IMG/VR virus record: IMGVR_UViG_3300034071_001210
Location: 1 to 64,000 of that record
Reading direction: 5' to 3' (one strand)
Source of the DNA: a virus
Lineage: Duplodnaviria > Caudoviricetes
DNA: 64,000 bases
Both the position numbers and the translations under genes were made by a program. Positions 1 to 64,000 of this stretch are shown piece by piece. Positions within the stretch are counted from its first letter, which is position 1. The number at the start of each line of letters is the position of its first letter. The notes beneath the pieces are model-generated. The model did no database searches, was not told the origin of the DNA, and saw only the letters and a list, made by a program, of their open reading frames with translations.

Positions 1-282
1 GTTTCCATTATTACCAGTATTACCTTGTGGACCAGTACCACCGGTGTTACCAGTAGCACCAGTATTACCTTGTGGACCAGTACCACCGGTGTTACCAGTA
101 GCACCAGTATTACCTTGTGGACCAGTAGCACCAGTGTTTCCTTGTGGTCCCGTTGCTCCAGTGTTACCACTTTCTAATGTAGAATACACAATCCAGGAAT
201 AACCATTCCATTGCCAAGTAGTACTATTAAATGAATATAGTTGTCCTACAGTTAGTGGTGGGTTTGGAAAGTCAATTGGCAT
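1..282 (-). CDS. Collagen-like tail fibre/virion protein, 5' part (runs off window start)
   Basis: Not in the ORF track. ATG at 282 reads [38 protein letters not shown], then Gly-X-Y repeats (GNTGATGPQ...). The N-terminus is paralogous to ORF 3841..4290. Confidence 0.85.
13..127. repeat. 45-bp coding tandem repeat (2 perfect copies plus a partial copy)
   Basis: accagtattaccttgtggaccagtaccaccggtgttaccagtagc at 13-57 and 58-102, partial at 103-127; encodes a 15-aa collagen unit. Confidence 0.9.
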
Positions 283-306
283 ATGTTAATATTTTTCTGA
301 TGTTAT

Positions 307-3180
307 TTACCAGAACCTGAGAGTTCGCCACATTTCCGCTCCGTTATGACGCATAATATAAAGATATTTCAAACCATCAGCAGTAGTTACAATTTCCATA
401 CGATTACCAATAACTGCACTACCGTGTGCATAAGGAGTTGTAGTTTCACCATTTACTTGGAATGTCTGTAAGTCTAATGAATATACTCTTCCTGTTGAAT
501 CTTTAGTGAAGAAATATGTGTCTTCGCCATCATAAACAAACATTGATCCAGTTGTGAGTGTAACTGTTTGTGGTGTAAACACAGGAGATATATCCCATGT
601 ATTTGAAGGAATATCATAGATATCAAATCCGTTACTTGCACCACCACGACTTGAGATCAACCATCTTCCTGCCTTCGTAGTATCAGCAATACCAAACAAC
701 CATGTTAGATTTGTTCCTGTTGAACGAGCAGCAATCTCATAAATTACATAGACCGAGGTTGTATCGGTAGTTACAGCAGAGGCAATAGTCATTACTGTAG
801 CAGTATTAGAAGTAATAGCAATTTCATTTCCTATACCTGTACCTGCAACAATTCTTACACGCTTACCTGCAAGAATATTTGTTGTCCAGTTCTTATTAGC
901 ATCAGTAATAGTTGTAGAGGCACCACCCGTAGTCACAACACCAAATGAATCTAAAATCTCATACTTCGTAGTTGCATCAGGTGTTGCAACACCCCATGAT
1001 GCTACAGTAAGAGTAGTGGCTGAATTTGATGTAATTGTAGATTCGTTACCGATTCCCGTTCCAGAAACAACTCGTACTTTACAGTTTAGCCACTGATTAT
1101 TATTCCAATTTTTAGTGGAGTCAACAAGAGTTGTAGCAGTTCCAGATGTTGCCCAACCGTTTCTTTGTTTGTTCAATACCTTATTTGTTTGCATAGAACC
1201 AAAACAATTAATTTCTTGAATTACATAACGACTTGTTCCGTTTACTGCTGCTGTAATAGTAGGAACTGTAATTTTTGTAGCAGTATTTGAAGTAATTCTT
1301 CTACTCTGTATTGTTGGAGTAATACCAAAAGTCTGAATATAAACAATCTTTCCTGTATGTTCATTGGTTTCCCATGTAGCACTAGCATCTACAAGTTCAG
1401 TCGTAGATTGTGAACTTGCAGCAGTTGGTGATGCCGTAGCAGACGGAGCAGCAATAGAGAAAGTAGTTGATGAACCTACACCAATATTTGCAAAGGTTGC
1501 ATTGAATGAGGTATCTGTGGCACATCCTGCAATAGTTGCAGATTCACCATGACGGAAATCATGATTTGTAGCAGTTGTAACCACTGCACTTTTTCCAGTA
1601 GTTACAGTTAAAGTTAATGATGTACCACTACCACCTGTAGTAGCACTACTGGTAATAGCAGCATAATTGATACCACTATTTGCAAGTTGAACAGAAGTAA
1701 CGGCACCACCTGTTGTTACCCCTGTCACATAAGCAGTAGCAAGAGTTCCTGTTGTCGAAAGAGTAACAAGATCACCGACAACATAATTTGTTCCTGCTGC
1801 ATTCACTGCAACTGTTAAGATACCAGTGGCGTTATATACAATACCAGATATCGCATACCCTTCATGTGGTGCTCCATAGGTTGTACCAGCATATGGGGTT
1901 GCAGAAATATTTCTAGCAATTCCCGTATCACTTACATGACCAGTAGACCAAATATCTGCTTCTACTCCATATTGGAACATTGCAGCACTTGCATTTCCCG
2001 ATAACCATAATTTATCAGTATCTCCATATATTGCATATTGTGAAGTTGCATCAGGTGTGATATCCCATTTTCTAGCAATCCACATGGTTGTGGCATTGTG
2101 TCCAACGATTCTTCTTCGTTGTCCAATACCAGTACCACTTGTAATACGAACCTGATAATTCGCATAACGATCATAATCCATCGTTGCACCACTATTTACT
2201 AGTGTTCTTGTGGTTGCAGAAGATGCAGTTAGTCCACTGACATATGCACCAGCGGCTTCACCTGTTCGATCTATAGAAAAATCAGTTCCCAGTGCAGCAG
2301 TTAGGTGACCACCAATAGGTGTCTTAGTCATCCATGTATCAGTTAAAATATCATAAAATTGCATGGAAGAAAAAGGAGTTGCTGATGCCGATGAGATTAA
2401 CCACAAACCACCAGCAAGAATCATATAAACAGAACTTTCGTCTGGTGTTACAGTCCATGCAGTATCTACAGTTAATACCGATGATTCAATCACATAGTGT
2501 GCCTGTGATCCTGCTGTTGTTACAGGAACAGCATATGGAGTAATGGCAGAAAATCCCATATTGTTGAAGGAATCGATTGCCTGAAAATTGGTATCCATGA
2601 AAGTCAATGAAGTCGTATCATTAAATGAAATTCTACGAATTTGAGTCTGCCCTGTTCCGTAAACTAAACGGCATTGATAACCATCCCATTGGTTGACTCT
2701 CCATTTCTTTGTAGAGTCTGCAATAGATACAGTTGTTGTAGTATTTGTAGTTGTGGTGATAACACCAAAGTCTGCTATTTCTGCATCTGCTAGTTCAGTA
2801 ATGGTTCGTTCTTGTCCTGCCCCTTTACCTGCAATAATACGAATTTTAATATTATCAGGAAGATGCGAATGGCGACTAAATCCTGCTACAGTAATAGTAG
2901 TAGACGATGCTGCAACAGCATGACCACGATATCCAGAGTATGCTGAATATTTCAGACTCACTGCTGTAAGTGGTGCAATATTGGGAGCAGCACATTCTTG
3001 CCATGTATCAGAATAGGTATCGTATCTCCACATCGCTTGACCAACAAGATAGTACATATATCGTGCATATGTATCACTTGCTGCAAGAGTAGAAGTTGCA
3101 ATACTTGTTGCTGGAGCAAAGCGCATCCATTCAAATACTGGTTGATCTACTTGTGTTTTTAATAAATTTGTTACTGCCAT
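307..3180 (-). CDS. Large Thr-rich virion/receptor-binding protein with Kelch-like blades and about 6 internal repeats
   Basis: 957 aa. Repeats of D-x-T-K-N-W-x-x-N-x-W...V-R-I-V-x-G-T-G-I-G, and Y/F-x-Y-D-x-x-x-x-T-W blade motifs. Lies in the tail-fibre cluster. Confidence 0.65.
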   Translation of the reverse strand: MAVTNLLKTQVDQPVFEWMRFAPATSIATSTLAASDTYARYMYYLVGQAMWRYDTYSDTWQECAAPNIAPLTAVSLKYSAYSGYRGHAVAASSTTITVAGFSRHSHLPDNIKIRIIAGKGAGQERTITELADAEIADFGVITTTTNTTTTVSIADSTKKWRVNQWDGYQCRLVYGTGQTQIRRISFNDTTSLTFMDTNFQAIDSFNNMGFSAITPYAVPVTTAGSQAHYVIESSVLTVDTAWTVTPDESSVYMILAGGLWLISSASATPFSSMQFYDILTDTWMTKTPIGGHLTAALGTDFSIDRTGEAAGAYVSGLTASSATTRTLVNSGATMDYDRYANYQVRITSGTGIGQRRRIVGHNATTMWIARKWDITPDATSQYAIYGDTDKLWLSGNASAAMFQYGVEADIWSTGHVSDTGIARNISATPYAGTTYGAPHEGYAISGIVYNATGILTVAVNAAGTNYVVGDLVTLSTTGTLATAYVTGVTTGGAVTSVQLANSGINYAAITSSATTGGSGTSLTLTVTTGKSAVVTTATNHDFRHGESATIAGCATDTSFNATFANIGVGSSTTFSIAAPSATASPTAASSQSTTELVDASATWETNEHTGKIVYIQTFGITPTIQSRRITSNTATKITVPTITAAVNGTSRYVIQEINCFGSMQTNKVLNKQRNGWATSGTATTLVDSTKNWNNNQWLNCKVRVVSGTGIGNESTITSNSATTLTVASWGVATPDATTKYEILDSFGVVTTGGASTTITDANKNWTTNILAGKRVRIVAGTGIGNEIAITSNTATVMTIASAVTTDTTSVYVIYEIAARSTGTNLTWLFGIADTTKAGRWLISSRGGASNGFDIYDIPSNTWDISPVFTPQTVTLTTGSMFVYDGEDTYFFTKDSTGRVYSLDLQTFQVNGETTTPYAHGSAVIGNRMEIVTTADGLKYLYIMRHNGAEMWRTLRFW

Positions 3181-3194
3181 ATTATTTCCTTAAA

Positions 3195-3824
3195 TTATGT
3201 AAATGAAAGTTTAGATCGAATTGCGGATGCATAACAGGCTTGAGCGTCATTGGCTACACGCCATAACTGGTGAACTGGACCTTCTGAAACCAATCCTACT
3301 GCCTGTGATGTCGATAGAGTATATGGATTTACTGCTGAGTTGTTGAATGTTGTAGCGGTTACAGCATTGTTCACATTGGCTGTGGCTGTAACTGTTCCCG
3401 AAACAGGAAGAGTTGTATTAAGTTCAGTTGGATTGGATGAATTGTTTGCACCAATTGCTTCAATCGTAACTCTTTGTCGAAGTTTGCTATCTACAACAGC
3501 ATTACTTTCGAGCAATTTATTCATGCGGCGAAGAAGTGTTGCTAGACTTTCTTCATAACTCTCAACATCAATGTAAATTTGCAATGCATCAGTTGCATTC
3601 ATAGATGCTGTATTATAATCTAAAGTCAGCACATTGCTAGCAAAACTTACCGCACCATTTGTAGAATCTGCAAAATTATAAATTATTGTGTTTGCAGTGG
3701 TATTGGTAATAAGAAGAATATTGGCTAATGTAATAGTATATTGAAGACCTGTAAAAGTTACGGTCTTGGCTGCTGGATCAAAGATGTATCCACCTACTAT
3801 ATCTGTTCCGACTAATCGTTTCAT
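3195..3824 (-). CDS. Putative virion structural protein
   Basis: 209 aa, beta-rich N-terminus plus helical segment; TATAAATA late promoter and AGAGGA RBS upstream. Confidence 0.6.
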   Translation of the reverse strand: MKRLVGTDIVGGYIFDPAAKTVTFTGLQYTITLANILLITNTTANTIIYNFADSTNGAVSFASNVLTLDYNTASMNATDALQIYIDVESYEESLATLLRRMNKLLESNAVVDSKLRQRVTIEAIGANNSSNPTELNTTLPVSGTVTATANVNNAVTATTFNNSAVNPYTLSTSQAVGLVSEGPVHQLWRVANDAQACYASAIRSKLSFT

Positions 3825-3837
3825 GTGTATTCCTCTA

Positions 3838-3845
3838 TATTTATA
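3838..3845 (-). promoter_or_regulatory. T4-type late promoter TATAAATA
   Basis: Exact T4 late consensus upstream of ORF 3195..3824. Confidence 0.7.
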
Positions 3846-4290
3846 ACACCGTTGCCATTGCTATTACAAAAGCAGCATCTACCCCACCTGTGGCACCCGT
3901 ATTACCTTGACCAGCATTACCAAATTCAACCCAAATACGAGAAGCACCATCTGTTATTGCTGTGAATAATTTTCCAGTGTTTGTATCAAACCATCTATCT
4001 CCAGCAGTTGGTCCTGCACCAACGGTAGTACCTTCCGTGAAACTGAAATAGGTTCCACCACCTCCACCACCACCAGAAGATTCAATGGTAATCGTATTAC
4101 CAACTGGAGTTAGAGTAATATTTGACCCAGCAGCAAGTGTTACACCGCCGGTTAAACCATTGAGTCGTGTTACAACGCTACCACTTACAGTACTATAAAC
4201 ATCCCACGCAGTGCCGTTCCATTGCCAAGAACGACCACCATACGTGTAAATTTCATTCAGTGCTGGTGATGTAGGGAAATCTAGTGCCAT
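3841..4290 (-). CDS. Short tail-fibre-type virion protein
   Basis: 149 aa. DFPxxP...WQWNG N-terminus, V-x-R-L-N-G-L-T-G fibre repeat and GDRW...WV module shared with other ORFs. CTAAATA lies 7 nt upstream of the ATG. Confidence 0.7.
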   Translation of the reverse strand: MALDFPTSPALNEIYTYGGRSWQWNGTAWDVYSTVSGSVVTRLNGLTGGVTLAAGSNITLTPVGNTITIESSGGGGGGGTYFSFTEGTTVGAGPTAGDRWFDTNTGKLFTAITDGASRIWVEFGNAGQGNTGATGGVDAAFVIAMATVL

Positions 4291-4300
4291 GTGTTAATAT

Positions 4301-5536
4301 TTAGATGATTTCATACCATGAAAAATCTGAGAAAACGTTGGAATTGGCATTAATGGGAATAAAAGCTAGACAGATAACATCACTGACTCCTGCTTGAGTT
4401 CTACCTAATTGAAAATTAAAACTATTTACCTCACCAATAGTAAATGCTCCATCACTGGTAATGTACCCACCAACAATATCAGTTCCACCAGTAACTCCTG
4501 TAGCAGTAATATTATAATCAACATTTCCACTATAATGTGTTGTCCAAGTATTTCCTGTTAATGTAGGATTTAGTATAATTCTATATTGCACCGTGTTTGG
4601 TTTATTTGATCCAGTTTGTTCTAATGCTGCAGAAACATTTGATGGAATAATAATAGAATCGAGTCTACTAGAATTAAGTCTCAAAGAAATTAATGGATAC
4701 AATACTCCTGGAGTAGGCAATGTATGTGCTAAATACCCACTATGAGTTACGTTATGCCGTCTGCTAAAACCTTCATATCCACCATCTGAAATAACAGAAG
4801 AACAAATTTGTTTTACTTGACTGCTTCCTGTTTGACCTGTTAAATTCTCAAGTTCATAACGAATTGGAAGACATGCTGTGGTCATATAAGTCGTTGTGTT
4901 TATATTATCGTTATGGAATGTGTGTGCTATTACAGGTTTACCATCAACAAAGAAACCTGTACGAACATCACCTACACCAAGCCATTCAAAATCCATCCAT
5001 AAAATATTTGCTTTTGAAACATCTAAGTTACGTCCAGAAGCACCAGTTCCATTAAACTTATCTCCGTTCCAGTCTGCTTGATTTACTGTAGTTGTGGTAT
5101 TTAATGATGCTGATGACATTACGATACTTAATGTCAGACCACTTTGTTGAAGATATACACCATTATATGGAACACCAGAAGTTGCACCACCAGTAAGCCC
5201 GAAGTATCCAATTCTTTGTCTTAGTCCTTCTTTTGGTTGATTAAATGCAAATGTGTTTAGAACCAAAAGAGATTTACCAGGCTGGTATGGAAATACTCTT
5301 TTAGTCTCTCTTGAAAATTTTGAACCCAATGTAGTTCCAACAATTAAGTTTAGTGCGCTTTCAGTAATTGCATAAGAATATGTACCACCTGTGACACCAA
5401 AGGAATCCCATTTGTCATTGGGTTGATATCTATTTTGACTGTCAAAGATTGTGAATGGGTTAGCAACTTTAAGACGATTAAATGCATCCACTGCATCTGC
5501 TTTGAACCCAACAGTATCATTAAATAAGTAACTCAT
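4301..5536 (-). CDS. Putative virion protein, possibly a lectin/ConA-like beta-sandwich
   Basis: Beta-rich ORF. Likely start is ATG 5536 (MSYLFND), which forms an ATGA overlap with the upstream stop; the ORF track gives 5548. Confidence 0.55.
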   Translation of the reverse strand: MSYLFNDTVGFKADAVDAFNRLKVANPFTIFDSQNRYQPNDKWDSFGVTGGTYSYAITESALNLIVGTTLGSKFSRETKRVFPYQPGKSLLVLNTFAFNQPKEGLRQRIGYFGLTGGATSGVPYNGVYLQQSGLTLSIVMSSASLNTTTTVNQADWNGDKFNGTGASGRNLDVSKANILWMDFEWLGVGDVRTGFFVDGKPVIAHTFHNDNINTTTYMTTACLPIRYELENLTGQTGSSQVKQICSSVISDGGYEGFSRRHNVTHSGYLAHTLPTPGVLYPLISLRLNSSRLDSIIIPSNVSAALEQTGSNKPNTVQYRIILNPTLTGNTWTTHYSGNVDYNITATGVTGGTDIVGGYITSDGAFTIGEVNSFNFQLGRTQAGVSDVICLAFIPINANSNVFSDFSWYEII

Positions 5537-7653
5537 ATTATTCTCCATCCATTTCTATAAAGAAAATGCAGTGCTGCATTGTCTAAATTAATTATTGCTG
5601 AACTTTGATTATCTATCTTGTGTGCAGATGTTGCACCAACTATTGTAATCTGACGTGCAACTCCATTACCCGCATTACCAGATTCATCTTTAACAACAAT
5701 TTCTCTTCCAGTTTCTGGAGCAACTGGAAGTGTTACTGTAACTGGTCCTGCATAACTAACACCAATATAATAATCAACCACAGATGCTGTATAAGTTGCT
5801 CCCGTGACACCAACTGTTCCTAAAATTGAAACTGGAGTAGAATTGCTGCTTGTATTAGTTGGCTGAACCCACTGATTTGTATTGCCATCATTAATATAAA
5901 TGTATTCGATACCGCTATCGGAAGCCATCCACCGATCACCATGAGTAGCACCAGCAGGAGAAGATAGTTGATATGAAAAACTAATTCCTCTTAATAACGT
6001 CTTAAAATCAGAAAAACTTATTGATTTTTCAGTAATGTCATCAGGATCAACTTCAGTAAATAATTTAATATATTCAGAAGATATAGTAGAAACTTTTTTA
6101 TCAATACCAGATGTTATAAACCCTAATCCTTTTAGGGTTGTGGTGTACATGTTTCCACCATCAAGAATGGATTTTTGTAATAATATTACATCATTACTCT
6201 CTGGATTTTTAACCAAATTAAACGCACTACCACCACGAAGATAATTGACACTAAAAGAATATGTGTTTCCAGATATGAAAGATGTAATACCTGCAAGTGC
6301 ATTTAAATTAACGGCTCCAGTAATTCCATTAATCGAAGCAACATATGGACCAGAAATTCCTGCTCCACCAGATCCACCAGCAATACTAATATCAATATTT
6401 TTTCTTCGTTTGGTGATTGTAATATTATCACCAACAAAATTTATTACACTAGGATTACGAATAATCTTATCGCCATTCAAACTAACATCAACACCACCGC
6501 CACCTGGAGTTGCAAGTACACCAATACGATCTATGGCTTTTTGAATATCATCATTTTTAAATTTATCCAGAATATTTGTAACATGTTCTGAATGAAATGA
6601 TAACACTCCATTGTCTAATACAAGAGGAAATTCTGCTTCAATTACTGGAGATTCTCCAGCAGGACCTTGAGGACCTACGATCCCATCTTCGCCTCGTTCG
6701 CCCTTTGCACCATTAGAACCCGGAATGCCCACAGATCCTCGATCACCTTTTTCTCCCTTTTCACCACGAAGACCTTGCAGACCAATGGAGCCTTGAGGTC
6801 CAATCGGACCTTCAGGACCAACTCTACCTTGCTCACCTTGTGCGCCCGGAATACCTTGTGGACCAACCAATCCTTGATCGCCTTGATCGCCTTTATCACC
6901 CTTGTCTCCTTGAATGCCTTGCTTACCTTGTAGCCCTTGTGCTCCTCGTGCACCAATATCTCCATTATCACCTTTTGGACCTTGTGGACCAACTTCTCCT
7001 TGAGGACCGATTTCACCTTGTGGACCAACTTCTCCTTGAATACCACGATCTCCACGAAGACCTTGAATTCCTTGCTTACCTTGAATACCTTCATCACCCT
7101 TGAAACCTTGAACACCCATAACTGGTGTTGTTTCTTTAACTATAGTTCGTTCTATAATTTCAATCTTGGTCTTTGGTGAAACTGGCTTTACTTCTGGTAA
7201 TTTTACAGGTACAACAATTTCTTCAAACAGATTTTTAATCTGATGAGAGTTACCATAAAATTTAATAACTTTATTTGTATTTTGTTGAATGAAATAATGC
7301 TCACTGATACCATGACCAAGTTGCATTTTTTCATCATACGGACAAGAAGAAATTTCTTTCAGTACTTGATTTTGTAATAAAGAACCAATAGGTCTTTTAA
7401 CCTTGAACGAAGTTCCTTGAAGTCCTTCAAAGGTTTGTATTGGAATGAACAAATCTTTAATCTTAGAAGCATTACCTTCGATTAAATATTCTTCACCATC
7501 AGAATTTCTTAGATATAATTGTGTTAACCCAGATCCAACTCGTATAACTTTTGGATTTGTCAGATATTCGACAATATGGTATTCACAGCCTTGTAGCAGT
7601 TCTGAATGCTGTTTTGCCAGTTTTAAAGATGTTTTGTTCTTTCCGAAGAACAT
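5533..7653 (-). CDS. Collagen triple-helix tail-fibre-like protein
   Basis: 706 aa with a long charged Gly-X-Y tract (about 6655-7120), a VASINGITG fibre repeat and a C-terminal VTLP...GREIVVKDESG domain. CTAAATA lies 6 nt before the ATG. Confidence 0.8.
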   Translation of the reverse strand: MFFGKNKTSLKLAKQHSELLQGCEYHIVEYLTNPKVIRVGSGLTQLYLRNSDGEEYLIEGNASKIKDLFIPIQTFEGLQGTSFKVKRPIGSLLQNQVLKEISSCPYDEKMQLGHGISEHYFIQQNTNKVIKFYGNSHQIKNLFEEIVVPVKLPEVKPVSPKTKIEIIERTIVKETTPVMGVQGFKGDEGIQGKQGIQGLRGDRGIQGEVGPQGEIGPQGEVGPQGPKGDNGDIGARGAQGLQGKQGIQGDKGDKGDQGDQGLVGPQGIPGAQGEQGRVGPEGPIGPQGSIGLQGLRGEKGEKGDRGSVGIPGSNGAKGERGEDGIVGPQGPAGESPVIEAEFPLVLDNGVLSFHSEHVTNILDKFKNDDIQKAIDRIGVLATPGGGGVDVSLNGDKIIRNPSVINFVGDNITITKRRKNIDISIAGGSGGAGISGPYVASINGITGAVNLNALAGITSFISGNTYSFSVNYLRGGSAFNLVKNPESNDVILLQKSILDGGNMYTTTLKGLGFITSGIDKKVSTISSEYIKLFTEVDPDDITEKSISFSDFKTLLRGISFSYQLSSPAGATHGDRWMASDSGIEYIYINDGNTNQWVQPTNTSSNSTPVSILGTVGVTGATYTASVVDYYIGVSYAGPVTVTLPVAPETGREIVVKDESGNAGNGVARQITIVGATSAHKIDNQSSAIINLDNAALHFLYRNGWRII

Positions 7654-7678
7654 TTATATTATTTAGGGTCCGATTTCA

Positions 7679-10600
7679 TTAGATTGGAATGCAGTCGAAG
7701 TAAAAACCATTATATGTAAATCCACCACCATTTCGTATAGTACAAGTAATTGGGTAACCAACAACACCATTACCCTCACACGCACTACCACTTCCTAGAG
7801 GCATCGTATTTGGATTTGAATCACATGATGTATTACCAAATGGACCACCACGACCATCATAGGCATTATATGTAGTTCCACGTATTAACATTGCGAAACC
7901 AGCAACATCACGATCTACACCGCCTAAACTTATTGCACTATAAAATGCTGGTGAATTTAATATAGTTAATCCACTATAGGATCCTTTAAACAGACCAGGA
8001 TCTAGAGAGGCTAGACTTCCATACAGAGAATAATTTAACCACCAAGTACCAACACCTAGAGTAGTACCTCCAACATCATCACCACTTAAACTTAATTGAA
8101 TTAATTCCCCAACAACTGCAGTTGCACCTTGAATCTGTAATGTACCGTTTCCAGGTATAACGACACTTGAAGACGGATATCCATTAGAGGATGTTTTTCT
8201 TGTCTGCCATATACTAGGTGTAGACAAGAATGTTCGTGGTGTTGGAATCCATGCGCATGATCCATTATAAGAAATTATATCACCAGCACACAATCCGTTT
8301 ACTGGAAGATTTGGATATAATTTAGAAATTATTGCAGAGCCGTCTGTAACACCACTACCAGAACTTGTTGCACTGATTGTTAAAGTATTACCACTTGTCG
8401 TTAGAGTGATACCTGTACCAGCAGATAAACCAACAATGCCTGTAAGACCACGAATACTCAGAACAGCAGAGGTTATACCAGACACTGCAGACGAAGAGAT
8501 TATTAACGTATTACCACTTGGAGATATGCTAATACCAGTTCCAGCAGATAAACCTACAATACCAGTAAGACCATTAATACGACTAACAGTTTCTGATGTT
8601 AATGCAAGCGTTCCACTGCTTGATGGGAAATTAATCGTACTCTCAAGAGTTGAAGGAATCCATGCTTGCGTTATACCCAAAGCAGAAACAAATAATATTT
8701 TATTTGATTGGATAACAGAACTATCCAAATTATCTGAATCTGTTAATGTTAATTTTGGTGTCTTTTTTGTTATTGCTTGGTTTAAAGTAAATATGTTAGC
8801 TAAATTTGTTTTTGCAACATTTGTAACATTTCCCGTATCTGTAGTATTAATAGACCGCACACCAGTATTTGAAATTGTTATAGTACCAGTGGGGCCATTT
8901 AATCCAATTCCCGTAGAAGCACTTAAAGTCTGTACACCAGTATTAGTAATAGTGATCGCACCAGTTGAACCAGTTAAGGAAATGCCTGTAGAACCAGTTA
9001 AAGTTTGGACACCAGTATTGGAAATTGATAAAGTATTACCAGTTGAAATGATACTGATGCTAGTTCCTGCAGATAAACCAACTGTACCAGTAATACCATT
9101 AATACTTTGAACACCAGCAGATACCCCAACACATGAACCAGAAACAGTTGAAAGTATTGTTAATGTATTTCCAGAAATACCAAAACTAATACCGGTACCG
9201 GCAGCAAAACTTATCATACCAGTAAGACCATTCAATCTGTTTACGAGATTTCCTGTAATACTAGTAACATCTCCAAGAATACTTATACCACATACACCAC
9301 TTAACAATATTGTGCCTGCTGCACCATCTGTTTGAATATAGGCTTCTCTTACTGGGGAGGTATATACACCATTTGTACCAAGAGATATAAACTTAGGAGA
9401 ACTAATATCCACATTATCAGAACTTGGATCGATTCTAATATCTGAGTTTCCACACTCTCCTCTAATAAAAACTGTATTATTAAGAATAATTGGACCACAT
9501 GAGCCACATGCACCAGTAGCTGTAAAAATTATAGAATTGCCTGATAAACCAATTCCCATATTATTTCCAGCCAAAAGAGTAACTGCACCCGTAAGTCCAT
9601 TTATAGAATTTATAATATTAGGAGCACTGATTCCATTTGGAAGATCTAATAAACCATATATTCTTGCATTAGTAATTGAAGTATTACCAATTACTGTACT
9701 ATTATTTCCCAATCCAATAGCATTATATCCAATTACAAGTTCATTTGTTGAAGTATTTGCTAATGATCTAGACCTGTTGCCAATAAACATACTATTATTT
9801 GCAATAGTTAATTGTAAAGTACCTGTTATACCTCTATTAGCTCCAGCATCATATCCAACAGCTAAATTATTATTTGAAGGAGTTGGATTATCTGTAATAA
9901 ATTTAAGAGCATTATTACCAATAGCAGTATTATAAGAAGGTGTGATTATGTTTTGAAGTGTACTATGACCAACAGCAAAATTATATTGCCCCTCTTCATT
10001 GGATTGTAATGACGCATTTCCAATTGCTAAATTGCCATAAGCAAATCCTGTTTGACCTGTATTAGCAACAGATCCAATAGTTAAATTTGTTGCATCACCA
10101 CAACCACCTTTACCAAATATCATATTTTGTACAAAAATTTCTTTAGTAAAGTTTCCAGTAGTAGAAGTAAATCCACTTGAAAAAATTTGTCCAAGATCAA
10201 ATGTATTTGTTGTATCTGTTTTAGCAACATTCTGAACAATTCCAGTTGCACCATTTACAGAAATAACATATGGACCACTTATACCATCAGCCCCCGTTGG
10301 TCCTGTAGGACCTGTACTTCCGTTGGTTCCGTTGGTTCCGTTAGCACCAGTTGGACCCTGTAACCCCTGTGGTCCAGCTTGTCCAACAGCACCTGCAAGA
10401 TTGACATCCCACAAAGCCAATGTACCAGAACCACAAACTCCTGTAACTGTCAAAGATAGAGTTACACCACTATAAGAACTGACTGTTGCTGTAAAAAATT
10501 GATTTATACTACCTGCAACTAATATAGATTGTACTTTACTATATGCTAAACCGGAAGGAATAACAATACTCAATGTAGACCCTGCAGTCAACGATCCTAA

Positions 10601-10852
10601 AACTATAGAAGATGTCGAACTTGTTGAGTATTTATCACCATCTAAACCAGTAGGACCATTGTTTCCAGTAGCACCAGTATTTCCAGTTGAACCAGTAGGA
10701 CCAGTTGAGCCAGTAGAACCTCTAGAACCAGTAGGACCAGTAGGACCAGTAGATCCCGTAGACCCTCTACTACCAGTAGGACCGGCTGGACCTTGAGCTC
10801 CACCAATTCCATATGGAGAGCCATATACGATTACATTAAGAATATCTTCCAT
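7679..10852 (-). CDS. Long tail fibre protein
   Basis: 1057 aa with two collagen tracts, an adhesin-head-like N-x-A-I/V-G repeat region and many V-x-S/R-I-N-G-L-T-G...AGTGI repeats. Confidence 0.75.
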
Positions 10853-10861
10853 ATAGTATTA

Positions 10862-10869
10862 TATTTATA
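10862..10869 (-). promoter_or_regulatory. T4-type late promoter TATAAATA
   Basis: Exact consensus 9 nt upstream of ATG 10852. Confidence 0.7.
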
Positions 10870-10891
10870 CTCTGTATTTCTATTATTAATA

Positions 10892-12166
10892 TCAGTAATT
10901 CTGACCAGCAACACTTCCAATCCATGAAGTTCCACCATCTACCGTAAAGAATGATAAAATGTCTTTTTTATTATTTGTACTGGTTAATGTCGGTGGAATT
11001 GCAGAAGGCCATTTTATTAAACTACCCCATGTAATTGCACGTGGAGTTCCATCTGCTGTTAAAATTAGAGTTAGTCCCATACCTCTATTTGCTGTCGTGG
11101 GAGTATTCTGAATAGTAAAAGTTCCAATATCAGAATTTAGATTAACAGTAAAGATTTGAGCTAAACTCAAATCTAGACTTAAAGTATTTCCAGAAATACT
11201 TGGACTTGAAACAGGTTCATTATAATATTGAAGTGTTGGTTTATATAGTGTATTAGAATTTAAATTTACTGTGTTTGAAAAAGTTCCACCAAATGCAGAA
11301 ATACCAGCATTTGCAGTAAGCAGTCCACTAAACGATGAGGTTGGTCCACTAAACCCACCAGACAAATCAATAGAAGATAAAACTGTACCAGAAACATTTG
11401 TCCAATTTGTTAAATTTGAATTTTGTGAGGTTGTACCACGTACTTCTAAAGGAGTATTTCCATGAATATTTTGACCATCATTTTGAATTAATAAAGTTGG
11501 TTTTATTGTATGCTTTGCCTGAGGCGCTCCAGATAAGATATTAATATTTTCATTAATAGTATCAATATTTAAAGAAGTTACCTGGCCAGTAAGACTTCTA
11601 CCAGTAAATGTAATACCCGAAAGAGGAATATTAAATATTCCTGCGAGTGTACCTCCAGATGCACTGATACCTGCACTAAATGTTTGTATGGCTAGAAAAT
11701 TATTTGCAGTTCCTGTAGTTACTCCTGTTACAGCACCAGTTAAACCATTAAAAGTAGTAACATATGGACCACTAATACCACCAGTACTACCAGCATCCCC
11801 TGGAAGACCATTTAAAATTATCGTTCCAAATGTTGCTATATTTGTTTCAATTGCTGTACCACTCAATTGAAGAAAAGTTAATGAATTAGCCTCATAGTCA
11901 GTGATAATACCATACAAATAACTACCTAAATTTGGAAAACTTACTTTAACTGTATTACCAACAGTTAAAGCATTTTCTGTTGATAGAATATTTACAATTA
12001 CTGAACTTTCTGATCCGTAATTAATTACTACATTTCCTGTAAAACCCAATGGTTGAAATCCAAGACCCTCGGGTCCAATAGGACCAACAGGTCCAGGTAA
12101 ACCAGTTGAAACACCATATGCGGTTGGATAGACTGTTACTTGAATAATATTATTTGCGCTAGACAT
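10892..12166 (-). CDS. Tail fibre protein
   Basis: 424 aa; GISGPYV...NGLTG motif shared with neighbours; C-terminal 'ITW...KWP...PTLT...DILSF...GGTSW' fibre-tip-type domain. Confidence 0.7.
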   Translation of the reverse strand: MSSANNIIQVTVYPTAYGVSTGLPGPVGPIGPEGLGFQPLGFTGNVVINYGSESSVIVNILSTENALTVGNTVKVSFPNLGSYLYGIITDYEANSLTFLQLSGTAIETNIATFGTIILNGLPGDAGSTGGISGPYVTTFNGLTGAVTGVTTGTANNFLAIQTFSAGISASGGTLAGIFNIPLSGITFTGRSLTGQVTSLNIDTINENINILSGAPQAKHTIKPTLLIQNDGQNIHGNTPLEVRGTTSQNSNLTNWTNVSGTVLSSIDLSGGFSGPTSSFSGLLTANAGISAFGGTFSNTVNLNSNTLYKPTLQYYNEPVSSPSISGNTLSLDLSLAQIFTVNLNSDIGTFTIQNTPTTANRGMGLTLILTADGTPRAITWGSLIKWPSAIPPTLTSTNNKKDILSFFTVDGGTSWIGSVAGQNY

Positions 12167-12167
12167 A

Positions 12168-12563
12168 TTAAATTTCAGTTACATCTGGAAGAGTTTCAAT
12201 TCTTCCTCGTAATAGTGTTATAACTCCACCTTGATTTGGATATTGTAATTGAATATCATAAAAAGAAGATGAATATGGTGAAAAATTAGCTGTGTAAGTC
12301 GAACCTATTGTGACATATACCAATCCACCTGTTGCACTACCCGCTAGTCCACCAACAATTCCATCTACTGGAGTAAATTGAGTTCCTGCCGTAATTCCCA
12401 AATAGTATGTAGCCAATAATCCACTCGGATGATAACTTTTTCTAACTTGCATAGATAAAGTAGCACCAGTAAGATTATACGTTGCTCCAGTTGGACCAGA
12501 TAATAGCATAGCCCATGTTATGGTATCACCCTTTACAACAGTTGGATTAAAATTATCTGACAT
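12168..12563 (-). CDS. Small virion protein, BppU/LtfC-like Ig-type fold (possible fibre attachment)
   Basis: 131 aa with 'V-K-G-D-T...NLTG..L.MQVR...YDIQL...LLRG.I...P.VT' pattern. Confidence 0.55.
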   Translation of the reverse strand: MSDNFNPTVVKGDTITWAMLLSGPTGATYNLTGATLSMQVRKSYHPSGLLATYYLGITAGTQFTPVDGIVGGLAGSATGGLVYVTIGSTYTANFSPYSSSFYDIQLQYPNQGGVITLLRGRIETLPDVTEI

Positions 12564-12582
12564 TAATAGGATTCTCCAAAGA

Positions 12583-12608
12583 ATAATAGCCCTATTAAAG
12601 GCTATTAT
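12583..12608 (-). terminator. Stem-loop, possible intrinsic terminator of the replication/GT operon
   Basis: Minus strand ATAATAGCC-N8-GGCTATTAT followed by TCTTT. Confidence 0.45.
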
Positions 12609-12641
12609 AGATTCTCCTATATTTAGAAGCTTTGAAGATTA

Positions 12642-13865
12642 TCAGAGTTTGACAGTAGCGGCTTTGGGATCCATCACAAGTGTGGTTTTATTAGTTGCTT
12701 TAGTTACCTTTTCTGCCCATTCTTTGTTTTGGATAGCAAGAGCTTCTTGCATCTTTTGCATACCTTGCCCATAAATTTTATAATTATTGGCAATTCTTTC
12801 TCTGTGTTCCTGTGGCAGATGTGGTTCCTTTAACAACTTTTCACATGTTGCAATACCAATTTCCGGTCTACCAGTGTAATATGCAGTTGTGGCAATCTCA
12901 TCAAAAATTCCCCATGCATAATTTGCCTTATCAACAAACAAAATATCATTTTCTGGAATAGGAATACTCAGACCCAATGAAGCCACCAAGAATGCATTTC
13001 TCGGTCTATTATACTTTCTATAGATGCAAGAAAGGTGATATAGTGGTTCTACTCGATTAGGAGCAGTCTCAAATGCCATCATAAAGGCATCTGCAATTTC
13101 GTGTACAGGTTTTCCTTGGAATTCACGACACATACCTACTCGCATCCACGAGAAGAACACTTCTTCATGCCAAGATTCAAGTTTAATTCGTGCCATGTAT
13201 TCTACTTCTGCAACATCATACATTCTGGCATCAAATGCTGATTGAGCGGCATAAAATTGCTTACGAGGTTGATTTGGATCTTTATCCAGATATGACTTAA
13301 GAATATGGTAATCTTTAGTATACTTTTCAGTATCATTGGCAACTGCACGTGAACGACAGCCTTCGGTACGAACTTCCCATCCATAATTACCTTCAAGCTT
13401 CTTAACATTCATGGGCTGTTCACACATTGCATATTCATGCAACGGTTCTTCGTACCACCACTTCTTTTTTGCAACATTGAATACTTGAGCACGAAGCCAC
13501 TGAAACTCACCACGTTTAATTTGCACAACATAACCATCTAGTGTATCATCAAAGGATGCTACTGGTAGTTCTCCAACAAGAAAATCATCTGCATCAATCA
13601 TCATAACCCATTTGGTTTTACCCATGCACGCTTCCAATGCCTTGGATCGGTTGGTTCCGAAATCAGACCATTCATGATCTAGAATTTCACCAGGAATTCC
13701 CTTTTCATCAAAGAATTTCTTAATTATTTCCTTTGTGTTATCGGTTGAACCCGTATCACAAATAATATAATAATTAATAAACGGTGCGCATGAAGCTAGG
13801 CATCTTTCGATATTTGGTGCTTCGTCCTTAACGATCATAGATAGTGTCAAATTATACATAGTCAT
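12642..13865 (-). CDS. GT2 (GT-A fold) glycosyltransferase with C-terminal TPR repeats, protein-glycosyltransferase-like
   Basis: MIVKDE, DTGSTD, DFGTNR, IDAD (DxD) and LHE motifs, followed by a helical TPR region (FYAAQS, EPLYHL). Confidence 0.85.
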   Translation of the reverse strand: MTMYNLTLSMIVKDEAPNIERCLASCAPFINYYIICDTGSTDNTKEIIKKFFDEKGIPGEILDHEWSDFGTNRSKALEACMGKTKWVMMIDADDFLVGELPVASFDDTLDGYVVQIKRGEFQWLRAQVFNVAKKKWWYEEPLHEYAMCEQPMNVKKLEGNYGWEVRTEGCRSRAVANDTEKYTKDYHILKSYLDKDPNQPRKQFYAAQSAFDARMYDVAEVEYMARIKLESWHEEVFFSWMRVGMCREFQGKPVHEIADAFMMAFETAPNRVEPLYHLSCIYRKYNRPRNAFLVASLGLSIPIPENDILFVDKANYAWGIFDEIATTAYYTGRPEIGIATCEKLLKEPHLPQEHRERIANNYKIYGQGMQKMQEALAIQNKEWAEKVTKATNKTTLVMDPKAATVKL

Positions 13866-13867
13866 CC

Positions 13868-14293
13868 TTATGAATTAAAAAATTTACGTAGTGATCCGGT
13901 ATTAAATTTAGGAATCAAGTCCCAATTATCTTTTTCTGTGTGTTTAATTATTTTAATACCATTGATTGGCATACAATCTTTAAGTTTATCTTTATCAACT
14001 ACTTCAAGAAGTTCCCACTCTTCCAATAATTTTACAATAGCATTTCGTCTTTGTAAATCTTCTTCAGATACATTAGATGGAAGATCATCTAGTGCAAATA
14101 GTTCTTTAAAGTGTGCAATGATGTAAACTTCATCTTTATGAATTAGATGACACGATTGATACAGGACATTCTTTCCTTTTGGGGATACACCAATACGAGA
14201 AAGAGTTTCACGAACAACCATGAAATCTTCTTCATCCAAAAGATTAATATGAACGCCAATATTTTTAAATGTTTTATCAGATAGATCAGACAT
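13868..14293 (-). CDS. regA: Translational repressor RegA
   Basis: DFMVVRETLSRIGV, LYQSCHLIHK, HFKELFALD and RRNAI motifs; lies directly after gp62. Confidence 0.95.
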   Translation of the reverse strand: MSDLSDKTFKNIGVHINLLDEEDFMVVRETLSRIGVSPKGKNVLYQSCHLIHKDEVYIIAHFKELFALDDLPSNVSEEDLQRRNAIVKLLEEWELLEVVDKDKLKDCMPINGIKIIKHTEKDNWDLIPKFNTGSLRKFFNS

Positions 14294-14310
14294 AACAAAT
14301 CCTTACTAAA

Positions 14311-14691
14311 TTATCTCACACCACCAGTATCAAGGGCTTTGCGTATTGATTGCAAATCCTCAGTACTCAGTATATTTAGTACTTCCCTAGCCTTGGATTC
14401 TGTGTAACCATATGCATGCTTTATGAGAGTTACATTCTCTTCTGTATCTTTACGCAACCAAGGAGAAAACCGCTTCTTTTTACGAACCGCAAGTCTATAA
14501 AAATCAAATTGACTCTTGTTGTCTAACCAAGGAGAACAATTCATTTCGTTAGCATGAAATAATGTATCTGCAAAATAAGATAAACACCGATTTACTACAA
14601 ACGGTGTATATGCCTTTACTGCACCCTCATCTGTATCCAGTAGAGGCTTTTTGTCATGATTTATGCTGGATAGAAAGTCTTTTAGTTGCAT
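14311..14691 (-). CDS. gp62: Clamp loader small subunit
   Basis: YxPFVVNRCLS, ANEMN and KKRFSPW motifs; synteny. Confidence 0.93.
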   Translation of the reverse strand: MQLKDFLSSINHDKKPLLDTDEGAVKAYTPFVVNRCLSYFADTLFHANEMNCSPWLDNKSQFDFYRLAVRKKKRFSPWLRKDTEENVTLIKHAYGYTESKAREVLNILSTEDLQSIRKALDTGGVR

Positions 14692-15641
14692 CAGTTAAAC
14701 TCACAGTCCATCATAAGTTGGACAATTAATGCCATTGTATTGATTTCTTGGTCTGCTGCAAAGGCAGACTTATATTGATACTCAGCAATGATTAGAATAG
14801 CCTGTGGTACAGAAGGATTCTTAAGAGATGTATATAGTTCAGTATATAAACGCTTATAAAAGTCCGATGTATTCAGATCTAGATTCTGTACCACCCACTT
14901 ACGGCACGATACAAAGTCTTTATTCTTCATAAATCCTAAAAGTTCCTTGTAGGACTCACTACTACCTTGACCAAGAACTCCGATGTCAATACTACCTGCA
15001 GATGCATATCTCTGTAGTTCATTGATAATACGGCGAAGATCAGGAAAATGCTTCTTAACAAGGTTTACAATTACTGTTTTCTCATACGGAATCTTCTCTT
15101 GTGCAAGAATATACTCCACACGCTTCATCATTGCAGATGCAACAGCAGCCTTCTCGGCATTAGGAACTGTAAAATCAATACCGGTGCAACGAGAGTGCAA
15201 TGGCTCAATGATACGATTCTTGTAATTGCAAGTCATGATGAATCTGCAGTTTTTTGCAAATTCTTCAATGGCTCCACGAAGAGCAGGCTGAATTGACTGT
15301 GCGTTGGCATAATCAAACTCATCCAAAATTACAACCTTTAGATTTCCGCTTAGGGAAACCGTTGAGGCATAATTACGAATCTTCGTGCGTAGTGTATCAA
15401 TACCGTTCTCTTCAGAACAGTTAATAATAATACTTTCGGCACCGATGTCATTGGCAAGAGCACGGGCTACGGTTGTCTTTCCCGTACCCGCCTTGCCGTA
15501 GAGCATCATATTAGGAATTGTACCTTCCTTGATCATACCATTAAAAATAGTGGTAAGATCAATAGGAAGAATACAATCAGATAATGTATTTGGTCTGTAC
15601 GCTTCTACCCAAAGTAGACTATTAATATTTGACAAAATCAA
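14691..15641 (-). CDS. gp44: Clamp loader large subunit (AAA+)
   Basis: WVEAYRP, Walker A GKAGTGKT, Walker B ILDEFD, SRC motif. Confidence 0.95.
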   Translation of the reverse strand: MILSNINSLLWVEAYRPNTLSDCILPIDLTTIFNGMIKEGTIPNMMLYGKAGTGKTTVARALANDIGAESIIINCSEENGIDTLRTKIRNYASTVSLSGNLKVVILDEFDYANAQSIQPALRGAIEEFAKNCRFIMTCNYKNRIIEPLHSRCTGIDFTVPNAEKAAVASAMMKRVEYILAQEKIPYEKTVIVNLVKKHFPDLRRIINELQRYASAGSIDIGVLGQGSSESYKELLGFMKNKDFVSCRKWVVQNLDLNTSDFYKRLYTELYTSLKNPSVPQAILIIAEYQYKSAFAADQEINTMALIVQLMMDCEFN

Positions 15642-16309
15642 CCCCGCTTGATAGCGATGTAGTAAGCAAGTTCCAGACTCTTATGAGTAAACTTAGAGAT
15701 AATAGTATCACTCAATTCCACAGTGTAGGAACCAGGAATAAACTTAATCTCCGATACATTCAAAGTACCCTCAAAATCCTTACCAGTATAGTTCTCATCC
15801 AAAACAATCTCAAAACTATTGGTAGTACTTTGGCTAGAATCGTCAACCATAATACGGAAAGAACCATCTCCACCAATCATACGAAGATCACTTACCTGTA
15901 GAATACTTGCTGCCTTTAAAATTTCATTTAGATCCTTTTCATCAAGATCAAACTTGATGGTGGTTTTTGGCATCTTCAATTCTCTAGTAGGAACCGTCAG
16001 GAGGCTTGGTTCTGAGTAATAGTATGTAACACTCGATCTACCATTAGAAACGACTACATGGGTATCGTGGAACTCTAGATCGGGGTTTGAGAACATACTC
16101 ACAACACCCAAAAACTTGTTCAAATCCCAAACAGGAACCTCAACATCAAAGTCCTCTGAGATTGTAGCCTCAACGTAAATATTTTTACCAGGAGAAATAG
16201 TCTTTAGGACGTTTCCCGGTGAAATGAGAATATTTGAATTGATTGCCGCAAAATTCTTAAGAATATTATAGGTATCTTTTGATAGACGCATTTTTGTTAC
16301 AGTTTCCAT
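15638..16309 (-). CDS. gp45: DNA sliding clamp
   Basis: LKNFAAINSNI, DLNKFL and YYIA C-terminus; synteny with gp44/gp62. Confidence 0.92.
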   Translation of the reverse strand: METVTKMRLSKDTYNILKNFAAINSNILISPGNVLKTISPGKNIYVEATISEDFDVEVPVWDLNKFLGVVSMFSNPDLEFHDTHVVVSNGRSSVTYYYSEPSLLTVPTRELKMPKTTIKFDLDEKDLNEILKAASILQVSDLRMIGGDGSFRIMVDDSSQSTTNSFEIVLDENYTGKDFEGTLNVSEIKFIPGSYTVELSDTIISKFTHKSLELAYYIAIKRG

Positions 16310-16328
16310 ATATAAATCTTTCTAAAAA

Positions 16329-16481
16329 TTAGTCACGTTCTTTACGATAAACGCTATCGTTAAGTTGCTGCTTCTGTTCGTGGCGATCACCACGCTTACT
16401 TCTCTTCTGTTGCTTCTTACCCAAACCCGATGGCTTATTCTTGCCTCGGTTACTAAACTTCTGAAAACTTTCCTCGTTCAT
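16329..16481 (-). CDS. Small basic hypothetical protein (50 aa)
   Basis: Not in the ORF track. MNEESFQKFSNRGKNKPSGLGKKQQKRSKRGDRHEQKQQLNDSVYRKERD; fills the gap before gp45 and has its own promoter 6 nt upstream. Confidence 0.65.
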   Translation of the reverse strand: MNEESFQKFSNRGKNKPSGLGKKQQKRSKRGDRHEQKQQLNDSVYRKERD

Positions 16482-16487
16482 AGCCCT

Positions 16488-16515
16488 AGTATATCTCCTG
16501 TATTGAAATAGTCAA
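16488..16515 (-). promoter_or_regulatory. Sigma70-type promoter TTGACT-N16-TATACT
   Basis: Read directly; ATG follows 6 nt after the -10 box. Confidence 0.7.
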
Positions 16516-16853
16516 ATCTGAACCCATTGAAATCCCGAAATATCTTTATACCAAATATATAATGCACCAGTATCAGCCATCCACAATTGATTTTCTAATG
16601 GTTTTATAGGTGGTACAGAACCTTTAAATGTTTCAGACATTCCTGTAAAAGCCCAATTTGATTTATCTTGTAAAGGACTTAGAGTTGTTGCTTTTAAACA
16701 CTTATAAAATCTACCTTGGCTTGTAACGTTATCACCACGATTATAAGTTATAACAGATCCATTAACACTTTTAGCTGTATACTGTGGAGTTGTGACCGGA
16801 TTTTTTGCAATCGTGTCAGTACTGAGAGATATTTCTGGCTTTTTAACACTCAT
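16512..16853 (-). CDS. Small late protein with a CBM5/12-like segment and a fibre-type C-terminal module
   Basis: YNRGDNVTSQGRFYKC...W, then P..P.ENQLW...GALYIW...QWVQ; CTAAATA lies 5 nt upstream. Confidence 0.55.
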   Translation of the reverse strand: MSVKKPEISLSTDTIAKNPVTTPQYTAKSVNGSVITYNRGDNVTSQGRFYKCLKATTLSPLQDKSNWAFTGMSETFKGSVPPIKPLENQLWMADTGALYIWYKDISGFQWVQI

Positions 16854-16861
16854 AAAAATAT

Positions 16862-18583
16862 TTAGATATTTGTCTTTATCTTTGAAAAGTTATTTTTCTT
16901 TTCAAATTGCATACTTTGATCAAATTTATCTACCAACTGGTCTGCCTTGTGGCTGATGATATAGATAGAGCATTTGTTTGTCATCTTATTCAAAATTTTC
17001 ATAAAGGCTTCAGTACCAGCAGCATCAAGAGATGAGTCTAAAATCTCATCAAAGATTAATAGGTTGCAGTTAAGGCTATTTTTCATTCGTGCAACTTCAC
17101 GCCAAGTCAATAGAATTGCCAAGTCAATACGTTGTTTCTCTCCCTCAGAGAAAGAGGAATATGAGAATGCATCTCGGTATCGTGACTTAATTGTTTCCTT
17201 GAACTCTTCATCGATTGTGAAGTCAACATAGAGATTAAGTTTTCCGAGGAACTTGTTAACGAGTCCATTGATGATGGGAACATAATGTGCAATAATGCGG
17301 CTTTTAAGACCGCCATCTTTGAGTATATCATAGACAATATCATGGTGTATTTGTTTTGTAATCAATGCGTCTAATTGCCTAGTAGCATTTTCTTTTTCTA
17401 ATTCTGCATCTTTGATTTTTTGCAATAATGTATTTTCATTTTCGTTCACCAACTTCTTATTCTTTTCTTTTTTCATAAAACTAAGAGAAGATTGGTTACT
17501 GATAATCTGATATGAGATATCGTTATTATCAGACTGATATTTTTGTTTTAGTGTCTTTAGTTCTTCTACTTCAGTTTGAAGTTCTAAAAGTTCTGCATTC
17601 TTCTTTGTGGCAATAACAATTGCTTTACGGCAATCTTCCAACTTAGATTCTTTATCTTGAATATGCTTTTCTTTTTGAAACTTAGGTAGATTCTGCCCAC
17701 AGCACTTGCACAAAGCATTTTCTTTAAGAGAAACAATCTCTTCAACCAAAGTTGCCTCTAATATTTCTGCTTTGGTTAACATAGCAGGAACATCTTTTAG
17801 AGCACTTAGGTTTGTTAACTTCTTGGTAAGTTTAGCAGATACATCTTTCAGATTCTTTTCATGCTTTGCCTGAAGTACATTATCATCTGCAATCTTAGTT
17901 GTATAATCTTGAATAGATGCTTCAATAGACTTAATCTCTTCTACTGCGGTAGTTTGAATTGTTTCCAATACTTCTTTCTGAGACTTAATCTTTTCATGTA
18001 CAATCTTTAACATGCTTTCTTGTTCACCAAGAGACAGTTTTAATCCTGATAGTTGACCCTTAACATACAGATTCATATCAGCAAGAATATCAAGATTCAA
18101 AAGACCTTCAATGATCTTACGTCTTTCAGCAGGAGTCAATTGCATGAAAGGAACAAAGTTAGACTTGCCAAGAATAACTACCTGCTTGAAGGCTGCATAA
18201 TCAAATCCAAGAATGTTTTCTTCAAACATCTCTTGGTAGTCTTTAGTCTTAGCATTTTGGTCAAGCATCTCACCATCTTTAAATATCTCAAAGATTTTAG
18301 GTGCAAGACCACGGCGAACTAGAAAATGGCAGTTTGACTTCTTAAATTCAATTTCTACAACACACTGCTTGGCATTAACTGTATTGATTAGTTGTGGAAT
18401 ATTAATAGGTCTGAATGGCTTTCCAAACAAACCAAAGCAGAGAGAGTCTAATAGAGCAAAAGACTTACCGTTTCCATTGGTGCCAGTAACTAATGTGGTC
18501 TTATAATTATCGAGTTTGATCTCAGAAAAATTATTACCAAATGAACCAAAGTTTTTAAAACGAACTGTTAGAAAATCTATCAA
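16862..18583 (-). CDS. gp46: Recombination exonuclease ATPase subunit (Rad50/SbcC-like)
   Basis: Walker A GTNGNGKS, CxxC hook (CKCC), FSEGE signature, DEILD and ISH motifs. Confidence 0.95.
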   Translation of the reverse strand: MIDFLTVRFKNFGSFGNNFSEIKLDNYKTTLVTGTNGNGKSFALLDSLCFGLFGKPFRPINIPQLINTVNAKQCVVEIEFKKSNCHFLVRRGLAPKIFEIFKDGEMLDQNAKTKDYQEMFEENILGFDYAAFKQVVILGKSNFVPFMQLTPAERRKIIEGLLNLDILADMNLYVKGQLSGLKLSLGEQESMLKIVHEKIKSQKEVLETIQTTAVEEIKSIEASIQDYTTKIADDNVLQAKHEKNLKDVSAKLTKKLTNLSALKDVPAMLTKAEILEATLVEEIVSLKENALCKCCGQNLPKFQKEKHIQDKESKLEDCRKAIVIATKKNAELLELQTEVEELKTLKQKYQSDNNDISYQIISNQSSLSFMKKEKNKKLVNENENTLLQKIKDAELEKENATRQLDALITKQIHHDIVYDILKDGGLKSRIIAHYVPIINGLVNKFLGKLNLYVDFTIDEEFKETIKSRYRDAFSYSSFSEGEKQRIDLAILLTWREVARMKNSLNCNLLIFDEILDSSLDAAGTEAFMKILNKMTNKCSIYIISHKADQLVDKFDQSMQFEKKNNFSKIKTNI

Positions 18584-19626
18584 TCTTCATCCTTTGACAT
18601 TGCGGCATTATACGCTGAGTTTATAATATCAGCAAGCACATTTTTATTAATTGATTTTTCTGTAACTGTATCAATCTCTTCATGAAGTAACTGTAATGTA
18701 TCTTTATGAATGTCAACAGCCACTAGATCCGGGTTTGCTGTTACATCTTCTGTAACGGCTAACTCTGCTACTCCTGCTTCGTAGAACTTATCCAAGTATT
18801 TCTCAAAGGCTGGACCTTTAGTTCGGTTCTTGATAAAGATCTTAACATATGTATCTTTAAACTTTGAGTAGTCTAATTTTTCTGGGTTGGTTTCATCGTA
18901 GTCAAACGTATAGAAAAGCCTTTTTGGATTCTCGATAAATTCAAGCGTTCTTGCTGCAAAATCAAAGACATGAAACCCTTTGGCTTCCCAAACGTCTGAG
19001 AAAGCCATTTGATACTGAGATCCCAGGTAATGTATATTATCCCGGCTAGATTTAATATGATAATGCCCAGTAAGAACATATTCAAATTTGTCAAAATGTT
19101 TTGGGTCATAGCCATGCTCAATAAAGATACCACGAATACTCTGAAAGCCACACAACTCTAAATGTCCCAGTAAGAGAGAGCATGTAGTGTTGGTAATAAA
19201 CTCTGCCGATTGAATCTCATTCTCTGGGTTAATCCAAGGCAATAGTGCTACACAACCAGCAGAGGTTTGAATCTCTGTTGGCTCTGAGTGAATCTCCCAG
19301 TTGGAATACTGCTGGGCAATTTCTTGTAAAGAATTGACTGTATTGTTATTCTTGTAATAGGTATCATGATTGCCGCAGATAGCAATACACTTTACGCCAA
19401 GTTCTTGAAGAGGTTCAAAGAACCTTGTGCGAACCTGTTGAAGAGTCTTAAAATTAATATATTTTCTACGATCAAAGACATCACCTAAATGAAAGATGGT
19501 CTTAATATCGTTCTCTTTAATATATGGAAACAACTGTCCCTCAAAGAAGGACAGAAAGTATTCCAAGACTATTGGGGAATCTGCTTTATACCCAAAATGG
19601 GTATCATTAAGAATGATTGATTTCAT
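18580..19626 (-). CDS. gp47: Recombination endonuclease subunit (Mre11/SbcD-like)
   Basis: DTHFG, GDVFD, GNHD and GHYH metallophosphoesterase motifs. Confidence 0.95.
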   Translation of the reverse strand: MKSIILNDTHFGYKADSPIVLEYFLSFFEGQLFPYIKENDIKTIFHLGDVFDRRKYINFKTLQQVRTRFFEPLQELGVKCIAICGNHDTYYKNNNTVNSLQEIAQQYSNWEIHSEPTEIQTSAGCVALLPWINPENEIQSAEFITNTTCSLLLGHLELCGFQSIRGIFIEHGYDPKHFDKFEYVLTGHYHIKSSRDNIHYLGSQYQMAFSDVWEAKGFHVFDFAARTLEFIENPKRLFYTFDYDETNPEKLDYSKFKDTYVKIFIKNRTKGPAFEKYLDKFYEAGVAELAVTEDVTANPDLVAVDIHKDTLQLLHEEIDTVTEKSINKNVLADIINSAYNAAMSKDED

Positions 19627-20195
19627 ATATCAAGTGTATCTTTCTTTGACTTACGCTTACGCTTAACGCCCTCTTTCTTAGGTGGATTGAGCATAACACC
19701 AAATCTATCCATGTCAAGATCTGTAAGTCCAAAGAAATCTCTTCTACCAATGTCTACACCAGCATACACTTTATTAAACCAGTGATGAAAGTCTTTATCA
19801 TTCTGTTGTTCTGCATACTTGTATTGTGTATACTTTTCTTTCTTTTCTTTGTTTATTATACGAACAAAAGAAAACCAGCAAATCTGTGTAAGGTATCCGA
19901 ATGGACTCTTAGACTTTTCTGGATCAAAGTTACCAATATATGTGATACAGTTTAAGACAGCATCAGATACCATCTCTTCTCTATATGGGTAGTTTGCAAA
20001 ATTAGGACGAAACGAAAGTCTTGATGCAATCTTAAGAACACATTCTCCTATAAAATCTGGAAGCTTGGGTTTCTTTCTACCTGCATTTTCTGCATCATTG
20101 GACTTTTTACGATAATCAACTAAAGCATCATATAAATCAGAATTACTTACGTAATCTGCATCTGATGGTTTTTTTTTCTTGGATGGGTTTTTCAC
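19623..20195 (-). CDS. gp55: Late-transcription sigma factor
   Basis: YVSN, IGEC..KIA..LS..PNF.NY.YREEMVSDA, NFDPEKS.SPF.YLTQI motifs. Confidence 0.95.
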   Translation of the reverse strand: MKNPSKKKKPSDADYVSNSDLYDALVDYRKKSNDAENAGRKKPKLPDFIGECVLKIASRLSFRPNFANYPYREEMVSDAVLNCITYIGNFDPEKSKSPFGYLTQICWFSFVRIINKEKKEKYTQYKYAEQQNDKDFHHWFNKVYAGVDIGRRDFFGLTDLDMDRFGVMLNPPKKEGVKRKRKSKKDTLDI

Positions 20196-20201
20196 TATAT
20201 T

Positions 20202-20229
20202 AGTATATCACAAGTACTAGAGATATCAA
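20202..20229 (-). promoter_or_regulatory. Sigma70-type promoter TTGATA-N16-TATACT for gp55
   Basis: GTG start lies 6 nt after the -10 box. Confidence 0.65.
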
Positions 20230-20232
20230 CAA

Positions 20233-21042
20233 TTATCTAGTTAATAAATTCTCATAGCACTGCAATCCTTTAGAATCCATCTCATTAAAAAACGCAAGAG
20301 ATAGATCATTATTTACAATACTAATATGTGGACCAAATTTTGTTCCATGTGTATTTTTAATTTCTGGTTGATTTACATAATTAAAAAATTCGCTAATATT
20401 TTTATCAGTAATCTGATCCCATACTCGAGTACCAATTGTTGGTATTGTGTCATACTCTACACACCATTTAACACATTCTAATGTTCGCATACTACCAGTA
20501 ATTATATGGTTATTTTTAATATTTCGATTTTGCAAATATGAAACATGTGATTTGGCATCAATAGATTGTTCTTCCATTCTTCCAGGAATGATTGATAAGT
20601 ATTTAATATCATATGATAGAGCTAGAAGTGCAGTTGCTGCATCAGATGTGCCTGTAACATTTAATTTATAACTCTTTTTATGTTTTTGAGCAATCTTTAA
20701 TGCATGTTCAAATGGGGGGATTTTAATACATACCTGAACATTATTATTAGTAAATTTTGGTAATAGATCTATAAATTTTATAAAAGTTTTTTCTTCTACG
20801 ATAGATGAGGGAAATTGTATATGCAATTCCCCCAAATTATCTTGACGAATATCTGAAATAATATCTCCCAAGATTTTAGATTTTTCAATCCATTGATTTA
20901 AAGTTAAATCACCAGTTTTAAAAAATGCGTTAGGATTAGTAGTAATTCCTAACATACATTCCTTGGAAGAATGTGTTTTGATTTTAGTCCATAGATCTTT
21001 GATGTAAGTTGTATCTGCCGTATCAATAAAATAATTAAACAT
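20233..21042 (-). CDS. Divergent transaldolase/fructose-6-phosphate aldolase family protein
   Basis: FIDTAD, GITTNP, Schiff-base Lys in CIKIP, LNVT, S-x-x-x-GR and GSMR motifs. Confidence 0.8.
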   Translation of the reverse strand: MFNYFIDTADTTYIKDLWTKIKTHSSKECMLGITTNPNAFFKTGDLTLNQWIEKSKILGDIISDIRQDNLGELHIQFPSSIVEEKTFIKFIDLLPKFTNNNVQVCIKIPPFEHALKIAQKHKKSYKLNVTGTSDAATALLALSYDIKYLSIIPGRMEEQSIDAKSHVSYLQNRNIKNNHIITGSMRTLECVKWCVEYDTIPTIGTRVWDQITDKNISEFFNYVNQPEIKNTHGTKFGPHISIVNNDLSLAFFNEMDSKGLQCYENLLTR

Positions 21043-21400
21043 TTGTTTGTTCCTTAGTTAATAAAAAAGTATATGTATCTGCCCAGTTTTCAAATCGGTA
21101 TCCCTTATCATCAATGAAATAATCCACATGTGGTTTAGCAAAAAGTAATTCATCAAATGGTATATTCCATTTGTTCAACCATTGTGTTAATTTTAATGAA
21201 TGTTCTGCAATAATTTTTCCTTGATTATTCTCAAATGTTTTCATACCTCGAGCAGTATGAATTATAATATAATAACCTTTTTGTTTTAATAAATTTAAAG
21301 TTTTAACTGCACCATCCATTGGTTCAACATCATAATATTGTTGATTTATATTTTTATTTTGACAAATTGTCCCATCCATATCTACACATATTTTTAACAT
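21035..21400 (-). CDS. Capless HAD phosphatase (EcbF/BcbF capsule-phosphatase-like)
   Basis: DMDGT, HTARG, KP and FIDDK HAD motifs I-IV; 121 aa. Confidence 0.85.
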   Translation of the reverse strand: MLKICVDMDGTICQNKNINQQYYDVEPMDGAVKTLNLLKQKGYYIIIHTARGMKTFENNQGKIIAEHSLKLTQWLNKWNIPFDELLFAKPHVDYFIDDKGYRFENWADTYTFLLTKEQTNV

Positions 21401-21402
21401 AT

Positions 21403-22380
21403 TTAATTCAATGCCTCATTTAATAATTTGACACCAGTTATATACATTGCTTTTTGTCTATTTATATCATCATAATGTCTAGCACACATACTAACAAAAA
21501 TTAAACCTTGAATTAAAGAATATACAGCATAGTCATTGGGTGTTGTATAACTTTTAAAAATATTTAATGCTATATTTTTATTATCTGAATATGAATACTC
21601 TAAAGAATAATTAAATTTATTTTCTTCTGTTAGTTTATATTCATCATAGATAAAATATTCATAGCCACCATCAATTGAATGAAGTAACTTTGAATAATCA
21701 TATATACTTGAACCATAACATCCCTTGGAACCAAACGATCCACGGGGGTCAATAAATTTTATAGTTTTATCTGGTAAAGTTGAATTATAACCTAATAAAA
21801 TATTTGAAAAACACATATCACCATGAATAAAATTAAAATTACGATTATTTTTAATTATTTCAATTAGTCGTATTTTAATACTTGGCCATATTTTTTCAAA
21901 ATTTAAATATTTCTTTTTATTTAAAATAAAACATTCTGCAGAACATAATTCAGTAAAATAATTAAATTTAGTTTTTAAATTTAAATATTCATTTTCTGTT
22001 TTATCTATAAACATTTCTAAAATATACTTCTCTGCTTGATCATCAGATATATCAGATTTAGTATTTTTAAATTTTTCAATACTATTAAATAAAAGAGTTA
22101 TAATAGATTCCCAAAATTTTAATCCATGTGATTGGTGAATAAAATAATAAGCAATATTTTTATAACTATAATATTCTAATTCTAAATTGTAAGGTTTTTG
22201 AGTTTGATTAAAAGAATATATTTGAGGAAAATAACATTTTAATTCATTGGGAATTTGTTTATAATATTCAATTTCATCTAGCAACCTATCAGTTTCACTA
22301 CTTTTAAGTATTGATAAATTATCGATATTATATGTTATTCTATTATAGGCTCTGGTTATAAACGGCATTAAAAATTTCAT
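21403..22380 (-). CDS. APH/choline-kinase-fold sugar kinase (capsule-locus type)
   Basis: HGDMCFSNIL catalytic loop, IDPRG and YDYSKL motifs; start may be 22368. Confidence 0.8.
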   Translation of the reverse strand: MKFLMPFITRAYNRITYNIDNLSILKSSETDRLLDEIEYYKQIPNELKCYFPQIYSFNQTQKPYNLELEYYSYKNIAYYFIHQSHGLKFWESIITLLFNSIEKFKNTKSDISDDQAEKYILEMFIDKTENEYLNLKTKFNYFTELCSAECFILNKKKYLNFEKIWPSIKIRLIEIIKNNRNFNFIHGDMCFSNILLGYNSTLPDKTIKFIDPRGSFGSKGCYGSSIYDYSKLLHSIDGGYEYFIYDEYKLTEENKFNYSLEYSYSDNKNIALNIFKSYTTPNDYAVYSLIQGLIFVSMCARHYDDINRQKAMYITGVKLLNEALN

Positions 22381-22957
22381 CCACTGTAATAATATTTAAG
22401 TTATAAATTTTTGCAAATTCAAAGATTTGCTCACCCTTTGTCATTGTACCATCATCATTCATGATTTCAATGATTACTGAAATTGGTTTAAAACCTGCTA
22501 ACTTAACCAACTCCAAAGAAGATTCTGTATGACCACGCCGATCCTTTAACAAATTTGGTTTGCCACATAGTGGAAATAGGTGACCTGGTTGTGCCAAGTC
22601 AGATGGTTTACATTCATCATTTACAAACGTTTGGATAGTCTTTAAGCGATCATATACAGACATACCTGTACTAGTATCCTTTGTTGCATCAATAGATGTA
22701 GCAAAAGGAGTTCCCAGAGTATCTAAATTATTTGAATTCATCATTTTGATATTAAACTGGTCTAGTTTAACTTGAGTACATGGAATACACATCAATCCTT
22801 TCGCATGTCTCATAGCAAAAATTAAATTATATTTTGTTACTGCTTCGGCAGCAATAACAATGTCAGCTTCATCTTCTCGATTCGAATCATCAATGATGAT
22901 AACTGGTCTTCCATTTTTAACATCATTCAAGATTACGTTTAATTTTGTGTGTTCCAT
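22343..22957 (-). CDS. ribB: 3,4-dihydroxy-2-butanone-4-phosphate synthase
   Basis: DD.NREDEAD, GLMC, TGMS..DR, PGHLFPL, RRGHTE and EIMNDDG motifs. Confidence 0.93.
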   Translation of the reverse strand: MEHTKLNVILNDVKNGRPVIIIDDSNREDEADIVIAAEAVTKYNLIFAMRHAKGLMCIPCTQVKLDQFNIKMMNSNNLDTLGTPFATSIDATKDTSTGMSVYDRLKTIQTFVNDECKPSDLAQPGHLFPLCGKPNLLKDRRGHTESSLELVKLAGFKPISVIIEIMNDDGTMTKGEQIFEFAKIYNLNIITVDEIFNAVYNQSL

Positions 22958-23001
22958 ATATAAGAGTCAATCCTTTAAATTAGTATAGTGTCGTTGATAA
23001 C

Positions 23002-23029
23002 AATATATAGTGAGATTATAAGATGTCAA
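23002..23029 (-). promoter_or_regulatory. Sigma70-type promoter TTGACA-N16-TATATT for the ribB sub-operon
   Basis: Sits in the only sizeable intergenic gap of the island and begins CTTGACATCTT like the island's main promoter. Confidence 0.6.
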
Positions 23030-23056
23030 GTTATTATTGATACTTATTTTTTATTT

Positions 23057-23893
23057 TTATGCTATAGGGTTTCTTGATAAAATAATACCTTTATTGCCTT
23101 CTGTGCTTTTTAATTTTTTTATTTGACGTAGATCAATTCCTTGTTTTTGTAAATTGTAGACAGGTAATCGGTGAGGATTAATAAATTCCTTTAATAGGGT
23201 AGGTTCTTTTAATTCTTCAAATAATATATCATAGTTATTATACAAAGAATTTAATTTTGTTATGATTTTTTCATCACCAATAGCCCACCAATCATTTAGT
23301 TCTTCATCATAATTTAAATCTTTACGAATTTGTCTTAGTGCTGATTCTGTTGGCCAAGGTGGTGTAAGTATATTAAAATCTTCATACAATTTTATAGGTT
23401 TAAAAAAAATAAAATCACATCTTGATTTTATAACTACGTTATATTTTTTATTTGTTGTAAGCTGGTGTTTCTGCTTTAATTGTTCTACATCAGACCACTT
23501 ATACCACATCGAACAATTAGCTAAAATTCTATTAAATTTAATATTTTCATTTATTGTACCATTTATAATTAAGGAATCCCTCAATTCATATATTTTATGT
23601 GTTTTGTGTTTAAATGTTTCTTTTTTATCGTTAAAATTTTCTATATTACAATATACTGGATTAAAAATATCCCTAATTTTACTTTCATCAATAAGCTCTC
23701 CAGATACAATACCATCATTTTGATTTTCATCATAATAAAAATGTGATCTAAGACCAGTATCATTCCAGGTACTAATAAAAATATCAAAAGTACACGATGG
23801 ATTTACTTTAAATATATACTTTTCATAAGAATCATATAAAGCTTTAAAATTTGTTGTTCTAAAATGCCCCGATAATAATATTGCAATATTCAT
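23057..23893 (-). CDS. Uncharacterised glycosyltransferase-like protein (xIAI-x-LSG-x-x-R family), paralogue 1
   Basis: MNIAILLSGHFR, DIFISTW, SMWYK and YNVVIKSRCD motifs. Confidence 0.55.
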   Translation of the reverse strand: MNIAILLSGHFRTTNFKALYDSYEKYIFKVNPSCTFDIFISTWNDTGLRSHFYYDENQNDGIVSGELIDESKIRDIFNPVYCNIENFNDKKETFKHKTHKIYELRDSLIINGTINENIKFNRILANCSMWYKWSDVEQLKQKHQLTTNKKYNVVIKSRCDFIFFKPIKLYEDFNILTPPWPTESALRQIRKDLNYDEELNDWWAIGDEKIITKLNSLYNNYDILFEELKEPTLLKEFINPHRLPVYNLQKQGIDLRQIKKLKSTEGNKGIILSRNPIA

Positions 23894-24327
23894 AGTAATT
23901 GTTTATATTTGATAGGATAATCCGTGCAGATGCCATATGCATTATCATAAGATACACCTGGTTGCAGTTCTGGTAATACGCATATAGAATTAGAAGTCAA
24001 CATATTATTTTTAAAAGTCCATAAATAATTTTTACTTGTTAATACAACTTTATCAGTTTCATGCCAAAAACAATGAAGTTTGGAATTAACCATATATTCA
24101 AGAGCTTCAATATTTTTGGCATGACACCATAAAGGAAGGTCTTTTAAAAAATTTTCATTAATAGGATATTGTGGTGAGTCATGTCCCAAAAATAATGTTC
24201 CGGATATATACCAAACGTCAATTTCAACATCAAAACCAATAGAGACGGCTGCTTCGATATAATCTGGATGATTTTCCCAATTTATGTCTTGTCCAATAAG
24301 ATTCCCTCGGTGAGATATTATCTTCAT
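23890..24327 (-). CDS. Short PLC-like/glycerophosphodiester phosphodiesterase-fold protein
   Basis: ISHRGN, EN, DVEIDV, LGHD, WCHAKN and GICTD motifs. Confidence 0.8.
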   Translation of the reverse strand: MKIISHRGNLIGQDINWENHPDYIEAAVSIGFDVEIDVWYISGTLFLGHDSPQYPINENFLKDLPLWCHAKNIEALEYMVNSKLHCFWHETDKVVLTSKNYLWTFKNNMLTSNSICVLPELQPGVSYDNAYGICTDYPIKYKQLL

Positions 24328-24342
24328 ATATATGTTAGAGTA

Positions 24343-25536
24343 TTATGTACTCTTTCCCCATTTAACAATTGCTTCATGATATTCCTTTCCATGAGTTTTA
24401 TCAATTGATTGTCTCATGGCTTTAGCACCCGATAAAGTTCCATTTGGATGTCCATGGACAGCACCACCAGCATTTCCAAGATAATCATTACCAACCAAAG
24501 ATGTAATCCTGTCAACTAAACCCGGATGAAGACCACAACTCAAAGCAGGAAGGGTATTTCCATCACGAAGAATTCTAATGCATTCAAGAATTTCGTCTTC
24601 ATCGTCATTACTGTATCCACCAACCATTCCAGTTTGTATCGTATCAGCACCCATAAGAGTAGCCAATTGGCATATAACGGTCCAACTAATACTAAACTGA
24701 TTGTTTATACTAGTAGAAACTTTCGCACCACTACTTTGAAAATGTATATACATTGGCAAATCTAGTTTTCGGATGCTATTGTATACCCCGTAGCCACTCC
24801 ATACATTTATATGAACTCCATTGCCTCCAAGAGAATAAATTCTTTTAACACGATCCACGAGGATATGTGGATCACAATTTATTGTATGACAAAAAACAAC
24901 ATTCCTAGATTGTGAGTTCAAATAATTTGAAATTAGGTCTACTCTTTTATCAAGAGTACAGAAAGAAGGATTGGACATTATCTCATCTTCCTTAATAAAG
25001 TCAACACCACCATCAACAAGTTCTTTAACCATATCTAAAAGGGTTTCAGGACTTATTCCTATCTTGGGTTTGATAATTGCACCAAATAAAGGTTTATCAT
25101 ATTGACCCGTAAACTTTCTCATTCCAGTTATACCAAATTTTGGTCCCAAGAAATGCTGTGTAACTGTCTTAGGTAAATCAAGTTTGATAAGACGACACTT
25201 CTTAATTAAATCAATATCAACATGACCGCCCATGATTTGGCACAACAAATGACTTATTCCATCTGTTTCCCAATCGGTATTAATTACAGGAAATGCAATT
25301 TTAACATCTCCAGATAATTTCTTCTGTAAATCTAATTCATCTCCAAGTACTAGACAAGAATGGTTTTTAAATAGATCTTCGGTTTCCCACCGATTTCTTA
25401 CATTGGGATTTCCAACACTTTGTCCGATAGCAATATTCCAAGCAGCATCTCGTAGATTTGTATTTGATTCTATTCTATATGTTACTACAAAATATTTTTC
25501 TTTATCTAGTTCACGTTCACACACAAATATATTCAT
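24343..25536 (-). CDS. RuBisCO large-subunit superfamily protein (RuBisCO-like protein, probably non-carboxylating)
   Basis: GPKFG, IIKPKIG, signature GVDFIKEDE, LSCGLHPG and GGAVHGHP; lacks several carboxylase residues. Confidence 0.93.
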   Translation of the reverse strand: MNIFVCERELDKEKYFVVTYRIESNTNLRDAAWNIAIGQSVGNPNVRNRWETEDLFKNHSCLVLGDELDLQKKLSGDVKIAFPVINTDWETDGISHLLCQIMGGHVDIDLIKKCRLIKLDLPKTVTQHFLGPKFGITGMRKFTGQYDKPLFGAIIKPKIGISPETLLDMVKELVDGGVDFIKEDEIMSNPSFCTLDKRVDLISNYLNSQSRNVVFCHTINCDPHILVDRVKRIYSLGGNGVHINVWSGYGVYNSIRKLDLPMYIHFQSSGAKVSTSINNQFSISWTVICQLATLMGADTIQTGMVGGYSNDDEDEILECIRILRDGNTLPALSCGLHPGLVDRITSLVGNDYLGNAGGAVHGHPNGTLSGAKAMRQSIDKTHGKEYHEAIVKWGKST

Positions 25537-25539
25537 AAT

Positions 25540-25869
25540 TTATTCCTTATATTCGTTATATTTATCACCTATAACTGATGGTGTTTTTATACATAATACT
25601 TTACAATCTTCCAGAAATCTTGGTGTAGATGATTCATTAGGATCTATTACAAAAATATCTCCAACATGTATTTGTATATTATTTACAGTCATACTTCCAC
25701 TTAAAAGAACATTTATTTCTGTAGCAAGCTTATGATGATGTGGTGCCCAATATTCATCTTTAGTATGAGTTAACACCCCAACTTCAAATTCTGTAGTACG
25801 TAGAACAGATGGTACAAAATCACCAATAAACCAACCACGCAACATATCTTTTATTTTAAATAATTTCAT
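25540..25869 (-). CDS. Cupin-domain protein
   Basis: RGWFIGDF, H-H-H-K...E-I-N metal motif, GDIFVI and K.PS...DK. Confidence 0.8.
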   Translation of the reverse strand: MKLFKIKDMLRGWFIGDFVPSVLRTTEFEVGVLTHTKDEYWAPHHHKLATEINVLLSGSMTVNNIQIHVGDIFVIDPNESSTPRFLEDCKVLCIKTPSVIGDKYNEYKE

Positions 25870-26558
25870 AATATATATTCTTTAATTTTTGTAGCGGTAG
25901 CAACACCCCAATCATGTTCCAAAGTTGTTAAATGTTTTTGTTTTACATAATAGTCTGAATCAATGGCTTCATATACACAATATGGACCCGGATGATAATT
26001 TGTATCATGCATTAAAACATGTCCACCTAAATTTAAAAGATTAGTAAATCTCCAATCCTTTACAACTTGATCCACAGAATGCCAACCATCTATAATGAAC
26101 AAGTCTACCATCCCTACATTTAAATAATTTAAATATCCAACAATTTGTTCATAATTACTAGAATTTGTAGCCAATCCAAAATTATTTAAACTTTCATTAT
26201 ATATTGTATCAATCAAACCTTGTTGTAAGTCTACCCCAATATATTTGGTATGCAAAGATTTATTTTTTAAAATAAATTGAGTAGAAGAGTATTCTCTACT
26301 TCGGTTAACTCCAATTTCCAAAATAACATTTAATTTATTTTTTTGTTCTAAATCATCCATCAATGACTTTAAAACTTGTTTATTATTTTCTGAAAATTCT
26401 TGAGTAATTTTGTTATGCTTATCTTGAATATTTGTTAAGACCCCATCAATATATGCTTCAGGAATCCAATCATCTGAATTTTTATATTCAATTAAATCAG
26501 GAATAAATTTTAACCCTTTTATATCAGACGTGTTTTCATTATATTTAAATAATTTCAT
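25866..26558 (-). CDS. Class I SAM-dependent methyltransferase (Methyltransf_24-like)
   Basis: ILEIGV, YIGVD, DLFIIDGWH and GG.VLMHD motifs. Confidence 0.8.
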   Translation of the reverse strand: MKLFKYNENTSDIKGLKFIPDLIEYKNSDDWIPEAYIDGVLTNIQDKHNKITQEFSENNKQVLKSLMDDLEQKNKLNVILEIGVNRSREYSSTQFILKNKSLHTKYIGVDLQQGLIDTIYNESLNNFGLATNSSNYEQIVGYLNYLNVGMVDLFIIDGWHSVDQVVKDWRFTNLLNLGGHVLMHDTNYHPGPYCVYEAIDSDYYVKQKHLTTLEHDWGVATATKIKEYIL

Positions 26559-27385
26559 TACATGAACTTCCTTCCATTTATATCAATGTTTGTAAAGTAT
26601 TTAGTTGGTAAATCATAGAGATCTTTTTCAAAATAAGGATACATCATATGCATATTTATTTTAGGATCGGATAAAATATTTAAAAGATTGGGTGAATAAT
26701 TGGTATCCTTTACTCCATTCCATTTTTGTTCAAAAAGTTGTCTACAGACAGAATAATATTTTTGGCTTTCTGTATGCGCTGAATTTAAATCAGTCCCCGG
26801 TATTTTATAAACAATATGTGGTAATGGATTCCAGATTCTTAATTGTCTAGGATCATTTATACTAGTATGTTCGTGATTATATTTTATTGCTCTTAAAAAG
26901 TAATCACCTTCGTGATATCCTATAGTACAAAATCTTTCATCCCACATACCTATTTTTTTGACTGCTTCAGCAGTATAACTCATAAATCCACATCCTTGAG
27001 AAAAAGTTATTAAATTATATCTTTTATGATATAATAACAACTGTTCAAAAAAATTAGGGTGAAATATGTTATCATCATGACTGTGCATCAACAAATCACA
27101 ATCCGGATTATTTAAATCTTTAAAACCATTTATAAAAATTTCATTATAATTTCTACTTAAATGTCCACAAGAAAAATCCGGTCTCATAGTATTATGTAAA
27201 ACTTTAACTTTATCGTGATATTTTAAATCTAAGTTAAAATTACTATGGTTATTTACTATATAAACTTCTTTTGACCAATTATCATATACTGTATTTACGA
27301 ATAAATCAGTATTAAATAAAGAATCTAAAGTAGCATGCAGATCATTATACCGATTATAAGTAACTATATAAAATTTTAATTTCAT
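26558..27385 (-). CDS. GT2-like glycosyltransferase
   Basis: IVTYNR, IVNN, HDD, KKIGMWDERF and EGDYFLR motifs. Confidence 0.75.
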   Translation of the reverse strand: MKLKFYIVTYNRYNDLHATLDSLFNTDLFVNTVYDNWSKEVYIVNNHSNFNLDLKYHDKVKVLHNTMRPDFSCGHLSRNYNEIFINGFKDLNNPDCDLLMHSHDDNIFHPNFFEQLLLYHKRYNLITFSQGCGFMSYTAEAVKKIGMWDERFCTIGYHEGDYFLRAIKYNHEHTSINDPRQLRIWNPLPHIVYKIPGTDLNSAHTESQKYYSVCRQLFEQKWNGVKDTNYSPNLLNILSDPKINMHMMYPYFEKDLYDLPTKYFTNIDINGRKFM

Positions 27386-28119
27386 CTTTGTAATTCTCCG
27401 AATAAATTTATTTTTGTAACAGGAATATTTAAAACATTATCAATGTAATATGTCAATAAAGAATGACCACATGTTAATTTATTGGGGTCTGTTTTTAAAA
27501 AATATGGAACGACTTTAGTATTAACTTCCTTATAAATATTAAAAATTTTTAATAAATTTTGAGGAGATGAGATAATATAAAAATCGTGATATCCGTCAAG
27601 TGGATTACTAAGTGATATATAAATGTTATTAGGATTTAAATCTTTAATCTGGGGGGTATAGGTGGGTTTAAAATCTGGTCTACTACAAATTACAAGATCA
27701 TAATCTTGTTTTAATAAATATTGAACTCCAGTATATCGTTTATAATATTGAGAAAAAAACCATTCAAATCTTCTATCTTGATTATATTTTTTAGTTATAA
27801 TATTTTTTACTAAAAAAGATTTACTTTTAAAATTTTGTTTTAAAGCCACATCTTGGTAATTTTCCATAATTAATTTTTTACAATTATGAAGATTTTTTAA
27901 ATATTCTTCATCAAGTGCAGTTGGATCAAATTTTGCATTACATAATGCACCACGACTACAAATATCACCAGTATCTATCCTTTTACCATTGGTTTCATAT
28001 ATACTTAAATAAAAATCAGATAGACAGTCAAAAGGTTCCATAATAAATTGTCGCCAATTTTCTATTGTATAATCAAGTGTTCTATACTGTCCAGTTAATA
28101 ATAGTGCGGTTTTTAACAT
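27382..28119 (-). CDS. Uncharacterised glycosyltransferase-like protein, paralogue 2
   Basis: TALLLTGQYR, SQYYK and YDLVICSRPD motifs. Confidence 0.55.
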   Translation of the reverse strand: MLKTALLLTGQYRTLDYTIENWRQFIMEPFDCLSDFYLSIYETNGKRIDTGDICSRGALCNAKFDPTALDEEYLKNLHNCKKLIMENYQDVALKQNFKSKSFLVKNIITKKYNQDRRFEWFFSQYYKRYTGVQYLLKQDYDLVICSRPDFKPTYTPQIKDLNPNNIYISLSNPLDGYHDFYIISSPQNLLKIFNIYKEVNTKVVPYFLKTDPNKLTCGHSLLTYYIDNVLNIPVTKINLFGELQR

Positions 28120-28877
28120 ATAATTCTTTTTGATATAAATTCTTCTAAGTCTTTAGGAGTACCCAAAGAATAAAAACTAGTATCAGTCATTTGAAAATAT
28201 TTTATTTTATATTGTGGTAATAACTCATTAAAGGTTAAAGAAACATAAAATTCTCCATTATATGTTATATTTTTTTTAATTATATCTTCTGCAGATTTAA
28301 CAAAAGTATTCCCTTGTTTCCAAAAATGTATTCCATTTAACATTAATTTACTTATAGCAATCTTTTCTGAAAAGTTAATACCATAACCAAATTCATTTGT
28401 CTCAATAAAAGAGTAGGGAGTTTTTGAGAAAGGTATTATTGTATTTGGGTCTATATGGTTATATGTTGTAACAAGTGCATCACAATCAGGTTGATTTATT
28501 GTGTTTACAAAATTATCTAATTCACCAATATTCCAATTAATATACTGATCGCAATTTGTTACTATTAATTGTGAATCATTATCAATATATTTTTTTGCCA
28601 ACAGAACCGATTCTGCTGCTCCTTTAGTTAAAATTTTACTACTAATAATTCTAGCATTTGGATTGATGGTATATATCAAGTTCTGTAGACGATCATTCCA
28701 ATCTTTGTTATCATATTCTCTTATAATAAAAATATAATTTGCATTTGTTATACCTAAAGATTCTACAGAATGTTGTAAAATAGGTTTATTAAAAATTTTT
28801 ATTAAAGGTTTTGGGTCTAAATATCCCTCTTCTTTAAACCGTCTACCTTCTCCGACTAATGGTATCACTATATTCAT
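28113..28877 (-). CDS. Sugar-phosphate nucleotidyltransferase (NTP_transferase family, BcbE-like)
   Basis: IPLVGEGRRF...PKPLI, TKGAAESV, NCDQ, EK, NGEFYV and LGTP.DL motifs. Confidence 0.85.
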   Translation of the reverse strand: MNIVIPLVGEGRRFKEEGYLDPKPLIKIFNKPILQHSVESLGITNANYIFIIREYDNKDWNDRLQNLIYTINPNARIISSKILTKGAAESVLLAKKYIDNDSQLIVTNCDQYINWNIGELDNFVNTINQPDCDALVTTYNHIDPNTIIPFSKTPYSFIETNEFGYGINFSEKIAISKLMLNGIHFWKQGNTFVKSAEDIIKKNITYNGEFYVSLTFNELLPQYKIKYFQMTDTSFYSLGTPKDLEEFISKRIIC

Positions 28878-29623
28878 AGATATTTTAAATTTGTTCGTTG
28901 TATAAGATTTATTGAAAAATTAATTGGATTTATATTGAGAGTATTTTCATTTCTAACCCAGTGTCCAAGATAATTTTCTCCATATTTTGGATTTATTATT
29001 TTATTTAATCTTAAAAATTCAGGATAAACACTACAAAAGATATCCATATTTTGAGTATTAGAAAAAGCAAAAATATCTGGCATTGGTTTATTTGAATTGT
29101 TAAATGATTCTTGATCAAAAAAATATTTTTCTGGAATATTAATATTATTTAATTGTGTATTATATTCATTAAAATTAATTGAGTTAAAATATATTAAATC
29201 AGTTCTTGTTCTTAAAACCAAATCATATTTAAAATTACATTGTGTTTCATAATCTCGTTTTAAATTATTTGCCATATACATAGAATAAAATAAACTACAA
29301 AGATTATTTTGTTTAGCATTTTGCGATGATTCTGTTAGTTGAACGTATTTATCAAAGTTTTTTTGAGGTTCAATTAAATATTTTTTTGGTTTATATAAAT
29401 TTTTTATAATAATATCAGAGTCTTTTAAAAGAGTTCCAACACTATTTAATTGTAAATCCTGAGCCGAATTAAAAAATTTATTTATATCTTCTTTATCATA
29501 CCAAGTATGAATAAAAAAATCAATATCGTGTTCCAAATTAGGTTTTATGATATATTCATTTAAATATTCATATCCTAAATTTAAATATCGTGGTTGTCCC
29601 GATAAACAAATTGCAATTTTCAT
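28874..29623 (-). CDS. Uncharacterised glycosyltransferase-like protein, paralogue 3
   Basis: MKIAICLSGQPR, DFFIHTW, SLFYS, YDLVLRTRTD and DIFAF motifs. Confidence 0.55.
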   Translation of the reverse strand: MKIAICLSGQPRYLNLGYEYLNEYIIKPNLEHDIDFFIHTWYDKEDINKFFNSAQDLQLNSVGTLLKDSDIIIKNLYKPKKYLIEPQKNFDKYVQLTESSQNAKQNNLCSLFYSMYMANNLKRDYETQCNFKYDLVLRTRTDLIYFNSINFNEYNTQLNNINIPEKYFFDQESFNNSNKPMPDIFAFSNTQNMDIFCSVYPEFLRLNKIINPKYGENYLGHWVRNENTLNINPINFSINLIQRTNLKYL

Positions 29624-30465
29624 TTAATTATTCTCTTCTTAGTATACTCTAACGAAGACATGTATTCTAGCATCGATTCTTTTGATTTAACATTTGTAGT
29701 AATTACATCCCACAACTTATGGTTTTCTTTATTATAAAATGTATTGCAATCCGATGCTTTTGATTTTGGATGGTTCATGTGAACTACGTAGCCCGAATCA
29801 ATCCATCCTATTTTATAGCCAAGAATATAAAATCTATATAAACGTTCCTGATCTTCAGGACCCCAGTCAATAAATTCTTCATTTTCACCAAAACCATTTT
29901 TATATGAATCCGTATTAAAAAATTGAATACCACCAGTAGTAATTATTTTACCCAATCCTATTGATGTAAATAAATTCAACCCTGGATGATCTGTAAAAAC
30001 TGGATATTTATCTGTTAAATAAGAAATCCATGAAGTATCTGGATCTGTTAAAATTTTATTTAATTGTTGTTCAGTAAACTCCCAAAAAGTTAAAAATGAT
30101 TCTTTTTCATAAGGATAAACAAAATCATATTCATTTTCTAACATTTTTAAACATTTTTTTACATTATCTTGTGGAATTAGAATATCACAATCATAGTTAA
30201 TTGTAAATTTGGTATCTACAAGCTCTAACATATCATTTAATATTTTTGTTCTATGAAAAAAAGAAGTATCATTAGTTTGTTCAAATATATAAGTTAATCG
30301 GTCGTCTTTAACTAAATTTGTTTTTTGTTCTGAATCAACTTCTTTTACAATAATTTTACATTTGTAAAACTTTAATAAAAATGTAACAACAGAATTTAAA
30401 TTTCTTAATCTTTCTGGTGAATCTATTCTAACTGGAATTATTGCTGTCAAATCTTGACTATTCAT
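29620..30465 (-). CDS. GT2/GT7-C-type glycosyltransferase
   Basis: IIPVRID..ER..NL, YDCD (DxD) and GENEEFIDWGPED motifs. Start at 30465 (ATGA overlap) is more likely than the track start of 30534. Confidence 0.8.
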   Translation of the reverse strand: MNSQDLTAIIPVRIDSPERLRNLNSVVTFLLKFYKCKIIVKEVDSEQKTNLVKDDRLTYIFEQTNDTSFFHRTKILNDMLELVDTKFTINYDCDILIPQDNVKKCLKMLENEYDFVYPYEKESFLTFWEFTEQQLNKILTDPDTSWISYLTDKYPVFTDHPGLNLFTSIGLGKIITTGGIQFFNTDSYKNGFGENEEFIDWGPEDQERLYRFYILGYKIGWIDSGYVVHMNHPKSKASDCNTFYNKENHKLWDVITTNVKSKESMLEYMSSLEYTKKRIIK

Positions 30466-31250
30466 AATATAGTCCAATCTTTGCAGTAAATATCTGACCA
30501 GTTTTTGGGAGCACTGGGCGCAGATCCAAACCATTTTGAAGGTGCAATAGTTTTCTTGGAATCACTCAACCAAGATCCCCACCAGCTAAAAGAACTATTA
30601 GCAATAATATGATAATTGCATAAAGTCATTAAACACATATCAACATATTTATCGTTACTTTCTGTAAATACTACTTTACGATTTAACGATTTAAAAAACT
30701 CAATTGCTTGTGGCATATCATCACTAAAGACATAGATTAAAAGATCATCAGGCAATAACTTTAGTGCTTCTGCATAATAATCCACTGAACATATTGGGTG
30801 ACTATCTTGCAACTGAACATAATCACCTAACCTTAGATGTATCGATATGGTTGGTAATCTTGTTAAAGATCGCATATCTACTGCTTGCTTATAAATTCTA
30901 TCATTAAAAGAAAATTCTTTTAATAATTGTTCTCTATAATCTACAAAATATTTTTCACTTTGAAAATAACCAGTAATATCTGTGTTATCTTGGATTCCAA
31001 AAATACCAGCATTATATGTAAACTGATGTTCCTGAGCTTTATTTAAAGCCGCATAATCACTACTATCAGCTGCAGATAGATTTGAAAAACATTCAGGTAA
31101 ACAAAAATTATAGTATTCATTATTAGTTTTTAACTTATATGGAACACCAAATTGATATTTTCTAGTTTTAGCAATAGAATATAATGTAGCATATTGAAAC
31201 ATCTGATTTCCAAATCTACCATTTGTTCCAATTCTATTATATGTAATCAT
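30462..31250 (-). CDS. GT11 alpha-1,2-fucosyltransferase-like glycosyltransferase
   Basis: GRFGNQMFQY, GYFQSEKYF, HLRLGDY, FSDD and IIANSSFSWWG motifs. Confidence 0.9.
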   Translation of the reverse strand: MITYNRIGTNGRFGNQMFQYATLYSIAKTRKYQFGVPYKLKTNNEYYNFCLPECFSNLSAADSSDYAALNKAQEHQFTYNAGIFGIQDNTDITGYFQSEKYFVDYREQLLKEFSFNDRIYKQAVDMRSLTRLPTISIHLRLGDYVQLQDSHPICSVDYYAEALKLLPDDLLIYVFSDDMPQAIEFFKSLNRKVVFTESNDKYVDMCLMTLCNYHIIANSSFSWWGSWLSDSKKTIAPSKWFGSAPSAPKNWSDIYCKDWTIL

Positions 31251-31882
31251 AAATACGCTGAATCCCTATCTTCTAGTGTATTATCAGTAAAGTGTTGCCA
31301 CTTGTTAGCTGAATCTCTATTATCTGATTGATAAAAATATGGTTTATTTGGTGTATATACTTTAGTTTGAAATTGTAATGATGATGCTCCTACATCCCAT
31401 GGCTGTTTTAAATCATGAATACAATGTTTTGCTACACGAGACATATAGTCTCTATATATGGGAGTTACATATAAAATAGCATGAGTGGCTAGAATTCCAC
31501 CTATTCTCATATATTCTTCTGTATATCTTTTAGTTTGGTATCCACGGTTACCACTAGAAATACCAAGGTAAATGCCATCTGTATCGTCTGGAATATCCAT
31601 AATTGGATTAAATGAATCTGTAAATTCTGCGTCATCTTCTAAAATTAGAAGTGGCGTTGTATACTGCACATCATCCAAAATATCAATATGGGATTGTGCA
31701 CAGCCAACATAATGTGCATTACTTGGTATAGTGCCTTCTGGAGCTGGAATGATTCTAGCAGATTTTCTATAAGTATGTTTAAACCCAAACTTTAGAAGAT
31801 TGTCTTGCATAATTTCAGCATTTTTAGTTGCTGAATCCAAATTAATCCATACGACTGGTATTTCGCGTAAATCAATAATCAT
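31247..31882 (-). CDS. GT25-like glycosyltransferase
   Basis: WINLD, GCAQSH, LILEDD and THAI motifs. Confidence 0.8.
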   Translation of the reverse strand: MIIDLREIPVVWINLDSATKNAEIMQDNLLKFGFKHTYRKSARIIPAPEGTIPSNAHYVGCAQSHIDILDDVQYTTPLLILEDDAEFTDSFNPIMDIPDDTDGIYLGISSGNRGYQTKRYTEEYMRIGGILATHAILYVTPIYRDYMSRVAKHCIHDLKQPWDVGASSLQFQTKVYTPNKPYFYQSDNRDSANKWQHFTDNTLEDRDSAYL

Positions 31883-31896
31883 ATAACCTCATTTTA

Positions 31897-31933
31897 AATA
31901 TAATACAACTTATAAAGATGTCAAGTTATTTAG
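31897..31933 (-). promoter_or_regulatory. Island promoters: TTGACA-N16-TATATT (31897-31924) plus late-type CTAAATA (31927-31933)
   Basis: Both motifs are read directly upstream of the first island gene. Confidence 0.6.
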
Positions 31934-31961
31934 TTGACATTTTCTTGACTTCTACTATACT
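31934..31961 (+). promoter_or_regulatory. Sigma70-type promoter TTGACA-N16-TATACT for uvsY
   Basis: ATG 31968 lies 6 nt after the -10 box; divergent from the island promoter. Confidence 0.7.
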
Positions 31962-31967
31962 GTCTTT

Positions 31968-32405
31968 ATGAATCTAGAAGACCTTAAACTCAATATTTCC
32001 AAAGATGCATCTGTTGACTCCTCAGAACTAGGAAATGAGGCTATTAGAACTCCTCAGCTGCATAGTAAGTACCTGTGTCTTCATGCAGATTTTAAACTGA
32101 TTCTGTGTAAACAGGTAAATGACTTAGCAATTCTTAAACTTCGTAAGTGGAAGATCTTTACTGGTAAGGCTAGTCGTGAAGAATTGGAAGCATGGGGAGA
32201 GGACCCAAATGGACTAACTCTACTAAAGACTGATGTGGAAAAGTTTATTGAGGCAGATCCTAAGATTATTGAACTAAAATTAAAGATTGCTGTAATTGAA
32301 GTTAAGGTTAAGATGGTTGAAGAATTTTTAAAAGTTCTCAATAATAGAAACTTCTCTATTAAGTCCGCTATTGAGTGGTTCAAGATGACGCAGGGTATCG
32401 TCTAA
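31968..32405 (+). CDS. uvsY: Recombination mediator UvsY
   Basis: P.LHSKY, LLKTDV..FIEAD and R.FSIK.AIEW.K motifs. Confidence 0.92.
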   Translation: MNLEDLKLNISKDASVDSSELGNEAIRTPQLHSKYLCLHADFKLILCKQVNDLAILKLRKWKIFTGKASREELEAWGEDPNGLTLLKTDVEKFIEADPKIIELKLKIAVIEVKVKMVEEFLKVLNNRNFSIKSAIEWFKMTQGIV

Positions 32406-32423
32406 TCTTACCATAAATATTGA

Positions 32424-33926
32424 GTGGATGTAGAAGTTGAATCTGTAGACGAAGTTCGTTACTATATAAAAACAGAAAAGGGCGTTAAACAAGAACTGAG
32501 AGATTATTTCTCGTTCATGATTCCCGGTGCTGAGTATATGCCATTGTTTAAACGGCGTATATGGGATGGTAAGATAAGATTATTTGATATTTTATCTTCT
32601 ACCCTCCCAAGAGGTCTTAAACCTTACTTGAGTAAGTTTTGTAAAGACCGCCAATACACTTTAAATATTAAAGAGAGTAGGAATCCGCTATGCATAACGG
32701 AGGAGAAACTTCTGGACTTCTACGATACCCTGAAAGTTTCTGTAAAGAAACAGCAGGTCAAAATGCATCCCCACCAAAGCCAAGCAATTCTACACGCTAT
32801 CAACGCTCACCGGTGTGTAATAATATCTCCGACAGGTTCTGGAAAAAGTTTAATAATCTACGTCTTGCTCCGCTATCTACTATCCGTAATAAAATCAGAC
32901 AGAAAGATTTTAGTTTTGGTTCCAACAGTAGGGCTGGTAACACAGATGGAAACAGACTTCTTTGATTACTCAAAGGCAGACCCTTCTTGGCTATCAAGAA
33001 AATATATTCATAAAATTAGTGCAGGACTTGAAAAAGACACCAACAAACAAGTAATTGTCTCTACATGGCAATCTATATACAAGTTGCCTAGAGAGTGGTT
33101 TGACCAATTTGATGCTATCTTCTTTGATGAGTGTCACCAAGCCAAGGCAGAATCAATAAATCTAATTGGTCAGAAGTTAACTAAAGCCTGGTTTCGTATT
33201 GGTACTACGGGCACACTAGATCAAACACAGGCACACCGTTTAAGCATAGAAGGCATTCTAGGACCTGCTATTCAGTTTATTCAGACAAAGAGCCTTATGA
33301 ACAAGGGATTGCTTGCTACTCTTGCTGTTGACTGTATTGTATTGAAATATACAGATCAAGAAAAACAGGATATGAAAAAACAAAAATATCCTGATGAAAT
33401 CAAGACTATAATAAGTAATAGTAGGAGGAATGAATTTGTCAAAGAACTCGCAATTCATACCAAAGGCAATACCCTCATCCTCTTCAACTATGTCGAGGGA
33501 CACGGGAAACCTCTCCACGCTCTCATTGAGGCAGCAGGAACAGATAAGAAGGTATATCTTATTCACGGAAAAACAGAAAGTGAAGCCCGAGAATCTATCC
33601 GGCGTATCGTGGATACACAAACTAATGCCATATTGGTTGCGAGTTACGGTACTACTAGTACTGGCATTAACATTGTCAACATTGATAATCTTATCCTTGC
33701 CTCTCCTACGAAATCTATAATTCGTTTACTACAGAGTATTGGTAGAGGTTTACGAGTATCTGCTAAAAAGAAAACTTTGAAAGTTTATGATATCGTTGAT
33801 GACCTTTGTTATATGTCATACAAGAACCATGTTTATAGGCATTTTGAAGAACGAATTAAAATTTATAAAAAAGAAAAGTTTGATTACAGGATAATGTCGA
33901 TGCCACTACCTACCGATGATAAATAA
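32424..33926 (+). CDS. uvsW: SF2 DNA helicase UvsW
   Basis: WDGKIRLF, PTGSGKS, DECH, TGT and QSIGRGLR motifs. Confidence 0.95.
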   Translation: MDVEVESVDEVRYYIKTEKGVKQELRDYFSFMIPGAEYMPLFKRRIWDGKIRLFDILSSTLPRGLKPYLSKFCKDRQYTLNIKESRNPLCITEEKLLDFYDTLKVSVKKQQVKMHPHQSQAILHAINAHRCVIISPTGSGKSLIIYVLLRYLLSVIKSDRKILVLVPTVGLVTQMETDFFDYSKADPSWLSRKYIHKISAGLEKDTNKQVIVSTWQSIYKLPREWFDQFDAIFFDECHQAKAESINLIGQKLTKAWFRIGTTGTLDQTQAHRLSIEGILGPAIQFIQTKSLMNKGLLATLAVDCIVLKYTDQEKQDMKKQKYPDEIKTIISNSRRNEFVKELAIHTKGNTLILFNYVEGHGKPLHALIEAAGTDKKVYLIHGKTESEARESIRRIVDTQTNAILVASYGTTSTGINIVNIDNLILASPTKSIIRLLQSIGRGLRVSAKKKTLKVYDIVDDLCYMSYKNHVYRHFEERIKIYKKEKFDYRIMSMPLPTDDK

Positions 33927-33941
33927 ATTAGGAGGGTTACT

Positions 33942-34610
33942 ATGTCTGACGAAGTACAAGAAACTCCCTTTGGCGGTATTGTTAGAGTTGTTAAACTTAT
34001 AAATGGTGACGAACTAATTGGATTGGTTCGTGATGCTCAATTAGATAAAATCGTAATATCATTCCCAGCTAAAATCGAATGTGCATTATCAAGAGATCAG
34101 AATGGTGATCTTATTGAATATTTTAAATTAACCAATTATGCATCTAATTTACAACTATCAGAAATTTCAATTAATCGAACTTCTGTATTATATACAGGAG
34201 TTCCTACTGAAGATCTTTCTAAGATGTATGACGTATTCTTTCATACAATGCAAGTAGACCCAAAATCTGTAATGAATAATACTAATGAAGATTTGGTAGT
34301 GGGTCCAGAAGCTGGACTTATGATGCTCAATGAACTTTTTAATAATGAAGATTTTGTAAATTTTGTAAACGATATGATTGACAGTTTTGAGGGCTCAGAG
34401 GTCATACTTGATGATGAATTAGAAGAAATAGAAGAATCTGAGCAGCAGGAACCCTCTGTAGAGGATCTGTTAGTTGAGGAGGCTCCGAAGCCACCTAAGC
34501 CTGTAAAACGCCGCACAATGAATCCTGAAACTAAAAAGCTACCATTTAATCCAGAGAGCAGTCCAAATTCTGCTGAAAGCTGGTCTGATAATCCAGAAGA
34601 TTATATTTAA
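33942..34610 (+). CDS. Hypothetical protein: Sm-like N-terminal domain with an acidic tail
   Basis: VVKLINGDELIG motif typical of the ORF after uvsW in T4-like phages; GGAGG RBS. Confidence 0.6.
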   Translation: MSDEVQETPFGGIVRVVKLINGDELIGLVRDAQLDKIVISFPAKIECALSRDQNGDLIEYFKLTNYASNLQLSEISINRTSVLYTGVPTEDLSKMYDVFFHTMQVDPKSVMNNTNEDLVVGPEAGLMMLNELFNNEDFVNFVNDMIDSFEGSEVILDDELEEIEESEQQEPSVEDLLVEEAPKPPKPVKRRTMNPETKKLPFNPESSPNSAESWSDNPEDYI

Positions 34611-35131
34611 ACAGTATTTTTAAGATTTTCTGGAGCATCGGGGTCAATTTCATAATATGAAAATTTAAAAGTACAAGATGCTTTTTGTATTACTGCATCA
34701 GATGTATCTGATTGAAATACAATACCGGTAAGTTTACTTGGAACAATATATCGAAATGTTACTGTAGTAACAACACAATTTGATATTGGGCTTATTATTG
34801 ATAATACAGCTTGATGGTGCCATTGTTGATATGGCAAATTATTTGTATTGTCATTTTGAATATTTGCTACATTACGCATCCAAGAATATAAACTTTTCCA
34901 ATTGGTTAATTCAGAGTCAACTATAAATTCTACATTTAAAGTTTCATAATTAAACTGCATAGTTGGTACTGGAATCGTTGTACCAAAGATCGTTGGTTGA
35001 TTTACATCAGGTACGGTACACCCTGGAAGATTGGCTTTCTGACAATTTAATTCAAATTGTTTTGTTCCACGACCAAAAATTAATGTAAAGTAACTATTGT
35101 ATAATGGATTTATATTTGAAATGCAGCTCAT
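34607..35131 (-). CDS. gp3: Tail tube terminator/completion protein (gp3-like)
   Basis: CQKANLPG, L.VEFIVD..L.NW..LY.WM and FKFSYY motifs; directly downstream of gp23. Confidence 0.8.
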   Translation of the reverse strand: MSCISNINPLYNSYFTLIFGRGTKQFELNCQKANLPGCTVPDVNQPTIFGTTIPVPTMQFNYETLNVEFIVDSELTNWKSLYSWMRNVANIQNDNTNNLPYQQWHHQAVLSIISPISNCVVTTVTFRYIVPSKLTGIVFQSDTSDAVIQKASCTFKFSYYEIDPDAPENLKNTV

Positions 35132-35151
35132 AGAAATATTTATCTAATAAC

Positions 35152-35181
35152 AAAAGCCCTCCTCATTTCTGAGGAGGGCTT
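35152..35181 (-). terminator. Intrinsic terminator after the major capsid gene
   Basis: AAGCCCTCCTCA-GAAA-TGAGGAGGGCTT-TTG: 12-bp stem, GNRA loop, U-tract. Confidence 0.9.
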
Positions 35182-35211
35182 CGAAGTGTTACTTAAGTTC
35201 TAACCGATTAC

Positions 35212-36606
35212 TTAGATCGTGTTACCGTGTAGATGGGTAACTGCAGTGAGACGGTAGTATTGGTTAAGCCCTGTGGTCAACGAATCAGCATCAGGTGCTG
35301 CACCGTTAAGAACAAACGGATTAGCAACTACGCCGTAACGAGTCTTGAACGCAATACGTGGTTGGAACGTATTAGGATCAACTGCACGAACCATTTGGAG
35401 CGGAACGTATGGGCAGTAGAACAGACCTGCATCATACGGTGACTCGCCCTTATAACCTGCGCAGAAGAAGTTGTATCCTGCTGGGCTATATGGATCGATG
35501 TAAACGCGAATCTTGCCACTGAGAAGACCGGCAAAATTGCTTTGAGTATCGTCAACATTCATTTGTGGAGCAATACCAGGTGAAAGGCTCATGAAACCAG
35601 ACATTGCAAGTGCGGCAGCAGTATCGCTGTCGCAGATGATGAAGTTACCCTTACCACGGCGGGTTTCCTTGGCGATTGCGTTGCATTCACGCTCGATTTG
35701 GAAACTGAGACCACGGAAGCGTTCTGCTGACCAACGACCATCAGAATCTTGATCAAGGTCATATGTACCCTTGGCTGCAAGATCGTTCTGTTGTGAACCA
35801 GACTTAGCAACATAATAGATGGTCTTGACGAGTTCGCGGTTGATTTCAGCAAGAATTTCAGTGCTGAGAAGATTTGCGAGTTCGGCTTCGGCATCTAGAC
35901 CGTGAACAGCCTTCAAGTCTTGTGCAAGTTCAACAGTGTAATTACTGCTTAGTGCACGTGTACGAGCTTGAACAGCAACACGGTCAATACTAAAGGCCAT
36001 TTGATTCCAGTTAGCATAACCAGCAGCCTTGCCAATACCTTCACCGTTAGCGGTGAGGATACCACGCATTGCTGCAAGTTGTGCAGCAGACGAGCATACA
36101 CCAGATGTAGCATTCCAACCAGCAGAAAGACCCTTAGATGCCGCAAAGGCTGCATCGAGTGTCCAACCGCAACCACCGAAGGATGGTTGTGGCTCTTGGA
36201 ATTGTGCTTCGACATACGTGCCAGCGTAAGAAATGCCGGTACCACCGAATTGATAATTTGCACGCATTGCAAAGATCAAACCAGTTGGAGCGGTCATTGG
36301 TTGAACGCCGCAGATGTCGTAGGCCATCAAATTTGGCATAGAACGGCGAATGAGCGAGATGAGTACGGGATCGTAACCTGCAACGCCACCGGAGTTGGTG
36401 AACGATGAAGGCATACCGAGATTGGCACCAGATGCCATATCTTCAGTTAGATGCTGAGAACGAAGAGCTTGCTCTTGATTCTCTAAAAGAACGGCGGTTA
36501 CCTTGCGGCGGTAATCGTCTTTGATTGGAGCGAGTGCACCGTGACTGAGCACGGGATCCCACTTCTCGGTTAAAATGTCATACGGGGTGTTTTCTTGAAA
36601 ATTCAT
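35212..36606 (-). CDS. gp23: Major capsid protein
   Basis: LLENQE, DPVLISLIRR.MPNL, GVQPMTAPTGLIFAMR, ELAQDLKAVHGLDAE and FYCPYVPL motifs. Confidence 0.98.
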   Translation of the reverse strand: MNFQENTPYDILTEKWDPVLSHGALAPIKDDYRRKVTAVLLENQEQALRSQHLTEDMASGANLGMPSSFTNSGGVAGYDPVLISLIRRSMPNLMAYDICGVQPMTAPTGLIFAMRANYQFGGTGISYAGTYVEAQFQEPQPSFGGCGWTLDAAFAASKGLSAGWNATSGVCSSAAQLAAMRGILTANGEGIGKAAGYANWNQMAFSIDRVAVQARTRALSSNYTVELAQDLKAVHGLDAEAELANLLSTEILAEINRELVKTIYYVAKSGSQQNDLAAKGTYDLDQDSDGRWSAERFRGLSFQIERECNAIAKETRRGKGNFIICDSDTAAALAMSGFMSLSPGIAPQMNVDDTQSNFAGLLSGKIRVYIDPYSPAGYNFFCAGYKGESPYDAGLFYCPYVPLQMVRAVDPNTFQPRIAFKTRYGVVANPFVLNGAAPDADSLTTGLNQYYRLTAVTHLHGNTI

Positions 36607-36637
36607 GGTAAGTTATTAATCTCCTATTGATTAAAAT

Positions 36638-36644
36638 TATTTAG
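36638..36644 (-). promoter_or_regulatory. Late promoter (A)CTAAATA for gp23
   Basis: The same motif occurs before gp22 (37701-37707), gp18 (43660-43666), gp48 and gp4. Confidence 0.7.
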
Positions 36645-36657
36645 TAAAAGTAAAAGT

Positions 36658-37677
36658 TTAGACTCTTTTATTGAGTCGTCCGATAGCACCAGCATATCCC
36701 TCTACGAGGTTTGTTGGTGTATTTTTGACTGGGGAAAAGGTTTGTTCAGGTTCGGCATTGCGAACGACTGGACGACCTCTGGATAGATAATTTTCACGAA
36801 TAGCAACTAGCTTTTCGCGGTATTCTTCTGGATTGCTAAAATTAACGCTTTCCATTAGATTTTGTAGTTTGGAAACTTGTGTGTCTGCGAGATCACGTGT
36901 TTCGGCAACAAAGATACCAGCACATTCAGTAAGTGAAACTTCTTTACGAAGATTCATATTGAATTGGAAGGATTCATTGAGCTTGGTTTCTAGTTCACGG
37001 TTTTGGGCATAAAGTTCATCAAGAACATTATACTTTTCTGCAGGAACATCGATGTAATGATTCTCGAAGAGATTCTTGAGACCACCGATGAAGTTTTCTG
37101 CAATTTGTGTCTTAACACCTTGCTCAACTGCAACAGCATTCTCGGTCATCCACTCTTCAACAACAAAGTCAAGATAATCATCAACCTTCTCTACAAGTGA
37201 TTCGGTTACATTATCAAGATATGTCTTTACATTACCATCAACATTTTGAACGATGTTGGCAACGGTTTTTTCAACACGGTCAGATACAGCGGCTTCAAAA
37301 ATTGCTTCTAGTTGGGATACAAGGGATGGTGAAACATCTTCACCTAAAAGAGAAACAAGAGCATTACGGAAATCTTGTTTGGTTTCCTCGTTGGTCTCTT
37401 CTTCTTCCATTTCCTCTTCGGTATCTTCGTCAGTATCTTCTTCGCTTTCTTCTTCATCTGCTGATGAAGAAGCCATAGCAGTTGGAGCTGCCATTCCAGC
37501 ACCAACTGGAACTTGGGCTTGAGCCATGGCTGCACCACCAAAATCAATTGGTTGCACGATGTTGGATCCACGTCCAGTCATATCAAAATCTGATTGACCG
37601 TTGGACATTGGGTATCCACCTAGACCCATGGCTTCGGCTGCTGCTTCTGAAATAGTTTTCTTGCTTTTTTGTTTCAT
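36658..37677 (-). CDS. gp22: Prohead core scaffold protein
   Basis: IFEAAV, KVDDYLDFVVEEWM.EN and GLKNLF..HYIDVP motifs. Confidence 0.93.
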   Translation of the reverse strand: MKQKSKKTISEAAAEAMGLGGYPMSNGQSDFDMTGRGSNIVQPIDFGGAAMAQAQVPVGAGMAAPTAMASSSADEEESEEDTDEDTEEEMEEEETNEETKQDFRNALVSLLGEDVSPSLVSQLEAIFEAAVSDRVEKTVANIVQNVDGNVKTYLDNVTESLVEKVDDYLDFVVEEWMTENAVAVEQGVKTQIAENFIGGLKNLFENHYIDVPAEKYNVLDELYAQNRELETKLNESFQFNMNLRKEVSLTECAGIFVAETRDLADTQVSKLQNLMESVNFSNPEEYREKLVAIRENYLSRGRPVVRNAEPEQTFSPVKNTPTNLVEGYAGAIGRLNKRV

Positions 37678-37719
37678 AATAAAAGAATCCTTGTGTTAAT
37701 TATTTAGTAGTTTTTAAAA

Positions 37720-38445
37720 TTACGGAGTTATACCGTATGCTTTTTCTTGAGCTTCTAACTGTCTTTGTGATACTGCGCGTCTTCTTGCATCTAATGGATC
37801 AACTGGTTTAAATGCCGCACGCTTTGAGCCAACTAGTGGCACCCATGGACTTCCGGCTCCCTGTGCTGCTAAATTTTGAGCATTTTGACCTATCTTGCCA
37901 ATATTTGCATCAAACCAACTTGACCCAGATATATCTGCAGCCTGACCTAAAAGTGAATCTACTGCTCCTGGAACTTTATCTATTCCTGGAATTTTTTTAA
38001 GGATACTAGTTCCTGCAATTGCTGATGTTGCTTTATTTCCAAGCAAGTTACCCAACCAGTCTAATCCAGTACCAATAGCATATGCACCTGCAGCAGAACC
38101 GGCACCCAAATCATCTTTTTCCGTATCACCAAACAAAATATTATCTGGCTTACCTTCGGCATCAATGCCTTCACCCTTTCCACCACGACCGCCACCAACA
38201 CCATATGGTAATTTAATTTTAGAAGGATCTTCCATAGTATCAAGAGCATGACGATTAACAGGAATAACATCTTTACTTGGAGTTTTTGGTAATTTAGGTG
38301 CTTTTGTTTTATTATAAGAATCAACGGCTATACTTGGACCTTCGCCAAATTCTCTTAAGAATTCTTCATGCAAATCACCCGTTGAATGTTTATTAAACGA
38401 TTCAATTAAATAATTTCGAGCAAGATGGGAAATATCTTTATTCAT
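37720..38445 (-). CDS. Hypothetical Gly/Ala-rich protein, possible internal head protein
   Basis: 241 aa, coupled by ATGA overlap to gp21; has an N-terminal LIE motif. Confidence 0.5.
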   Translation of the reverse strand: MNKDISHLARNYLIESFNKHSTGDLHEEFLREFGEGPSIAVDSYNKTKAPKLPKTPSKDVIPVNRHALDTMEDPSKIKLPYGVGGGRGGKGEGIDAEGKPDNILFGDTEKDDLGAGSAAGAYAIGTGLDWLGNLLGNKATSAIAGTSILKKIPGIDKVPGAVDSLLGQAADISGSSWFDANIGKIGQNAQNLAAQGAGSPWVPLVGSKRAAFKPVDPLDARRRAVSQRQLEAQEKAYGITP

Positions 38446-39089
38446 TTAAGTTTATTAAAATATTCTTCAAACACTTTAACAATATTTTTGTTTAGATTTC
38501 GGCTTGATGAACCACTAATAAGTTTTCTTGCTGCATCAATTTGACGCTCTTGCCAAGAACCTTCTACGAGCATCCATTCTCTACCTTCCATGATTCCATT
38601 TACGAAAGCATGTGGTGCTGATGGATCAGCAACAATATCAACAGCAGCAAGCATAAAGTCTTCTTGTACTTCTTGGTATCCATTCTTAGACTTTAAAGAA
38701 CCCATACCACGAGTAGATACACCTAATTGTGCACCCTCATCAATAAGGTTCTTTACAATCTTTCCCATTGGGGTATCTAAGATTTTTGCTTTACCACAAA
38801 TAGAATTACCATCTTCATGGAGTTCTTTGATAATATGTGATACACGATCAAGGTTTACAGTTGGTCCTGTAGGATGATTAAGTTCACCTAAAGCACGACC
38901 TTTATTAACATATTCAGTAATATAACGGTTGGTCTCCTTGGCAAGGGTTCCTTGTGGATATACTCGACCATTCCGGTTCTTTACACCAGATTGCATAAAA
39001 ATACCTTCAATGAAATAATGCTTATCTCCATTACCAGCATTTTCCTTGATATACTTTATATCTTCAGTTAGTTCTGTAATCAGTTTCAT
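38442..39089 (-). CDS. gp21: Prohead protease
   Basis: MKLITE, NRNGRVYP, GELNHP, GVSTRGMGS and DIVADPSAP motifs. Confidence 0.97.
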   Translation of the reverse strand: MKLITELTEDIKYIKENAGNGDKHYFIEGIFMQSGVKNRNGRVYPQGTLAKETNRYITEYVNKGRALGELNHPTGPTVNLDRVSHIIKELHEDGNSICGKAKILDTPMGKIVKNLIDEGAQLGVSTRGMGSLKSKNGYQEVQEDFMLAAVDIVADPSAPHAFVNGIMEGREWMLVEGSWQERQIDAARKLISGSSSRNLNKNIVKVFEEYFNKLK

Positions 39090-39250
39090 TTAGGTTCTTT
39101 CTTTCCAAGAAAATCTTTAGCAATAACTTTATATTGTTCTTGTAGTCTGGTTCCAACTTTGCCATAGAGAACTTTGGTGGCTTGTTCTTTGAATGCAACA
39201 GCATTTTCTTCTACTACGGTCTTGAGCATTTGACGGATATTGTTTTTCAT
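39086..39250 (-). CDS. Small prohead core protein (gp67-like position, 54 aa)
   Basis: Not in the ORF track. MKNNIRQMLKTVVEENAVAFKEQATKVLYGKVGTRLQEQYKVIAKDFLGKKEPK; ATGA overlaps at both ends. Confidence 0.7.
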   Translation of the reverse strand: MKNNIRQMLKTVVEENAVAFKEQATKVLYGKVGTRLQEQYKVIAKDFLGKKEPK

Positions 39251-39657
39251 AATAATTTTCTTACCTTCTGTGAAAATGTTAAATGTTGCTTAAATGTTGT
39301 TCCATCAGTAAATAATTCAGAAACCAGGTGTTCTCTATTTTTAACATTCAATGATTCAAATAAATTTTTAATGTGTAATATATCTGAATCAGTAATATTT
39401 ATATTTGAACCATTTTGAAACTTATAATTTCCTGGTTTAAAGTTAGTTACAAAATCTACAAATTCATTTAAAGTTGTATTTTCTGGAGTAATCGATTCTC
39501 TGTATAACAGTGCCTTTGACACCAGTAATTCAGTTTCTTTAATACTTTCGTTCAATTTAGTGGATAAAACTTTAATTATACTCTGCTTAAAACTTTCATC
39601 ATTTTTAAAAATGATGTTCTCTATTCCCGATTTTAATAATAATTTATTATTAGTCAT
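39247..39657 (-). CDS. Prohead core protein (gp67/gp68-like)
   Basis: Lies between the portal and protease genes; helical; 'LFESLN..NR' motif. Confidence 0.6.
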   Translation of the reverse strand: MTNNKLLLKSGIENIIFKNDESFKQSIIKVLSTKLNESIKETELLVSKALLYRESITPENTTLNEFVDFVTNFKPGNYKFQNGSNINITDSDILHIKNLFESLNVKNREHLVSELFTDGTTFKQHLTFSQKVRKLL

Positions 39658-39663
39658 GGAATA

Positions 39664-41226
39664 TTACTGTTGTCCACCTTCTTGAGCGGCTTGTTGGGCG
39701 GCTAAGGCTGCTTGTTCTTGTGCTATTCTTTGTCTGTCAACAACCATTTGTTTTTCCATAACCTTGAGTTGTTCTGGGAGTTGTTTGAGAATATCAGTCT
39801 TAACAAACTCAGTTGAGAAGTATTTACCAATGTATGGTTCAACAAACGAAAGCATCTTAAGACGTTCGGATAGAATTTCTGATTCTTTGAGATCCCAGAA
39901 ATAATTATCTGTGTTGAATACAAATTTAATATCGGTTTTTAAAACATCCCAGTCTTCTTGCGTCATTACACCCTTTAGAAGTAATTGAACTCTTAAGGTA
40001 TCCATGAATAGACGAGAAAACTGATATCGAATACGATCAACAAATTTATAGAATTTAATTTCTTCTCTGGTAATTTCAGTAGAACGTCCCATGTTAAAAC
40101 CAGTTGATTCAGCCGATAGACGGCTAATTGGAACATTCAAACATGCAAACAATTTCTTTTTAAAATATTCAATATCTTCAATTTGTGAAGTTGATTGTGC
40201 ACCAGGAATGGTTGTAATTTCAGTTCCACGTGAACCTTCTCTACGTGGAAGCCAGTAATCTTCAAGTACTGACATCATCTTTCGTTCATCTCTTACTTCA
40301 CCGGTATCTTGGTTGTAAGTAAGTTTTGTGCGGAATCTGCTCATCATGTCCCGCATATATTGTTCAGCTTTAGCTTTTGGTAGTTGACCAACGTCTACAT
40401 AAAAGATTTTACGTTCTGGAGCACGAGCAATGCGGTATACCAACATAGCATCTTCCATTTGACGCAACATGTTTAGCGGTCTAATGGCTTTGTGCAGATA
40501 TCCTAAAATACGTTTTGTATTAAGATCAACTAATCCAGATGGAACATATACAATGCTATCCAGAGATAAATGAAGCCCCTGTGGACCAGTCATTACTGGT
40601 GATTCTTTATCATTATTCGTATAGACATAATACTCTTCAACTTCTTTGATTAGTTGAATTGGTGTATTTGTCTGCTGAACATACTTATCCATTTCCTTTT
40701 TAAACTTACGAACTTTTTTAATCTTTAATGGATCTACGGCAACAATACTTTGAATACCCTGACCAGGAAGATCCTTGTCAATTACAATGTTATAAAACAA
40801 CTTTGAATCTACATACCATCTGCGAAAGATTTCGTATGATTTGTGATTAAAATCTAATAGATGAATTACAGTGTCAAACTCTTTATATATTTTTGTTTTA
40901 ATGTTATCAGAAATTGGGCACTTAGACAAATCTAATTTTACTGGTGTGTGGTCTGTACCGGGTACAATGGAGGCATTTACAATCTCGTCTACAGCAGCAT
41001 CGATTTCTGGATAGATTGATATATTTCTGTATTGAATGATTGACTGTGTTTCATCACGCATCGTGGCTGCGTAATCAAGGGCAGTGCCAAAGAATCCACC
41101 AGCCTCAACAGTTACAGTTCCATCAAATACTTCTGGAACTGCAAATGATGCCATTGCATCATTTTTTTGATCTTCCTTGGTGGTTTTCTTTTTTCCAAAC
41201 TGAAATCCAAATATATCAATTTCCAT
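39664..41226 (-). CDS. gp20: Portal protein
   Basis: FRRWYVD, YLHKAI, YRIARAPERKIFYVDVG and EDYWLPRREGSRGTEI motifs. Confidence 0.97.
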   Translation of the reverse strand: MEIDIFGFQFGKKKTTKEDQKNDAMASFAVPEVFDGTVTVEAGGFFGTALDYAATMRDETQSIIQYRNISIYPEIDAAVDEIVNASIVPGTDHTPVKLDLSKCPISDNIKTKIYKEFDTVIHLLDFNHKSYEIFRRWYVDSKLFYNIVIDKDLPGQGIQSIVAVDPLKIKKVRKFKKEMDKYVQQTNTPIQLIKEVEEYYVYTNNDKESPVMTGPQGLHLSLDSIVYVPSGLVDLNTKRILGYLHKAIRPLNMLRQMEDAMLVYRIARAPERKIFYVDVGQLPKAKAEQYMRDMMSRFRTKLTYNQDTGEVRDERKMMSVLEDYWLPRREGSRGTEITTIPGAQSTSQIEDIEYFKKKLFACLNVPISRLSAESTGFNMGRSTEITREEIKFYKFVDRIRYQFSRLFMDTLRVQLLLKGVMTQEDWDVLKTDIKFVFNTDNYFWDLKESEILSERLKMLSFVEPYIGKYFSTEFVKTDILKQLPEQLKVMEKQMVVDRQRIAQEQAALAAQQAAQEGGQQ

Positions 41227-41228
41227 AA

Positions 41229-41777
41229 TTAACCTTGTATTCTCCTTGTAATATTCTTGATTTCCATAAAATCAAAAACAATCATTACAGTATAACTATT
41301 TAACACATTGGGAGAACCCATATTCATTTGAACTGGTTGAATTCCAGCAGGCCAGCATCCATGTAAAATGTATTCTTTTAATGGTTGATCATTACCATTT
41401 AAATCTAAGTGTTGGACTCTCCAATTATCTGCTTTATATTGTCTTGACGTTTGACCAGTTCCAACTCCAGGAGTAGATGATTGATTGTTATCATGGTCAT
41501 TAATTAAATTTTGCCATCTATTTAATTTACCCCATAAGTTGTTATTTCCAACATCATCCCATATGGTAATATTCCAAGTTCCATAATCTCTTTCACCTGG
41601 ATAATGAAATTTTCTACCAAAATAATCATAACTTAAAGTTTTACTAGTAACTCTTGGAAGAGTGGCAGAACGTATATGAAAATCTGTAAATCTACCACCG
41701 GTTGGAAATGAACCATCTATTCTAAACCTATTAGAACGAGTTCCACCAAAAAAGGTATTTTTAAAATCATTTAGCAT
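41229..41777 (-). CDS. gp19: Tail tube protein (gp19-like), copy 2
   Basis: GGTRSNRF, SATLP, GR...PGER.Y..W and L.GCWP motifs. Confidence 0.85.
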   Translation of the reverse strand: MLNDFKNTFFGGTRSNRFRIDGSFPTGGRFTDFHIRSATLPRVTSKTLSYDYFGRKFHYPGERDYGTWNITIWDDVGNNNLWGKLNRWQNLINDHDNNQSSTPGVGTGQTSRQYKADNWRVQHLDLNGNDQPLKEYILHGCWPAGIQPVQMNMGSPNVLNSYTVMIVFDFMEIKNITRRIQG

Positions 41778-41789
41778 GGTTAGTTAATC

Positions 41790-42338
41790 TTAAGTATTAT
41801 AGTTCTCTTTATCTTGAATTTTGACATAATCAAATGTAAGAGTGGTATTAAAACCAACAAATCCGGGCTCTGCCATATTCAAACTTATTTCATCTACTAC
41901 CGATGGCCAACATTTGTATAGAGTTATAGTTTTTAAAACTAAACCATTAGCATCTAATTGTTTCATTCTCCAAGTTGTTTGTAATCTTTTATATGAAAAA
42001 TCATCACCTTTTACTTTATGTGTGTAATGACCATCCATAAATTCTGCCCATTGATGCAAACCTTTCCATATACTGTTGGTATTATTATCATCGTATATAC
42101 CAACATTCCAAGGTGTGTACATTCTATCACCTGCAAAATTTATCAATCGTCCACGATATGGAACACTAATAGTATTGATTGTTGATGCAGGCAATGATGC
42201 GGATATCATTTTAAACGATGAATCTTCTGCAGGAACATTAATACCTGTAGGCCAAATTGGTTCAACGACAAATCTATTGGCACGAGTGCCACCCAAAAAA
42301 CCTTCTTTAAAAGTTGTTATTGAATTATTGTTTGCCAT
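41790..42338 (-). CDS. gp19: Tail tube protein (gp19-like), copy 1
   Basis: GGTRANRF, SASLP, VPYRGR...AGDR.Y..W and CWP motifs. Confidence 0.88.
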   Translation of the reverse strand: MANNNSITTFKEGFLGGTRANRFVVEPIWPTGINVPAEDSSFKMISASLPASTINTISVPYRGRLINFAGDRMYTPWNVGIYDDNNTNSIWKGLHQWAEFMDGHYTHKVKGDDFSYKRLQTTWRMKQLDANGLVLKTITLYKCWPSVVDEISLNMAEPGFVGFNTTLTFDYVKIQDKENYNT

Positions 42339-43636
42339 TATTGTGTAAGACTAATATCAATTACAAAACTATCAATACTTAAAATTGGTTTAATTATGAC
42401 GGTCATATTTAATGTGCCGGAATTATCAATATTATTAGAACTATCACAAATAATTTGTGTTACGGCTGTATCAATAAATGTTAAATATGGATCTATTGCA
42501 CTTTCAATTTCAGAAGTAACTTGTGCTCTAGTTGTAGAATTGTTAATTTCAAAAAGATACTTTAGACCAATTGCATCCAAATCTTTTCTTAATGCTGAAC
42601 GTAAACGAGATGGTCCAACTCTGTCATAACTTGTAAGTGCTCCACTTGCAGTTGCACCAACAATATCTGAACCTAAGAACTTTGGATTGTAATTTACAAA
42701 GAAATTTACTTTATTATTTCTTAATGTGGTTTTTAATGAATCATTCCAGTCAATAGATGATGATACGTTTCCATTAAGAATTGTTGACCTATCAAGACCA
42801 GCCACTGAAAGATATAATTCATTTCTGTTTTTTGCTCTTGCAAAAAATCCACCAACATCTGTAGAAGTTGGTAGTTTGTATGTGATTTGAGTATTTGCTT
42901 GTAATGTAGAGGTATCTAAATTTGAAACATCTTTGACACCATAAACATTAAAGATTCGGTTGGCAACCGTTGTTCCGGTTACAAGAGACGCACTACCAAA
43001 CAAGGAAGCATAATTTGCCATTGTGTAACCACTACCAGTTACACCAGTAATATCTGCAATAGAAGGAAATATTCCTGTTGTGTATGGTTGGTCAATCAAC
43101 CAGGTGCACAGTGCACTATTGGCTTCTTGACCAATAATAACATCTAGATAATTTTCAGTAGTTGCAATATAGTTGTCAAAGCCAACTGGGTCACCAACAA
43201 TAACCAGTGTACCACCATAGGCTAGAAAATTAATTGCATTTAGAAAATCGTTTCCAGCGGGTCTTGCTACAAGTTGAACTTTGTCATCTATTGTTCCGGC
43301 TGTTTGGAAGAAACCAAATGTTCCACCAGCAGAAGGATCTGAAATCAAACATGATGTGATACCGGACAACTGGTTCAAATCACCAACAAGTTCCTGTGGT
43401 GTTGTGTATACAATATACGTAGATGAGGTATAACCCTTGGCAGGACTATATAAATTTGCTCTAGAATAGACTAACCATCCAAATAAACCACCTGGATCAT
43501 TACTGGCTGCACCACAAATACCATTAAAGGTAATTCCGGCATATGTTGAACCCAATTTCATACCACCTAATAGATCTAGAGTGGTGCTTTCAGTAGAATA
43601 TTGGCTGGCGTTAATAAAGGAGCTAAGTGATGGCAT
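42338..43636 (-). CDS. gp18: Tail sheath protein, short and divergent
   Basis: NFLAYGG, AG..R, YDRV...RL and YLFE.N...TR...I.CD.SNN sheath C-terminal motifs; lies between gp17 and gp19. Confidence 0.8.
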   Translation of the reverse strand: MPSLSSFINASQYSTESTTLDLLGGMKLGSTYAGITFNGICGAASNDPGGLFGWLVYSRANLYSPAKGYTSSTYIVYTTPQELVGDLNQLSGITSCLISDPSAGGTFGFFQTAGTIDDKVQLVARPAGNDFLNAINFLAYGGTLVIVGDPVGFDNYIATTENYLDVIIGQEANSALCTWLIDQPYTTGIFPSIADITGVTGSGYTMANYASLFGSASLVTGTTVANRIFNVYGVKDVSNLDTSTLQANTQITYKLPTSTDVGGFFARAKNRNELYLSVAGLDRSTILNGNVSSSIDWNDSLKTTLRNNKVNFFVNYNPKFLGSDIVGATASGALTSYDRVGPSRLRSALRKDLDAIGLKYLFEINNSTTRAQVTSEIESAIDPYLTFIDTAVTQIICDSSNNIDNSGTLNMTVIIKPILSIDSFVIDISLTQ

Positions 43637-43670
43637 TTATTTTCCTTATGATGTCAAAATATTTAGCATT

Positions 43671-45326
43671 TTAACTAGGATACCAAATCACCCCATCCTG
43701 GACATATTCACCTTCGTCATCTTCTGAATGTGTAGAAGGCATGAATAGAATATTATCATCTTCTGGTTTTTTGGCATCCTCGTAACTAAATTGTGCCTGT
43801 TCGATCAAATCAGAAAAATATTCTTGTCTGGTTAACCATGCAAAAAACACCAAACTCATTACTAAGTCGTCATGTTGACCATCTTCAGCCTTATAGGTAT
43901 TAGATTTGGAAATAAATGACATCAATTCAACAATAATACGCTCATCATTTAATATGATCTTATTTTCTTCAATTAACCGTTTAAGAATAGCACAACCAAT
44001 TTTTTTAGTTTGGGCAGTCGTTCTTATACCCATTTCATTTTTTCCAACCCCACCAAAGCCTTGAGACAAAATTTGTCCTTTTCGACCCATTACTTTTGTC
44101 ATCAATACATTTTCGTATTCTAGATCGGTGTGTAAAATATTGGAAACCTGTCCACCCAAGTCATTTGTTTCAATTAAAACATATGCATTATTATATGCTT
44201 TGGCTGAATTAAATATAACTGTTGGAAAATTAAATGGGCTAATAGTATTATTTCTATAGGTAGCAACCACTTTGTATGGTGTGCTAGTTCCATCAATTAC
44301 CGTAAATGCAGAATAGTCAGACCCCTGTCCACGAGATACGTCAGCCTGTAAAAAATAAATTTTATCGGTTTGTGGAATTTCATATACTCTATGACCTTCT
44401 ACATTTTCAGAAATTGGTTCTTCCGGAGCAAGAACATTTAATTTTGTTGATGAAATTAAAGTATTAGAAGATCCTAAGAAACTGCAACCATACTCTTGGT
44501 TAAACTGTTCTTGGCTTGTATTGGCAATCTGTTCTTCTGCCCATTCTTGATTGCGTCTAGGTCCACCTGGAGTTATTGGAACTTGAGTCCAATCAACTTC
44601 AACGGGTACAAATCTATTTTTTGATTTATGTCCTGCAGGTCTATTAGCATCTACCCAAAGTTTATGAAAATGATTCATACCATTTGGAGTTGAAACAATT
44701 ATTAATTTGGTAGTCAAACCTGCCGAAATGGTTGGATACGTGGAAGAATAGAATTCTTCCGCAATATGCGAAGGTAAGAACGCGTACTCATCCAACAACA
44801 ATAGGTTATAAGAGCCACCACGGATCGCTGAAGACGATGTTGCATCGCAGACGACTCTAGACCCGTTTTCCAATTTAAAACTCGTCTTGTTCCATTCTAC
44901 TACTCCTTGTTGCAGGAAATGTGGTAGATTTTCATAGGCTAATTGAAGTTTAGCAAACAATTCATCTTTTGCTGTTTTTAACTTATTGGCAAGAATAGCA
45001 ACATTTACGCTTTGATTAAAAGTAACATAATGGCAAATATACCCAATAACAGAAGTAGACTTGCCAGATTGCCGAGGCCATTTTGAGATTACAAAACGAT
45101 TTTGATGAATCTGTTTTACAAATTCTTCCTGATAATCATACAACTTGAAAGGCATGATACCCTTATCAAGAGTTTTAACTTTTACATATTTACTACAAAA
45201 ATATACAGGATCATTGGCACATTTAACATATTCTTCCAGTTGCTCTTTAGTATACTGAATATCAATGCCAGGTGGCTTTAGTTTTGGGTTATTTCTATAA
45301 CCTTGATTACCGTTGTTTAGACTCAT
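43671..45326 (-). CDS. gp17: Terminase large subunit
   Basis: PRQSGKST, LLDEYAF, STPNG, QEYGC.F, DVSRG and HDDLVM motifs. Confidence 0.97.
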   Translation of the reverse strand: MSLNNGNQGYRNNPKLKPPGIDIQYTKEQLEEYVKCANDPVYFCSKYVKVKTLDKGIMPFKLYDYQEEFVKQIHQNRFVISKWPRQSGKSTSVIGYICHYVTFNQSVNVAILANKLKTAKDELFAKLQLAYENLPHFLQQGVVEWNKTSFKLENGSRVVCDATSSSAIRGGSYNLLLLDEYAFLPSHIAEEFYSSTYPTISAGLTTKLIIVSTPNGMNHFHKLWVDANRPAGHKSKNRFVPVEVDWTQVPITPGGPRRNQEWAEEQIANTSQEQFNQEYGCSFLGSSNTLISSTKLNVLAPEEPISENVEGHRVYEIPQTDKIYFLQADVSRGQGSDYSAFTVIDGTSTPYKVVATYRNNTISPFNFPTVIFNSAKAYNNAYVLIETNDLGGQVSNILHTDLEYENVLMTKVMGRKGQILSQGFGGVGKNEMGIRTTAQTKKIGCAILKRLIEENKIILNDERIIVELMSFISKSNTYKAEDGQHDDLVMSLVFFAWLTRQEYFSDLIEQAQFSYEDAKKPEDDNILFMPSTHSEDDEGEYVQDGVIWYPS

Positions 45327-45753
45327 TATTCACAACCTCTGCTTCGATTACTTTATCGGTGCTTCTATCTTTATTTAAGAGGTTCTGAAGATCCTTGGTC
45401 GATCCAACAAAAACTGAATTATTTGTTTGTGAAACTTTGGTATTAGATGAGGTAGTATCTTTGGCTTTCTTATGAACATCTAAAACATTGTTGTTTAGAT
45501 CTGCCATAGTTTTTAAGAGAATGGCAACAACTTCAAATGCTCTTGGACTATCAGATTCGGTAGCAACCTTTAATGCACTTTCAAGGGCTATAGTTCCATT
45601 CCCAAGCAAATCCTTTAAATTTGATTGAACCAACTCATAATCTTTTTGAAAATTATTATTGTCAAACGTACCACCAGATGTTGCTTTTGGTTCTGCGATT
45701 ATTGCAGTATCAGGAACATCAAACAATTTAACCAAATTTTTATTAATATTCAT
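45307..45753 (-). CDS. gp16: Terminase small subunit
   Basis: DYE....NL, SPRAFEV and NNSVFVGST.DLQ motifs. Confidence 0.92.
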   Translation of the reverse strand: MNINKNLVKLFDVPDTAIIAEPKATSGGTFDNNNFQKDYELVQSNLKDLLGNGTIALESALKVATESDSPRAFEVVAILLKTMADLNNNVLDVHKKAKDTTSSNTKVSQTNNSVFVGSTKDLQNLLNKDRSTDKVIEAEVVNNESKQR

Positions 45754-45755
45754 AT

Positions 45756-46418
45756 TTAATCTTCAAAAATTACACCACTGTTGGATGTAGTAACCGCTGT
45801 TGCTGCCTTTACTTCACCAAATATCCAAGATTTTGCTATAAATTGGAATGATGCAATATTTAATCTTCTGCTACTTAAATCACCTTCATATTTTTCAGTT
45901 AAACTATTTGTTACCATAACAATTGGTATCTGAACATCTTGTTGAGTTTCATTCATATTCATTGTTATAATATGGTCTGGAACAAAATATGGCATAATTT
46001 GTTCTACAATCTGCAACATATCATCTGTGTGTCTGGTATAAACAAACAAATTAAATGATACATTTACAGGAATCTTTGATCCAATTTGAGTTCCCGAAGA
46101 TTGACATGTTCCATTAACATTTGTTAAATTCAAGATTGGTGCAATACGATTTAAACGGCGAGTTGGATCTGGAACAATAGTATTAATAATATAACTAATA
46201 ATTGGTAATTGAGTTTCAATACGAGTACCATCAGTTATAGAAGAAGGTTGTAATAAACGTTGAATAAACTTTTCTTGAGGAGAATAGTGAATGGGAACAC
46301 GAATATTAAAACTAGTAGATGTATCTGGTTCAATGCGAGCAACTTCAATCTTGCTAAACAGTGAACCAAAACCAACTACAAGTTTTCTTAAATTTTCGTT
46401 GTAATAGTGTCCAAACAT
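45756..46418 (-). CDS. gp15: Tail sheath stabiliser/completion protein
   Basis: FG.LF, VPI.Y.P.EKF and D.LQIVEQI.PYF.P motifs. Confidence 0.92.
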   Translation of the reverse strand: MFGHYYNENLRKLVVGFGSLFSKIEVARIEPDTSTSFNIRVPIHYSPQEKFIQRLLQPSSITDGTRIETQLPIISYIINTIVPDPTRRLNRIAPILNLTNVNGTCQSSGTQIGSKIPVNVSFNLFVYTRHTDDMLQIVEQIMPYFVPDHIITMNMNETQQDVQIPIVMVTNSLTEKYEGDLSSRRLNIASFQFIAKSWIFGEVKAATAVTTSNSGVIFED

Positions 46419-46426
46419 ATTAATCC

Positions 46427-47101
46427 TTATGTGTTACCAGGTTGATCACATTCTGAAAACGGATCATTTGGATCAAATCCATAACAATTGCCTTCAGTCT
46501 GTAGTACGTCATTAATACCAAAGGTGGTACCAAGAACATTATTTAATGGAATATGCAAGGCTCCAGACAACCCTGTTGTAGATGTATATGGAACATTGAC
46601 TGCTGTATTATTTGTTTCAATTTTCTCATAACTGTAAGTGAAGAGTTCTGCAGTTATTTGATATGAATATAATTTTCCTAATGGATATAGGGGATTTTCA
46701 TGTTCAACAAAATTAATTTCAAACAATGATTTTGATAAAGGTAAATAGATAAGATCACCTTCACGGGGTCTAATGATAGTAGAATCGATATCCGTAACTT
46801 CTTGTTTAAATCTTTTACGTGCAAAAACTAAAGTAATCTTATCTTTAATTTCTAAACCAAATTGTGTAATGACATCTGTTCCGTCAAAGCTCTTATATGA
46901 CTGAATAAACATCTCTAACGTATATGCTTTTTTAAATGAAGATGATGGATCTTCACCAAAAATTTTATCTATTTGAAAATATTTACGAGGAACATATACC
47001 AAATCTTGACCAATACCTTGAATTAGTTCAACGGTAATATCTTCGATCAGAGTTTGTTCTGGTCCGTACCTGGTACTATTGATGTAAGGATTAATAGCCA
47101 T
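46427..47101 (-). CDS. gp14: Neck protein
   Basis: YVPR, FGED, QFGL, RPREGDLIY and FEI.FVEHE.P motifs; likely start 47101. Confidence 0.92.
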   Translation of the reverse strand: MAINPYINSTRYGPEQTLIEDITVELIQGIGQDLVYVPRKYFQIDKIFGEDPSSSFKKAYTLEMFIQSYKSFDGTDVITQFGLEIKDKITLVFARKRFKQEVTDIDSTIIRPREGDLIYLPLSKSLFEINFVEHENPLYPLGKLYSYQITAELFTYSYEKIETNNTAVNVPYTSTTGLSGALHIPLNNVLGTTFGINDVLQTEGNCYGFDPNDPFSECDQPGNT

Positions 47102-47102
47102 A

Positions 47103-47933
47103 TTAACCAATCATTGGATCTACAGGTAGTTCCTGTGTTTTTAACAACATTGCTTCAATTGTATCAAGTTCGCGTACAGCATCTTGCATTATGGCTGGAG
47201 CATTTAATTGTGCGCCACCCGGTAAAGGCATACCAGTATACTTCATTAAATTCTGAGCCCATTGTTTTTTCAATAATGCGGCATAGTGTCTTTGGAAAAT
47301 ACGATCACTCCATATTTTTGGATAATATTCTGGATTTACTTGTACATATGCTTCTACCATAACATATTGATTTTGCTTAATATTTGCCCATTCACTTTCT
47401 AAAAATAAACGATCTGTTGTTTTTGTATATGTAAATGATGATGGGTAATTAAATACATCATTGATCATAGAAATATATGTCATTGCTTCCATATACAAAC
47501 CCATAGGACCCTGAGAATAACCACTTTGATTAAAATACAAACCAAAGAAGTCAAATAGAGTCATCTGGTATCTCAAATCAAACATATAATCACCAACAAC
47601 AGAACTTGGACTATATACTTTGCTAATAGTTCTAATATCTGCAGCTGCTGGCCAAAATGATGTAACCCCAGTAGTTGAAGATGTAACTGGTTGTGCACCA
47701 ATACTATATCCAAAGGTACTAACATCAAAATATTTATTTGCTATGATATTGGATGTGATAGGTACAACAAATTGTGCACGTTCATTAAAGTCAAAATGAC
47801 GTTCGTGCATGTATTCTAATGATTCATCTAAACGGTCTTCAGCTTGCTCAGAATCAATATTAATTTGAATTACTGGTGCACCTAGTCGTCTATATGTAAA
47901 ATCAATGAATTCTTGTCTAGTTGTAATTGCCAT
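47103..47933 (-). CDS. gp13: Neck protein
   Basis: RRLGAPVIQIN and KKQW.QNL.KY.GM.LPGG..LN motifs. Confidence 0.93.
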   Translation of the reverse strand: MAITTRQEFIDFTYRRLGAPVIQINIDSEQAEDRLDESLEYMHERHFDFNERAQFVVPITSNIIANKYFDVSTFGYSIGAQPVTSSTTGVTSFWPAAADIRTISKVYSPSSVVGDYMFDLRYQMTLFDFFGLYFNQSGYSQGPMGLYMEAMTYISMINDVFNYPSSFTYTKTTDRLFLESEWANIKQNQYVMVEAYVQVNPEYYPKIWSDRIFQRHYAALLKKQWAQNLMKYTGMPLPGGAQLNAPAIMQDAVRELDTIEAMLLKTQELPVDPMIG

Positions 47934-47941
47934 AGAAATAT

Positions 47942-48397
47942 TTATGAATTCTCAATGATTTTATTTATTTTTTCAATCATCTCTTCTTTTTCTTCACTTG
48001 AACCTATTGTTACTTGAATAAGTTCCAATTCCTTTGGATCAATTGTTTCAATCATTTCTTTTCGCAATTTAACTTCAATGGGTTTAAAATTTGGGTCATA
48101 ATTACTAAATCCTGGCATTTTCATTGGACAATTTAAAACTGGATAATCTAATTTTGAATAATCATCCGAACTCTGTATCAACCATGTGTGTGCCTTATCC
48201 CCACAGCCACACCCACCACAGTAACTTTTGGTTGAATCTACTGCACTAGTTTTTAAAAATACACATGGAGTGGTAATACTACTACTACCACCAAAACAAG
48301 ACAGCACTCTAAGCTGTTTTGTTTGAATATCCGTTTTTTTATTGCCAATTCCTCTAGATGTTAGAGAAGCAGCAAACATCATCATTTTTTGAAACAT
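47942..48397 (-). CDS. Cys-rich putative metal-binding protein
   Basis: R...C...C...CGGCGC...KL....L.CP pattern, similar to ORF 62556..63230; likely start 48397. Confidence 0.6.
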   Translation of the reverse strand: MFQKMMMFAASLTSRGIGNKKTDIQTKQLRVLSCFGGSSSITTPCVFLKTSAVDSTKSYCGGCGCGDKAHTWLIQSSDDYSKLDYPVLNCPMKMPGFSNYDPNFKPIEVKLRKEMIETIDPKELELIQVTIGSSEEKEEMIEKINKIIENS

Positions 48398-48401
48398 AAT
48401 C

Positions 48402-49037
48402 TTATAAAGTTGTATAGTTAACAGCCATACCAGCAGGAACAACATACAAAGCAATAAATGGTTTAAATTTTTCTATATCTGAAAGCAATGCACTTGTTAC
48501 TTTAATGTCTATGTTAGTAAAATTGGAAGTGGTAACAGTAACATCACTGATTGAAAACCCAAGAAGTGAACAGATCAAATATTTAATTGCACTTGGTGTA
48601 CCTTTAATATCAAAATAATTTGAATCAGATTTTACTAAAAATCTTCTTATATTAGGAAGTATTGGGCTTAAATGTGATTGAGAAAAATCAGCATTTGGAA
48701 AATAAAAATCAGCAACTGCTTCTAAAAATATAGAATTCATAAACAATGGAACTCTAATATTTTCCCAATTTAGTTGTGCACCATACCCGTATTCTTGACT
48801 TAATAACCATCTTAAATAATTTTTAATTATTGGAATAATTGCAACATTATTTGGATCAGATTGATATGACTTTATAATCCATTGTGGAAATAAAGATTCT
48901 ATTGTAAGATTGTCTCCTAACCATTTAGAATCATTTCTATCTTGAAAATCACTACCATATAGACTGCTAGCTCTCGCAGTGGTAATTGCATTTTTTACAT
49001 TATAAGAAACAGGTTGTTCTTTAAGAAAGAAAATCAT
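48402..49037 (-). CDS. Baseplate wedge protein, short gp7-like
   Basis: P.WI, ..NYLRWL and Y..KGT..AIKYL...LLG motifs; follows gp6. Confidence 0.6.
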   Translation of the reverse strand: MIFFLKEQPVSYNVKNAITTARASSLYGSDFQDRNDSKWLGDNLTIESLFPQWIIKSYQSDPNNVAIIPIIKNYLRWLLSQEYGYGAQLNWENIRVPLFMNSIFLEAVADFYFPNADFSQSHLSPILPNIRRFLVKSDSNYFDIKGTPSAIKYLICSLLGFSISDVTVTTSNFTNIDIKVTSALLSDIEKFKPFIALYVVPAGMAVNYTTL

Positions 49038-50113
49038 AGTCGATATACCAAGTTTATACCAGCTACAGATCTAGCATTTAAATATGATAGTAGTAGCGAT
49101 TGATTATTAGAAGATAAACCAGTAACATAAATATTAACTGTTCCAGGAACACAGCAATCCGTTGCTACAGTAATAAGTGAAGAATCCGATGTTCCTGAAA
49201 TACCAGAAGATAAAATGGCATTAACAAAATCGTTAATTGTTACACATCTATCTTGTCCCGTGGCTTTAAATAATAGTCTACATCTGGCTTCTGTTACAGA
49301 AATTTGACTATATCCACCGGAAGGTGTTGCATTTGTTACAAACGTAACGTCAGATCTTGCGGTTATAGCAGCGTTATTACCAGAGGTTCCATTTGATGTT
49401 ACTGCTTTAATTAATACTGAGTTTGATGTTTGTATTTCCAATGCAGATACAAAATTATTTGTAACAATAAAACCTTTAGGACCATTGATTACTGTAAATG
49501 TTTTATTATTTCCAACAATACCCGTAGAACTTTTATCTACTCTAGTCCATTCAGAGTATGTGGATCCACCGTTTACATTTTCATAAAAAGAAATAGTATC
49601 TGGATCAACGGTGTATGGTAGTTCACATGATTGAGTATCGTAGTTATAATTTGTATAAGACACTACTTCAGATCCAGAATACAATTTTAAAGATTTGCTT
49701 ACACCAGAATTTACAGTATCGATATTAAAAAAGAACGTATCAGCACCGGTTGTAGTTTTTGCTTTAAATGAAGTATATGGGTATAAGGTTGCACCAGCAG
49801 CAGTAACGGTTCTAGTACACGTAGCACTTTGAGATGGTGCTATAAGTACAGAATTATTTGCAGCAATTCCCAAAATACTTGGTAATAAAGTTGTGGTAGT
49901 AGCAAAAGAATTTACATAACCATATTGAGCATATATTCCATTATAAGCGGTAACAGTAGAAAGAATATTTAATATTAAATTTGCAGTACTAGCATTATTT
50001 GTAAAATCAATATCCTGTAATTCTGGTTGATTATTAAAAAATGTTGTGAGTGATGATTTAATCTCACTAAAATCCAAAGAGGCAACATTGAGGTTTTTGA
50101 GTTGGTATGTCAT
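49034..50113 (-). CDS. gp6: Baseplate wedge protein gp6-like (short)
   Basis: LDFSEIK.SL, DF, NG..GN, GG and QDRCVT..DF...PG.V motifs. Confidence 0.8.
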   Translation of the reverse strand: MTYQLKNLNVASLDFSEIKSSLTTFFNNQPELQDIDFTNNASTANLILNILSTVTAYNGIYAQYGYVNSFATTTTLLPSILGIAANNSVLIAPSQSATCTRTVTAAGATLYPYTSFKAKTTTGADTFFFNIDTVNSGVSKSLKLYSGSEVVSYTNYNYDTQSCELPYTVDPDTISFYENVNGGSTYSEWTRVDKSSTGIVGNNKTFTVINGPKGFIVTNNFVSALEIQTSNSVLIKAVTSNGTSGNNAAITARSDVTFVTNATPSGGYSQISVTEARCRLLFKATGQDRCVTINDFVNAILSSGISGTSDSSLITVATDCCVPGTVNIYVTGLSSNNQSLLLSYLNARSVAGINLVYRL

Positions 50114-50493
50114 TATAGTTCGACTTCAATAAATGTAGAGGTATTTGATTGTTTTATGATGCCATCAGAAGTTGAAAAGTAAATTAAAAATTGAAATACT
50201 GTATCTGATGCATATTGTACATTTACTTTAACATTTGTTAAAGATGGTATAGCAGAATTTATATATGCTGCCATATTATTTTCTAAAAGCCCAATATTTG
50301 CTTGTCCATCAAAAATATAACTAAAATAATCAGATCCAAGATTAATATCGGAAACCAATTCACCTTTTTGTGTTTTACATACATTTTCAATATATTGTGA
50401 ATATGCATTAAAGCCACTAACCAAACCAATATCTTTTTTGGTTGATGAAGAGTTTATCTTTTCCAATAATATTGAAAAATCTTTAATAGCCAT
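50113..50493 (-). CDS. gp25: Baseplate wedge/sheath initiator gp25-like
   Basis: Q.IEN...TQKGE.....LGS motif; directly upstream of gp6. The start at 50493 follows a TATAAATA at 50499-50506. Confidence 0.65.
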   Translation of the reverse strand: MAIKDFSILLEKINSSSTKKDIGLVSGFNAYSQYIENVCKTQKGELVSDINLGSDYFSYIFDGQANIGLLENNMAAYINSAIPSLTNVKVNVQYASDTVFQFLIYFSTSDGIIKQSNTSTFIEVEL

Positions 50494-50506
50494 TAGAATA
50501 TTTATA

Positions 50507-51307
50507 TCATGGGTAAATTGGGACATCTAGTGTTATCCCAGTGTAATCGCCAGCAATCGTTGTTAACGCTAATGCGGATTCATGTGTACCAGAACTAGTA
50601 ACGACATGTTTAATTCCTGTAATATAATAAACACCATTTAATATAGCACTTTTTGATGCATATGGGTATCCACTTATACCATTAGAATTTAAACGAATTG
50701 TTTGTCCAACTTTTAACTTAAAATCACCCGGAATAGTTACATCTATTTTTCTTCCATATTGCAGAGCATCTGTAAATTCTGCTCTTTTTACTGGAGTTTC
50801 TACTGGAGTATTCCAAAAAGATGCTACATTTAATCTAAGTTTGATATATGCTTCATACTTCGGTCCTATATCCGGACAACTGCAACTATATGGTGCGGAA
50901 GGAGTTCCCCAAAGACATCCTAACCACTGTTCACCCAACCCTTCTGTGCTATTAATTTTATCACACTCTTCATTAGAAGTATCAAAATACACATCTACTG
51001 GTAGTGACGAATTTAATCTATTGAGTGCTGGTGGACACCCAGTTGGTCCTTCCCACAATGATACACCACCGGAACTTCCAGAAACACCTTCAGATTCTTC
51101 TATGGCTGGTTTATAGAATCCAACTGCTTCTGCAATTTCTTTAACTCCAGGAAAACTTTGAAAACATTCTTCAATAGTTCCCGGTGTGCTTGTAACACCA
51201 CGTGTAATAGAGGAATTAGCACATTCATAACTATCACGACTAATAACCGGATAGAATGATTCTTGTCCTTGGTTTGTACCGTATGTGTATATTTGTTTTG
51301 ATGACAT
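50507..51307 (-). CDS. Baseplate hub protein, C-terminal part (gp27/GpD-like) with a Cys-rich N-terminal region
   Basis: I.VTIPGD..LKVGQTI.L...NG.YYITGIKH, the typical hub C-terminal beta-barrel. Confidence 0.6.
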   Translation of the reverse strand: MSSKQIYTYGTNQGQESFYPVISRDSYECANSSITRGVTSTPGTIEECFQSFPGVKEIAEAVGFYKPAIEESEGVSGSSGGVSLWEGPTGCPPALNRLNSSLPVDVYFDTSNEECDKINSTEGLGEQWLGCLWGTPSAPYSCSCPDIGPKYEAYIKLRLNVASFWNTPVETPVKRAEFTDALQYGRKIDVTIPGDFKLKVGQTIRLNSNGISGYPYASKSAILNGVYYITGIKHVVTSSGTHESALALTTIAGDYTGITLDVPIYP

Positions 51308-51321
51308 CTAATATCCTACCT

Positions 51322-53277
51322 TTAACAGGTTCCATCCAAGACATTTTCAATCCAGAAAGAGGTTACACGTGTTTTTGCATCAATTTGTTCAATGCAAACT
51401 CTGGCAATATGGTTTATATCACCACCACTAACCCCGATAGTAGAACTTGTAGTGGCACCAATAGGTCTAAACTTAAATGATGCTGATGTTGGGCTAACCC
51501 ATCCTGGTGGTAAATAAGAACCAGATAAACCTCGTTCATTTAAGTTGATTGCCCAAGTATCATCTTGTGTTGAACTAGATTTTTTACTGGGATCCAAACA
51601 CCATTTTTCTAATTGGTGACTATATGTTGTACATCCAGATATACCAGCTACAACAGCTGCACCGGAACTACCACATGTTCCACAAGTTACACCTTCATGT
51701 CCTGGTTCAAATAATATTTTATTCCACTTATATCTGTAAAATTTAGCAGAACCTGGTAATGTTGGATCTGGTGCACACGTTACTCCATAATAGGTATTAT
51801 CTGGTTCATATCTTTGAAGAACAGCAAAGAAACAATCTTCATTTTTACCCATACAACATAATGAATACATTACAAAATTTTGTGCTTCGATTTCTCTAAT
51901 TTTTTCTAATCTACCAGCAGCGGCTGATGCTCCAGATGCTCCACCAGAAAATATATCATATCTAATATCCACTACCTTTTGTAAATTTGTTTCAGCTCCA
52001 GGAAGGTCATCATTATCAGGATAATCTGGATGTATGGGTGTAACATCAAACATGTTTTTCCACATATCTGGACTATCCAAAAATGGCATAAATCCATCAA
52101 GACCCATTAAACTTAATGATTTATAATTATTTTCAACACCATATTGATTATAAATTGTATTCGTAATAGATTTACTATTACTAGGAACTTGTCCATCATA
52201 ATACCCCCATGAGTTTTCTGGAATTAGTTGATCACCGCCCTGTGGTGCATCGGTTCCTCGCCCCGATACAGTTACAACATCAATATTGTATTTTTGTCCA
52301 TCATCTTGAAATTGAAATGTAAGATTTTTTAATGCTGTATTTTTTGTAGTATTTTCTGCATCTAATTCGGCATTTATTTTTGCATCACCTGTTAACCCAT
52401 CTGGGATTGTTATCGTTGGAAGTGTGTCCAAATATTTTGGTGTTTTTCTAATATAATAATAGTTTTTAGAAATCCATTGGTATGCTGGATTAGATGCTAA
52501 AAAATATGCTTTTCTGTATTGTTTTTTATCAGACAATTTTTGAATAACTGCATCACCTTTAAATATACCAACATTTCTTACATCAGCATCCATCGAGGCA
52601 TATGATGCGTCATCTAGAATATTTCGTTTAAATGATTTAAAATTAACATCACCAGCCATACCAGTCCAAAATATAAAATTTGGTTCCCCAAAGTCGTCAA
52701 CAGCACCAGTAGAAAGATAATTAAACAACTCAATTGCATTATCTGGAATACTTTCTTCACCAGAATTATATGGTGACAGTGGTTTATATAAAAAATAATT
52801 TGATGCAGAATCATTCCACCCAGATCCAGAGGTTACTCCAAAAGTAAATCTTAATTGTTCTACAAGTTCATTTATATGGAATACTTTAGGTTTCTTAAAA
52901 CCTAAAAGCGAATTTAATGAATTTGTAGAAAAATATTTATAATAATGATTTGTAAAATTTATAGAAACTAGCGTATCGTCACTATCTGATCCCGCATTAT
53001 TAATATAAGAAACGCTAGTAACATCACAATCCCATTTTTTACCATCAAAAAATTCAATAATAACTTTATCAATAGAATTAGTGTTAACATAACTAACAAT
53101 ATCTTTTAAATCTGTAACAACCACGGTTCCACGTGGTAAAACCTCTGTAATATTTTCTACTATTTCTATTTTTTCAAATCTGCATTCTGTGTTTTGTTTG
53201 CTTATTTCTAAACCACCAACAAAAACCGATTTAATAGTAGAATATGCTGGGTTAAACTGTGATTGTGTATTTGGCAT
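51322..53277 (-). CDS. Baseplate hub protein, N-terminal part (gp27-like) with a Cys-rich extension
   Basis: IEI.ENI....P.G.VVV.D, F.FW...NFKS motifs; follows gp53; likely start 53277. Confidence 0.55.
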   Translation of the reverse strand: MPNTQSQFNPAYSTIKSVFVGGLEISKQNTECRFEKIEIVENITEVLPRGTVVVTDLKDIVSYVNTNSIDKVIIEFFDGKKWDCDVTSVSYINNAGSDSDDTLVSINFTNHYYKYFSTNSLNSLLGFKKPKVFHINELVEQLRFTFGVTSGSGWNDSASNYFLYKPLSPYNSGEESIPDNAIELFNYLSTGAVDDFGEPNFIFWTGMAGDVNFKSFKRNILDDASYASMDADVRNVGIFKGDAVIQKLSDKKQYRKAYFLASNPAYQWISKNYYYIRKTPKYLDTLPTITIPDGLTGDAKINAELDAENTTKNTALKNLTFQFQDDGQKYNIDVVTVSGRGTDAPQGGDQLIPENSWGYYDGQVPSNSKSITNTIYNQYGVENNYKSLSLMGLDGFMPFLDSPDMWKNMFDVTPIHPDYPDNDDLPGAETNLQKVVDIRYDIFSGGASGASAAAGRLEKIREIEAQNFVMYSLCCMGKNEDCFFAVLQRYEPDNTYYGVTCAPDPTLPGSAKFYRYKWNKILFEPGHEGVTCGTCGSSGAAVVAGISGCTTYSHQLEKWCLDPSKKSSSTQDDTWAINLNERGLSGSYLPPGWVSPTSASFKFRPIGATTSSTIGVSGGDINHIARVCIEQIDAKTRVTSFWIENVLDGTC

Positions 53278-53284
53278 AAATGTA

Positions 53285-54133
53285 TCACTTATACTTAGTA
53301 GCAACAAAAGAAGATTGAATTAAACCAAGTTGTTTTGGTACATATGCTTGAATATTTTTAGAAGCAGTTGTAATTTCTTGTTGTGCAGTATATGTTGTAT
53401 ATGGTACAACTCCACCCAATGGTGTTGATTGTGTTATAATTGTATCAAGAGTTGGTTCACCATCCAAAGCCCTCACGTTTTTATATATTGTTTTTCCATC
53501 AGTTTTATTAACTTGTTTAACCACTTTAGTATTGGCTGTTTGAACAGAAGTTACATATCTGTTATATGGTGCAGCATATGTTCCGTCTGGATTTAAAGGA
53601 ACAACAGTAACATATGCATCCTTAATTAAAAAATTATTTCCACTCGTTACTACACTCGCTGTCATGGTAAGATCATAATAAGAAGAATCCACTATAACTG
53701 CCATTGCCCCATTCATATTATAAGATCCAGTACTACCATAGAAAGTATCAGTTCCACTATTAGCAATATATGGAAATATTAAACTACCAATTGGAAATGC
53801 CAAATTTGGTCCAAGTATATCTAATGTAGTATCATTTATTGATAAAACAAAACAAGTATTATTTTTATTAGCATTAGTAAAAATATTTACATTACTTTCA
53901 ACTAATGTAAATGGATTGATTACATTATTAGCAGCAACAATAGCCCAGAAACTATCGGGATCTTGATATGTTGCAGCAGCAGCCTCTAATAAAGTCGTTT
54001 TACTATCTATCGATATATTGCTTTCCTGTATTGGGGCATTTTCTACATCAAGGTATGTAAAAAAATCAGAGATATCAAATGTACCAATTGTAGTTTCAAA
54101 AGAAGTTTTAGGTAAATTTTCAAAGAATTTCAT
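53285..54133 (-). CDS. gp53: Baseplate wedge protein gp53-like (LysM-like)
   Basis: MKFFENLP, A...YQDPDSFWAI..AN.VINPF motifs. Confidence 0.75.
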   Translation of the reverse strand: MKFFENLPKTSFETTIGTFDISDFFTYLDVENAPIQESNISIDSKTTLLEAAAATYQDPDSFWAIVAANNVINPFTLVESNVNIFTNANKNNTCFVLSINDTTLDILGPNLAFPIGSLIFPYIANSGTDTFYGSTGSYNMNGAMAVIVDSSYYDLTMTASVVTSGNNFLIKDAYVTVVPLNPDGTYAAPYNRYVTSVQTANTKVVKQVNKTDGKTIYKNVRALDGEPTLDTIITQSTPLGGVVPYTTYTAQQEITTASKNIQAYVPKQLGLIQSSFVATKYK

Positions 54134-54951
54134 GCTGATGGACCAAAATAATAATTTGAGATTTCTGATTTAGACCAAACAGCATTTGCTTCTGGAACAT
54201 ATGTACCTGTTTCAAATTCACTAAAAAGTAATCCTAATAGAGTAATAGATGATGCGCCGTTTGGTAGATATCTAATGACTGGATCTATTTCATCATTTTT
54301 TTGAACCTTAACAGTTTCTAAAACACATACTAAAGGTTCTCCCATCCAGTTTGCTGTTAAGTTTTCTTCACCACCTAATGCAACACCATTACCTTTGGAT
54401 ATTTTTAATGCCCATAAATTTTGAGGATATGATCGTTCAGGTAAACCGGTGGCTACTGCTGGATAAGATGCTTTTCTAAATGTTCCTATAATTTCTTCAA
54501 CTTGAATGGTTTCTGCAGCATTTTTGGGAACAAAAACATATTGAAAAAAGTATTTTTTACGTCCTTCGGATACCATTGTTGCTTCAGCAATATTACTAAA
54601 ACGTCTATAAGTTGAGGTTGCAAACATTCTTTCCCAATAAAATGTTGCTGGTTGTATGTTTCTTTTTAATAGATTTATTGCACCTTTCATTCCTCCACCA
54701 CTATTAGCTAGTCCAGCTCTATTAATCATAGGTCCAACTGGATTATTATTACTTTCACCATATTCATGTGCAACTTGATAGCCAGGTTCCTTTGGCATAG
54801 GTAATGAAATTTGAGCAAATGCTCTGTTTATAACTCCTACTCTAGTACGTTCATTGTTTTTTAATGAATAATTGGCAGCATAAAAATTCAACCAAAGAGG
54901 TTGTTCTGCTTGAGCCAAGCCATATGGATATCTAAAGTTATATTGTGCCAT
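54130..54951 (-). CDS. gp48: Baseplate tail-tube cap gp48-like
   Basis: ISLPMP, R...FQY.FVPKN..E...V..II..FR..SYP and L.L.F.E motifs. Confidence 0.75.
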   Translation of the reverse strand: MAQYNFRYPYGLAQAEQPLWLNFYAANYSLKNNERTRVGVINRAFAQISLPMPKEPGYQVAHEYGESNNNPVGPMINRAGLANSGGGMKGAINLLKRNIQPATFYWERMFATSTYRRFSNIAEATMVSEGRKKYFFQYVFVPKNAAETIQVEEIIGTFRKASYPAVATGLPERSYPQNLWALKISKGNGVALGGEENLTANWMGEPLVCVLETVKVQKNDEIDPVIRYLPNGASSITLLGLLFSEFETGTYVPEANAVWSKSEISNYYFGPSA

Positions 54952-54958
54952 GTAATAA

Positions 54959-54981
54959 TATTTAGATAATTTAACTAAATA
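54959..54981. promoter_or_regulatory. Back-to-back late promoters (CTAAATA on each strand)
   Basis: tatttag at 54959-54965 serves gp48; ctaaata at 54975-54981 serves gp4. Confidence 0.7.
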
Positions 54982-54986
54982 TTATA

Positions 54987-55424
54987 ATGGCGTACAGAAC
55001 AATTTTTAATCCTAAAAATCCAAGAAAATACGCAGGAGATGTATCCAAAATTGTCTGTAGATCTATGTGGGAACGAAATGTATGTGTGTTTTGTGATGAA
55101 CACTCAAGTATACTGAAATGGTCATCTGAAGAAATTGCCATACCATATATGAGTCCTATAGATAAAAAGATGCACAATTACTACCCGGATTTTTTAATAC
55201 AGTTTGAAAATACAAATGGTATACAAAATTGGATGGTTGAGGTAAAACCAAAGAAGCAAACTATGTTAAAGGAAAATGCTTCTAAAAAAGACAAGTTTAC
55301 TTGGATTGTAAATAATTGTAAATGGAACGCAGCTAAAGCATATTGTGATAAGAACAATATAGTTTTTAAAATTATAACAGAAAAAGAACTTTTTTCAAAT
55401 GGCAACACCACCAAATCAAACTAA
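54987..55424 (+). CDS. gp4: Head completion nuclease
   Basis: P.NP.KY.GD, RS.WE, WSSEE..IPY, YYPDF and VEVKP motifs. Confidence 0.9.
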   Translation: MAYRTIFNPKNPRKYAGDVSKIVCRSMWERNVCVFCDEHSSILKWSSEEIAIPYMSPIDKKMHNYYPDFLIQFENTNGIQNWMVEVKPKKQTMLKENASKKDKFTWIVNNCKWNAAKAYCDKNNIVFKIITEKELFSNGNTTKSN

Positions 55425-55986
55425 TTCAATAACAGCAATCAAAGACTTTTTTGATAGACACAGAGGATTACAAAGACCTAATAGATTTTCTATGTCATTT
55501 AATGGACTACCACCGGCATTAAGTGGTTTAGTGCCAGCCAATGACTTTCAACCAATCGGAGTAATGATTGGTGCAAGGGCTATTGATTCTGTTGCAGATA
55601 ATCTTGCAGGATACGGTTTAGGTAGAAGTGTTCCAAGATCACAAAAGTTTCCACAGGGTATTATGTTAACCTTTGCAGTAACCAATGATCATTTTATAAC
55701 AGATTTCTATGATACATGGTTTAATTTAATTTACTCTGGAGGAAGACAAAAAGGCACATATAAAACACCTTTTCAACTTTCATACTATGATGACATAATT
55801 GCACCAACACAAATGAAGATTAATATACTTGATCCCAACGGCAACATTAATAGAATATATACATTTTTTGAAATATATCCCATTGAATGTTTACCTTTAA
55901 AGTTAGATATGATGGAAACTAATACTTACTTAACATATCAGGTTTTGATGATGTTCCGAGATTTTACTTTTAAACCAGGTACATAA
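55399..55986 (+). CDS. Baseplate tail-tube initiator (gp54-like, tube fold)
   Basis: GLQRPNRF, F..W.NLI, YYDD, E.YP and V.M.FR motifs. Confidence 0.7.
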   Translation: MATPPNQTNSITAIKDFFDRHRGLQRPNRFSMSFNGLPPALSGLVPANDFQPIGVMIGARAIDSVADNLAGYGLGRSVPRSQKFPQGIMLTFAVTNDHFITDFYDTWFNLIYSGGRQKGTYKTPFQLSYYDDIIAPTQMKINILDPNGNINRIYTFFEIYPIECLPLKLDMMETNTYLTYQVLMMFRDFTFKPGT

Positions 55987-55987
55987 T

Positions 55988-56650
55988 ATGGATATACTTA
56001 ATTCGTTGGAAAGTCTTTTACCAAAATATCAGACTACTCTTCCCTTTTCGAAACAAACTGTTTCGTTTGTTCCATTCCGAGTAAAGGATGCTAAAAACAT
56101 CTCTATTATTTTACAGGAAGAGAATAGAAAATTAGCATTAACTAGTTTAGTTGATATTTTAAAAACTAATGTTAAAGATATTAATATTTTAGATTTGTGT
56201 ATGGCAGATGCTGAATTTCTTTTTTTACAAATAAGATCAAAGAGTGTAGATGAACAATTAAATTTGATTCATAATAAAGAAAGAATTCAAGTTTCTATTT
56301 CTGAGATATATGGAAAAAATGACATATCTTCACAAACAATAACTTTAACTAATAATGTTAATATAGTACTAGAAACACCAACTGTAAAAGATTTATTAAA
56401 ATTAAATACACTTAATAAAGAAGATGTTATTCAAGCTTGTATTAAAAAGGTTATTTTTAATGGTGAGATATTTCATGTTAGTAAATATGTAACAGAAGAA
56501 ATTAAATTAATTTTAGATAATTTACCAATGACAGTTCTTCCAAAATTTGAAGAGTTTTTAAAGACACAACCTGATTTGTTTTTAATTATAAAAACTGAAG
56601 AAGGGGATAAAGAGGTAAACGGATTTCTAACTTTTTTTACTTATCGGTAA
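55988..56650 (+). CDS. gp26: Baseplate hub assembly protein gp26-like
   Basis: PKY...LP, F.PF.VKD.K, D.EFLFLQIRSKSV.E and G...FF C-terminus. Confidence 0.85.
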   Translation: MDILNSLESLLPKYQTTLPFSKQTVSFVPFRVKDAKNISIILQEENRKLALTSLVDILKTNVKDINILDLCMADAEFLFLQIRSKSVDEQLNLIHNKERIQVSISEIYGKNDISSQTITLTNNVNIVLETPTVKDLLKLNTLNKEDVIQACIKKVIFNGEIFHVSKYVTEEIKLILDNLPMTVLPKFEEFLKTQPDLFLIIKTEEGDKEVNGFLTFFTYR

Positions 56651-56841
56651 AGTTTTTTGATTTAAAAGATTACTATGTTACAAACTTTACCCTAATAAAT
56701 AATTTTAATTGGAATCTGTTTGATTTAGAAAATATGATATGGTGGGAACGCGAAGTCTATGTTAAATTGCTTGTAGATTATCAAGATCAAAAGAACCAAG
56801 AAAATATGTCACATACACCAAACATGCAAGGATTTAATTAA
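56638..56841 (+). CDS. gp51: gp51-like baseplate assembly chaperone reading frame, -1 relative to gp26, with no upstream start codon
   Basis: YLSVKFFDLKDYYVTNFTLINNFNWNLFDLENMIWWEREVYVKLLVDYQDQKNQENMSHTPNMQGFN*; the stop overlaps the next ATG (TAATG). Confidence 0.75.
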   Translation, partial: YLSVKFFDLKDYYVTNFTLINNFNWNLFDLENMIWWEREVYVKLLVDYQDQKNQENMSHTPNMQGFN

Positions 56842-57311
56842 TGGTAGACGATAATAATATTTCATTAGATGTAACTGCAGAACAGCAGCTATTTGCTCCT
56901 TCTATTAAACCATCAGATCTTAGATCTGCCCAACTTGATAGTAGTATGCCTGAAGATATGGCCTTACCTGAAAGCGTTGTGTTTAAAACTATTGTTGATC
57001 CACCTTTAATGGAATCAATTGTTTATCAAGCAACAAAAGTAGATATATCTGAAAAAACAAGTGCAGAAGTTGCTGACGTTGGAATAAAATTACAAGTTAA
57101 ATTTGATCCAGAAGCATCATATAAAAAATTAGAAGAAAATGTAGATGGTATACGAGATAGTGTAACAAGTATAGCAGACAATGCTCAGAATAAATGGATA
57201 CCCAATCCAAGTCCTGCTTCAAAATTTGAAGAACGACCAACATTAGAACCAACAAATTTGATATTTGATGCTAGAGCAGAAAGATTTGCTCAGTATCCTA
57301 ACTGGGCATAA
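56841..57311 (+). CDS. Acidic hypothetical protein at the tape-measure position
   Basis: 156 aa, translationally coupled to the gp51-like frame. Confidence 0.5.
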   Translation: MVDDNNISLDVTAEQQLFAPSIKPSDLRSAQLDSSMPEDMALPESVVFKTIVDPPLMESIVYQATKVDISEKTSAEVADVGIKLQVKFDPEASYKKLEENVDGIRDSVTSIADNAQNKWIPNPSPASKFEERPTLEPTNLIFDARAERFAQYPNWA

Positions 57312-57334
57312 AAAAAGCCCCTTACGGGGCTTTT
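57309..57334. terminator. Bidirectional intrinsic terminator
   Basis: AAAAAAAAGCCCC-TTAC-GGGGCTTTT between convergent genes. Confidence 0.9.
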
Positions 57335-57335
57335 C

Positions 57336-58193
57336 TCAATCATTCTCCATTTCGGAGAAGTACTTTAGAGGATCCTTTTCCTCAATGTCTTCACGGACTA
57401 CAGTATCCGTGACATCATCTTCAATACTCTTAGAATCGGTAAACTGAGCACGAATATCGTCTCCGGTTGCCTTCTTGAGTCGAGCCTTGAGTTCATCATA
57501 ACTCTTGAACTGACTCTTGTCAGTAAACTCCTTGAGAGCATATTGCTTCTTCCAAAGTTCCTCTAACTTCTTATCATCTCCACCAAGGAGAGGAGCAGGA
57601 GCAGCAAACTCTGAACGATCATAGTTCACATATCCACCAACATTGCGAATCTTGATCTTGAAGTCTGCACCAGTCCAAAAGTTAAATGGATCAACAGCAG
57701 TTTCATCCTGATACTCTGGGTGAGCAAGCCCCTGAATCTTCTGGAAGATCTTAGTACCATACTGATAAAGAAAAACCTTTCCCTTATTCTCTGGGTTTGC
57801 AGGATCTTCCAGAACAAGAATGTTAGAGATGTAAGTCAACTTACGTTTACGGTTTCTTGCAATGTTCTTGTCATCCTCAATTCCACTATTCCATAGTTCC
57901 GTGTTTGCTTCACAAACTGGGCACTTCTCTCCAAGAGTAGTTGGGCAGTTTTCAAACAACCATCCACCCTTGCCCTTGAAGGCATGACTGTAAACTGAAA
58001 CAAAGGGAGTATCTTCTCCTGCAATCTCAGGAAGGAATCGAATTACTGCATAACCGTTTCCAGCCTTGTCGATACCAGGCTTCCAAATACGGTCATCTTT
58101 GTAACTCTCCTTTGACGTGAGCTTATCCATACGCTCGGTTAGGGATGCGACTGAGTTCTTACTCTTCTTCTTAAAATCTGAAAAATTTGCCAT
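57336..58193 (-). CDS. gp32: Single-stranded DNA-binding protein
   Basis: DDRIWKP..DKAGNGYAVIRFLP, ENCPTT...CPVC and NYDRSEF motifs, with an acidic tail. Confidence 0.97.
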   Translation of the reverse strand: MANFSDFKKKSKNSVASLTERMDKLTSKESYKDDRIWKPGIDKAGNGYAVIRFLPEIAGEDTPFVSVYSHAFKGKGGWLFENCPTTLGEKCPVCEANTELWNSGIEDDKNIARNRKRKLTYISNILVLEDPANPENKGKVFLYQYGTKIFQKIQGLAHPEYQDETAVDPFNFWTGADFKIKIRNVGGYVNYDRSEFAAPAPLLGGDDKKLEELWKKQYALKEFTDKSQFKSYDELKARLKKATGDDIRAQFTDSKSIEDDVTDTVVREDIEEKDPLKYFSEMEND

Positions 58194-58243
58194 ATGTGTC
58201 TTTCTTTCCCCAAGGATCTACCTTGGCCTAACAGTTCTCTATC

Positions 58244-58271
58244 ACTATACACTCTGATTTAGATTAGTCAA
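58244..58271 (-). promoter_or_regulatory. Sigma70-type promoter TTGACT-N16-TATAGT for gp32
   Basis: Shares AGAGTGTATAGTG with the promoter at 61175-61202. Confidence 0.7.
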
Positions 58272-58497
58272 TCGGTAACTTCTTAGATTTAGACTTTTTC
58301 ATCAAATGTAAACTTTGGGCTTCTTGTTGAATTTTTTCAATAATTGGCTTGGTTAAAAGTTTACCAGAAGCACTTGGATCTAAACCCATTTCTTCTGTAA
58401 TTTCTAAAACACAATCCATAAAAGTCATATTGGTCAATTTGACTCTTGATATTACCTTATTTGAAAATTGTTCTTTGGCAGAGTCATCTATATACAT
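58264..58497 (-). CDS. gp33: Late-promoter transcription coactivator
   Basis: F...V......T.MD.V.......D.....KL....I.EKI..EA..L..MK...KLP pattern; upstream of gp32. Confidence 0.85.
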   Translation of the reverse strand: MYIDDSAKEQFSNKVISRVKLTNMTFMDCVLEITEEMGLDPSASGKLLTKPIIEKIQQEAQSLHLMKKSKSKKLPID

Positions 58498-58544
58498 AAT
58501 GTTATTATATCATGGATTTATATTAAATCCAATAAATATAAGAG

Positions 58545-58552
58545 TATAAATA
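58545..58552 (+). promoter_or_regulatory. T4-type late promoter TATAAATA
   Basis: Upstream of ORF 58582. Confidence 0.7.
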
Positions 58553-58581
58553 TTGGAGAACAAGGAACACAAGGATAAATT

Positions 58582-59568
58582 ATGTCATTATCACCATATT
58601 TTGGAAGCACGTATGTTGTTATCGAAACAAGTGGAGTAACCTTTGCTGTTTCGGCTGATCCTGTATTAGTCAGTGGTATAACTAATTACACCCAAATTTA
58701 TAAAATGGCATATGGTCCTACTGGATCACTTACAGTAGTAGATACGGCTACCCCCCTTCCTGTCACGGTAGCTGGTGGTATGACTGCTACAATTTCTGGT
58801 TTCTCTGGAACAATCAATATTCAGGGTGTTGGATCAGGAACTCCAGTTCCAGTATCTGGTACTGTCAATGTTATGGGTCTTACCGCATCTCCTGTATATG
58901 TACAGACTACAACTGGTTGCAGAGTTGAAGTTACTGGTGGACGATATTTAAATAAACTTACAGACAATGTTTCTGTATTTGGTCCAAGTGGAAATACTTG
59001 GATTTATTCTAATATAGTCAATGCCAGTGGTGTTGCTATCGGAACTACTTCAAATCCGATGCAAGTAAGTTTTAGTGGTGTTACAATCACTGCAAACATT
59101 GCATCAACGATTGGTGTAACAAATGACTCTGCTGGTAATGGATTACGCATTCAAGGTATGTCCGGTGGTCTGAGTGTTGCAGTAACAGTAGGAAATACAG
59201 TTGGTATTAATGATACAGCCATTCTTGCTGGTATGACTAGTGTATATGGACAACTGGTTACTCTCAATGCACAAATATTAAGCATTGCTGGGAGTGTTCC
59301 TTCTAGTATTAAGTCAAGTAGAACAGCTCCAACTGCCGTTGTATCACAAATGGATCCAACTGGGTTTACATGCTCATATGGTATAAATCTTAAAGCTGCC
59401 GCAACTAATACAAATTTAGTTTATTTTGCAGGTAATACTGGAGTATCTTCAACAACATCATACGGATTAGATCCAGGTGAAGAAATATTTGTTAAAGTAA
59501 ATAATACTAATACAATTTGGACTGTTACTGGAAGTGGTACACAAGCACTATTTTATAATGCATCGTGA
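58582..59568 (+). CDS. Putative virion structural protein
   Basis: Thr/Ser/Gly/Val-rich with PLPV/PVPV repeats and a C-terminal 'GINLKA...N...VY......GLDPGEE' domain; late promoter upstream. Confidence 0.6.
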   Translation: MSLSPYFGSTYVVIETSGVTFAVSADPVLVSGITNYTQIYKMAYGPTGSLTVVDTATPLPVTVAGGMTATISGFSGTINIQGVGSGTPVPVSGTVNVMGLTASPVYVQTTTGCRVEVTGGRYLNKLTDNVSVFGPSGNTWIYSNIVNASGVAIGTTSNPMQVSFSGVTITANIASTIGVTNDSAGNGLRIQGMSGGLSVAVTVGNTVGINDTAILAGMTSVYGQLVTLNAQILSIAGSVPSSIKSSRTAPTAVVSQMDPTGFTCSYGINLKAAATNTNLVYFAGNTGVSSTTSYGLDPGEEIFVKVNNTNTIWTVTGSGTQALFYNAS

Positions 59569-59575
59569 ATAAAAA

Positions 59576-60859
59576 ATGGCAGAAACAGAATCAGCATATA
59601 CATTAAATAAAGTTAGAACTTTAAAAAATTATGGTTTGTACGTTACTGGATTAACCGTAGACCCTATTTTTACAAAAGGAATTTTAAATTCCAAACCAAA
59701 TATTTTAATAAGTGGTTCCACATGTACAATTGATTATTCGCATGTATATGATGTGTCTGATTCATTATATTTAAAAAGAACTTTTGGTGGATTTTCTGGT
59801 GCAGGAGAAACATTCTCTATATCAGCATCACAATATTTTGATGAATATAACAATGTTACTACAACGTTAAGTGGAACTTGTAGGTTATCAACTACTATTA
59901 ATGATAATCATATTATTATTGCTACTATTGTTTCCGGTCTTACTGCAACAACTGATTACAATTATTATGGAAAAGATAATTTTGTAGATAGTCCACAATA
60001 TACATTCACATCTACAGGAGGAACTATTGGGTATTTTTTAGTAAATTCTCTTCCAAATCTTTCTAAAATAACATTCAATAGTATGGGTATTCTTGGATCA
60101 GCATATGGTTTTGAAGAATATATTGAAATATCAGGTGGTACTTCAAATAATAGTGAACGTATTTTAATAAGTGGAACTACACAACTAAAAGACTCTACTG
60201 AACTATTATATTTTGCGTCAGGTGGAACCTTTCAAAATTTTTCAACTACTAATACTTCAGTTGATTTATATTTGCGTGGGTATCCATCTTTGATGACATT
60301 TCCACAACAGTCTAATGTAACCGGAATATATACGATAACTGATGCTTCAACTAAAGATTTAAGAAACTGTTATGAAAACCAAACTCTAAATCAAGCACAA
60401 TTAAGAAATTCAAAAATAGCAGCTGGATACTTATCTAGTTTTGTAAATTGTAAATCATGTTATGATTTGGTGTATGGAAGTGGTATATCAACTCCATTTA
60501 GTGTAATATCTCCCGCATTTAATAATTTAATTTATATTACAATAAGTTCACCAACATCAACTACAAATGTTGCTGCGTTAAATGTAAATGTTACAACTTC
60601 AGTATCATCAGTAACATTAACACAACCAAGTGGTAATACAACTTTAAAAATTGATTTAAGTCATCCATCTATATTAGGATATTCGTTAGAAACCTATAGT
60701 GATGCTGCTAGAGAAATTCCACTAGGATCATCTTATAAGAGTTATGGTGTTGCCGGATATAATGGAGCATATGCAATCATAGATTCATACGTTGTATCCA
60801 CACCAATATATTGTGTATTGAGTGGACTATCTACAATATACTTTAGTATAAAAACATAA
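59576..60859 (+). CDS. Putative virion structural protein
   Basis: 427 aa, Thr/Ser-rich with a CxxC; co-transcribed with ORF 58582. Confidence 0.55.
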   Translation: MAETESAYTLNKVRTLKNYGLYVTGLTVDPIFTKGILNSKPNILISGSTCTIDYSHVYDVSDSLYLKRTFGGFSGAGETFSISASQYFDEYNNVTTTLSGTCRLSTTINDNHIIIATIVSGLTATTDYNYYGKDNFVDSPQYTFTSTGGTIGYFLVNSLPNLSKITFNSMGILGSAYGFEEYIEISGGTSNNSERILISGTTQLKDSTELLYFASGGTFQNFSTTNTSVDLYLRGYPSLMTFPQQSNVTGIYTITDASTKDLRNCYENQTLNQAQLRNSKIAAGYLSSFVNCKSCYDLVYGSGISTPFSVISPAFNNLIYITISSPTSTTNVAALNVNVTTSVSSVTLTQPSGNTTLKIDLSHPSILGYSLETYSDAAREIPLGSSYKSYGVAGYNGAYAIIDSYVVSTPIYCVLSGLSTIYFSIKT

Positions 60860-60882
60860 GACCTCCAGTAATGGAGGTCTTA
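60857..60882. terminator. Stem-loop between convergent genes
   Basis: TAAGACCTCCA-GTAA-TGGAGGTCTTA, an 11-bp perfect stem. Confidence 0.75.
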
Positions 60883-60906
60883 GGTCTAACAAAAATTTTA
60901 CAAATT

Positions 60907-61143
60907 TTACCGACTACGTGAGCGAACAACTCGGTAGTGTGCACGACCCTTAACGGTCTCACGAACTACGGTGTACTTTAGGTCCATACGATCAAAAGCC
61001 TCGCGAAGATTGCTCATCGTTGCGCGCATATTTGCAACCTTAAAACGCTTACGGGCTTCACATGCATTCAGCGGAGTACCATTTCGCATATAATCAAACA
61101 CTCTCTGAATCTTTGTCGGACGGTCAACAGTAGTAATATCCAT
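60907..61143 (-). CDS. Small winged-helix DNA-binding protein
   Basis: TKIQRVFDYMRNG..L...EARKRF.V.N.RA.MS.LR followed by a beta-wing; strong promoter and AGAAAGGA RBS. Confidence 0.7.
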   Translation of the reverse strand: MDITTVDRPTKIQRVFDYMRNGTPLNACEARKRFKVANMRATMSNLREAFDRMDLKYTVVRETVKGRAHYRVVRSRSR

Positions 61144-61174
61144 AGAACTTTCCTTTCTTATAAGAAGTTACTAC

Positions 61175-61202
61175 ACTATACACTCTATATCTAACCTGTC
61201 AA
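61175..61202 (-). promoter_or_regulatory. Sigma70-type promoter TTGACA-N16-TATAGT
   Basis: Read directly; divergent from the late TATAAATA at 61211-61218 (+). Confidence 0.7.
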
Positions 61203-61239
61203 GTGATTATTATAAATAATAGTGACTGAGGAGGACTTT

Positions 61240-61839
61240 ATGGAACAGACGAGTCATCAGTTTATAAAATTTGTACGTAAACAACTTGCCCAATATGGTA
61301 TGAAACTTATTATTGGACGTGGTAAATGCGTTAATGTAGACGGTTTTCGCTGTTCTGGGTGCTTTGACGAGTCTGGAAAGGCTATTCGGATAGCCAGACA
61401 CTGTAATCAATTTTTACATGTGCTAGTTCATGAATATTGTCATTTTTTACAATACATCAATAGCAGTAAAGTCTATGAAAAGTCATATAAAGCATCAAAT
61501 ATTGTAGATGGATGGTTAAAAGGTAAAAATTATGCGGCTAAAGATGTTAAAAGGGCATTTTTTATCGTTCGTTCAATGGAAAGAGACTGTGAAAAACGAG
61601 CAGTTCGTTTAATAAATGAATTTAAATTAAAAATTGATACAAAAATGTATTCAAAACGGGCACACGTATACATCTATAGCCATTTCATGATGGAAAAATC
61701 ACGAAAGTTCTACTCCTTTAAACAAGATCCATATTATAGCAAATGCGTTTTACGCATTATGCCTTCTAACATGGCTGTTTTAAGTCATGTGTCTATTCCA
61801 ACAAAGGTCTATTCTGTTTTAGAATCTTTGATGAAATGA
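61240..61839 (+). CDS. Zincin-type metallopeptidase-like protein (HExxH)
   Basis: LVHEYCH motif plus a downstream E.DCE; ATG 61240 follows GAGGAGGA (track start 61222). Confidence 0.7.
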   Translation: MEQTSHQFIKFVRKQLAQYGMKLIIGRGKCVNVDGFRCSGCFDESGKAIRIARHCNQFLHVLVHEYCHFLQYINSSKVYEKSYKASNIVDGWLKGKNYAAKDVKRAFFIVRSMERDCEKRAVRLINEFKLKIDTKMYSKRAHVYIYSHFMMEKSRKFYSFKQDPYYSKCVLRIMPSNMAVLSHVSIPTKVYSVLESLMK

Positions 61840-62174
61840 CTCTGAGCATATTTTGCAACAAACTTAGTAAATGGTTGTTCACCATAAGGCCAGCGATCAA
61901 TAGGATCCATAAACCCATGTTGAATAAGATCATCAATGTGTTCATCCATCATTGATAGAGTTACATCATCTACATTCCATTTAAGGTCACCATCATAATC
62001 AATCGATGGTTCATCTGCAGCATTGTGTTCTGCAACAGCAAGATCGGATATCTTTGCAAGATTTCCAAGAATTTCTAATGATTTAGCACATTGATAAAAA
62101 AGATCCTTGTTGATAGGATCTTCTTCTTTGCGTGCTAGTTTTCGGACTTCGTAAACTAGTTCTGAAATTTTCAT
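61809..62174 (-). CDS. Hypothetical protein
   Basis: 121-aa ORF with AGGAG RBS. Confidence 0.6.
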   Translation of the reverse strand: MKISELVYEVRKLARKEEDPINKDLFYQCAKSLEILGNLAKISDLAVAEHNAADEPSIDYDGDLKWNVDDVTLSMMDEHIDDLIQHGFMDPIDRWPYGEQPFTKFVAKYAQSHFIKDSKTE

Positions 62175-62182
62175 ATTAACTC

Positions 62183-62545
62183 CTAGGACAAGGTTAGTAA
62201 GTACTTGGTTTGTTGTACCAAAGCAAGCATCTCATCCCTTATATTTAACAATGCAGTTTGATCCCCACCAAGTTCTTTTGGTACTTCTTCGGTTAAATAA
62301 TCTTCAAATGAACTCAACACCTGCATAGCAGTTGTTTTATATGGTCCGTTTAAAGTTAACTCATTAATATCTCTTAATTCATCCTTACCAAGCGTTCCCA
62401 TATAAGTCTCGGCAAAGGTATCAAGAAGAGCATCAATGCCTGTGTAGGCAGCTCCTAGTGCTATGTGTGCGGAATATGACTTAGTTCCCCAGTGATGAAG
62501 GCGTAATTCATTTTGAAAATTTAAGATTGTTTTAATGCATGACAT
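62183..62545 (-). CDS. Ferritin/Dps-like four-helix protein
   Basis: HW.T.SY..H.ALG..Y.......D.F.E...G and L.NIRDE.......KYLL motifs. Confidence 0.75.
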   Translation of the reverse strand: MSCIKTILNFQNELRLHHWGTKSYSAHIALGAAYTGIDALLDTFAETYMGTLGKDELRDINELTLNGPYKTTAMQVLSSFEDYLTEEVPKELGGDQTALLNIRDEMLALVQQTKYLLTLS

Positions 62546-62555
62546 AGTATACTAT

Positions 62556-63230
62556 TTATTCTTTCTGCTCTGTATTGATTTCTTCATCAGATTCTTTTTT
62601 CTTAAAAAGGTCACCAACAGATTGAATAATACCTTTAACAGAATCTAATGCATCTGCTGTATTAAATCCTTCACCAACCTCTTTAGTAAATTTCTTTAAA
62701 GGACATTCAAGATCCGGCATCCACAATTTGTGTGAAAGGGCTGCTCTTGGATTTTTTGCACTACAACCACAACTAGAACACCAACCAATAGATTCTGAAT
62801 CTGGTTTAAAATTGTTTCTTCTTGGACATCCCATACACAAGGCTTTTCTTTTTTCAAAAACTTCTTCAGATACTTTACCAGTTAATAACTGAGATCCTTC
62901 AACTTTTGAATATTGTGCTGCCTTAGATAAAAAACTTTGATCAACATTATTTGGTACAGGTACAGCTGTATAAAGATTTTGTTGAGGTATTAAACTTTGC
63001 ATATCTTTTATTACATTAGATTTATTGGCTGGTTCTGCAGTTTCAACTAATAGAGTTCTTACATCACATTTAGAACAATCACTTGCTGATACATGCTTAG
63101 ATTTTAAATTACAATATGGAACACATTTTCCAGCATTTTCTACAACCCATTGAGTACAATTAATTCTATAAAAAGCTTTAGATTTATTTGTTTCACAGTA
63201 AACAATTTGTTTTAAAGAAATATTTTGCAT
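62556..63230 (-). CDS. Cys-rich putative metal-binding protein
   Basis: N-terminal Cys cluster plus R...CMGC...CSSCGC...KL.....ECP. Confidence 0.6.
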   Translation of the reverse strand: MQNISLKQIVYCETNKSKAFYRINCTQWVVENAGKCVPYCNLKSKHVSASDCSKCDVRTLLVETAEPANKSNVIKDMQSLIPQQNLYTAVPVPNNVDQSFLSKAAQYSKVEGSQLLTGKVSEEVFEKRKALCMGCPRRNNFKPDSESIGWCSSCGCSAKNPRAALSHKLWMPDLECPLKKFTKEVGEGFNTADALDSVKGIIQSVGDLFKKKESDEEINTEQKE

Positions 63231-63233
63231 ATA

Positions 63234-64000
63234 TTAATATGGACCTTGTGCGTTTATTATAATATGATTTCTACCATATGTCAATCCACTTCTTGCTGAA
63301 TTTGGTTCATATGTTGTATCCCATGGACACAATTCTGTATCTCTGTTTATTTGATCAAATACAGCATCAAACTGTATATTATATTTTTCAAATTTAACAT
63401 GATAATTTGGATCCAGATTACTAACCTCTTTAAGTCGATCTATTGTAGTAGATAGTGAATTAATTGGTATATTTGCTTGAACACAATCTGCTACTGACCA
63501 TGCTACATCGCATCCGTTTGCAGTTGTGCTTCCCGTGATTCCATCTTTTGCACCACATCCCCATTCAAATTTTCCCATAATATCAGGTGGAATTTTATAA
63601 CCATCTACTGAACGTTGGTGACATAAATATTTTTTCCAATTAATCATCATATTTCTTGGAAAACCAAATCCAATACCACTTCCAGCACCTGCACAAAATT
63701 TACATGATCCATCGTCATTATAACAACCAGTTGGTGGATCGGGTGCTGGGCAAGAACACCTTGCAGCACATCCTAACTCGCCAAGACCAGTATACGCATT
63801 TACTTGTCCAAATGCTGTAAAATAAAATCTTTCAGAGTCCAATCCAAATCTATGTGGTATAGCGTCATTATCTGTACATGTAGCTTCATATACCCCCTGT
63901 GGAATTGCAGGAAAACAAGTATAATTGAAATCTGCTGCGCCATATCCGTTTATTCGTGATAAATTAGTATTACATCCATAACTTGGAAATAGTTTTGGAA
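63234..64000 (-). CDS. Cys-rich protein, 3' part (frame stays open to the window end)
   Basis: No stop codon in this frame upstream of the track start 63842 (...PKLFPSYGCNTNLSRINGYGAADFNYTCFPAIPQGVYEATCTDND...). Confidence 0.65.
   Translation of the reverse strand, partial: PKLFPSYGCNTNLSRINGYGAADFNYTCFPAIPQGVYEATCTDNDAIPHRFGLDSERFYFTAFGQVNAYTGLGELGCAARCSCPAPDPPTGCYNDDGSCKFCAGAGSGIGFGFPRNMMINWKKYLCHQRSVDGYKIPPDIMGKFEWGCGAKDGITGSTTANGCDVAWSVADCVQANIPINSLSTTIDRLKEVSNLDPNYHVKFEKYNIQFDAVFDQINRDTELCPWDTTYEPNSARSGLTYGRNHIIINAQGPY

What the first reader, a model, noticed from the sequence alone, without database searches (positions are those of the whole stretch)
20233..31882. Phage-encoded RuBisCO-like-protein operon that looks like a complete pathway to an unusual activated sugar and its glycan
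Seen: 16 co-oriented, mostly overlapping genes inserted between uvsY and gp55, visibly more AT-rich than gp23 or gp32. They combine three enzyme families whose known members act on ketose phosphates (RuBisCO-like protein, RibB, transaldolase/FSA-family aldolase) with a cupin, an APH-fold kinase, a HAD phosphatase, a nucleotidyltransferase, a phosphodiesterase, a methyltransferase, four recognisable GTs (GT25, GT11, GT2/7, GT2) and three paralogous GT-like ORFs. Established: kinase + phosphatase + nucleotidyltransferase is the logic of NDP-sugar activation (e.g. GDP/ADP-heptose), and characterised RLPs enolise, isomerise or transcarboxylate sugar-like phosphates (methionine salvage, apiose/hamamelose catabolism). 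Inference: the phage draws on pentose phosphates to build a rare ketose, branched or short-chain NDP-sugar and transfers it to virion proteins or the host surface. That would be a biosynthetic role for an RLP, which I do not know to have been characterised.
Basis: partly seen in the sequence, partly recalled or inferred. Interest (0 to 1): 0.92.

Follow-up and report, generated by a model that had tools for sequence, protein, structure and literature searches.

The report
Phage glycan island: RuBisCO-like plus RibB cassettes
A lake-water T4-like phage carries an AT-rich gene island that joins two separately mobile sugar-activation cassettes, one built around a RuBisCO relative that has lost the CO2-fixing residues and one around the riboflavin enzyme RibB; this points to untested glycan-building jobs for both enzymes.

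Summary
There are 16 co-oriented minus-strand genes between gp55 and uvsY, and their GC3 is 9-24% against 26-34% in the flanks.

The island is not one linear pathway. It has two transcription units, each behind a near-identical sigma-70-like promoter.

**Unit 2 plus the single nucleotidyltransferase (NTase) forms a "RibB cassette".** It comprises NTase, RibB, an APH-fold kinase, a HAD phosphatase and a TAL/FSA-like aldolase.
- The cassette is contiguous in 14 other viral contigs and in cultured cyanophage S-SKS1.
- There NTase and RibB are one fused ORF and no RuBisCO-like protein (RLP) is present.
- Its logic matches the phage UDP-arabinofuranose route (AfhE/AfhF).

**Unit 1 holds the RLP block: cupin, RLP and a mini-GDPD phosphodiesterase.**
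- The RLP keeps K175, K177, K201, D203 and E204 and the P1 phosphate site. It has lost K334, H294/R295, H327, N123 and E60.
- In 80 IMG/VR loci it lies within 3 kb of an NTase in 76, and in 17 cellular loci it lies beside one in 15.
- Those hosts include SAR11, Verrucomicrobia, CPR bacteria, Azospirillum, Nonomuraea and Nanoarchaeota.

The reverse does not hold: NTase plus mini-GDPD usually occurs without the RLP, so the RLP is an optional add-on.

Phage "Form IV-like" RLPs were reported in 2018 with no function assigned. This scan has found both cassettes before on other DNA. The products and the glycan target remain unknown.

The parts
31247..31882 (-). GT25-like glycosyltransferase; first gene of transcription unit 1
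   Evidence: Pfam PF01755, E 1e-3, below cutoff. Conserved in L007 at 65% and L074 at 43%.
30462..31250 (-). GT11 (fucosyltransferase-family) glycosyltransferase
   Evidence: Pfam PF01531, 83 bits, E 2.4e-23.
29620..30534 (-). GT7C-like glycosyltransferase (weak call)
   Evidence: Pfam PF02709, E 2e-4, below cutoff.
28874..29623 (-). GT-A-fold protein, DUF7796-like (paralogue 1)
   Evidence: Pfam DUF7796, 6e-6. AF2 pLDDT 84.6. VIA-align top hits are GT-A glycosyltransferases: Mnn9 Z 12.3, BoGT6a Z 11.6.
28113..28877 (-). Sugar-phosphate nucleotidyltransferase; the only one in the window
   Evidence: Pfam NTP_transferase/NTP_transf_3. Profile best PDB hit is 4evw at 5e-34, then HddC, ManC and RmlA. 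In the tree it groups with L007, L020 and L054 and is sister to the RibB-fused NTase domains (SH-aLRT 97). No second copy in the window.
27382..28119 (-). GT-A-like paralogue 2
   Evidence: blastp to 23057-23893 at 5e-4. 47% identity to the L007 orthologue.
26558..27385 (-). GT2-like glycosyltransferase (weak call)
   Evidence: Pfam PF00535, E 9.5e-4, below cutoff. Homologues lie in 6 RLP loci.
25866..26558 (-). Methyltransferase (Methyltransf_24-like)
   Evidence: Pfam E 5.6e-4. Homologues lie in 28 of 80 RLP loci.
25540..25869 (-). Small metal-type cupin encoded just upstream of the RLP
   Evidence: Invariant H44, H46, E51 and G58 form cupin motif 1. PDB profile hits to cupins start at 7e-6 and include a small protein deposited as mannose-6-phosphate isomerase (7zvm, 2e-4). 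Present in 53 of 80 RLP loci. Natural fusions occur with NTase and mini-GDPD.
24343..25536 (-). RuBisCO-like protein (non-carboxylating, 'Form IV-like')
   Evidence: Pfam RuBisCO_large, 125 bits. All NCBIfam RuBisCO/RLP models score far below cutoff. Active-site map comes from the alignments to 8dht and 4nas. At least 179 IMG/VR relatives. No match in 50,697 deposited phage records.
23890..24327 (-). Mini-GDPD: a 145-aa glycerophosphodiester-phosphodiesterase-like barrel
   Evidence: Invariant H6, R7, E18, N19, E35, D37, H49, H69, K71 and H89. AF2 pLDDT 96.8. VIA-align: ranks 1-22 score Z 8.0-11.4 over 133-140 of 145 residues, and all but one (rank 2, 7wwc, a beta-1,3(4)-glucanase) are GDPD/PLD-family entries. 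230 natural fusions, mostly to GT-A-like domains.
23057..23893 (-). GT-A-like paralogue 3; last gene of unit 1
   Evidence: blastp to 28874-29623 at 1.8e-10.
31897..31924 (-). Sigma-70-like promoter of unit 1 (TTGACA-16-TATATT)
   Evidence: 11 of 12 consensus match. It lies in the 85-nt gap upstream of GT25 and shares an identical 16-mer with the RibB promoter.
23002..23029 (-). Sigma-70-like promoter of unit 2 (TTGACA-16-TATATT)
   Evidence: 11 of 12 consensus match in the 99-nt gap upstream of RibB. The 16-mer AAGATGTCAAGTTATT occurs only at these two places in the window.
22343..22957 (-). RibB, 3,4-dihydroxy-2-butanone 4-phosphate synthase
   Evidence: Pfam 216 bits. TIGR00506 184.1 against a cutoff of 177.45. 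Fused to the NTase in S-SKS1, L244 and L249.
21403..22380 (-). APH-fold sugar kinase (AfhE C-terminal-domain-like)
   Evidence: Atlas structure TM 0.91 to APH domains fused to NTP_transferase. HGDxxxxN and DPRG motifs. tblastn hits to RB69-group 'GlmU-like' bifunctional proteins.
21035..21400 (-). HAD phosphatase (capsule-biosynthesis / GmhB-like)
   Evidence: TIGR01689 at 1.3e-20; GmhB models at 3e-4. PHROG 1238.
20233..21042 (-). Divergent TAL/FSA-family aldolase
   Evidence: Pfam TAL_FSA 29.2 against a cutoff of 27. PHROG transaldolase at 2.5e-26. Family alignment has an invariant K107 in a KIP motif, plus TTNP and SIIPGR.

Best explanation
The island is a horizontally acquired glycan-biosynthesis island made of two separately mobile cassettes that share one nucleotidyltransferase (NTase).

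**Cassette R: NTase 28113-28877 plus unit 2, 20233-22957**
1. RibB makes 3,4-dihydroxy-2-butanone 4-phosphate from ribulose 5-phosphate.
2. The divergent TAL/FSA-like aldolase builds or reshapes a sugar phosphate from it. This step is inferred.
3. The APH-fold kinase, the HAD phosphatase and the NTase then convert that sugar phosphate to a sugar 1-phosphate and an NDP-sugar. This is the logic of the heptose route and of the phage UDP-arabinofuranose (AfhE/AfhF) route.

**Cassette G: 23057-28119 within unit 1**
- It carries a cupin, an RLP and a mini-GDPD with GT-A-like transferases, a GT2 and a methyltransferase.
- The RLP keeps the Mg/carbamate enolisation machinery and one phosphate site but not the carboxylation residues. 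It most likely enolises or isomerises a monophosphorylated ketose.
- The cupin acts as an isomerase or tautomerase on the same scaffold.
- The product is nucleotide-activated and transferred by the GT-A-like enzymes.
- The mini-GDPD works at or next to the transfer step.

**Shown versus inferred**
- Shown: family and fold assignments, linkage, fusions, modularity and the promoters.
- Inferred: substrates, products, the order of steps, and the acceptor (virion protein or host envelope).
For: **Modularity**
- The RibB-kinase-HAD-aldolase block sits directly behind an NTase in all 15 contigs found with the kinase profile. The RLP is present in only one of them, L007, which is the window's relative.
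- NTase and RibB are a single ORF in cultured phage S-SKS1, in L244 and in L249.
- The two best minus-strand sigma-70-like sites fall in the only two gaps and share an identical 16-mer.

**RLP linkage**
- In 80 IMG/VR loci the NTase lies within 3 kb in 76, the mini-GDPD in 64 and the cupin in 53. There are 18 different gene orders and RLP identity runs from 55% to 86%.
- An NTase accompanies the RLP in 15 of 17 cellular loci (RLP identity down to 37%), usually with the cupin, the mini-GDPD or both.
- Hosts include Pelagibacter, Verrucomicrobiae, Patescibacteria/Beckwithbacteria, Elusimicrobia, Azospirillum, Nonomuraea, Sphingobacteriales, Balneola and Nanoarchaeota.

**Glycan context**
- The Pelagibacter copy lies among GT9, PfkB, SIS, HAD-NTase and CTP_transf_3 genes.
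- The Planctomycetales copy lies among PMT_2 GT-C genes.
- Phage loci also carry FkbM methyltransferases, SDR epimerases and WavE.

**Fusions**
- The mini-GDPD is naturally fused to GT-A/DUF7796, GT61, WavE, NTase, NTase+cupin, HAD and ribulose-phosphate 3-epimerase domains.

**RLP active site**
- K175, K177, K201, D203, E204, S379, G381, G403 and G404 are kept.
- E60, N123, H294/R295, H327 and K334 are replaced (family invariants).

**Precedent**
- The AfhE/AfhF route runs from ribulose 5-phosphate to UDP-arabinofuranose (PMC13326640).
- The window's kinase detects those RB69-group proteins.
Against: - No substrate or product is known for any enzyme here.
- The RLP is dispensable for the NTase + mini-GDPD pair: only 3 of the 80 best NTase loci have it. 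Its role may therefore be peripheral.
- The window has only one NTase, in the clade sister to RibB-fused NTases. Whether it serves cassette G at all is unknown.
- Several GT and methyltransferase calls are sub-threshold.
- Some 'fusions' in metagenomic gene calls could be read-through artefacts.
- Linkage among related phages is partly inheritance rather than independent evidence.
- The aldolase lacks, by motif inspection, both the TAL-type Glu and the FSA-type Tyr, so its reaction may not be an aldol transfer.
Confidence: 0.6

Rival explanations
1. One integrated pathway. RibB, the aldolase, the RLP and the cupin act in series on one pentose-phosphate-derived intermediate, and the single NTase activates it.
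For: - The window and L007 have only one NTase for both blocks.
- The RLP block sits exactly between NTase and RibB, which are fused elsewhere.
- The window's NTase clusters with two RLP-linked NTases and is sister to RibB-fused NTases (SH-aLRT 97). The family may therefore accept related substrates.
Against: - RibB, kinase, HAD and aldolase are absent from 79 of 80 RLP loci.
- The RLP is absent from 14 of 15 RibB-cassette contigs.
- The two blocks have separate promoters.
- Contigs L248-L254 carry both a RibB cassette and a separate NTase + mini-GDPD pair.
Confidence: 0.15
2. DNA hypermodification. The NDP-sugar(s) are used to glycosylate modified cytosines in phage DNA, as UDP-arabinofuranose is in RB69, DLP3 and HY126.
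For: - The phage is T4-like.
- The kinase/HAD/NTase trio is homologous in logic to AfhE/AfhF, and the kinase is detectably similar in sequence.
Against: - The island holds GT11-, GT25-, GT2- and GT7-like genes and three GT-A-like genes, which fits an oligosaccharide.
- Cellular copies lie in LPS/GT-C loci.
- The mini-GDPD is fused to glycan GT families.
- tblastn with T4 gp42, beta-gt and gp56 finds nothing credible in the 64-kb window. This is weak evidence, since only part of the genome was searched.
Confidence: 0.1
3. Salvage or catabolic auxiliary gene. RLP plus cupin (and HAD) recycle SAM by-products such as 5-methylthioribulose 1-phosphate or 5-deoxyribulose 1-phosphate, as in the MTA-isoprenoid shunt or Bacillus methionine salvage. 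Their place in a glycan island is incidental.
For: - Adjacent RLP + cupin is the hallmark of the MTA-isoprenoid shunt: a DeepYkr RLP 1,3-isomerase plus a cupin methylsulfurylase (PMC5893883).
- SAM-dependent methyltransferases lie next to the RLP in many loci.
Against: - The link to an NTase is near-obligate, in 76 of 80 loci.
- The cupin also occurs with NTase + mini-GDPD in loci without the RLP and is fused to them.
- No MtnA, MtnP or MtnB homologues were seen in the island.
- MtnW models score far below cutoff (164 against 409), and the cupin has no NCBIfam hit.
Confidence: 0.1
4. A bona fide CO2-fixing RuBisCO brought in as a photosynthesis-type auxiliary gene.
For: The best NCBIfam hit is type III RuBisCO at 183 bits. 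The closest solved structures include form III enzymes.
Against: - Loop-6 K334, H294/R295, H327, N123 and E60 are replaced.
- The score is far below the type III cutoff of 497.
- No PRK or AMP-pathway genes lie nearby.
Confidence: 0.02

Closest known systems
'Form IV-like' RuBisCO-related proteins of phages and Beckwithbacteria (Jaffe, Castelle, Dupont, Banfield 2018/19, PMC6389311)
   Same: A divergent RLP on Myoviridae-type phage contigs from many environments, with relatives in Beckwithbacteria (L088, 50% identity). It lacks key carboxylase residues.
   Different: In the passages I read, that paper leaves the function open and does not mention the gene neighbourhood. Here the RLP is shown to travel with an NTase, a cupin and a mini-GDPD in glycan loci, and to be an optional add-on to an NTase + mini-GDPD pair. 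I did not compare sequences directly with their set.
MTA-isoprenoid shunt of Rhodospirillum rubrum and Rhodopseudomonas palustris (DeepYkr RLP 1,3-isomerase + cupin methylsulfurylase; PMC5893883)
   Same: An adjacent RLP-cupin gene pair. The RLP acts on a 1-phospho-ketose by enolisation, and the product is a ketose 5-phosphate of the kind some nucleotidyltransferases accept.
   Different: There are no MtnP or MtnA partners. The module is linked to an NTase, a phosphodiesterase-like protein and GTs rather than to sulfur salvage. The cupin is only 109 aa and has no NCBIfam hit. The role would be anabolic rather than salvage.
Phage UDP-D-arabinofuranose route: arabinose-5-P isomerase, AfhE (NTase + APH-fold kinase), AfhF (HAD phosphatase) (PMC13326640)
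   Same: It starts from ribulose 5-phosphate. An APH-fold kinase makes a bisphosphate, a GmhB-like HAD removes the distal phosphate, and an NDP-sugar pyrophosphorylase activates the 1-phosphate. It occurs in T4-like phages.
   Different: The SIS isomerase is replaced by RibB plus a divergent TAL/FSA-like aldolase. The NTase is fused to RibB rather than to the kinase. No 5-hydroxy- or hydroxymethyl-cytosine genes were seen, and the context is an oligosaccharide GT set.
Glycerophosphodiester phosphodiesterases (GDPD; e.g. T. maritima TM1621, 1o1z; B. subtilis GlpQ)
   Same: The fold matches at Z 11.4 (rmsd 3.2, 138 residues aligned). The N-terminal catalytic motifs HR, EN, ExD and HD are conserved.
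   Different: It has only 145 residues against about 220-330. No Pfam GDPD hit at E <= 0.01. From my recollection of the family motif, a His sits where canonical GDPDs have the metal-binding Glu; I did not test this with a tool. It is cytoplasmic and is usually fused or adjacent to GT-A-like transferases and NTases.
LPS/glycan gene islands of T4-like cyanophages (e.g. S-SM2, S-PRM1, S-SKS1 records)
   Same: These are hypervariable islands of GTs, NTases, kinases, HAD phosphatases and epimerases between core T4-like genes. The mini-GDPD is present in 17 Synechococcus phage records, and the RibB cassette is present in S-SKS1.
   Different: None of the 50,697 deposited phage records holds the RLP. 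In this window the RLP block is inserted into the RibB cassette.

Membership tests
Bona fide RuBisCO (forms I-III) | Large-subunit fold with K175, carbamylated K201, D203 and E204 | tested here: met
   Pfam PF00016 at 125 bits. The IIKPK and FIKEDE motifs align to 8dht and are invariant in 30 relatives.
Bona fide RuBisCO (forms I-III) | Carboxylation and P2-site residues K334 (loop 6), H294, R295, H327, N123 and E60 | tested here: not met
   In the alignment to 8dht, HR becomes QS, H327 becomes Q, K334 becomes Y, N123 becomes G, and E60 becomes G/Q. An invariant His two residues upstream aligns with the His of the YkrW-type AHPA motif in 4nas.
Bona fide RuBisCO (forms I-III) | Reaches a curated family score (NCBIfam type III) | tested here: not met
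   183 bits against a cutoff of 497.
YkrW/MtnW RLP (DK-MTP-1-P enolase) | Reaches the curated equivalog score | tested here: not met
   PRK09549 scores 164.5 against 409. TIGR03332 scores 133.7 against 513.6.
OiaX-type RLP (apiose catabolism) | Reaches the curated equivalog score | tested here: not met
   145.9 against 700.
'Form IV-like' phage/Beckwithbacteria RLP clade (Jaffe 2018) | Encoded on myovirus-type phage contigs, with close relatives in Beckwithbacteria | tested here: met
   The window has a T4-like core. There are 179 IMG/VR relatives. The Beckwithbacteria MAG locus L088 is 50% identical.
'Form IV-like' phage/Beckwithbacteria RLP clade (Jaffe 2018) | Falls in the same phylogenetic clade as their sequences | not tested
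   Their sequences were not at hand, so no joint tree was built.
GDPD (glycerophosphodiester phosphodiesterase) | PLC-like TIM-barrel fold | tested here: met
   VIA-align: ranks 1-22 score Z 8.0-11.4, and all but one (rank 2, 7wwc, a beta-1,3(4)-glucanase) are GDPD/PLD-family entries. The best is 1o1z at Z 11.4, rmsd 3.2, 138 aligned. Unrelated barrels score Z <= 7.
GDPD (glycerophosphodiester phosphodiesterase) | Catalytic His-Arg, Glu, Glu-x-Asp and second His motifs | tested here: met
   H6, R7, E18, N19, E35, D37 and H49-D50 are invariant or nearly so in 38 sequences. The mapping to canonical positions is by motif, from my knowledge of the family.
GDPD (glycerophosphodiester phosphodiesterase) | Matches the family's sequence model at full-length barrel size | tested here: not met
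   No Pfam or NCBIfam hit at E <= 0.01. It has 145 aa against 218-328 in the solved GDPDs.
AfhE/AfhF-type phage NDP-pentose pathway | APH-fold sugar kinase + GmhB-like HAD phosphatase + NDP-sugar pyrophosphorylase in one cassette | tested here: met
   The kinase hits RB69-group bifunctional proteins.
AfhE/AfhF-type phage NDP-pentose pathway | SIS-type arabinose-5-phosphate isomerase as the first enzyme | tested here: not met
   No SIS domain in the island. RibB and a TAL/FSA-like protein occupy that place in all 15 contigs.
AfhE/AfhF-type phage NDP-pentose pathway | Companion dCMP hydroxylase/hydroxymethylase and DNA glycosyltransferases | tested here: inconclusive
   No credible tblastn hit for T4 gp42, beta-gt or gp56 in the window. 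Only 64 kb of the genome was available.
DHBP synthase (RibB) | Reaches the curated equivalog-domain score | tested here: met
   TIGR00506 scores 184.1 against 177.45. Pfam scores 216 bits over the full profile length.
Transaldolase / fructose-6-phosphate aldolase (TAL_FSA) | Family model match and Schiff-base lysine | tested here: met
   Pfam 29.2 against 27. PHROG transaldolase at 2.5e-26. K107 is invariant in a KIP motif, with TTNP and DTA motifs.
Transaldolase / fructose-6-phosphate aldolase (TAL_FSA) | General acid/base: Glu (TAL type) or Tyr (FSA type) | tested here: inconclusive
   By motif, HIQ has Gln at the Glu position and SIIPGR has Ile at the Phe/Tyr position. No tool alignment to a solved TAL or FSA was obtained; phmmer against the PDB gave no hit.
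MTA-isoprenoid shunt (RLP + cupin methylsulfurylase) | Adjacent RLP and cupin genes | tested here: met
   The cupin lies within 400 nt of the RLP in 43 of 80 loci, and 3 nt apart here.
MTA-isoprenoid shunt (RLP + cupin methylsulfurylase) | MtnP/MtnA partners, and orthology of the RLP and cupin to the R. rubrum enzymes | tested here: inconclusive
   No such families in the island. The cupin has no NCBIfam hit. No direct comparison with the R. rubrum proteins was possible.

The most novel reading that the evidence does not exclude
The RLP (with its cupin) and RibB may be alternative front-ends that each turn a pentulose phosphate into a small deoxy- or rearranged ketose phosphate.

- RibB is known to give a C4 1-deoxy-tetrulose phosphate.
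- RLP plus cupin would give a C5 product, as in the DXP-forming shunt.
- One and the same NTase family would then activate these products for transfer onto a glycan, with the mini-GDPD acting on a phosphodiester at the transfer step.

This would be the first biosynthetic RLP and the first non-riboflavin use of RibB, and it would imply a new class of nucleotide-activated ketose or polyol-phosphate donors in aquatic phages and SAR11.
Probability: 0.15. Interest if true: 0.85.

Novelty: new variant of a known kind. Interest (0 to 1): 0.62.

Why it matters
Every characterised RLP works in salvage or catabolism: methionine/MTA salvage and apiose catabolism.

This RLP clade is locked to a nucleotide-activating enzyme inside surface-glycan loci of abundant aquatic phages, SAR11, CPR bacteria and DPANN archaea. 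That would extend the RuBisCO fold to glycan biosynthesis. It would also give a testable function to the 'Form IV-like' phage RLPs left open in 2018.

The RibB cassette would be a second case of a central-metabolism enzyme recruited to make an unusual activated sugar. It is present in a cultured cyanophage (S-SKS1) where it can be tested.

The RLP module also occurs in cultured isolates, namely Azospirillum oleiclasticum RWY-5-1-1, Nonomuraea rosea JCM 17326 and Pelagibacter sp. Uisw_094. Genetics and glycan chemistry are therefore feasible.

If the products decorate virions or remodel host envelopes, they bear on phage-host recognition in lakes and oceans.

Tried and rejected
- **The genome search 'own':** no whole genome is held for this window.
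- **The search for related loci with the mini-GDPD alignment:** no stretch was conserved enough to search with. The kinase as a single protein found only the L007 contig until a 3-sequence alignment was used.
- **Foldseek of the mini-GDPD model against the PDB:** no match at E <= 0.001. GDPDs led the list at E about 0.01. VIA-align then gave clear GDPD matches.
- **phmmer against the PDB:** nothing useful for the kinase, nothing for the aldolase, and nothing meaningful for the mini-GDPD. The GT-A-like profile also gave nothing useful.
- **Literature searches** for RLP combined with nucleotidyltransferase, cytidylyltransferase, polysaccharide, O-antigen or capsule found no paper on this linkage. 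The 'IV-GOS' term led only to a review, so I could not test whether this clade equals Tabita's IV-GOS.
- **Sequencing runs:** no RNA holder is listed for the stretch, so nothing can be said about expression.
- **tblastn with T4 gp42, beta-gt and gp56** against the window gave only noise.
- **megablast of the island** against deposited phages gave no match.
- **Carbon-fixing RuBisCO:** considered and rejected on the active-site residues.
- **Mini-GDPD as a phosphomutase:** considered and set aside, because beta-phosphoglucomutase-type HAD domains are fused to the NTase in some relatives and could fill that role.

Full report
**What is in the sequence**

- The window is part of a T4-like myovirus.
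  - SMC-type gp46 and the gp47 phosphoesterase lie at 16862-19626.
  - gp55, the late sigma factor, lies at 19623-20195 (PHROG 234, 7e-49).
  - UvsY lies at 31968-32405 and UvsW at 32424-33926.
  - A major-capsid region resembles freshwater and marine cyanophages, Pelagibacter phage Mosig and Methylophilales phage Melnitz.
- Between gp55 and uvsY lie 16 minus-strand ORFs. They are mostly overlapping and have GC3 of 9-24%, against 26-34% in the neighbouring core genes.
- The same stretch is held by many lake-water metagenome runs from 2016 to 2024, so this is a persistent freshwater phage population.
- The island has no megablast match among 50,697 deposited phage records.

**Gene identities**

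- Solid family calls:
  - RibB: 216 bits, and it passes the TIGR00506 cutoff.
  - RuBisCO large-subunit homologue: 125 bits.
  - GT11: 83 bits.
  - Sugar-phosphate nucleotidyltransferase (NTase).
  - Capsule-type HAD phosphatase: TIGR01689, 1e-20.
  - TAL/FSA-family protein: just above the Pfam cutoff, and PHROG transaldolase at 2.5e-26.
- ORFs with no family hit were placed by other means:
  - 21403-22380 is an APH-fold kinase. Its Atlas model matches APH domains fused to NTP_transferase at TM 0.91, and it has HGDxxxxN and DPRG motifs.
  - 23890-24327 is a 145-aa GDPD-like barrel. AF2 pLDDT is 96.8, and the VIA-align list is led by GDPD/PLD entries at Z 8.0-11.4. H6, R7, E18, N19, E35, D37 and H49 are invariant.
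  - 28874-29623 has a GT-A fold (Z 12.3 to Mnn9). It is a distant paralogue of 23057-23893 and 27382-28119.
- The cupin at 25540-25869 keeps the HxH..E..G metal motif.
- The GT2, GT7C, GT25 and Methyltransf_24 calls are below threshold.

**The RuBisCO homologue is not a carboxylase**

- HMMER alignments to solved form III (8dht) and YkrW-type (4nas) proteins show what is kept and lost.
  - Kept: K175, K177, K201, D203, E204, S379, G381, G403 and G404.
  - Replaced: E60, N123, the H294-R295 pair (here Q-S), H327 (Q) and loop-6 K334 (Y).
- The enolisation and Mg site and the P1 phosphate site therefore survive. The second phosphate site and the carboxylation loop do not.
- It scores far below every curated RuBisCO/RLP model: type III 183 against 497, MtnW 164 against 409, OiaX 146 against 700.
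- Jaffe et al. (PMC6389311) reported about 80 such 'Form IV-like' proteins on Myoviridae-type contigs and in Beckwithbacteria and left the function open.
- I found no later paper that assigns one.

- IMG/VR holds at least 179 contigs with a relative at 55-86% identity. No deposited phage genome has one.
- In the 80 best loci:
  - An NTase lies within 3 kb of the RLP in 76.
  - The mini-GDPD lies within 3 kb in 64.
  - The cupin lies within 3 kb in 53.
  - A Methyltransf_24 gene lies within 3 kb in 28.
  - There are 18 different gene orders.
- Other frequent neighbours are FkbM methyltransferases, SDR epimerase/dehydratases, GT-A-like proteins and WavE.
- An NTase accompanies the RLP in 15 of 17 cellular loci, at RLP identities down to 37%, usually with the cupin, the mini-GDPD or both. 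These include:
  - a complete Pelagibacter chromosome
  - a Verrucomicrobiae chromosome
  - Patescibacteria and Beckwithbacteria
  - Elusimicrobia
  - Azospirillum oleiclasticum
  - Nonomuraea rosea
  - Sphingobacteriales
  - Balneola
  - Nanoarchaeota
- The genomic surroundings of the cellular copies vary.
  - In Pelagibacter the module lies among GT9, PfkB, SIS, HAD-NTase and CMP-sugar-type genes.
  - In Planctomycetales it lies among PMT_2 GT-C genes.
  - In Nonomuraea it sits on an integrase-flanked island with a GT2.

**The linkage is asymmetric**

- Searching with the NTase profile gave more than 580 viral hits. Of the 80 best loci, 56 hold the mini-GDPD, 15 hold the cupin and only 3 hold the RLP.
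- The common unit is NTase + mini-GDPD, often overlapping. The cupin and the RLP are optional additions.
- Natural fusions tie the parts together.
  - 230 longer proteins contain the mini-GDPD.
  - At least 33 of the 120 listed carry a DUF7796-type GT-A domain.
  - Others carry GT61, WavE, HAD, NTase, NTase+cupin, methyltransferase, APS kinase or ACP domains.
  - One carries ribulose-phosphate 3-epimerase (P0161, 207 bits).
- The prevalence of GT fusions suggests the mini-GDPD works at the transfer step rather than in precursor supply.
- The epimerase fusion, RibB and the RLP all point to pentulose phosphates as feedstock. Both of these readings are inferences.

**The RibB block is a separate cassette**

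- A profile of the kinase found 15 viral contigs. All have the contiguous order NTase, RibB, kinase, HAD, TAL/FSA-like, usually preceded by a GT-A-like gene.
- Fourteen of them lack the RLP. Several carry a separate NTase + mini-GDPD pair a few kb away.
- In cultured Synechococcus phage S-SKS1, and in L244 and L249, NTase and RibB are one ORF of 465-475 aa.
- The window's only NTase groups with that of L007 and two RLP-linked NTases. It is sister to the S-SKS1-type RibB-fused NTase domains (SH-aLRT 97).
- In this lineage the block [GT-A-like, GT2, methyltransferase, cupin, RLP, mini-GDPD, GT-A-like] therefore sits between an NTase and a RibB that are adjacent or fused elsewhere.
- The two best minus-strand sigma-70-like sites in the island are both TTGACA-16-TATATT. 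They fall in the only two gaps, upstream of GT25 and of RibB.
- These two sites share an identical 16-mer found nowhere else in the window.
- The overall count of promoter-like sites is not above chance. This rests on position and on the shared motif.

**How it most likely works**

- Cassette R follows the published phage route to UDP-arabinofuranose. In that route an APH-fold kinase (the AfhE C-terminal domain) makes a 1,5-bisphosphate, a GmhB-like HAD (AfhF) removes the distal phosphate, and the AfhE N-terminal domain makes the NDP-sugar (PMC13326640).
- The window's kinase detects those RB69-group proteins by tblastn.
- Here the SIS isomerase is replaced by RibB and an aldolase. The aldolase keeps the Schiff-base lysine, but by motif it has neither the TAL Glu nor the FSA Tyr.
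- The sugar is thus probably built from, or with, dihydroxybutanone phosphate. Its identity is unknown.
- For cassette G, I propose that the RLP enolises or isomerises a monophosphorylated ketose and the cupin isomerises or tautomerises it.
  - One PDB hit of the cupin profile is a small protein deposited as mannose-6-phosphate isomerase (7zvm, 2e-4).
  - A natural cupin-NTase-GDPD fusion carries the MannoseP_isomer cupin of PMI-GMP enzymes.
- The product would then be nucleotide-activated and transferred.
- The adjacent RLP-cupin pair of the MTA-isoprenoid shunt is the nearest enzymatic precedent (PMC5893883).

**Rivals**

- A single integrated pathway remains possible, because the two cassettes share one NTase here. 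Their independence elsewhere argues against it.
- DNA glycosylation is a real alternative in a T4-like phage. Against it stand the GT repertoire, the cellular LPS contexts, and the absence of gp42, beta-gt or gp56 homologues in the window (weak evidence).
- A pure salvage role for the RLP does not fit the near-obligate NTase linkage.

**Standing**

- This scan has met both the RLP cassette and the RibB cassette before on other DNA, with similar conclusions from other follow-up agents. My results were obtained independently and agree.
- Three things are particular to this window:
  - Both cassettes are combined in one island.
  - The RLP block is inserted between the NTase and RibB.
  - There are twin promoters.
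- Nothing here identifies the product or the acceptor.

Noticed in passing
L255 (Synechococcus phage S-SKS1, NC_020851.1 35955-39493): The 475-aa ORF deposited as '3,4-dihydroxy-2-butanone 4-phosphate synthase' is an NTase::RibB fusion. The small HAD phosphatase next to the kinase is deposited as 'phosphoheptose isomerase', and the same label sits on the HAD genes of S-SM2 and Bellamy. These look like annotation errors that have propagated.
   Followed up: partly
L256 (Synechococcus phage S-SM2, 152-160 kb): The mini-GDPD lies in a cluster with a 522-aa 'dN-sugar pyrophosphorylase', a class II aldolase/adducin-family protein, two HAD genes and a cupin deposited as cysteine dioxygenase. Aldolase-II, HAD and cupin are the enzyme families of methionine salvage steps MtnB, MtnX/C and MtnD, but here without an RLP.
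   Followed up: no
P0161, P0131, P0223 (metagenomic proteins): The mini-GDPD domain is fused to ribulose-phosphate 3-epimerase (207 bits), to APS kinase (142 bits) and to an acyl-carrier domain. This hints at pentulose-phosphate supply, sulfation and acylation in related glycan cassettes.
   Followed up: partly
L094 (Nonomuraea rosea JCM 17326, 9178-14624): The mini-GDPD / RLP / cupin / NTase module is followed by a GT2, an AdoHcyase_NAD-like protein and a deoxynucleoside-kinase-like protein. Phage-type integrases and a transposase flank it, so it looks like a mobile island in an actinomycete.
   Followed up: partly
window 30462-30534 and 22343-22380: The GT11 ORF overlaps the end of the GT7-like ORF by 73 nt, and RibB's end overlaps the kinase ORF by 38 nt as called from the first start codon. 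The true starts are probably further downstream.
   Followed up: no
window 31934-31961 (+): A third 11-of-12 sigma-70-like site (TTGACA-16-TATACT) faces uvsY, back to back with the island's unit 1 promoter. The 85-nt gap therefore looks like a divergent early promoter region.
   Followed up: no
L248-L254 versus L241-L247: RibB-fused NTase domains fall in two separate places of the NTase tree. Either the fusion arose twice or the NTase domain was swapped.
   Followed up: partly

What the first reader, a model, noticed from the sequence alone, without database searches (positions are those of the whole stretch)
24343..25536. RuBisCO-superfamily gene in a T4-like phage with a rewired active site
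Seen, aligned by eye to spinach RbcL numbering: K175/K177 (IIKPK), the carbamylation/Mg motif K201-x-D203-E204 (DFIKEDE), S379/G381 (LSCG) and G403/G404 are retained. E60 (AIGQSVG), N123 (IMGGH), H294/R295 (IHFQSSG), H327 (IQTG) and loop-6 K334 (GMVGGY) appear substituted. Established: those residues are needed for RuBP carboxylation and for binding the second phosphate. Inference: an Mg-dependent enolase/isomerase on a monophosphorylated ketose, not a CO2-fixation gene. I recall RuBisCO-like genes being noted on metagenomic phage scaffolds, so the novelty lies more in function and context than in presence alone.
Basis: partly seen in the sequence, partly recalled or inferred. Interest (0 to 1): 0.8.

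Follow-up and report, generated by a model that had tools for sequence, protein, structure and literature searches.

The report
Phage RuBisCO-like enzyme in glycan cassette
A T4-like phage carries an intact relative of the CO2-fixing enzyme RuBisCO that cannot fix CO2; it sits beside, and in some viruses is fused to, a sugar-activating enzyme inside a surface-sugar gene island, which points to an untested sugar-building job for the RuBisCO fold.

Summary
ORF 24343-25536 (-) encodes a 397-aa RuBisCO large-subunit homologue (Pfam 6e-36; model TM 0.88 to form III RuBisCO) in a T4-like myovirus. A formal alignment to a bona fide form I enzyme confirms every residue call. K175, K177, K201, D203, E204, S379, G381, G403 and G404 are kept. 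E60, T65, N123, H294, R295, H298, H327 and K334 are replaced, mostly identically in 100 relatives. It is not a carboxylase, and it falls below the cut-off of every curated RuBisCO or RLP family.

Context gives the function. In 83 related loci the gene lies next to a sugar nucleotidyltransferase (80 loci), a mini GDPD-like phosphodiesterase (67) and a metal cupin (56). All these loci are glycosyltransferase and methyltransferase islands. The same cassette occurs in Pelagibacter, Azospirillum, Nonomuraea, CPR bacteria and DPANN archaea. Natural RLP-nucleotidyltransferase(-cupin) fusions exist, one on a giant-virus-like contig.

Best reading: a Mg-dependent enolising isomerase that supplies an unusual sugar phosphate for nucleotide activation and glycan decoration. 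The substrate is unknown.

Phage RLPs were reported in 2019 (Jaffe et al.) with function left unclear. This scan has already found the same cassette on at least 40 other genomes.

The parts
24343..25536 (-). RuBisCO-like protein (RLP), 397 aa, of the phage/'form IV-like' clade. The Mg/carbamate triad and P1 phosphate site are kept. The carboxylation and P2-site residues are replaced (S268/A271/Q301 subtype).
25540..25869 (-). Small metal cupin, 109 aa, with an invariant H44-x-H46...E51 motif, directly upstream of the RLP. It is a core cassette partner, present in 56 of 83 loci, and is fused to RLP-NTase in P0308 and P0309.
23890..24327 (-). Miniature GDPD-like phosphodiesterase, 145 aa, that keeps HR..EN..ExD..HD. 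It lies directly downstream of the RLP and is a core cassette partner in 67 of 83 loci.
28113..28877 (-). Sugar-phosphate nucleotidyltransferase, 254 aa. It is the most constant partner of the RLP (80 of 83 loci). Here it is separated from the RLP by the methyltransferase, GT2 and one DUF7796-like gene.
25866..26558 (-). Methyltransf_24 (CmcI/TylF-like) methyltransferase, 230 aa. It is a frequent partner, enriched with the S/A/Q subtype of the RLP.
26558..27385 (-). GT2-like glycosyltransferase, 275 aa (weak Pfam match).
27382..28119 (-). DUF7796-like putative transferase, paralogue 1 of 3.
28874..29623 (-). DUF7796-like putative transferase, paralogue 2 of 3.
23057..23893 (-). DUF7796-like putative transferase, paralogue 3 of 3.
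   Evidence: same cluster as the other two
29620..31882 (-). Three further glycosyltransferase-like genes: GT7C-like, GT11 (fucosyltransferase family, E 2e-23) and GT25-like.
20233..22957 (-). Separate sub-module: RibB (DHBP synthase), APH-fold kinase, EcbF/BcbF-type HAD phosphatase and a TAL/FSA-like aldolase. It is collinear with the Synechococcus phage S-SKS1 operon whose RibB is fused to the same nucleotidyltransferase family. It is not a general partner of the RLP.
19623..20195 (-). gp55 late sigma factor. Left border of the low-GC island.
31968..32405 (+). UvsY. Right border of the low-GC island.

Best explanation
The gene encodes a functional, non-carboxylating member of the RuBisCO superfamily. 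It belongs to a distinct branch whose job is biosynthetic.

Proposed mechanism (inferred):
- Carbamylated K182 with D184 and E185 holds Mg2+.
- The backbone cradle G335/G357/G358 holds one phosphate of a keto-sugar phosphate.
- K156 and the clade-specific residues (Q39, N43, H105, D107, Q267, Y308) form and reprotonate a cis-enediolate. The enzyme therefore isomerises the substrate by a carbonyl shift or epimerisation. It does not add CO2.

Proposed pathway (inferred): the product feeds the partner nucleotidyltransferase (28113-28877), which makes an unusual NDP-activated sugar or sugar phosphate. The cupin, the GDPD-like protein and the methyltransferase tailor or process it. The island's DUF7796-like and GT2/GT11/GT25 transferases then place it on a glycan, either the host envelope or the virion.

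Shown here: fold, residue pattern, clade, gene linkage and fusions. Inferred: the chemistry, the order of steps, the substrate and the glycan target.
For: - Fold and residues.
- In 100 clade members, G38, Q39, N43, G104, D107, K156, K158, K182, D184, E185, Q267, Y308, S333, C334, G335 and G357 never vary. The altered site is therefore under selection and not decaying.
- Linkage: of 83 related loci, 80 carry the nucleotidyltransferase, 67 the GDPD-like gene and 56 the cupin. These are mostly adjacent and on the same strand.
- Accessory genes in these loci are nucleotide-sugar dehydratases/epimerases, FkbM and C-methyltransferases, and GT1/GT4/WavE/GT-D transferases.
- The same cassette flanks cellular clade members: Pelagibacter beside GT9 and CTP_transf_3 genes, Verrucomicrobia, Patescibacteria, Beckwithbacteria, Planctomycetes, Elusimicrobia, Nonomuraea, Sphingobacteriales, Balneola, Nanoarchaeota, and Azospirillum oleiclasticum with GDPD-like, RLP, cupin and NTase in a row.
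- Natural fusions: P0122 is RLP-NTase. P0308 and P0309 are RLP-NTase-cupin. P0308 appears in two independent assemblies, on a contig with Pox_VLTF3.
- In RLP-less cyanophages the same NTase family is fused to other sugar-phosphate enzymes: RpiB in Bellamy, RibB in S-SKS1 and HAD_2 in S-CAM9/B3. An enediolate-forming sugar-phosphate isomerase fits that slot.
Against: - No substrate or product is identified and nothing was assayed.
- Nearly all RLP loci carry an NTase of plain size with no kinase or mutase in the core, so it is unclear how an RLP product becomes an NTase substrate.
- The NTase, cupin and GDPD-like trio exists without the RLP in cyanophages and Azospirillales. The RLP is therefore an optional feeder or tailoring step, and it could act on the NDP-sugar instead of on a sugar phosphate.
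- In this window the NTase is 2.6 kb away from the RLP, not adjacent.
- The 83 loci include near-duplicates, so the counts overstate independent observations.
- P0122 rests on one 2.5-kb contig.
Confidence: 0.62

Rival explanations
1. It is a salvage enzyme like the characterised RLPs: a DK-MTP-1-P enolase, or a 5-methylthioribulose-1-P (or 5-deoxyribulose-1-P) 1,3-isomerase. It would work with the cupin as in the Rhodospirillum/Rhodopseudomonas MTA-isoprenoid shunt, clearing by-products of the island's SAM-dependent enzymes.
For: - An adjacent RLP-cupin pair is exactly the arrangement of rlp1 and the cupin methylsulfurylase (RPA2169/RPA2170) (PMC5893883).
- In the tree the clade is sister to the YkrW/MtnW-like RLPs.
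- The window has an APH-fold kinase and a HAD phosphatase, the folds of MtnK and MtnX.
- Some related loci carry radical-SAM genes.
Against: - No MtnA, MtnB, MtnP or MtnN genes appear in any cassette inspected.
- The constant partner is a nucleotidyltransferase, which has no role in salvage.
- Scores are far below the MtnW cut-offs (164.5 against 409).
- The position of the enolase's Lys (N123) is an invariant Gly.
- The kinase and HAD genes belong to the RibB module, found in only 1 of 20 other RLP phage records.
- The cupin profile found only cassette-type cupins in 81 genomes of the order that holds Azospirillum oleiclasticum.
- SAM methyltransferases yield SAH, not MTA.
Confidence: 0.1
2. 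It acts after activation. The RLP, with the cupin, enolises a keto intermediate of an NDP-sugar made by the NTase from a common sugar-1-phosphate, as a 3,4-ketoisomerase or epimerase would. The P1 cradle would bind the beta-phosphate of the nucleotide sugar.
For: - The core cassette has no kinase or mutase, so a common sugar-1-P as the NTase substrate is the simplest input.
- SDR-type 4,6-dehydratase/epimerase genes, which create NDP-4-keto sugars, lie in 32 of the 83 loci.
- Small cupins are the usual NDP-keto-sugar isomerases and epimerases (general knowledge).
- In the fusions the order is RLP-NTase-cupin.
Against: - No RuBisCO-superfamily enzyme is known to bind a nucleotide sugar.
- The SDR genes are absent from most loci, including this window's island.
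- The cupin has a metal site (HxH..E), unlike the metal-free RmlC and FdtA types.
Confidence: 0.15
3. It is a beta-keto-acid decarboxylase or a carboxyl-transfer/hydrolase enzyme of the OiaX/OiaT type (D-apiose catabolism RLPs). It would make a ketose phosphate from an oxo-acid sugar phosphate.
For: - Characterised RLPs of this kind exist (Carter et al. 2018, cited in PMC6389311).
- The OiaX model is among the hits (E 1.5e-42).
- The Mg/carbamate site suits beta-keto-acid chemistry.
Against: - The score is 145.9 against a cut-off of 700.
- The OiaX-like sequences keep E60, T65, N123, H294, H327 and K334, all of which this clade has lost.
- They branch outside the clade.
- No dehydrogenase or acid-sugar kinase is conserved in the cassette.
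Confidence: 0.06
4. It is a CO2-fixing or otherwise RuBP-dependent RuBisCO that boosts host carbon fixation, as a classical photosynthesis auxiliary gene would.
For: Superfamily membership and the retained K175, K201, D203 and E204. The phage's structural genes resemble those of cyanomyoviruses.
Against: - E60, N123, H294, R295, H298, H327 and K334 are all replaced.
- It is below the form I, II and III cut-offs.
- No small subunit, phosphoribulokinase or carboxysome genes lie nearby.
- The cellular carriers include heterotrophs such as Pelagibacter and Nonomuraea.
Confidence: 0.02

Closest known systems
'Form IV-like' RuBisCO-related proteins of phages (Myoviridae) and Beckwithbacteria, Jaffe, Castelle, Dupont & Banfield 2019, Mol Biol Evol (PMC6389311)
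   Same: Phage-borne and partly myoviral. A divergent RLP with only part of the catalytic set. In my tree a Beckwithbacteria sequence (L091) lies inside the same 100%-supported clade as the window protein.
   Different: That paper left the function 'unclear', and the passages I searched say nothing of the gene neighbourhood. Added here: the nucleotidyltransferase, cupin and GDPD-like cassette, the fusions, and the wider cellular range (SAR11, Azospirillum, Nonomuraea, DPANN). I did not compare sequences with their data set directly.
DeepYkr RLP (Rlp1, 5-methylthioribulose-1-P 1,3-isomerase) with its adjacent cupin methylsulfurylase, MTA-isoprenoid shunt of Rhodospirillum rubrum and Rhodopseudomonas palustris (PMC5893883)
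   Same: A non-carboxylating RLP that enolises a ketose monophosphate, encoded next to a small cupin that acts on its product.
   Different: There is no mtnP or mtnA context here. The constant partner is a nucleotidyltransferase within glycan islands. The clade is separate. Homology between the two cupins was not shown.
YkrW/MtnW 2,3-diketo-5-methylthiopentyl-1-phosphate enolase (PDB 2oej/2oem, 4nas, 2zvi)
   Same: Nearest sampled sister group in the tree. It shares the Mg/carbamate triad, K175, a GGA-HGHP phosphate cradle, and loss of the R295/H327/K334 P2 site.
   Different: MtnW has Lys at the N123 position, where this clade has an invariant Gly. MtnW keeps H294, where this clade has Gln. 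K177 is kept here but is Cys in MtnW. The score is below the family cut-off. The genomic context differs.
GDP-D-glycero-alpha-D-manno-heptose type pathways (isomerase GmhA, kinase HddA, HAD phosphatase GmhB, nucleotidyltransferase HddC)
   Same: The logic is the same: an enediol-type sugar-phosphate isomerase feeds a nucleotidyltransferase inside an LPS or capsule locus. Related cyanophage islands do carry GmhA and HldE annotations next to the GDPD-like gene.
   Different: The isomerase here has the RuBisCO fold, not the SIS fold. The RLP core cassette lacks the kinase and phosphatase steps.

Membership tests
RuBisCO large-subunit superfamily (fold) | Sequence match to the catalytic TIM-barrel domain and the N-terminal domain; RuBisCO-type fold | tested here: met
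   PF00016 at 124.7 bits (cut-off 30.1) and PF02788 at 20.9 bits (cut-off 20.7). AF2 model pLDDT 90.7 with Foldseek TM 0.88 to 2d69.
Bona fide RuBisCO (forms I, II, III) | Complete catalytic and RuBP-binding set: E60, T65, N123, K175, K177, K201, D203, E204, H294, R295, H298, H327, K334, S379, G381, G403, G404 | tested here: not met
   E60G, T65N, N123G, H294Q, R295S, H298A, H327Q and K334Y in the alignment to a form I enzyme. Most of these are invariant in 100 clade members.
Bona fide RuBisCO (forms I, II, III) | Score above the curated NCBIfam cut-offs (TIGR03326, NF003252, NF010002) | tested here: not met
   183.2 against 497; 175.1 against 438; 106.5 against 489.
YkrW/MtnW DK-MTP-1-P enolase | Score above the equivalog cut-off (NF007095, TIGR03332) | tested here: not met
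   164.5 against 409; 133.7 against 513.6. The Alicyclobacillus control scores 529.
YkrW/MtnW DK-MTP-1-P enolase | Catalytic Lys at the RuBisCO N123 position, and a methionine-salvage gene context (mtnK/A/B/X/D) | tested here: not met
   Invariant Gly104 at that position, where the MtnW control has K. No mtn genes in the cassettes. The role of that Lys is from memory of the G. kaustophilus work.
DeepYkr RLP (MTRu-1-P 1,3-isomerase) | Adjacent cupin methylsulfurylase plus mtnP/mtnA in the genome; clade membership | tested here: inconclusive
   A cupin is adjacent, but no named DeepYkr reference sequence was available for the tree. The cupin profile found only cassette-type cupins in 81 genomes of the order that holds Azospirillum oleiclasticum.
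OiaX/OiaT apiose-pathway RLPs | Score above the NF042437 cut-off; retention of E60, N123, H294, H327 and K334 | tested here: not met
   145.9 against 700. The OiaX-like controls keep those residues and this protein does not.
Phage/Beckwithbacteria 'form IV-like' RLP clade (Jaffe et al. 2019) | Phage-encoded divergent RLP that groups with Beckwithbacteria sequences, apart from the other RLPs | tested here: met
   A clade of 20 phage and 17 cellular rows, including Beckwithbacteria L091, has SH-aLRT 100 and stem length 0.8. The paper's own sequences were not on hand.
RLP-nucleotidyltransferase-cupin-GDPD-like cassette (operational definition from this scan) | RLP with the G-Q-S-V-G-N-P, GG(H/Q)xD, IKPK, KEDE, FQ(K/S)SG, GGY and SCG signatures, and an NTase, cupin and GDPD-like gene in the same operon | tested here: met
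   All signatures are present. The cupin is at 25540-25869, the GDPD-like gene at 23890-24327 and the NTase at 28113-28877, all on the same strand.

The most novel reading that the evidence does not exclude
A whole branch of the RuBisCO superfamily, carried by T4-like phages, giant viruses, SAR11, CPR bacteria, DPANN archaea and scattered bacteria, would be an anabolic enzyme. It would make the sugar-phosphate precursor of a so far undescribed nucleotide-activated sugar (or ketose or polyol phosphate) donor for surface glycans. That would be the first biosynthetic, glycan-building role for the RuBisCO fold. Viruses would use it to re-dress the host envelope or their own particles.
Probability: 0.5. 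Interest if true: 0.8.

Novelty: new variant of a known kind. Interest (0 to 1): 0.6.

Why it matters
Every characterised RuBisCO-like protein works in sulfur or methionine salvage or in sugar-acid catabolism. This clade has its own invariant active site. It is tied, and in three proteins fused, to a nucleotidyltransferase inside glycan islands of abundant ocean and lake viruses and of SAR11.

If it does feed a nucleotide-sugar pathway, three things follow:
- It adds a new reaction type and a new metabolic role to one of the best-studied enzyme folds.
- It predicts an unknown sugar in the envelopes of very abundant plankton or on virions.
- It gives a handle on how large phages remodel host surfaces, for example to exclude superinfection.

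The question is directly testable, because cultured bacteria (Azospirillum oleiclasticum, Nonomuraea rosea) carry the cassette.

Tried and rejected
- **GDPD-like fold.** A single-sequence AlphaFold2 run on the GDPD-like protein gave pLDDT 37.7 and is unusable. I used a profile search against solved structures instead.
- **RibB as RLP feeder.** I tested whether the window's RibB module supplies the RLP (Ru5P to DHBP to RLP). S-SKS1 has an NTase::RibB fusion and a collinear kinase, HAD and TAL run. However, RibB was found in only 1 of 20 other RLP-bearing phage records, and in 0 of 5 complete ones. I treat the RibB module as a separate module that shares the island. Host RibB could still supply DHBP, so the idea is weakened but not excluded.
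- **Cupin as methylsulfurylase.** A link between the cupin and the MTA-shunt methylsulfurylase was not found. The cupin profile found only cassette-type cupins in 81 genomes of the order that holds Azospirillum oleiclasticum. No named Rhodospirillum sequence was available.
- **Isolated phages.** The RLP has no tblastn match in 50,697 GenBank phage records and no PHROG family. No sequenced isolate in that collection carries it.
- **Whole genome.** None is held for the window.
- **Active-site subtypes.** The split into K/D/H and S/A/Q variants looks lineage-bound, so I do not count the covariation as independent evidence.
- **Complex prediction.** Not run. The fusions already argue for joint action, and a dimer pass would only reflect likeness to solved RuBisCOs.
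Full report
**1. The observation**

The minus-strand ORF 24343-25536 encodes 397 residues.
- It matches Pfam RuBisCO_large at E 6e-36 and the N-terminal domain just above its cut-off.
- It matches solved form III RuBisCOs and RLPs at E about 1e-38 and roughly 26-27% identity.
- An AlphaFold2 model built on 39 relatives has mean pLDDT 90.7. It superposes on Pyrococcus form III RuBisCO (2d69) with TM 0.88.

The window is a T4-like myovirus. It has a gp23 capsid protein (54% identity to cyanomyoviruses), portal, large terminase, gp46/gp47, gp55 and UvsY. The portal is only 47-49% identical to those of phages of Methylophilales, Prochlorococcus, Synechococcus and Pelagibacter, so the host is open.

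**2. Residue check**

I aligned the protein with a bona fide form I large subunit (Azospirillum, NCBIfam 781 bits against a cut-off of 438). The alignment also held a form III-like protein, a true MtnW, OiaX-like RLPs and clade members.
- Kept (spinach numbering): K175, K177, K201, D203, E204, H292, S379, G381, G403, G404.
- Replaced: E60G, T65N, W66N, N123G, H294Q, R295S, H298A, H327Q, K334Y, G380C.

In 100 members of the clade, sixteen active-site positions never vary. They include the substitutions G38, Q39, N43, G104, Q267, Y308 and C334. This is a selected alternative active site and not a decaying gene.

Three positions of the former distal-phosphate site come in two combinations: K/D/H (43 sequences) and S/A/Q (42 sequences, including this window). 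The split follows lineages in the tree, so I do not over-read it.

**3. What it is not**

The protein is below every curated cut-off:

| Family | Score | Cut-off |
|---|---|---|
| Form III RuBisCO | 183 | 497 |
| Large-subunit subfamily | 175 | 438 |
| MtnW | 164 | 409 |
| OiaX | 146 | 700 |

It lacks the Lys that the MtnW control has at the N123 position.

**4. Clade**

A maximum-likelihood tree of 102 sequences puts 20 phage and 17 cellular proteins in one clade (SH-aLRT 100, stem 0.8). That clade is sister to MtnW/YkrW-like RLPs. Phage and cellular rows are intermixed: a Pelagibacter chromosome copy pairs with a phage copy, and a Beckwithbacteria copy lies inside the clade.

Caveat: the non-clade RLPs were drawn by two sequence motifs, and no named IV-Photo, IV-NonPhoto or DeepYkr references were available. 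The sister relation is therefore provisional.

The clade matches the 'form IV-like' phage/Beckwithbacteria group of Jaffe et al. 2019, who left its function unclear.

**5. Context: the main evidence for function**

The gene lies in a low-GC island (25-29% GC against 34-39% elsewhere) of 16 co-oriented genes between gp55 and uvsY.

I clustered the ORFs of 83 related loci from IMG/VR and metagenomes. Their RLPs are 55-86% identical to the window's.

| Neighbour of the RLP | Loci (of 83) |
|---|---|
| ~240-aa nucleotidyltransferase | 80 |
| ~149-aa GDPD-like protein | 67 |
| ~107-aa cupin | 56 |

These genes are usually adjacent to the RLP and on the same strand. Some loci are truncated and some are near-duplicates, so the counts are rough.

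Details of the two small partners:
- The GDPD-like protein keeps the catalytic HR..EN..ExD..HD pattern of glycerophosphodiester phosphodiesterases (profile E 1e-4 to 7e0v).
- The cupin keeps an invariant HxH...E metal motif.

The other genes in these loci are Methyltransf_24, FkbM and C-methyltransferases, SDR dehydratases/epimerases, DUF7796-like proteins and assorted glycosyltransferases.

Cellular clade members keep the same partners. Examples:
- Pelagibacter sp. Uisw_094, where the cassette lies beside GT9 and CTP_transf_3 genes.
- Nonomuraea rosea.
- Azospirillum oleiclasticum, with GDPD-like, RLP, cupin and NTase in a row.

**6. Fusions**

- P0122 (667 aa) is RLP-NTase. It is known from one short contig.
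- P0308 (813 aa) and P0309 (817 aa) are RLP-NTase-cupin.
- P0308 is found in two independent assemblies. Its 10-kb contig carries Pox_VLTF3, a hallmark of giant viruses.

**7. Cassettes without the RLP**

About 20 sequenced cyanomyoviruses have the NTase and the GDPD-like gene, some with the cupin as well, but no RLP. In them the NTase is fused to other sugar-phosphate enzymes:

| Phage | NTase fusion partner |
|---|---|
| Bellamy | RpiB |
| S-SKS1 | RibB |
| S-CAM9, B3 and many metagenomic proteins | HAD_2 |

Two Azospirillales genomes have NTase, cupin, NTase, HAD_2 and GDPD-like genes without an RLP.

The RLP is therefore an optional feeder or tailoring enzyme of a wider activation module. 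It occupies the kind of slot that enediolate-forming sugar-phosphate isomerases fill elsewhere.

**8. The RibB sub-module of this window**

RibB, an APH-fold kinase, an EcbF/BcbF-type HAD phosphatase and a TAL/FSA-like protein (20233-22957) are collinear with S-SKS1. RibB occurs in only 1 of 20 other RLP-bearing phage records. I read it as a second pathway of heptose-pathway logic (make a sugar phosphate, phosphorylate, dephosphorylate, activate) that shares the island. It may also share the island's single NTase.

**9. Mechanism (inferred)**

The kept residues are those that bind Mg2+ through a lysine carbamate, stabilise an enediolate and cradle one phosphate. The lost residues bind the second phosphate and handle CO2 and the carboxylated intermediate.

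The likeliest chemistry is Mg-dependent enolisation followed by reprotonation, that is, isomerisation of a keto-sugar monophosphate. The product would then be nucleotide-activated, tailored by the cupin, the methyltransferase and the GDPD-like protein, and transferred to a glycan.

Pelagimyophage and cyanomyophage LPS-type gene islands have been proposed to alter the host surface against co-infection (PMC7029224). Virion glycosylation is an alternative target.

**10. Standing**

The presence of RLPs in phages is published. My full-text searches found no paper that links RLPs to nucleotidyltransferases. Earlier notes of this scan describe the same cassette on at least 40 other genomes and reach the same reading. 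My results were obtained independently before I read them, and they agree.

Noticed in passing
L173:7001-8428 (Synechococcus phage S-SKS1, SWZG_00042): The gene annotated only as 3,4-dihydroxy-2-butanone 4-phosphate synthase is a nucleotidyltransferase::RibB fusion. It is followed by kinase, HAD and TAL-like genes collinear with window 20233-22957.
   Followed up: partly
L172:6992-8149 (Synechococcus phage Bellamy, gene 206): The gene annotated 'phosphatase' is a nucleotidyltransferase::RpiB (LacAB_rpiB) fusion. It is followed by the cassette-type cupin. The same island holds a double-NTase protein, a class II aldolase and the GDPD-like gene.
   Followed up: partly
P0202 (583 aa, metagenomic): A TIR domain fused to the N-terminus of a complete RLP, about 29% identical to the window protein. 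It might be a defence-type architecture.
   Followed up: no
P0156 and P0174 (726 and 742 aa): IF-2B-family (ribose-1,5-bisphosphate or MTR-1-P isomerase-like) domains fused to full RuBisCO large subunits. These are presumably AMP-pathway fusions and are unrelated to the phage clade.
   Followed up: no
window 20001-32000: The glycan island is much more AT-rich (25-29% GC) than the structural and replication modules (34-43% GC). That suggests acquisition from, or amelioration toward, a very AT-rich source.
   Followed up: no
window 23057-23893, 27382-28119, 28874-29623: Three paralogues of a DUF7796-like family share the AxxxSGxxR ... YxxIIxxRxD motifs. The same family (my clusters 4 and 9) follows the RLP in many loci and is the best candidate for the transferase that uses the cassette's product.
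   Followed up: partly
L182:3993-5075 and 6389-8830: The RLP-NTase-cupin triple fusion sits on a contig with a poxvirus-type late transcription factor VLTF3 gene. The cassette therefore also occurs in giant viruses of eukaryotes.
   Followed up: partly
RLP positions 268, 271 and 301 (window numbering) across 100 homologues: The former P2-phosphate site occurs as K/D/H or S/A/Q, with few intermediates. The Methyltransf_24 gene is found in 20 of 42 S/A/Q loci but only 3 of 30 K/D/H loci. This might mark two substrate variants.
   Followed up: partly
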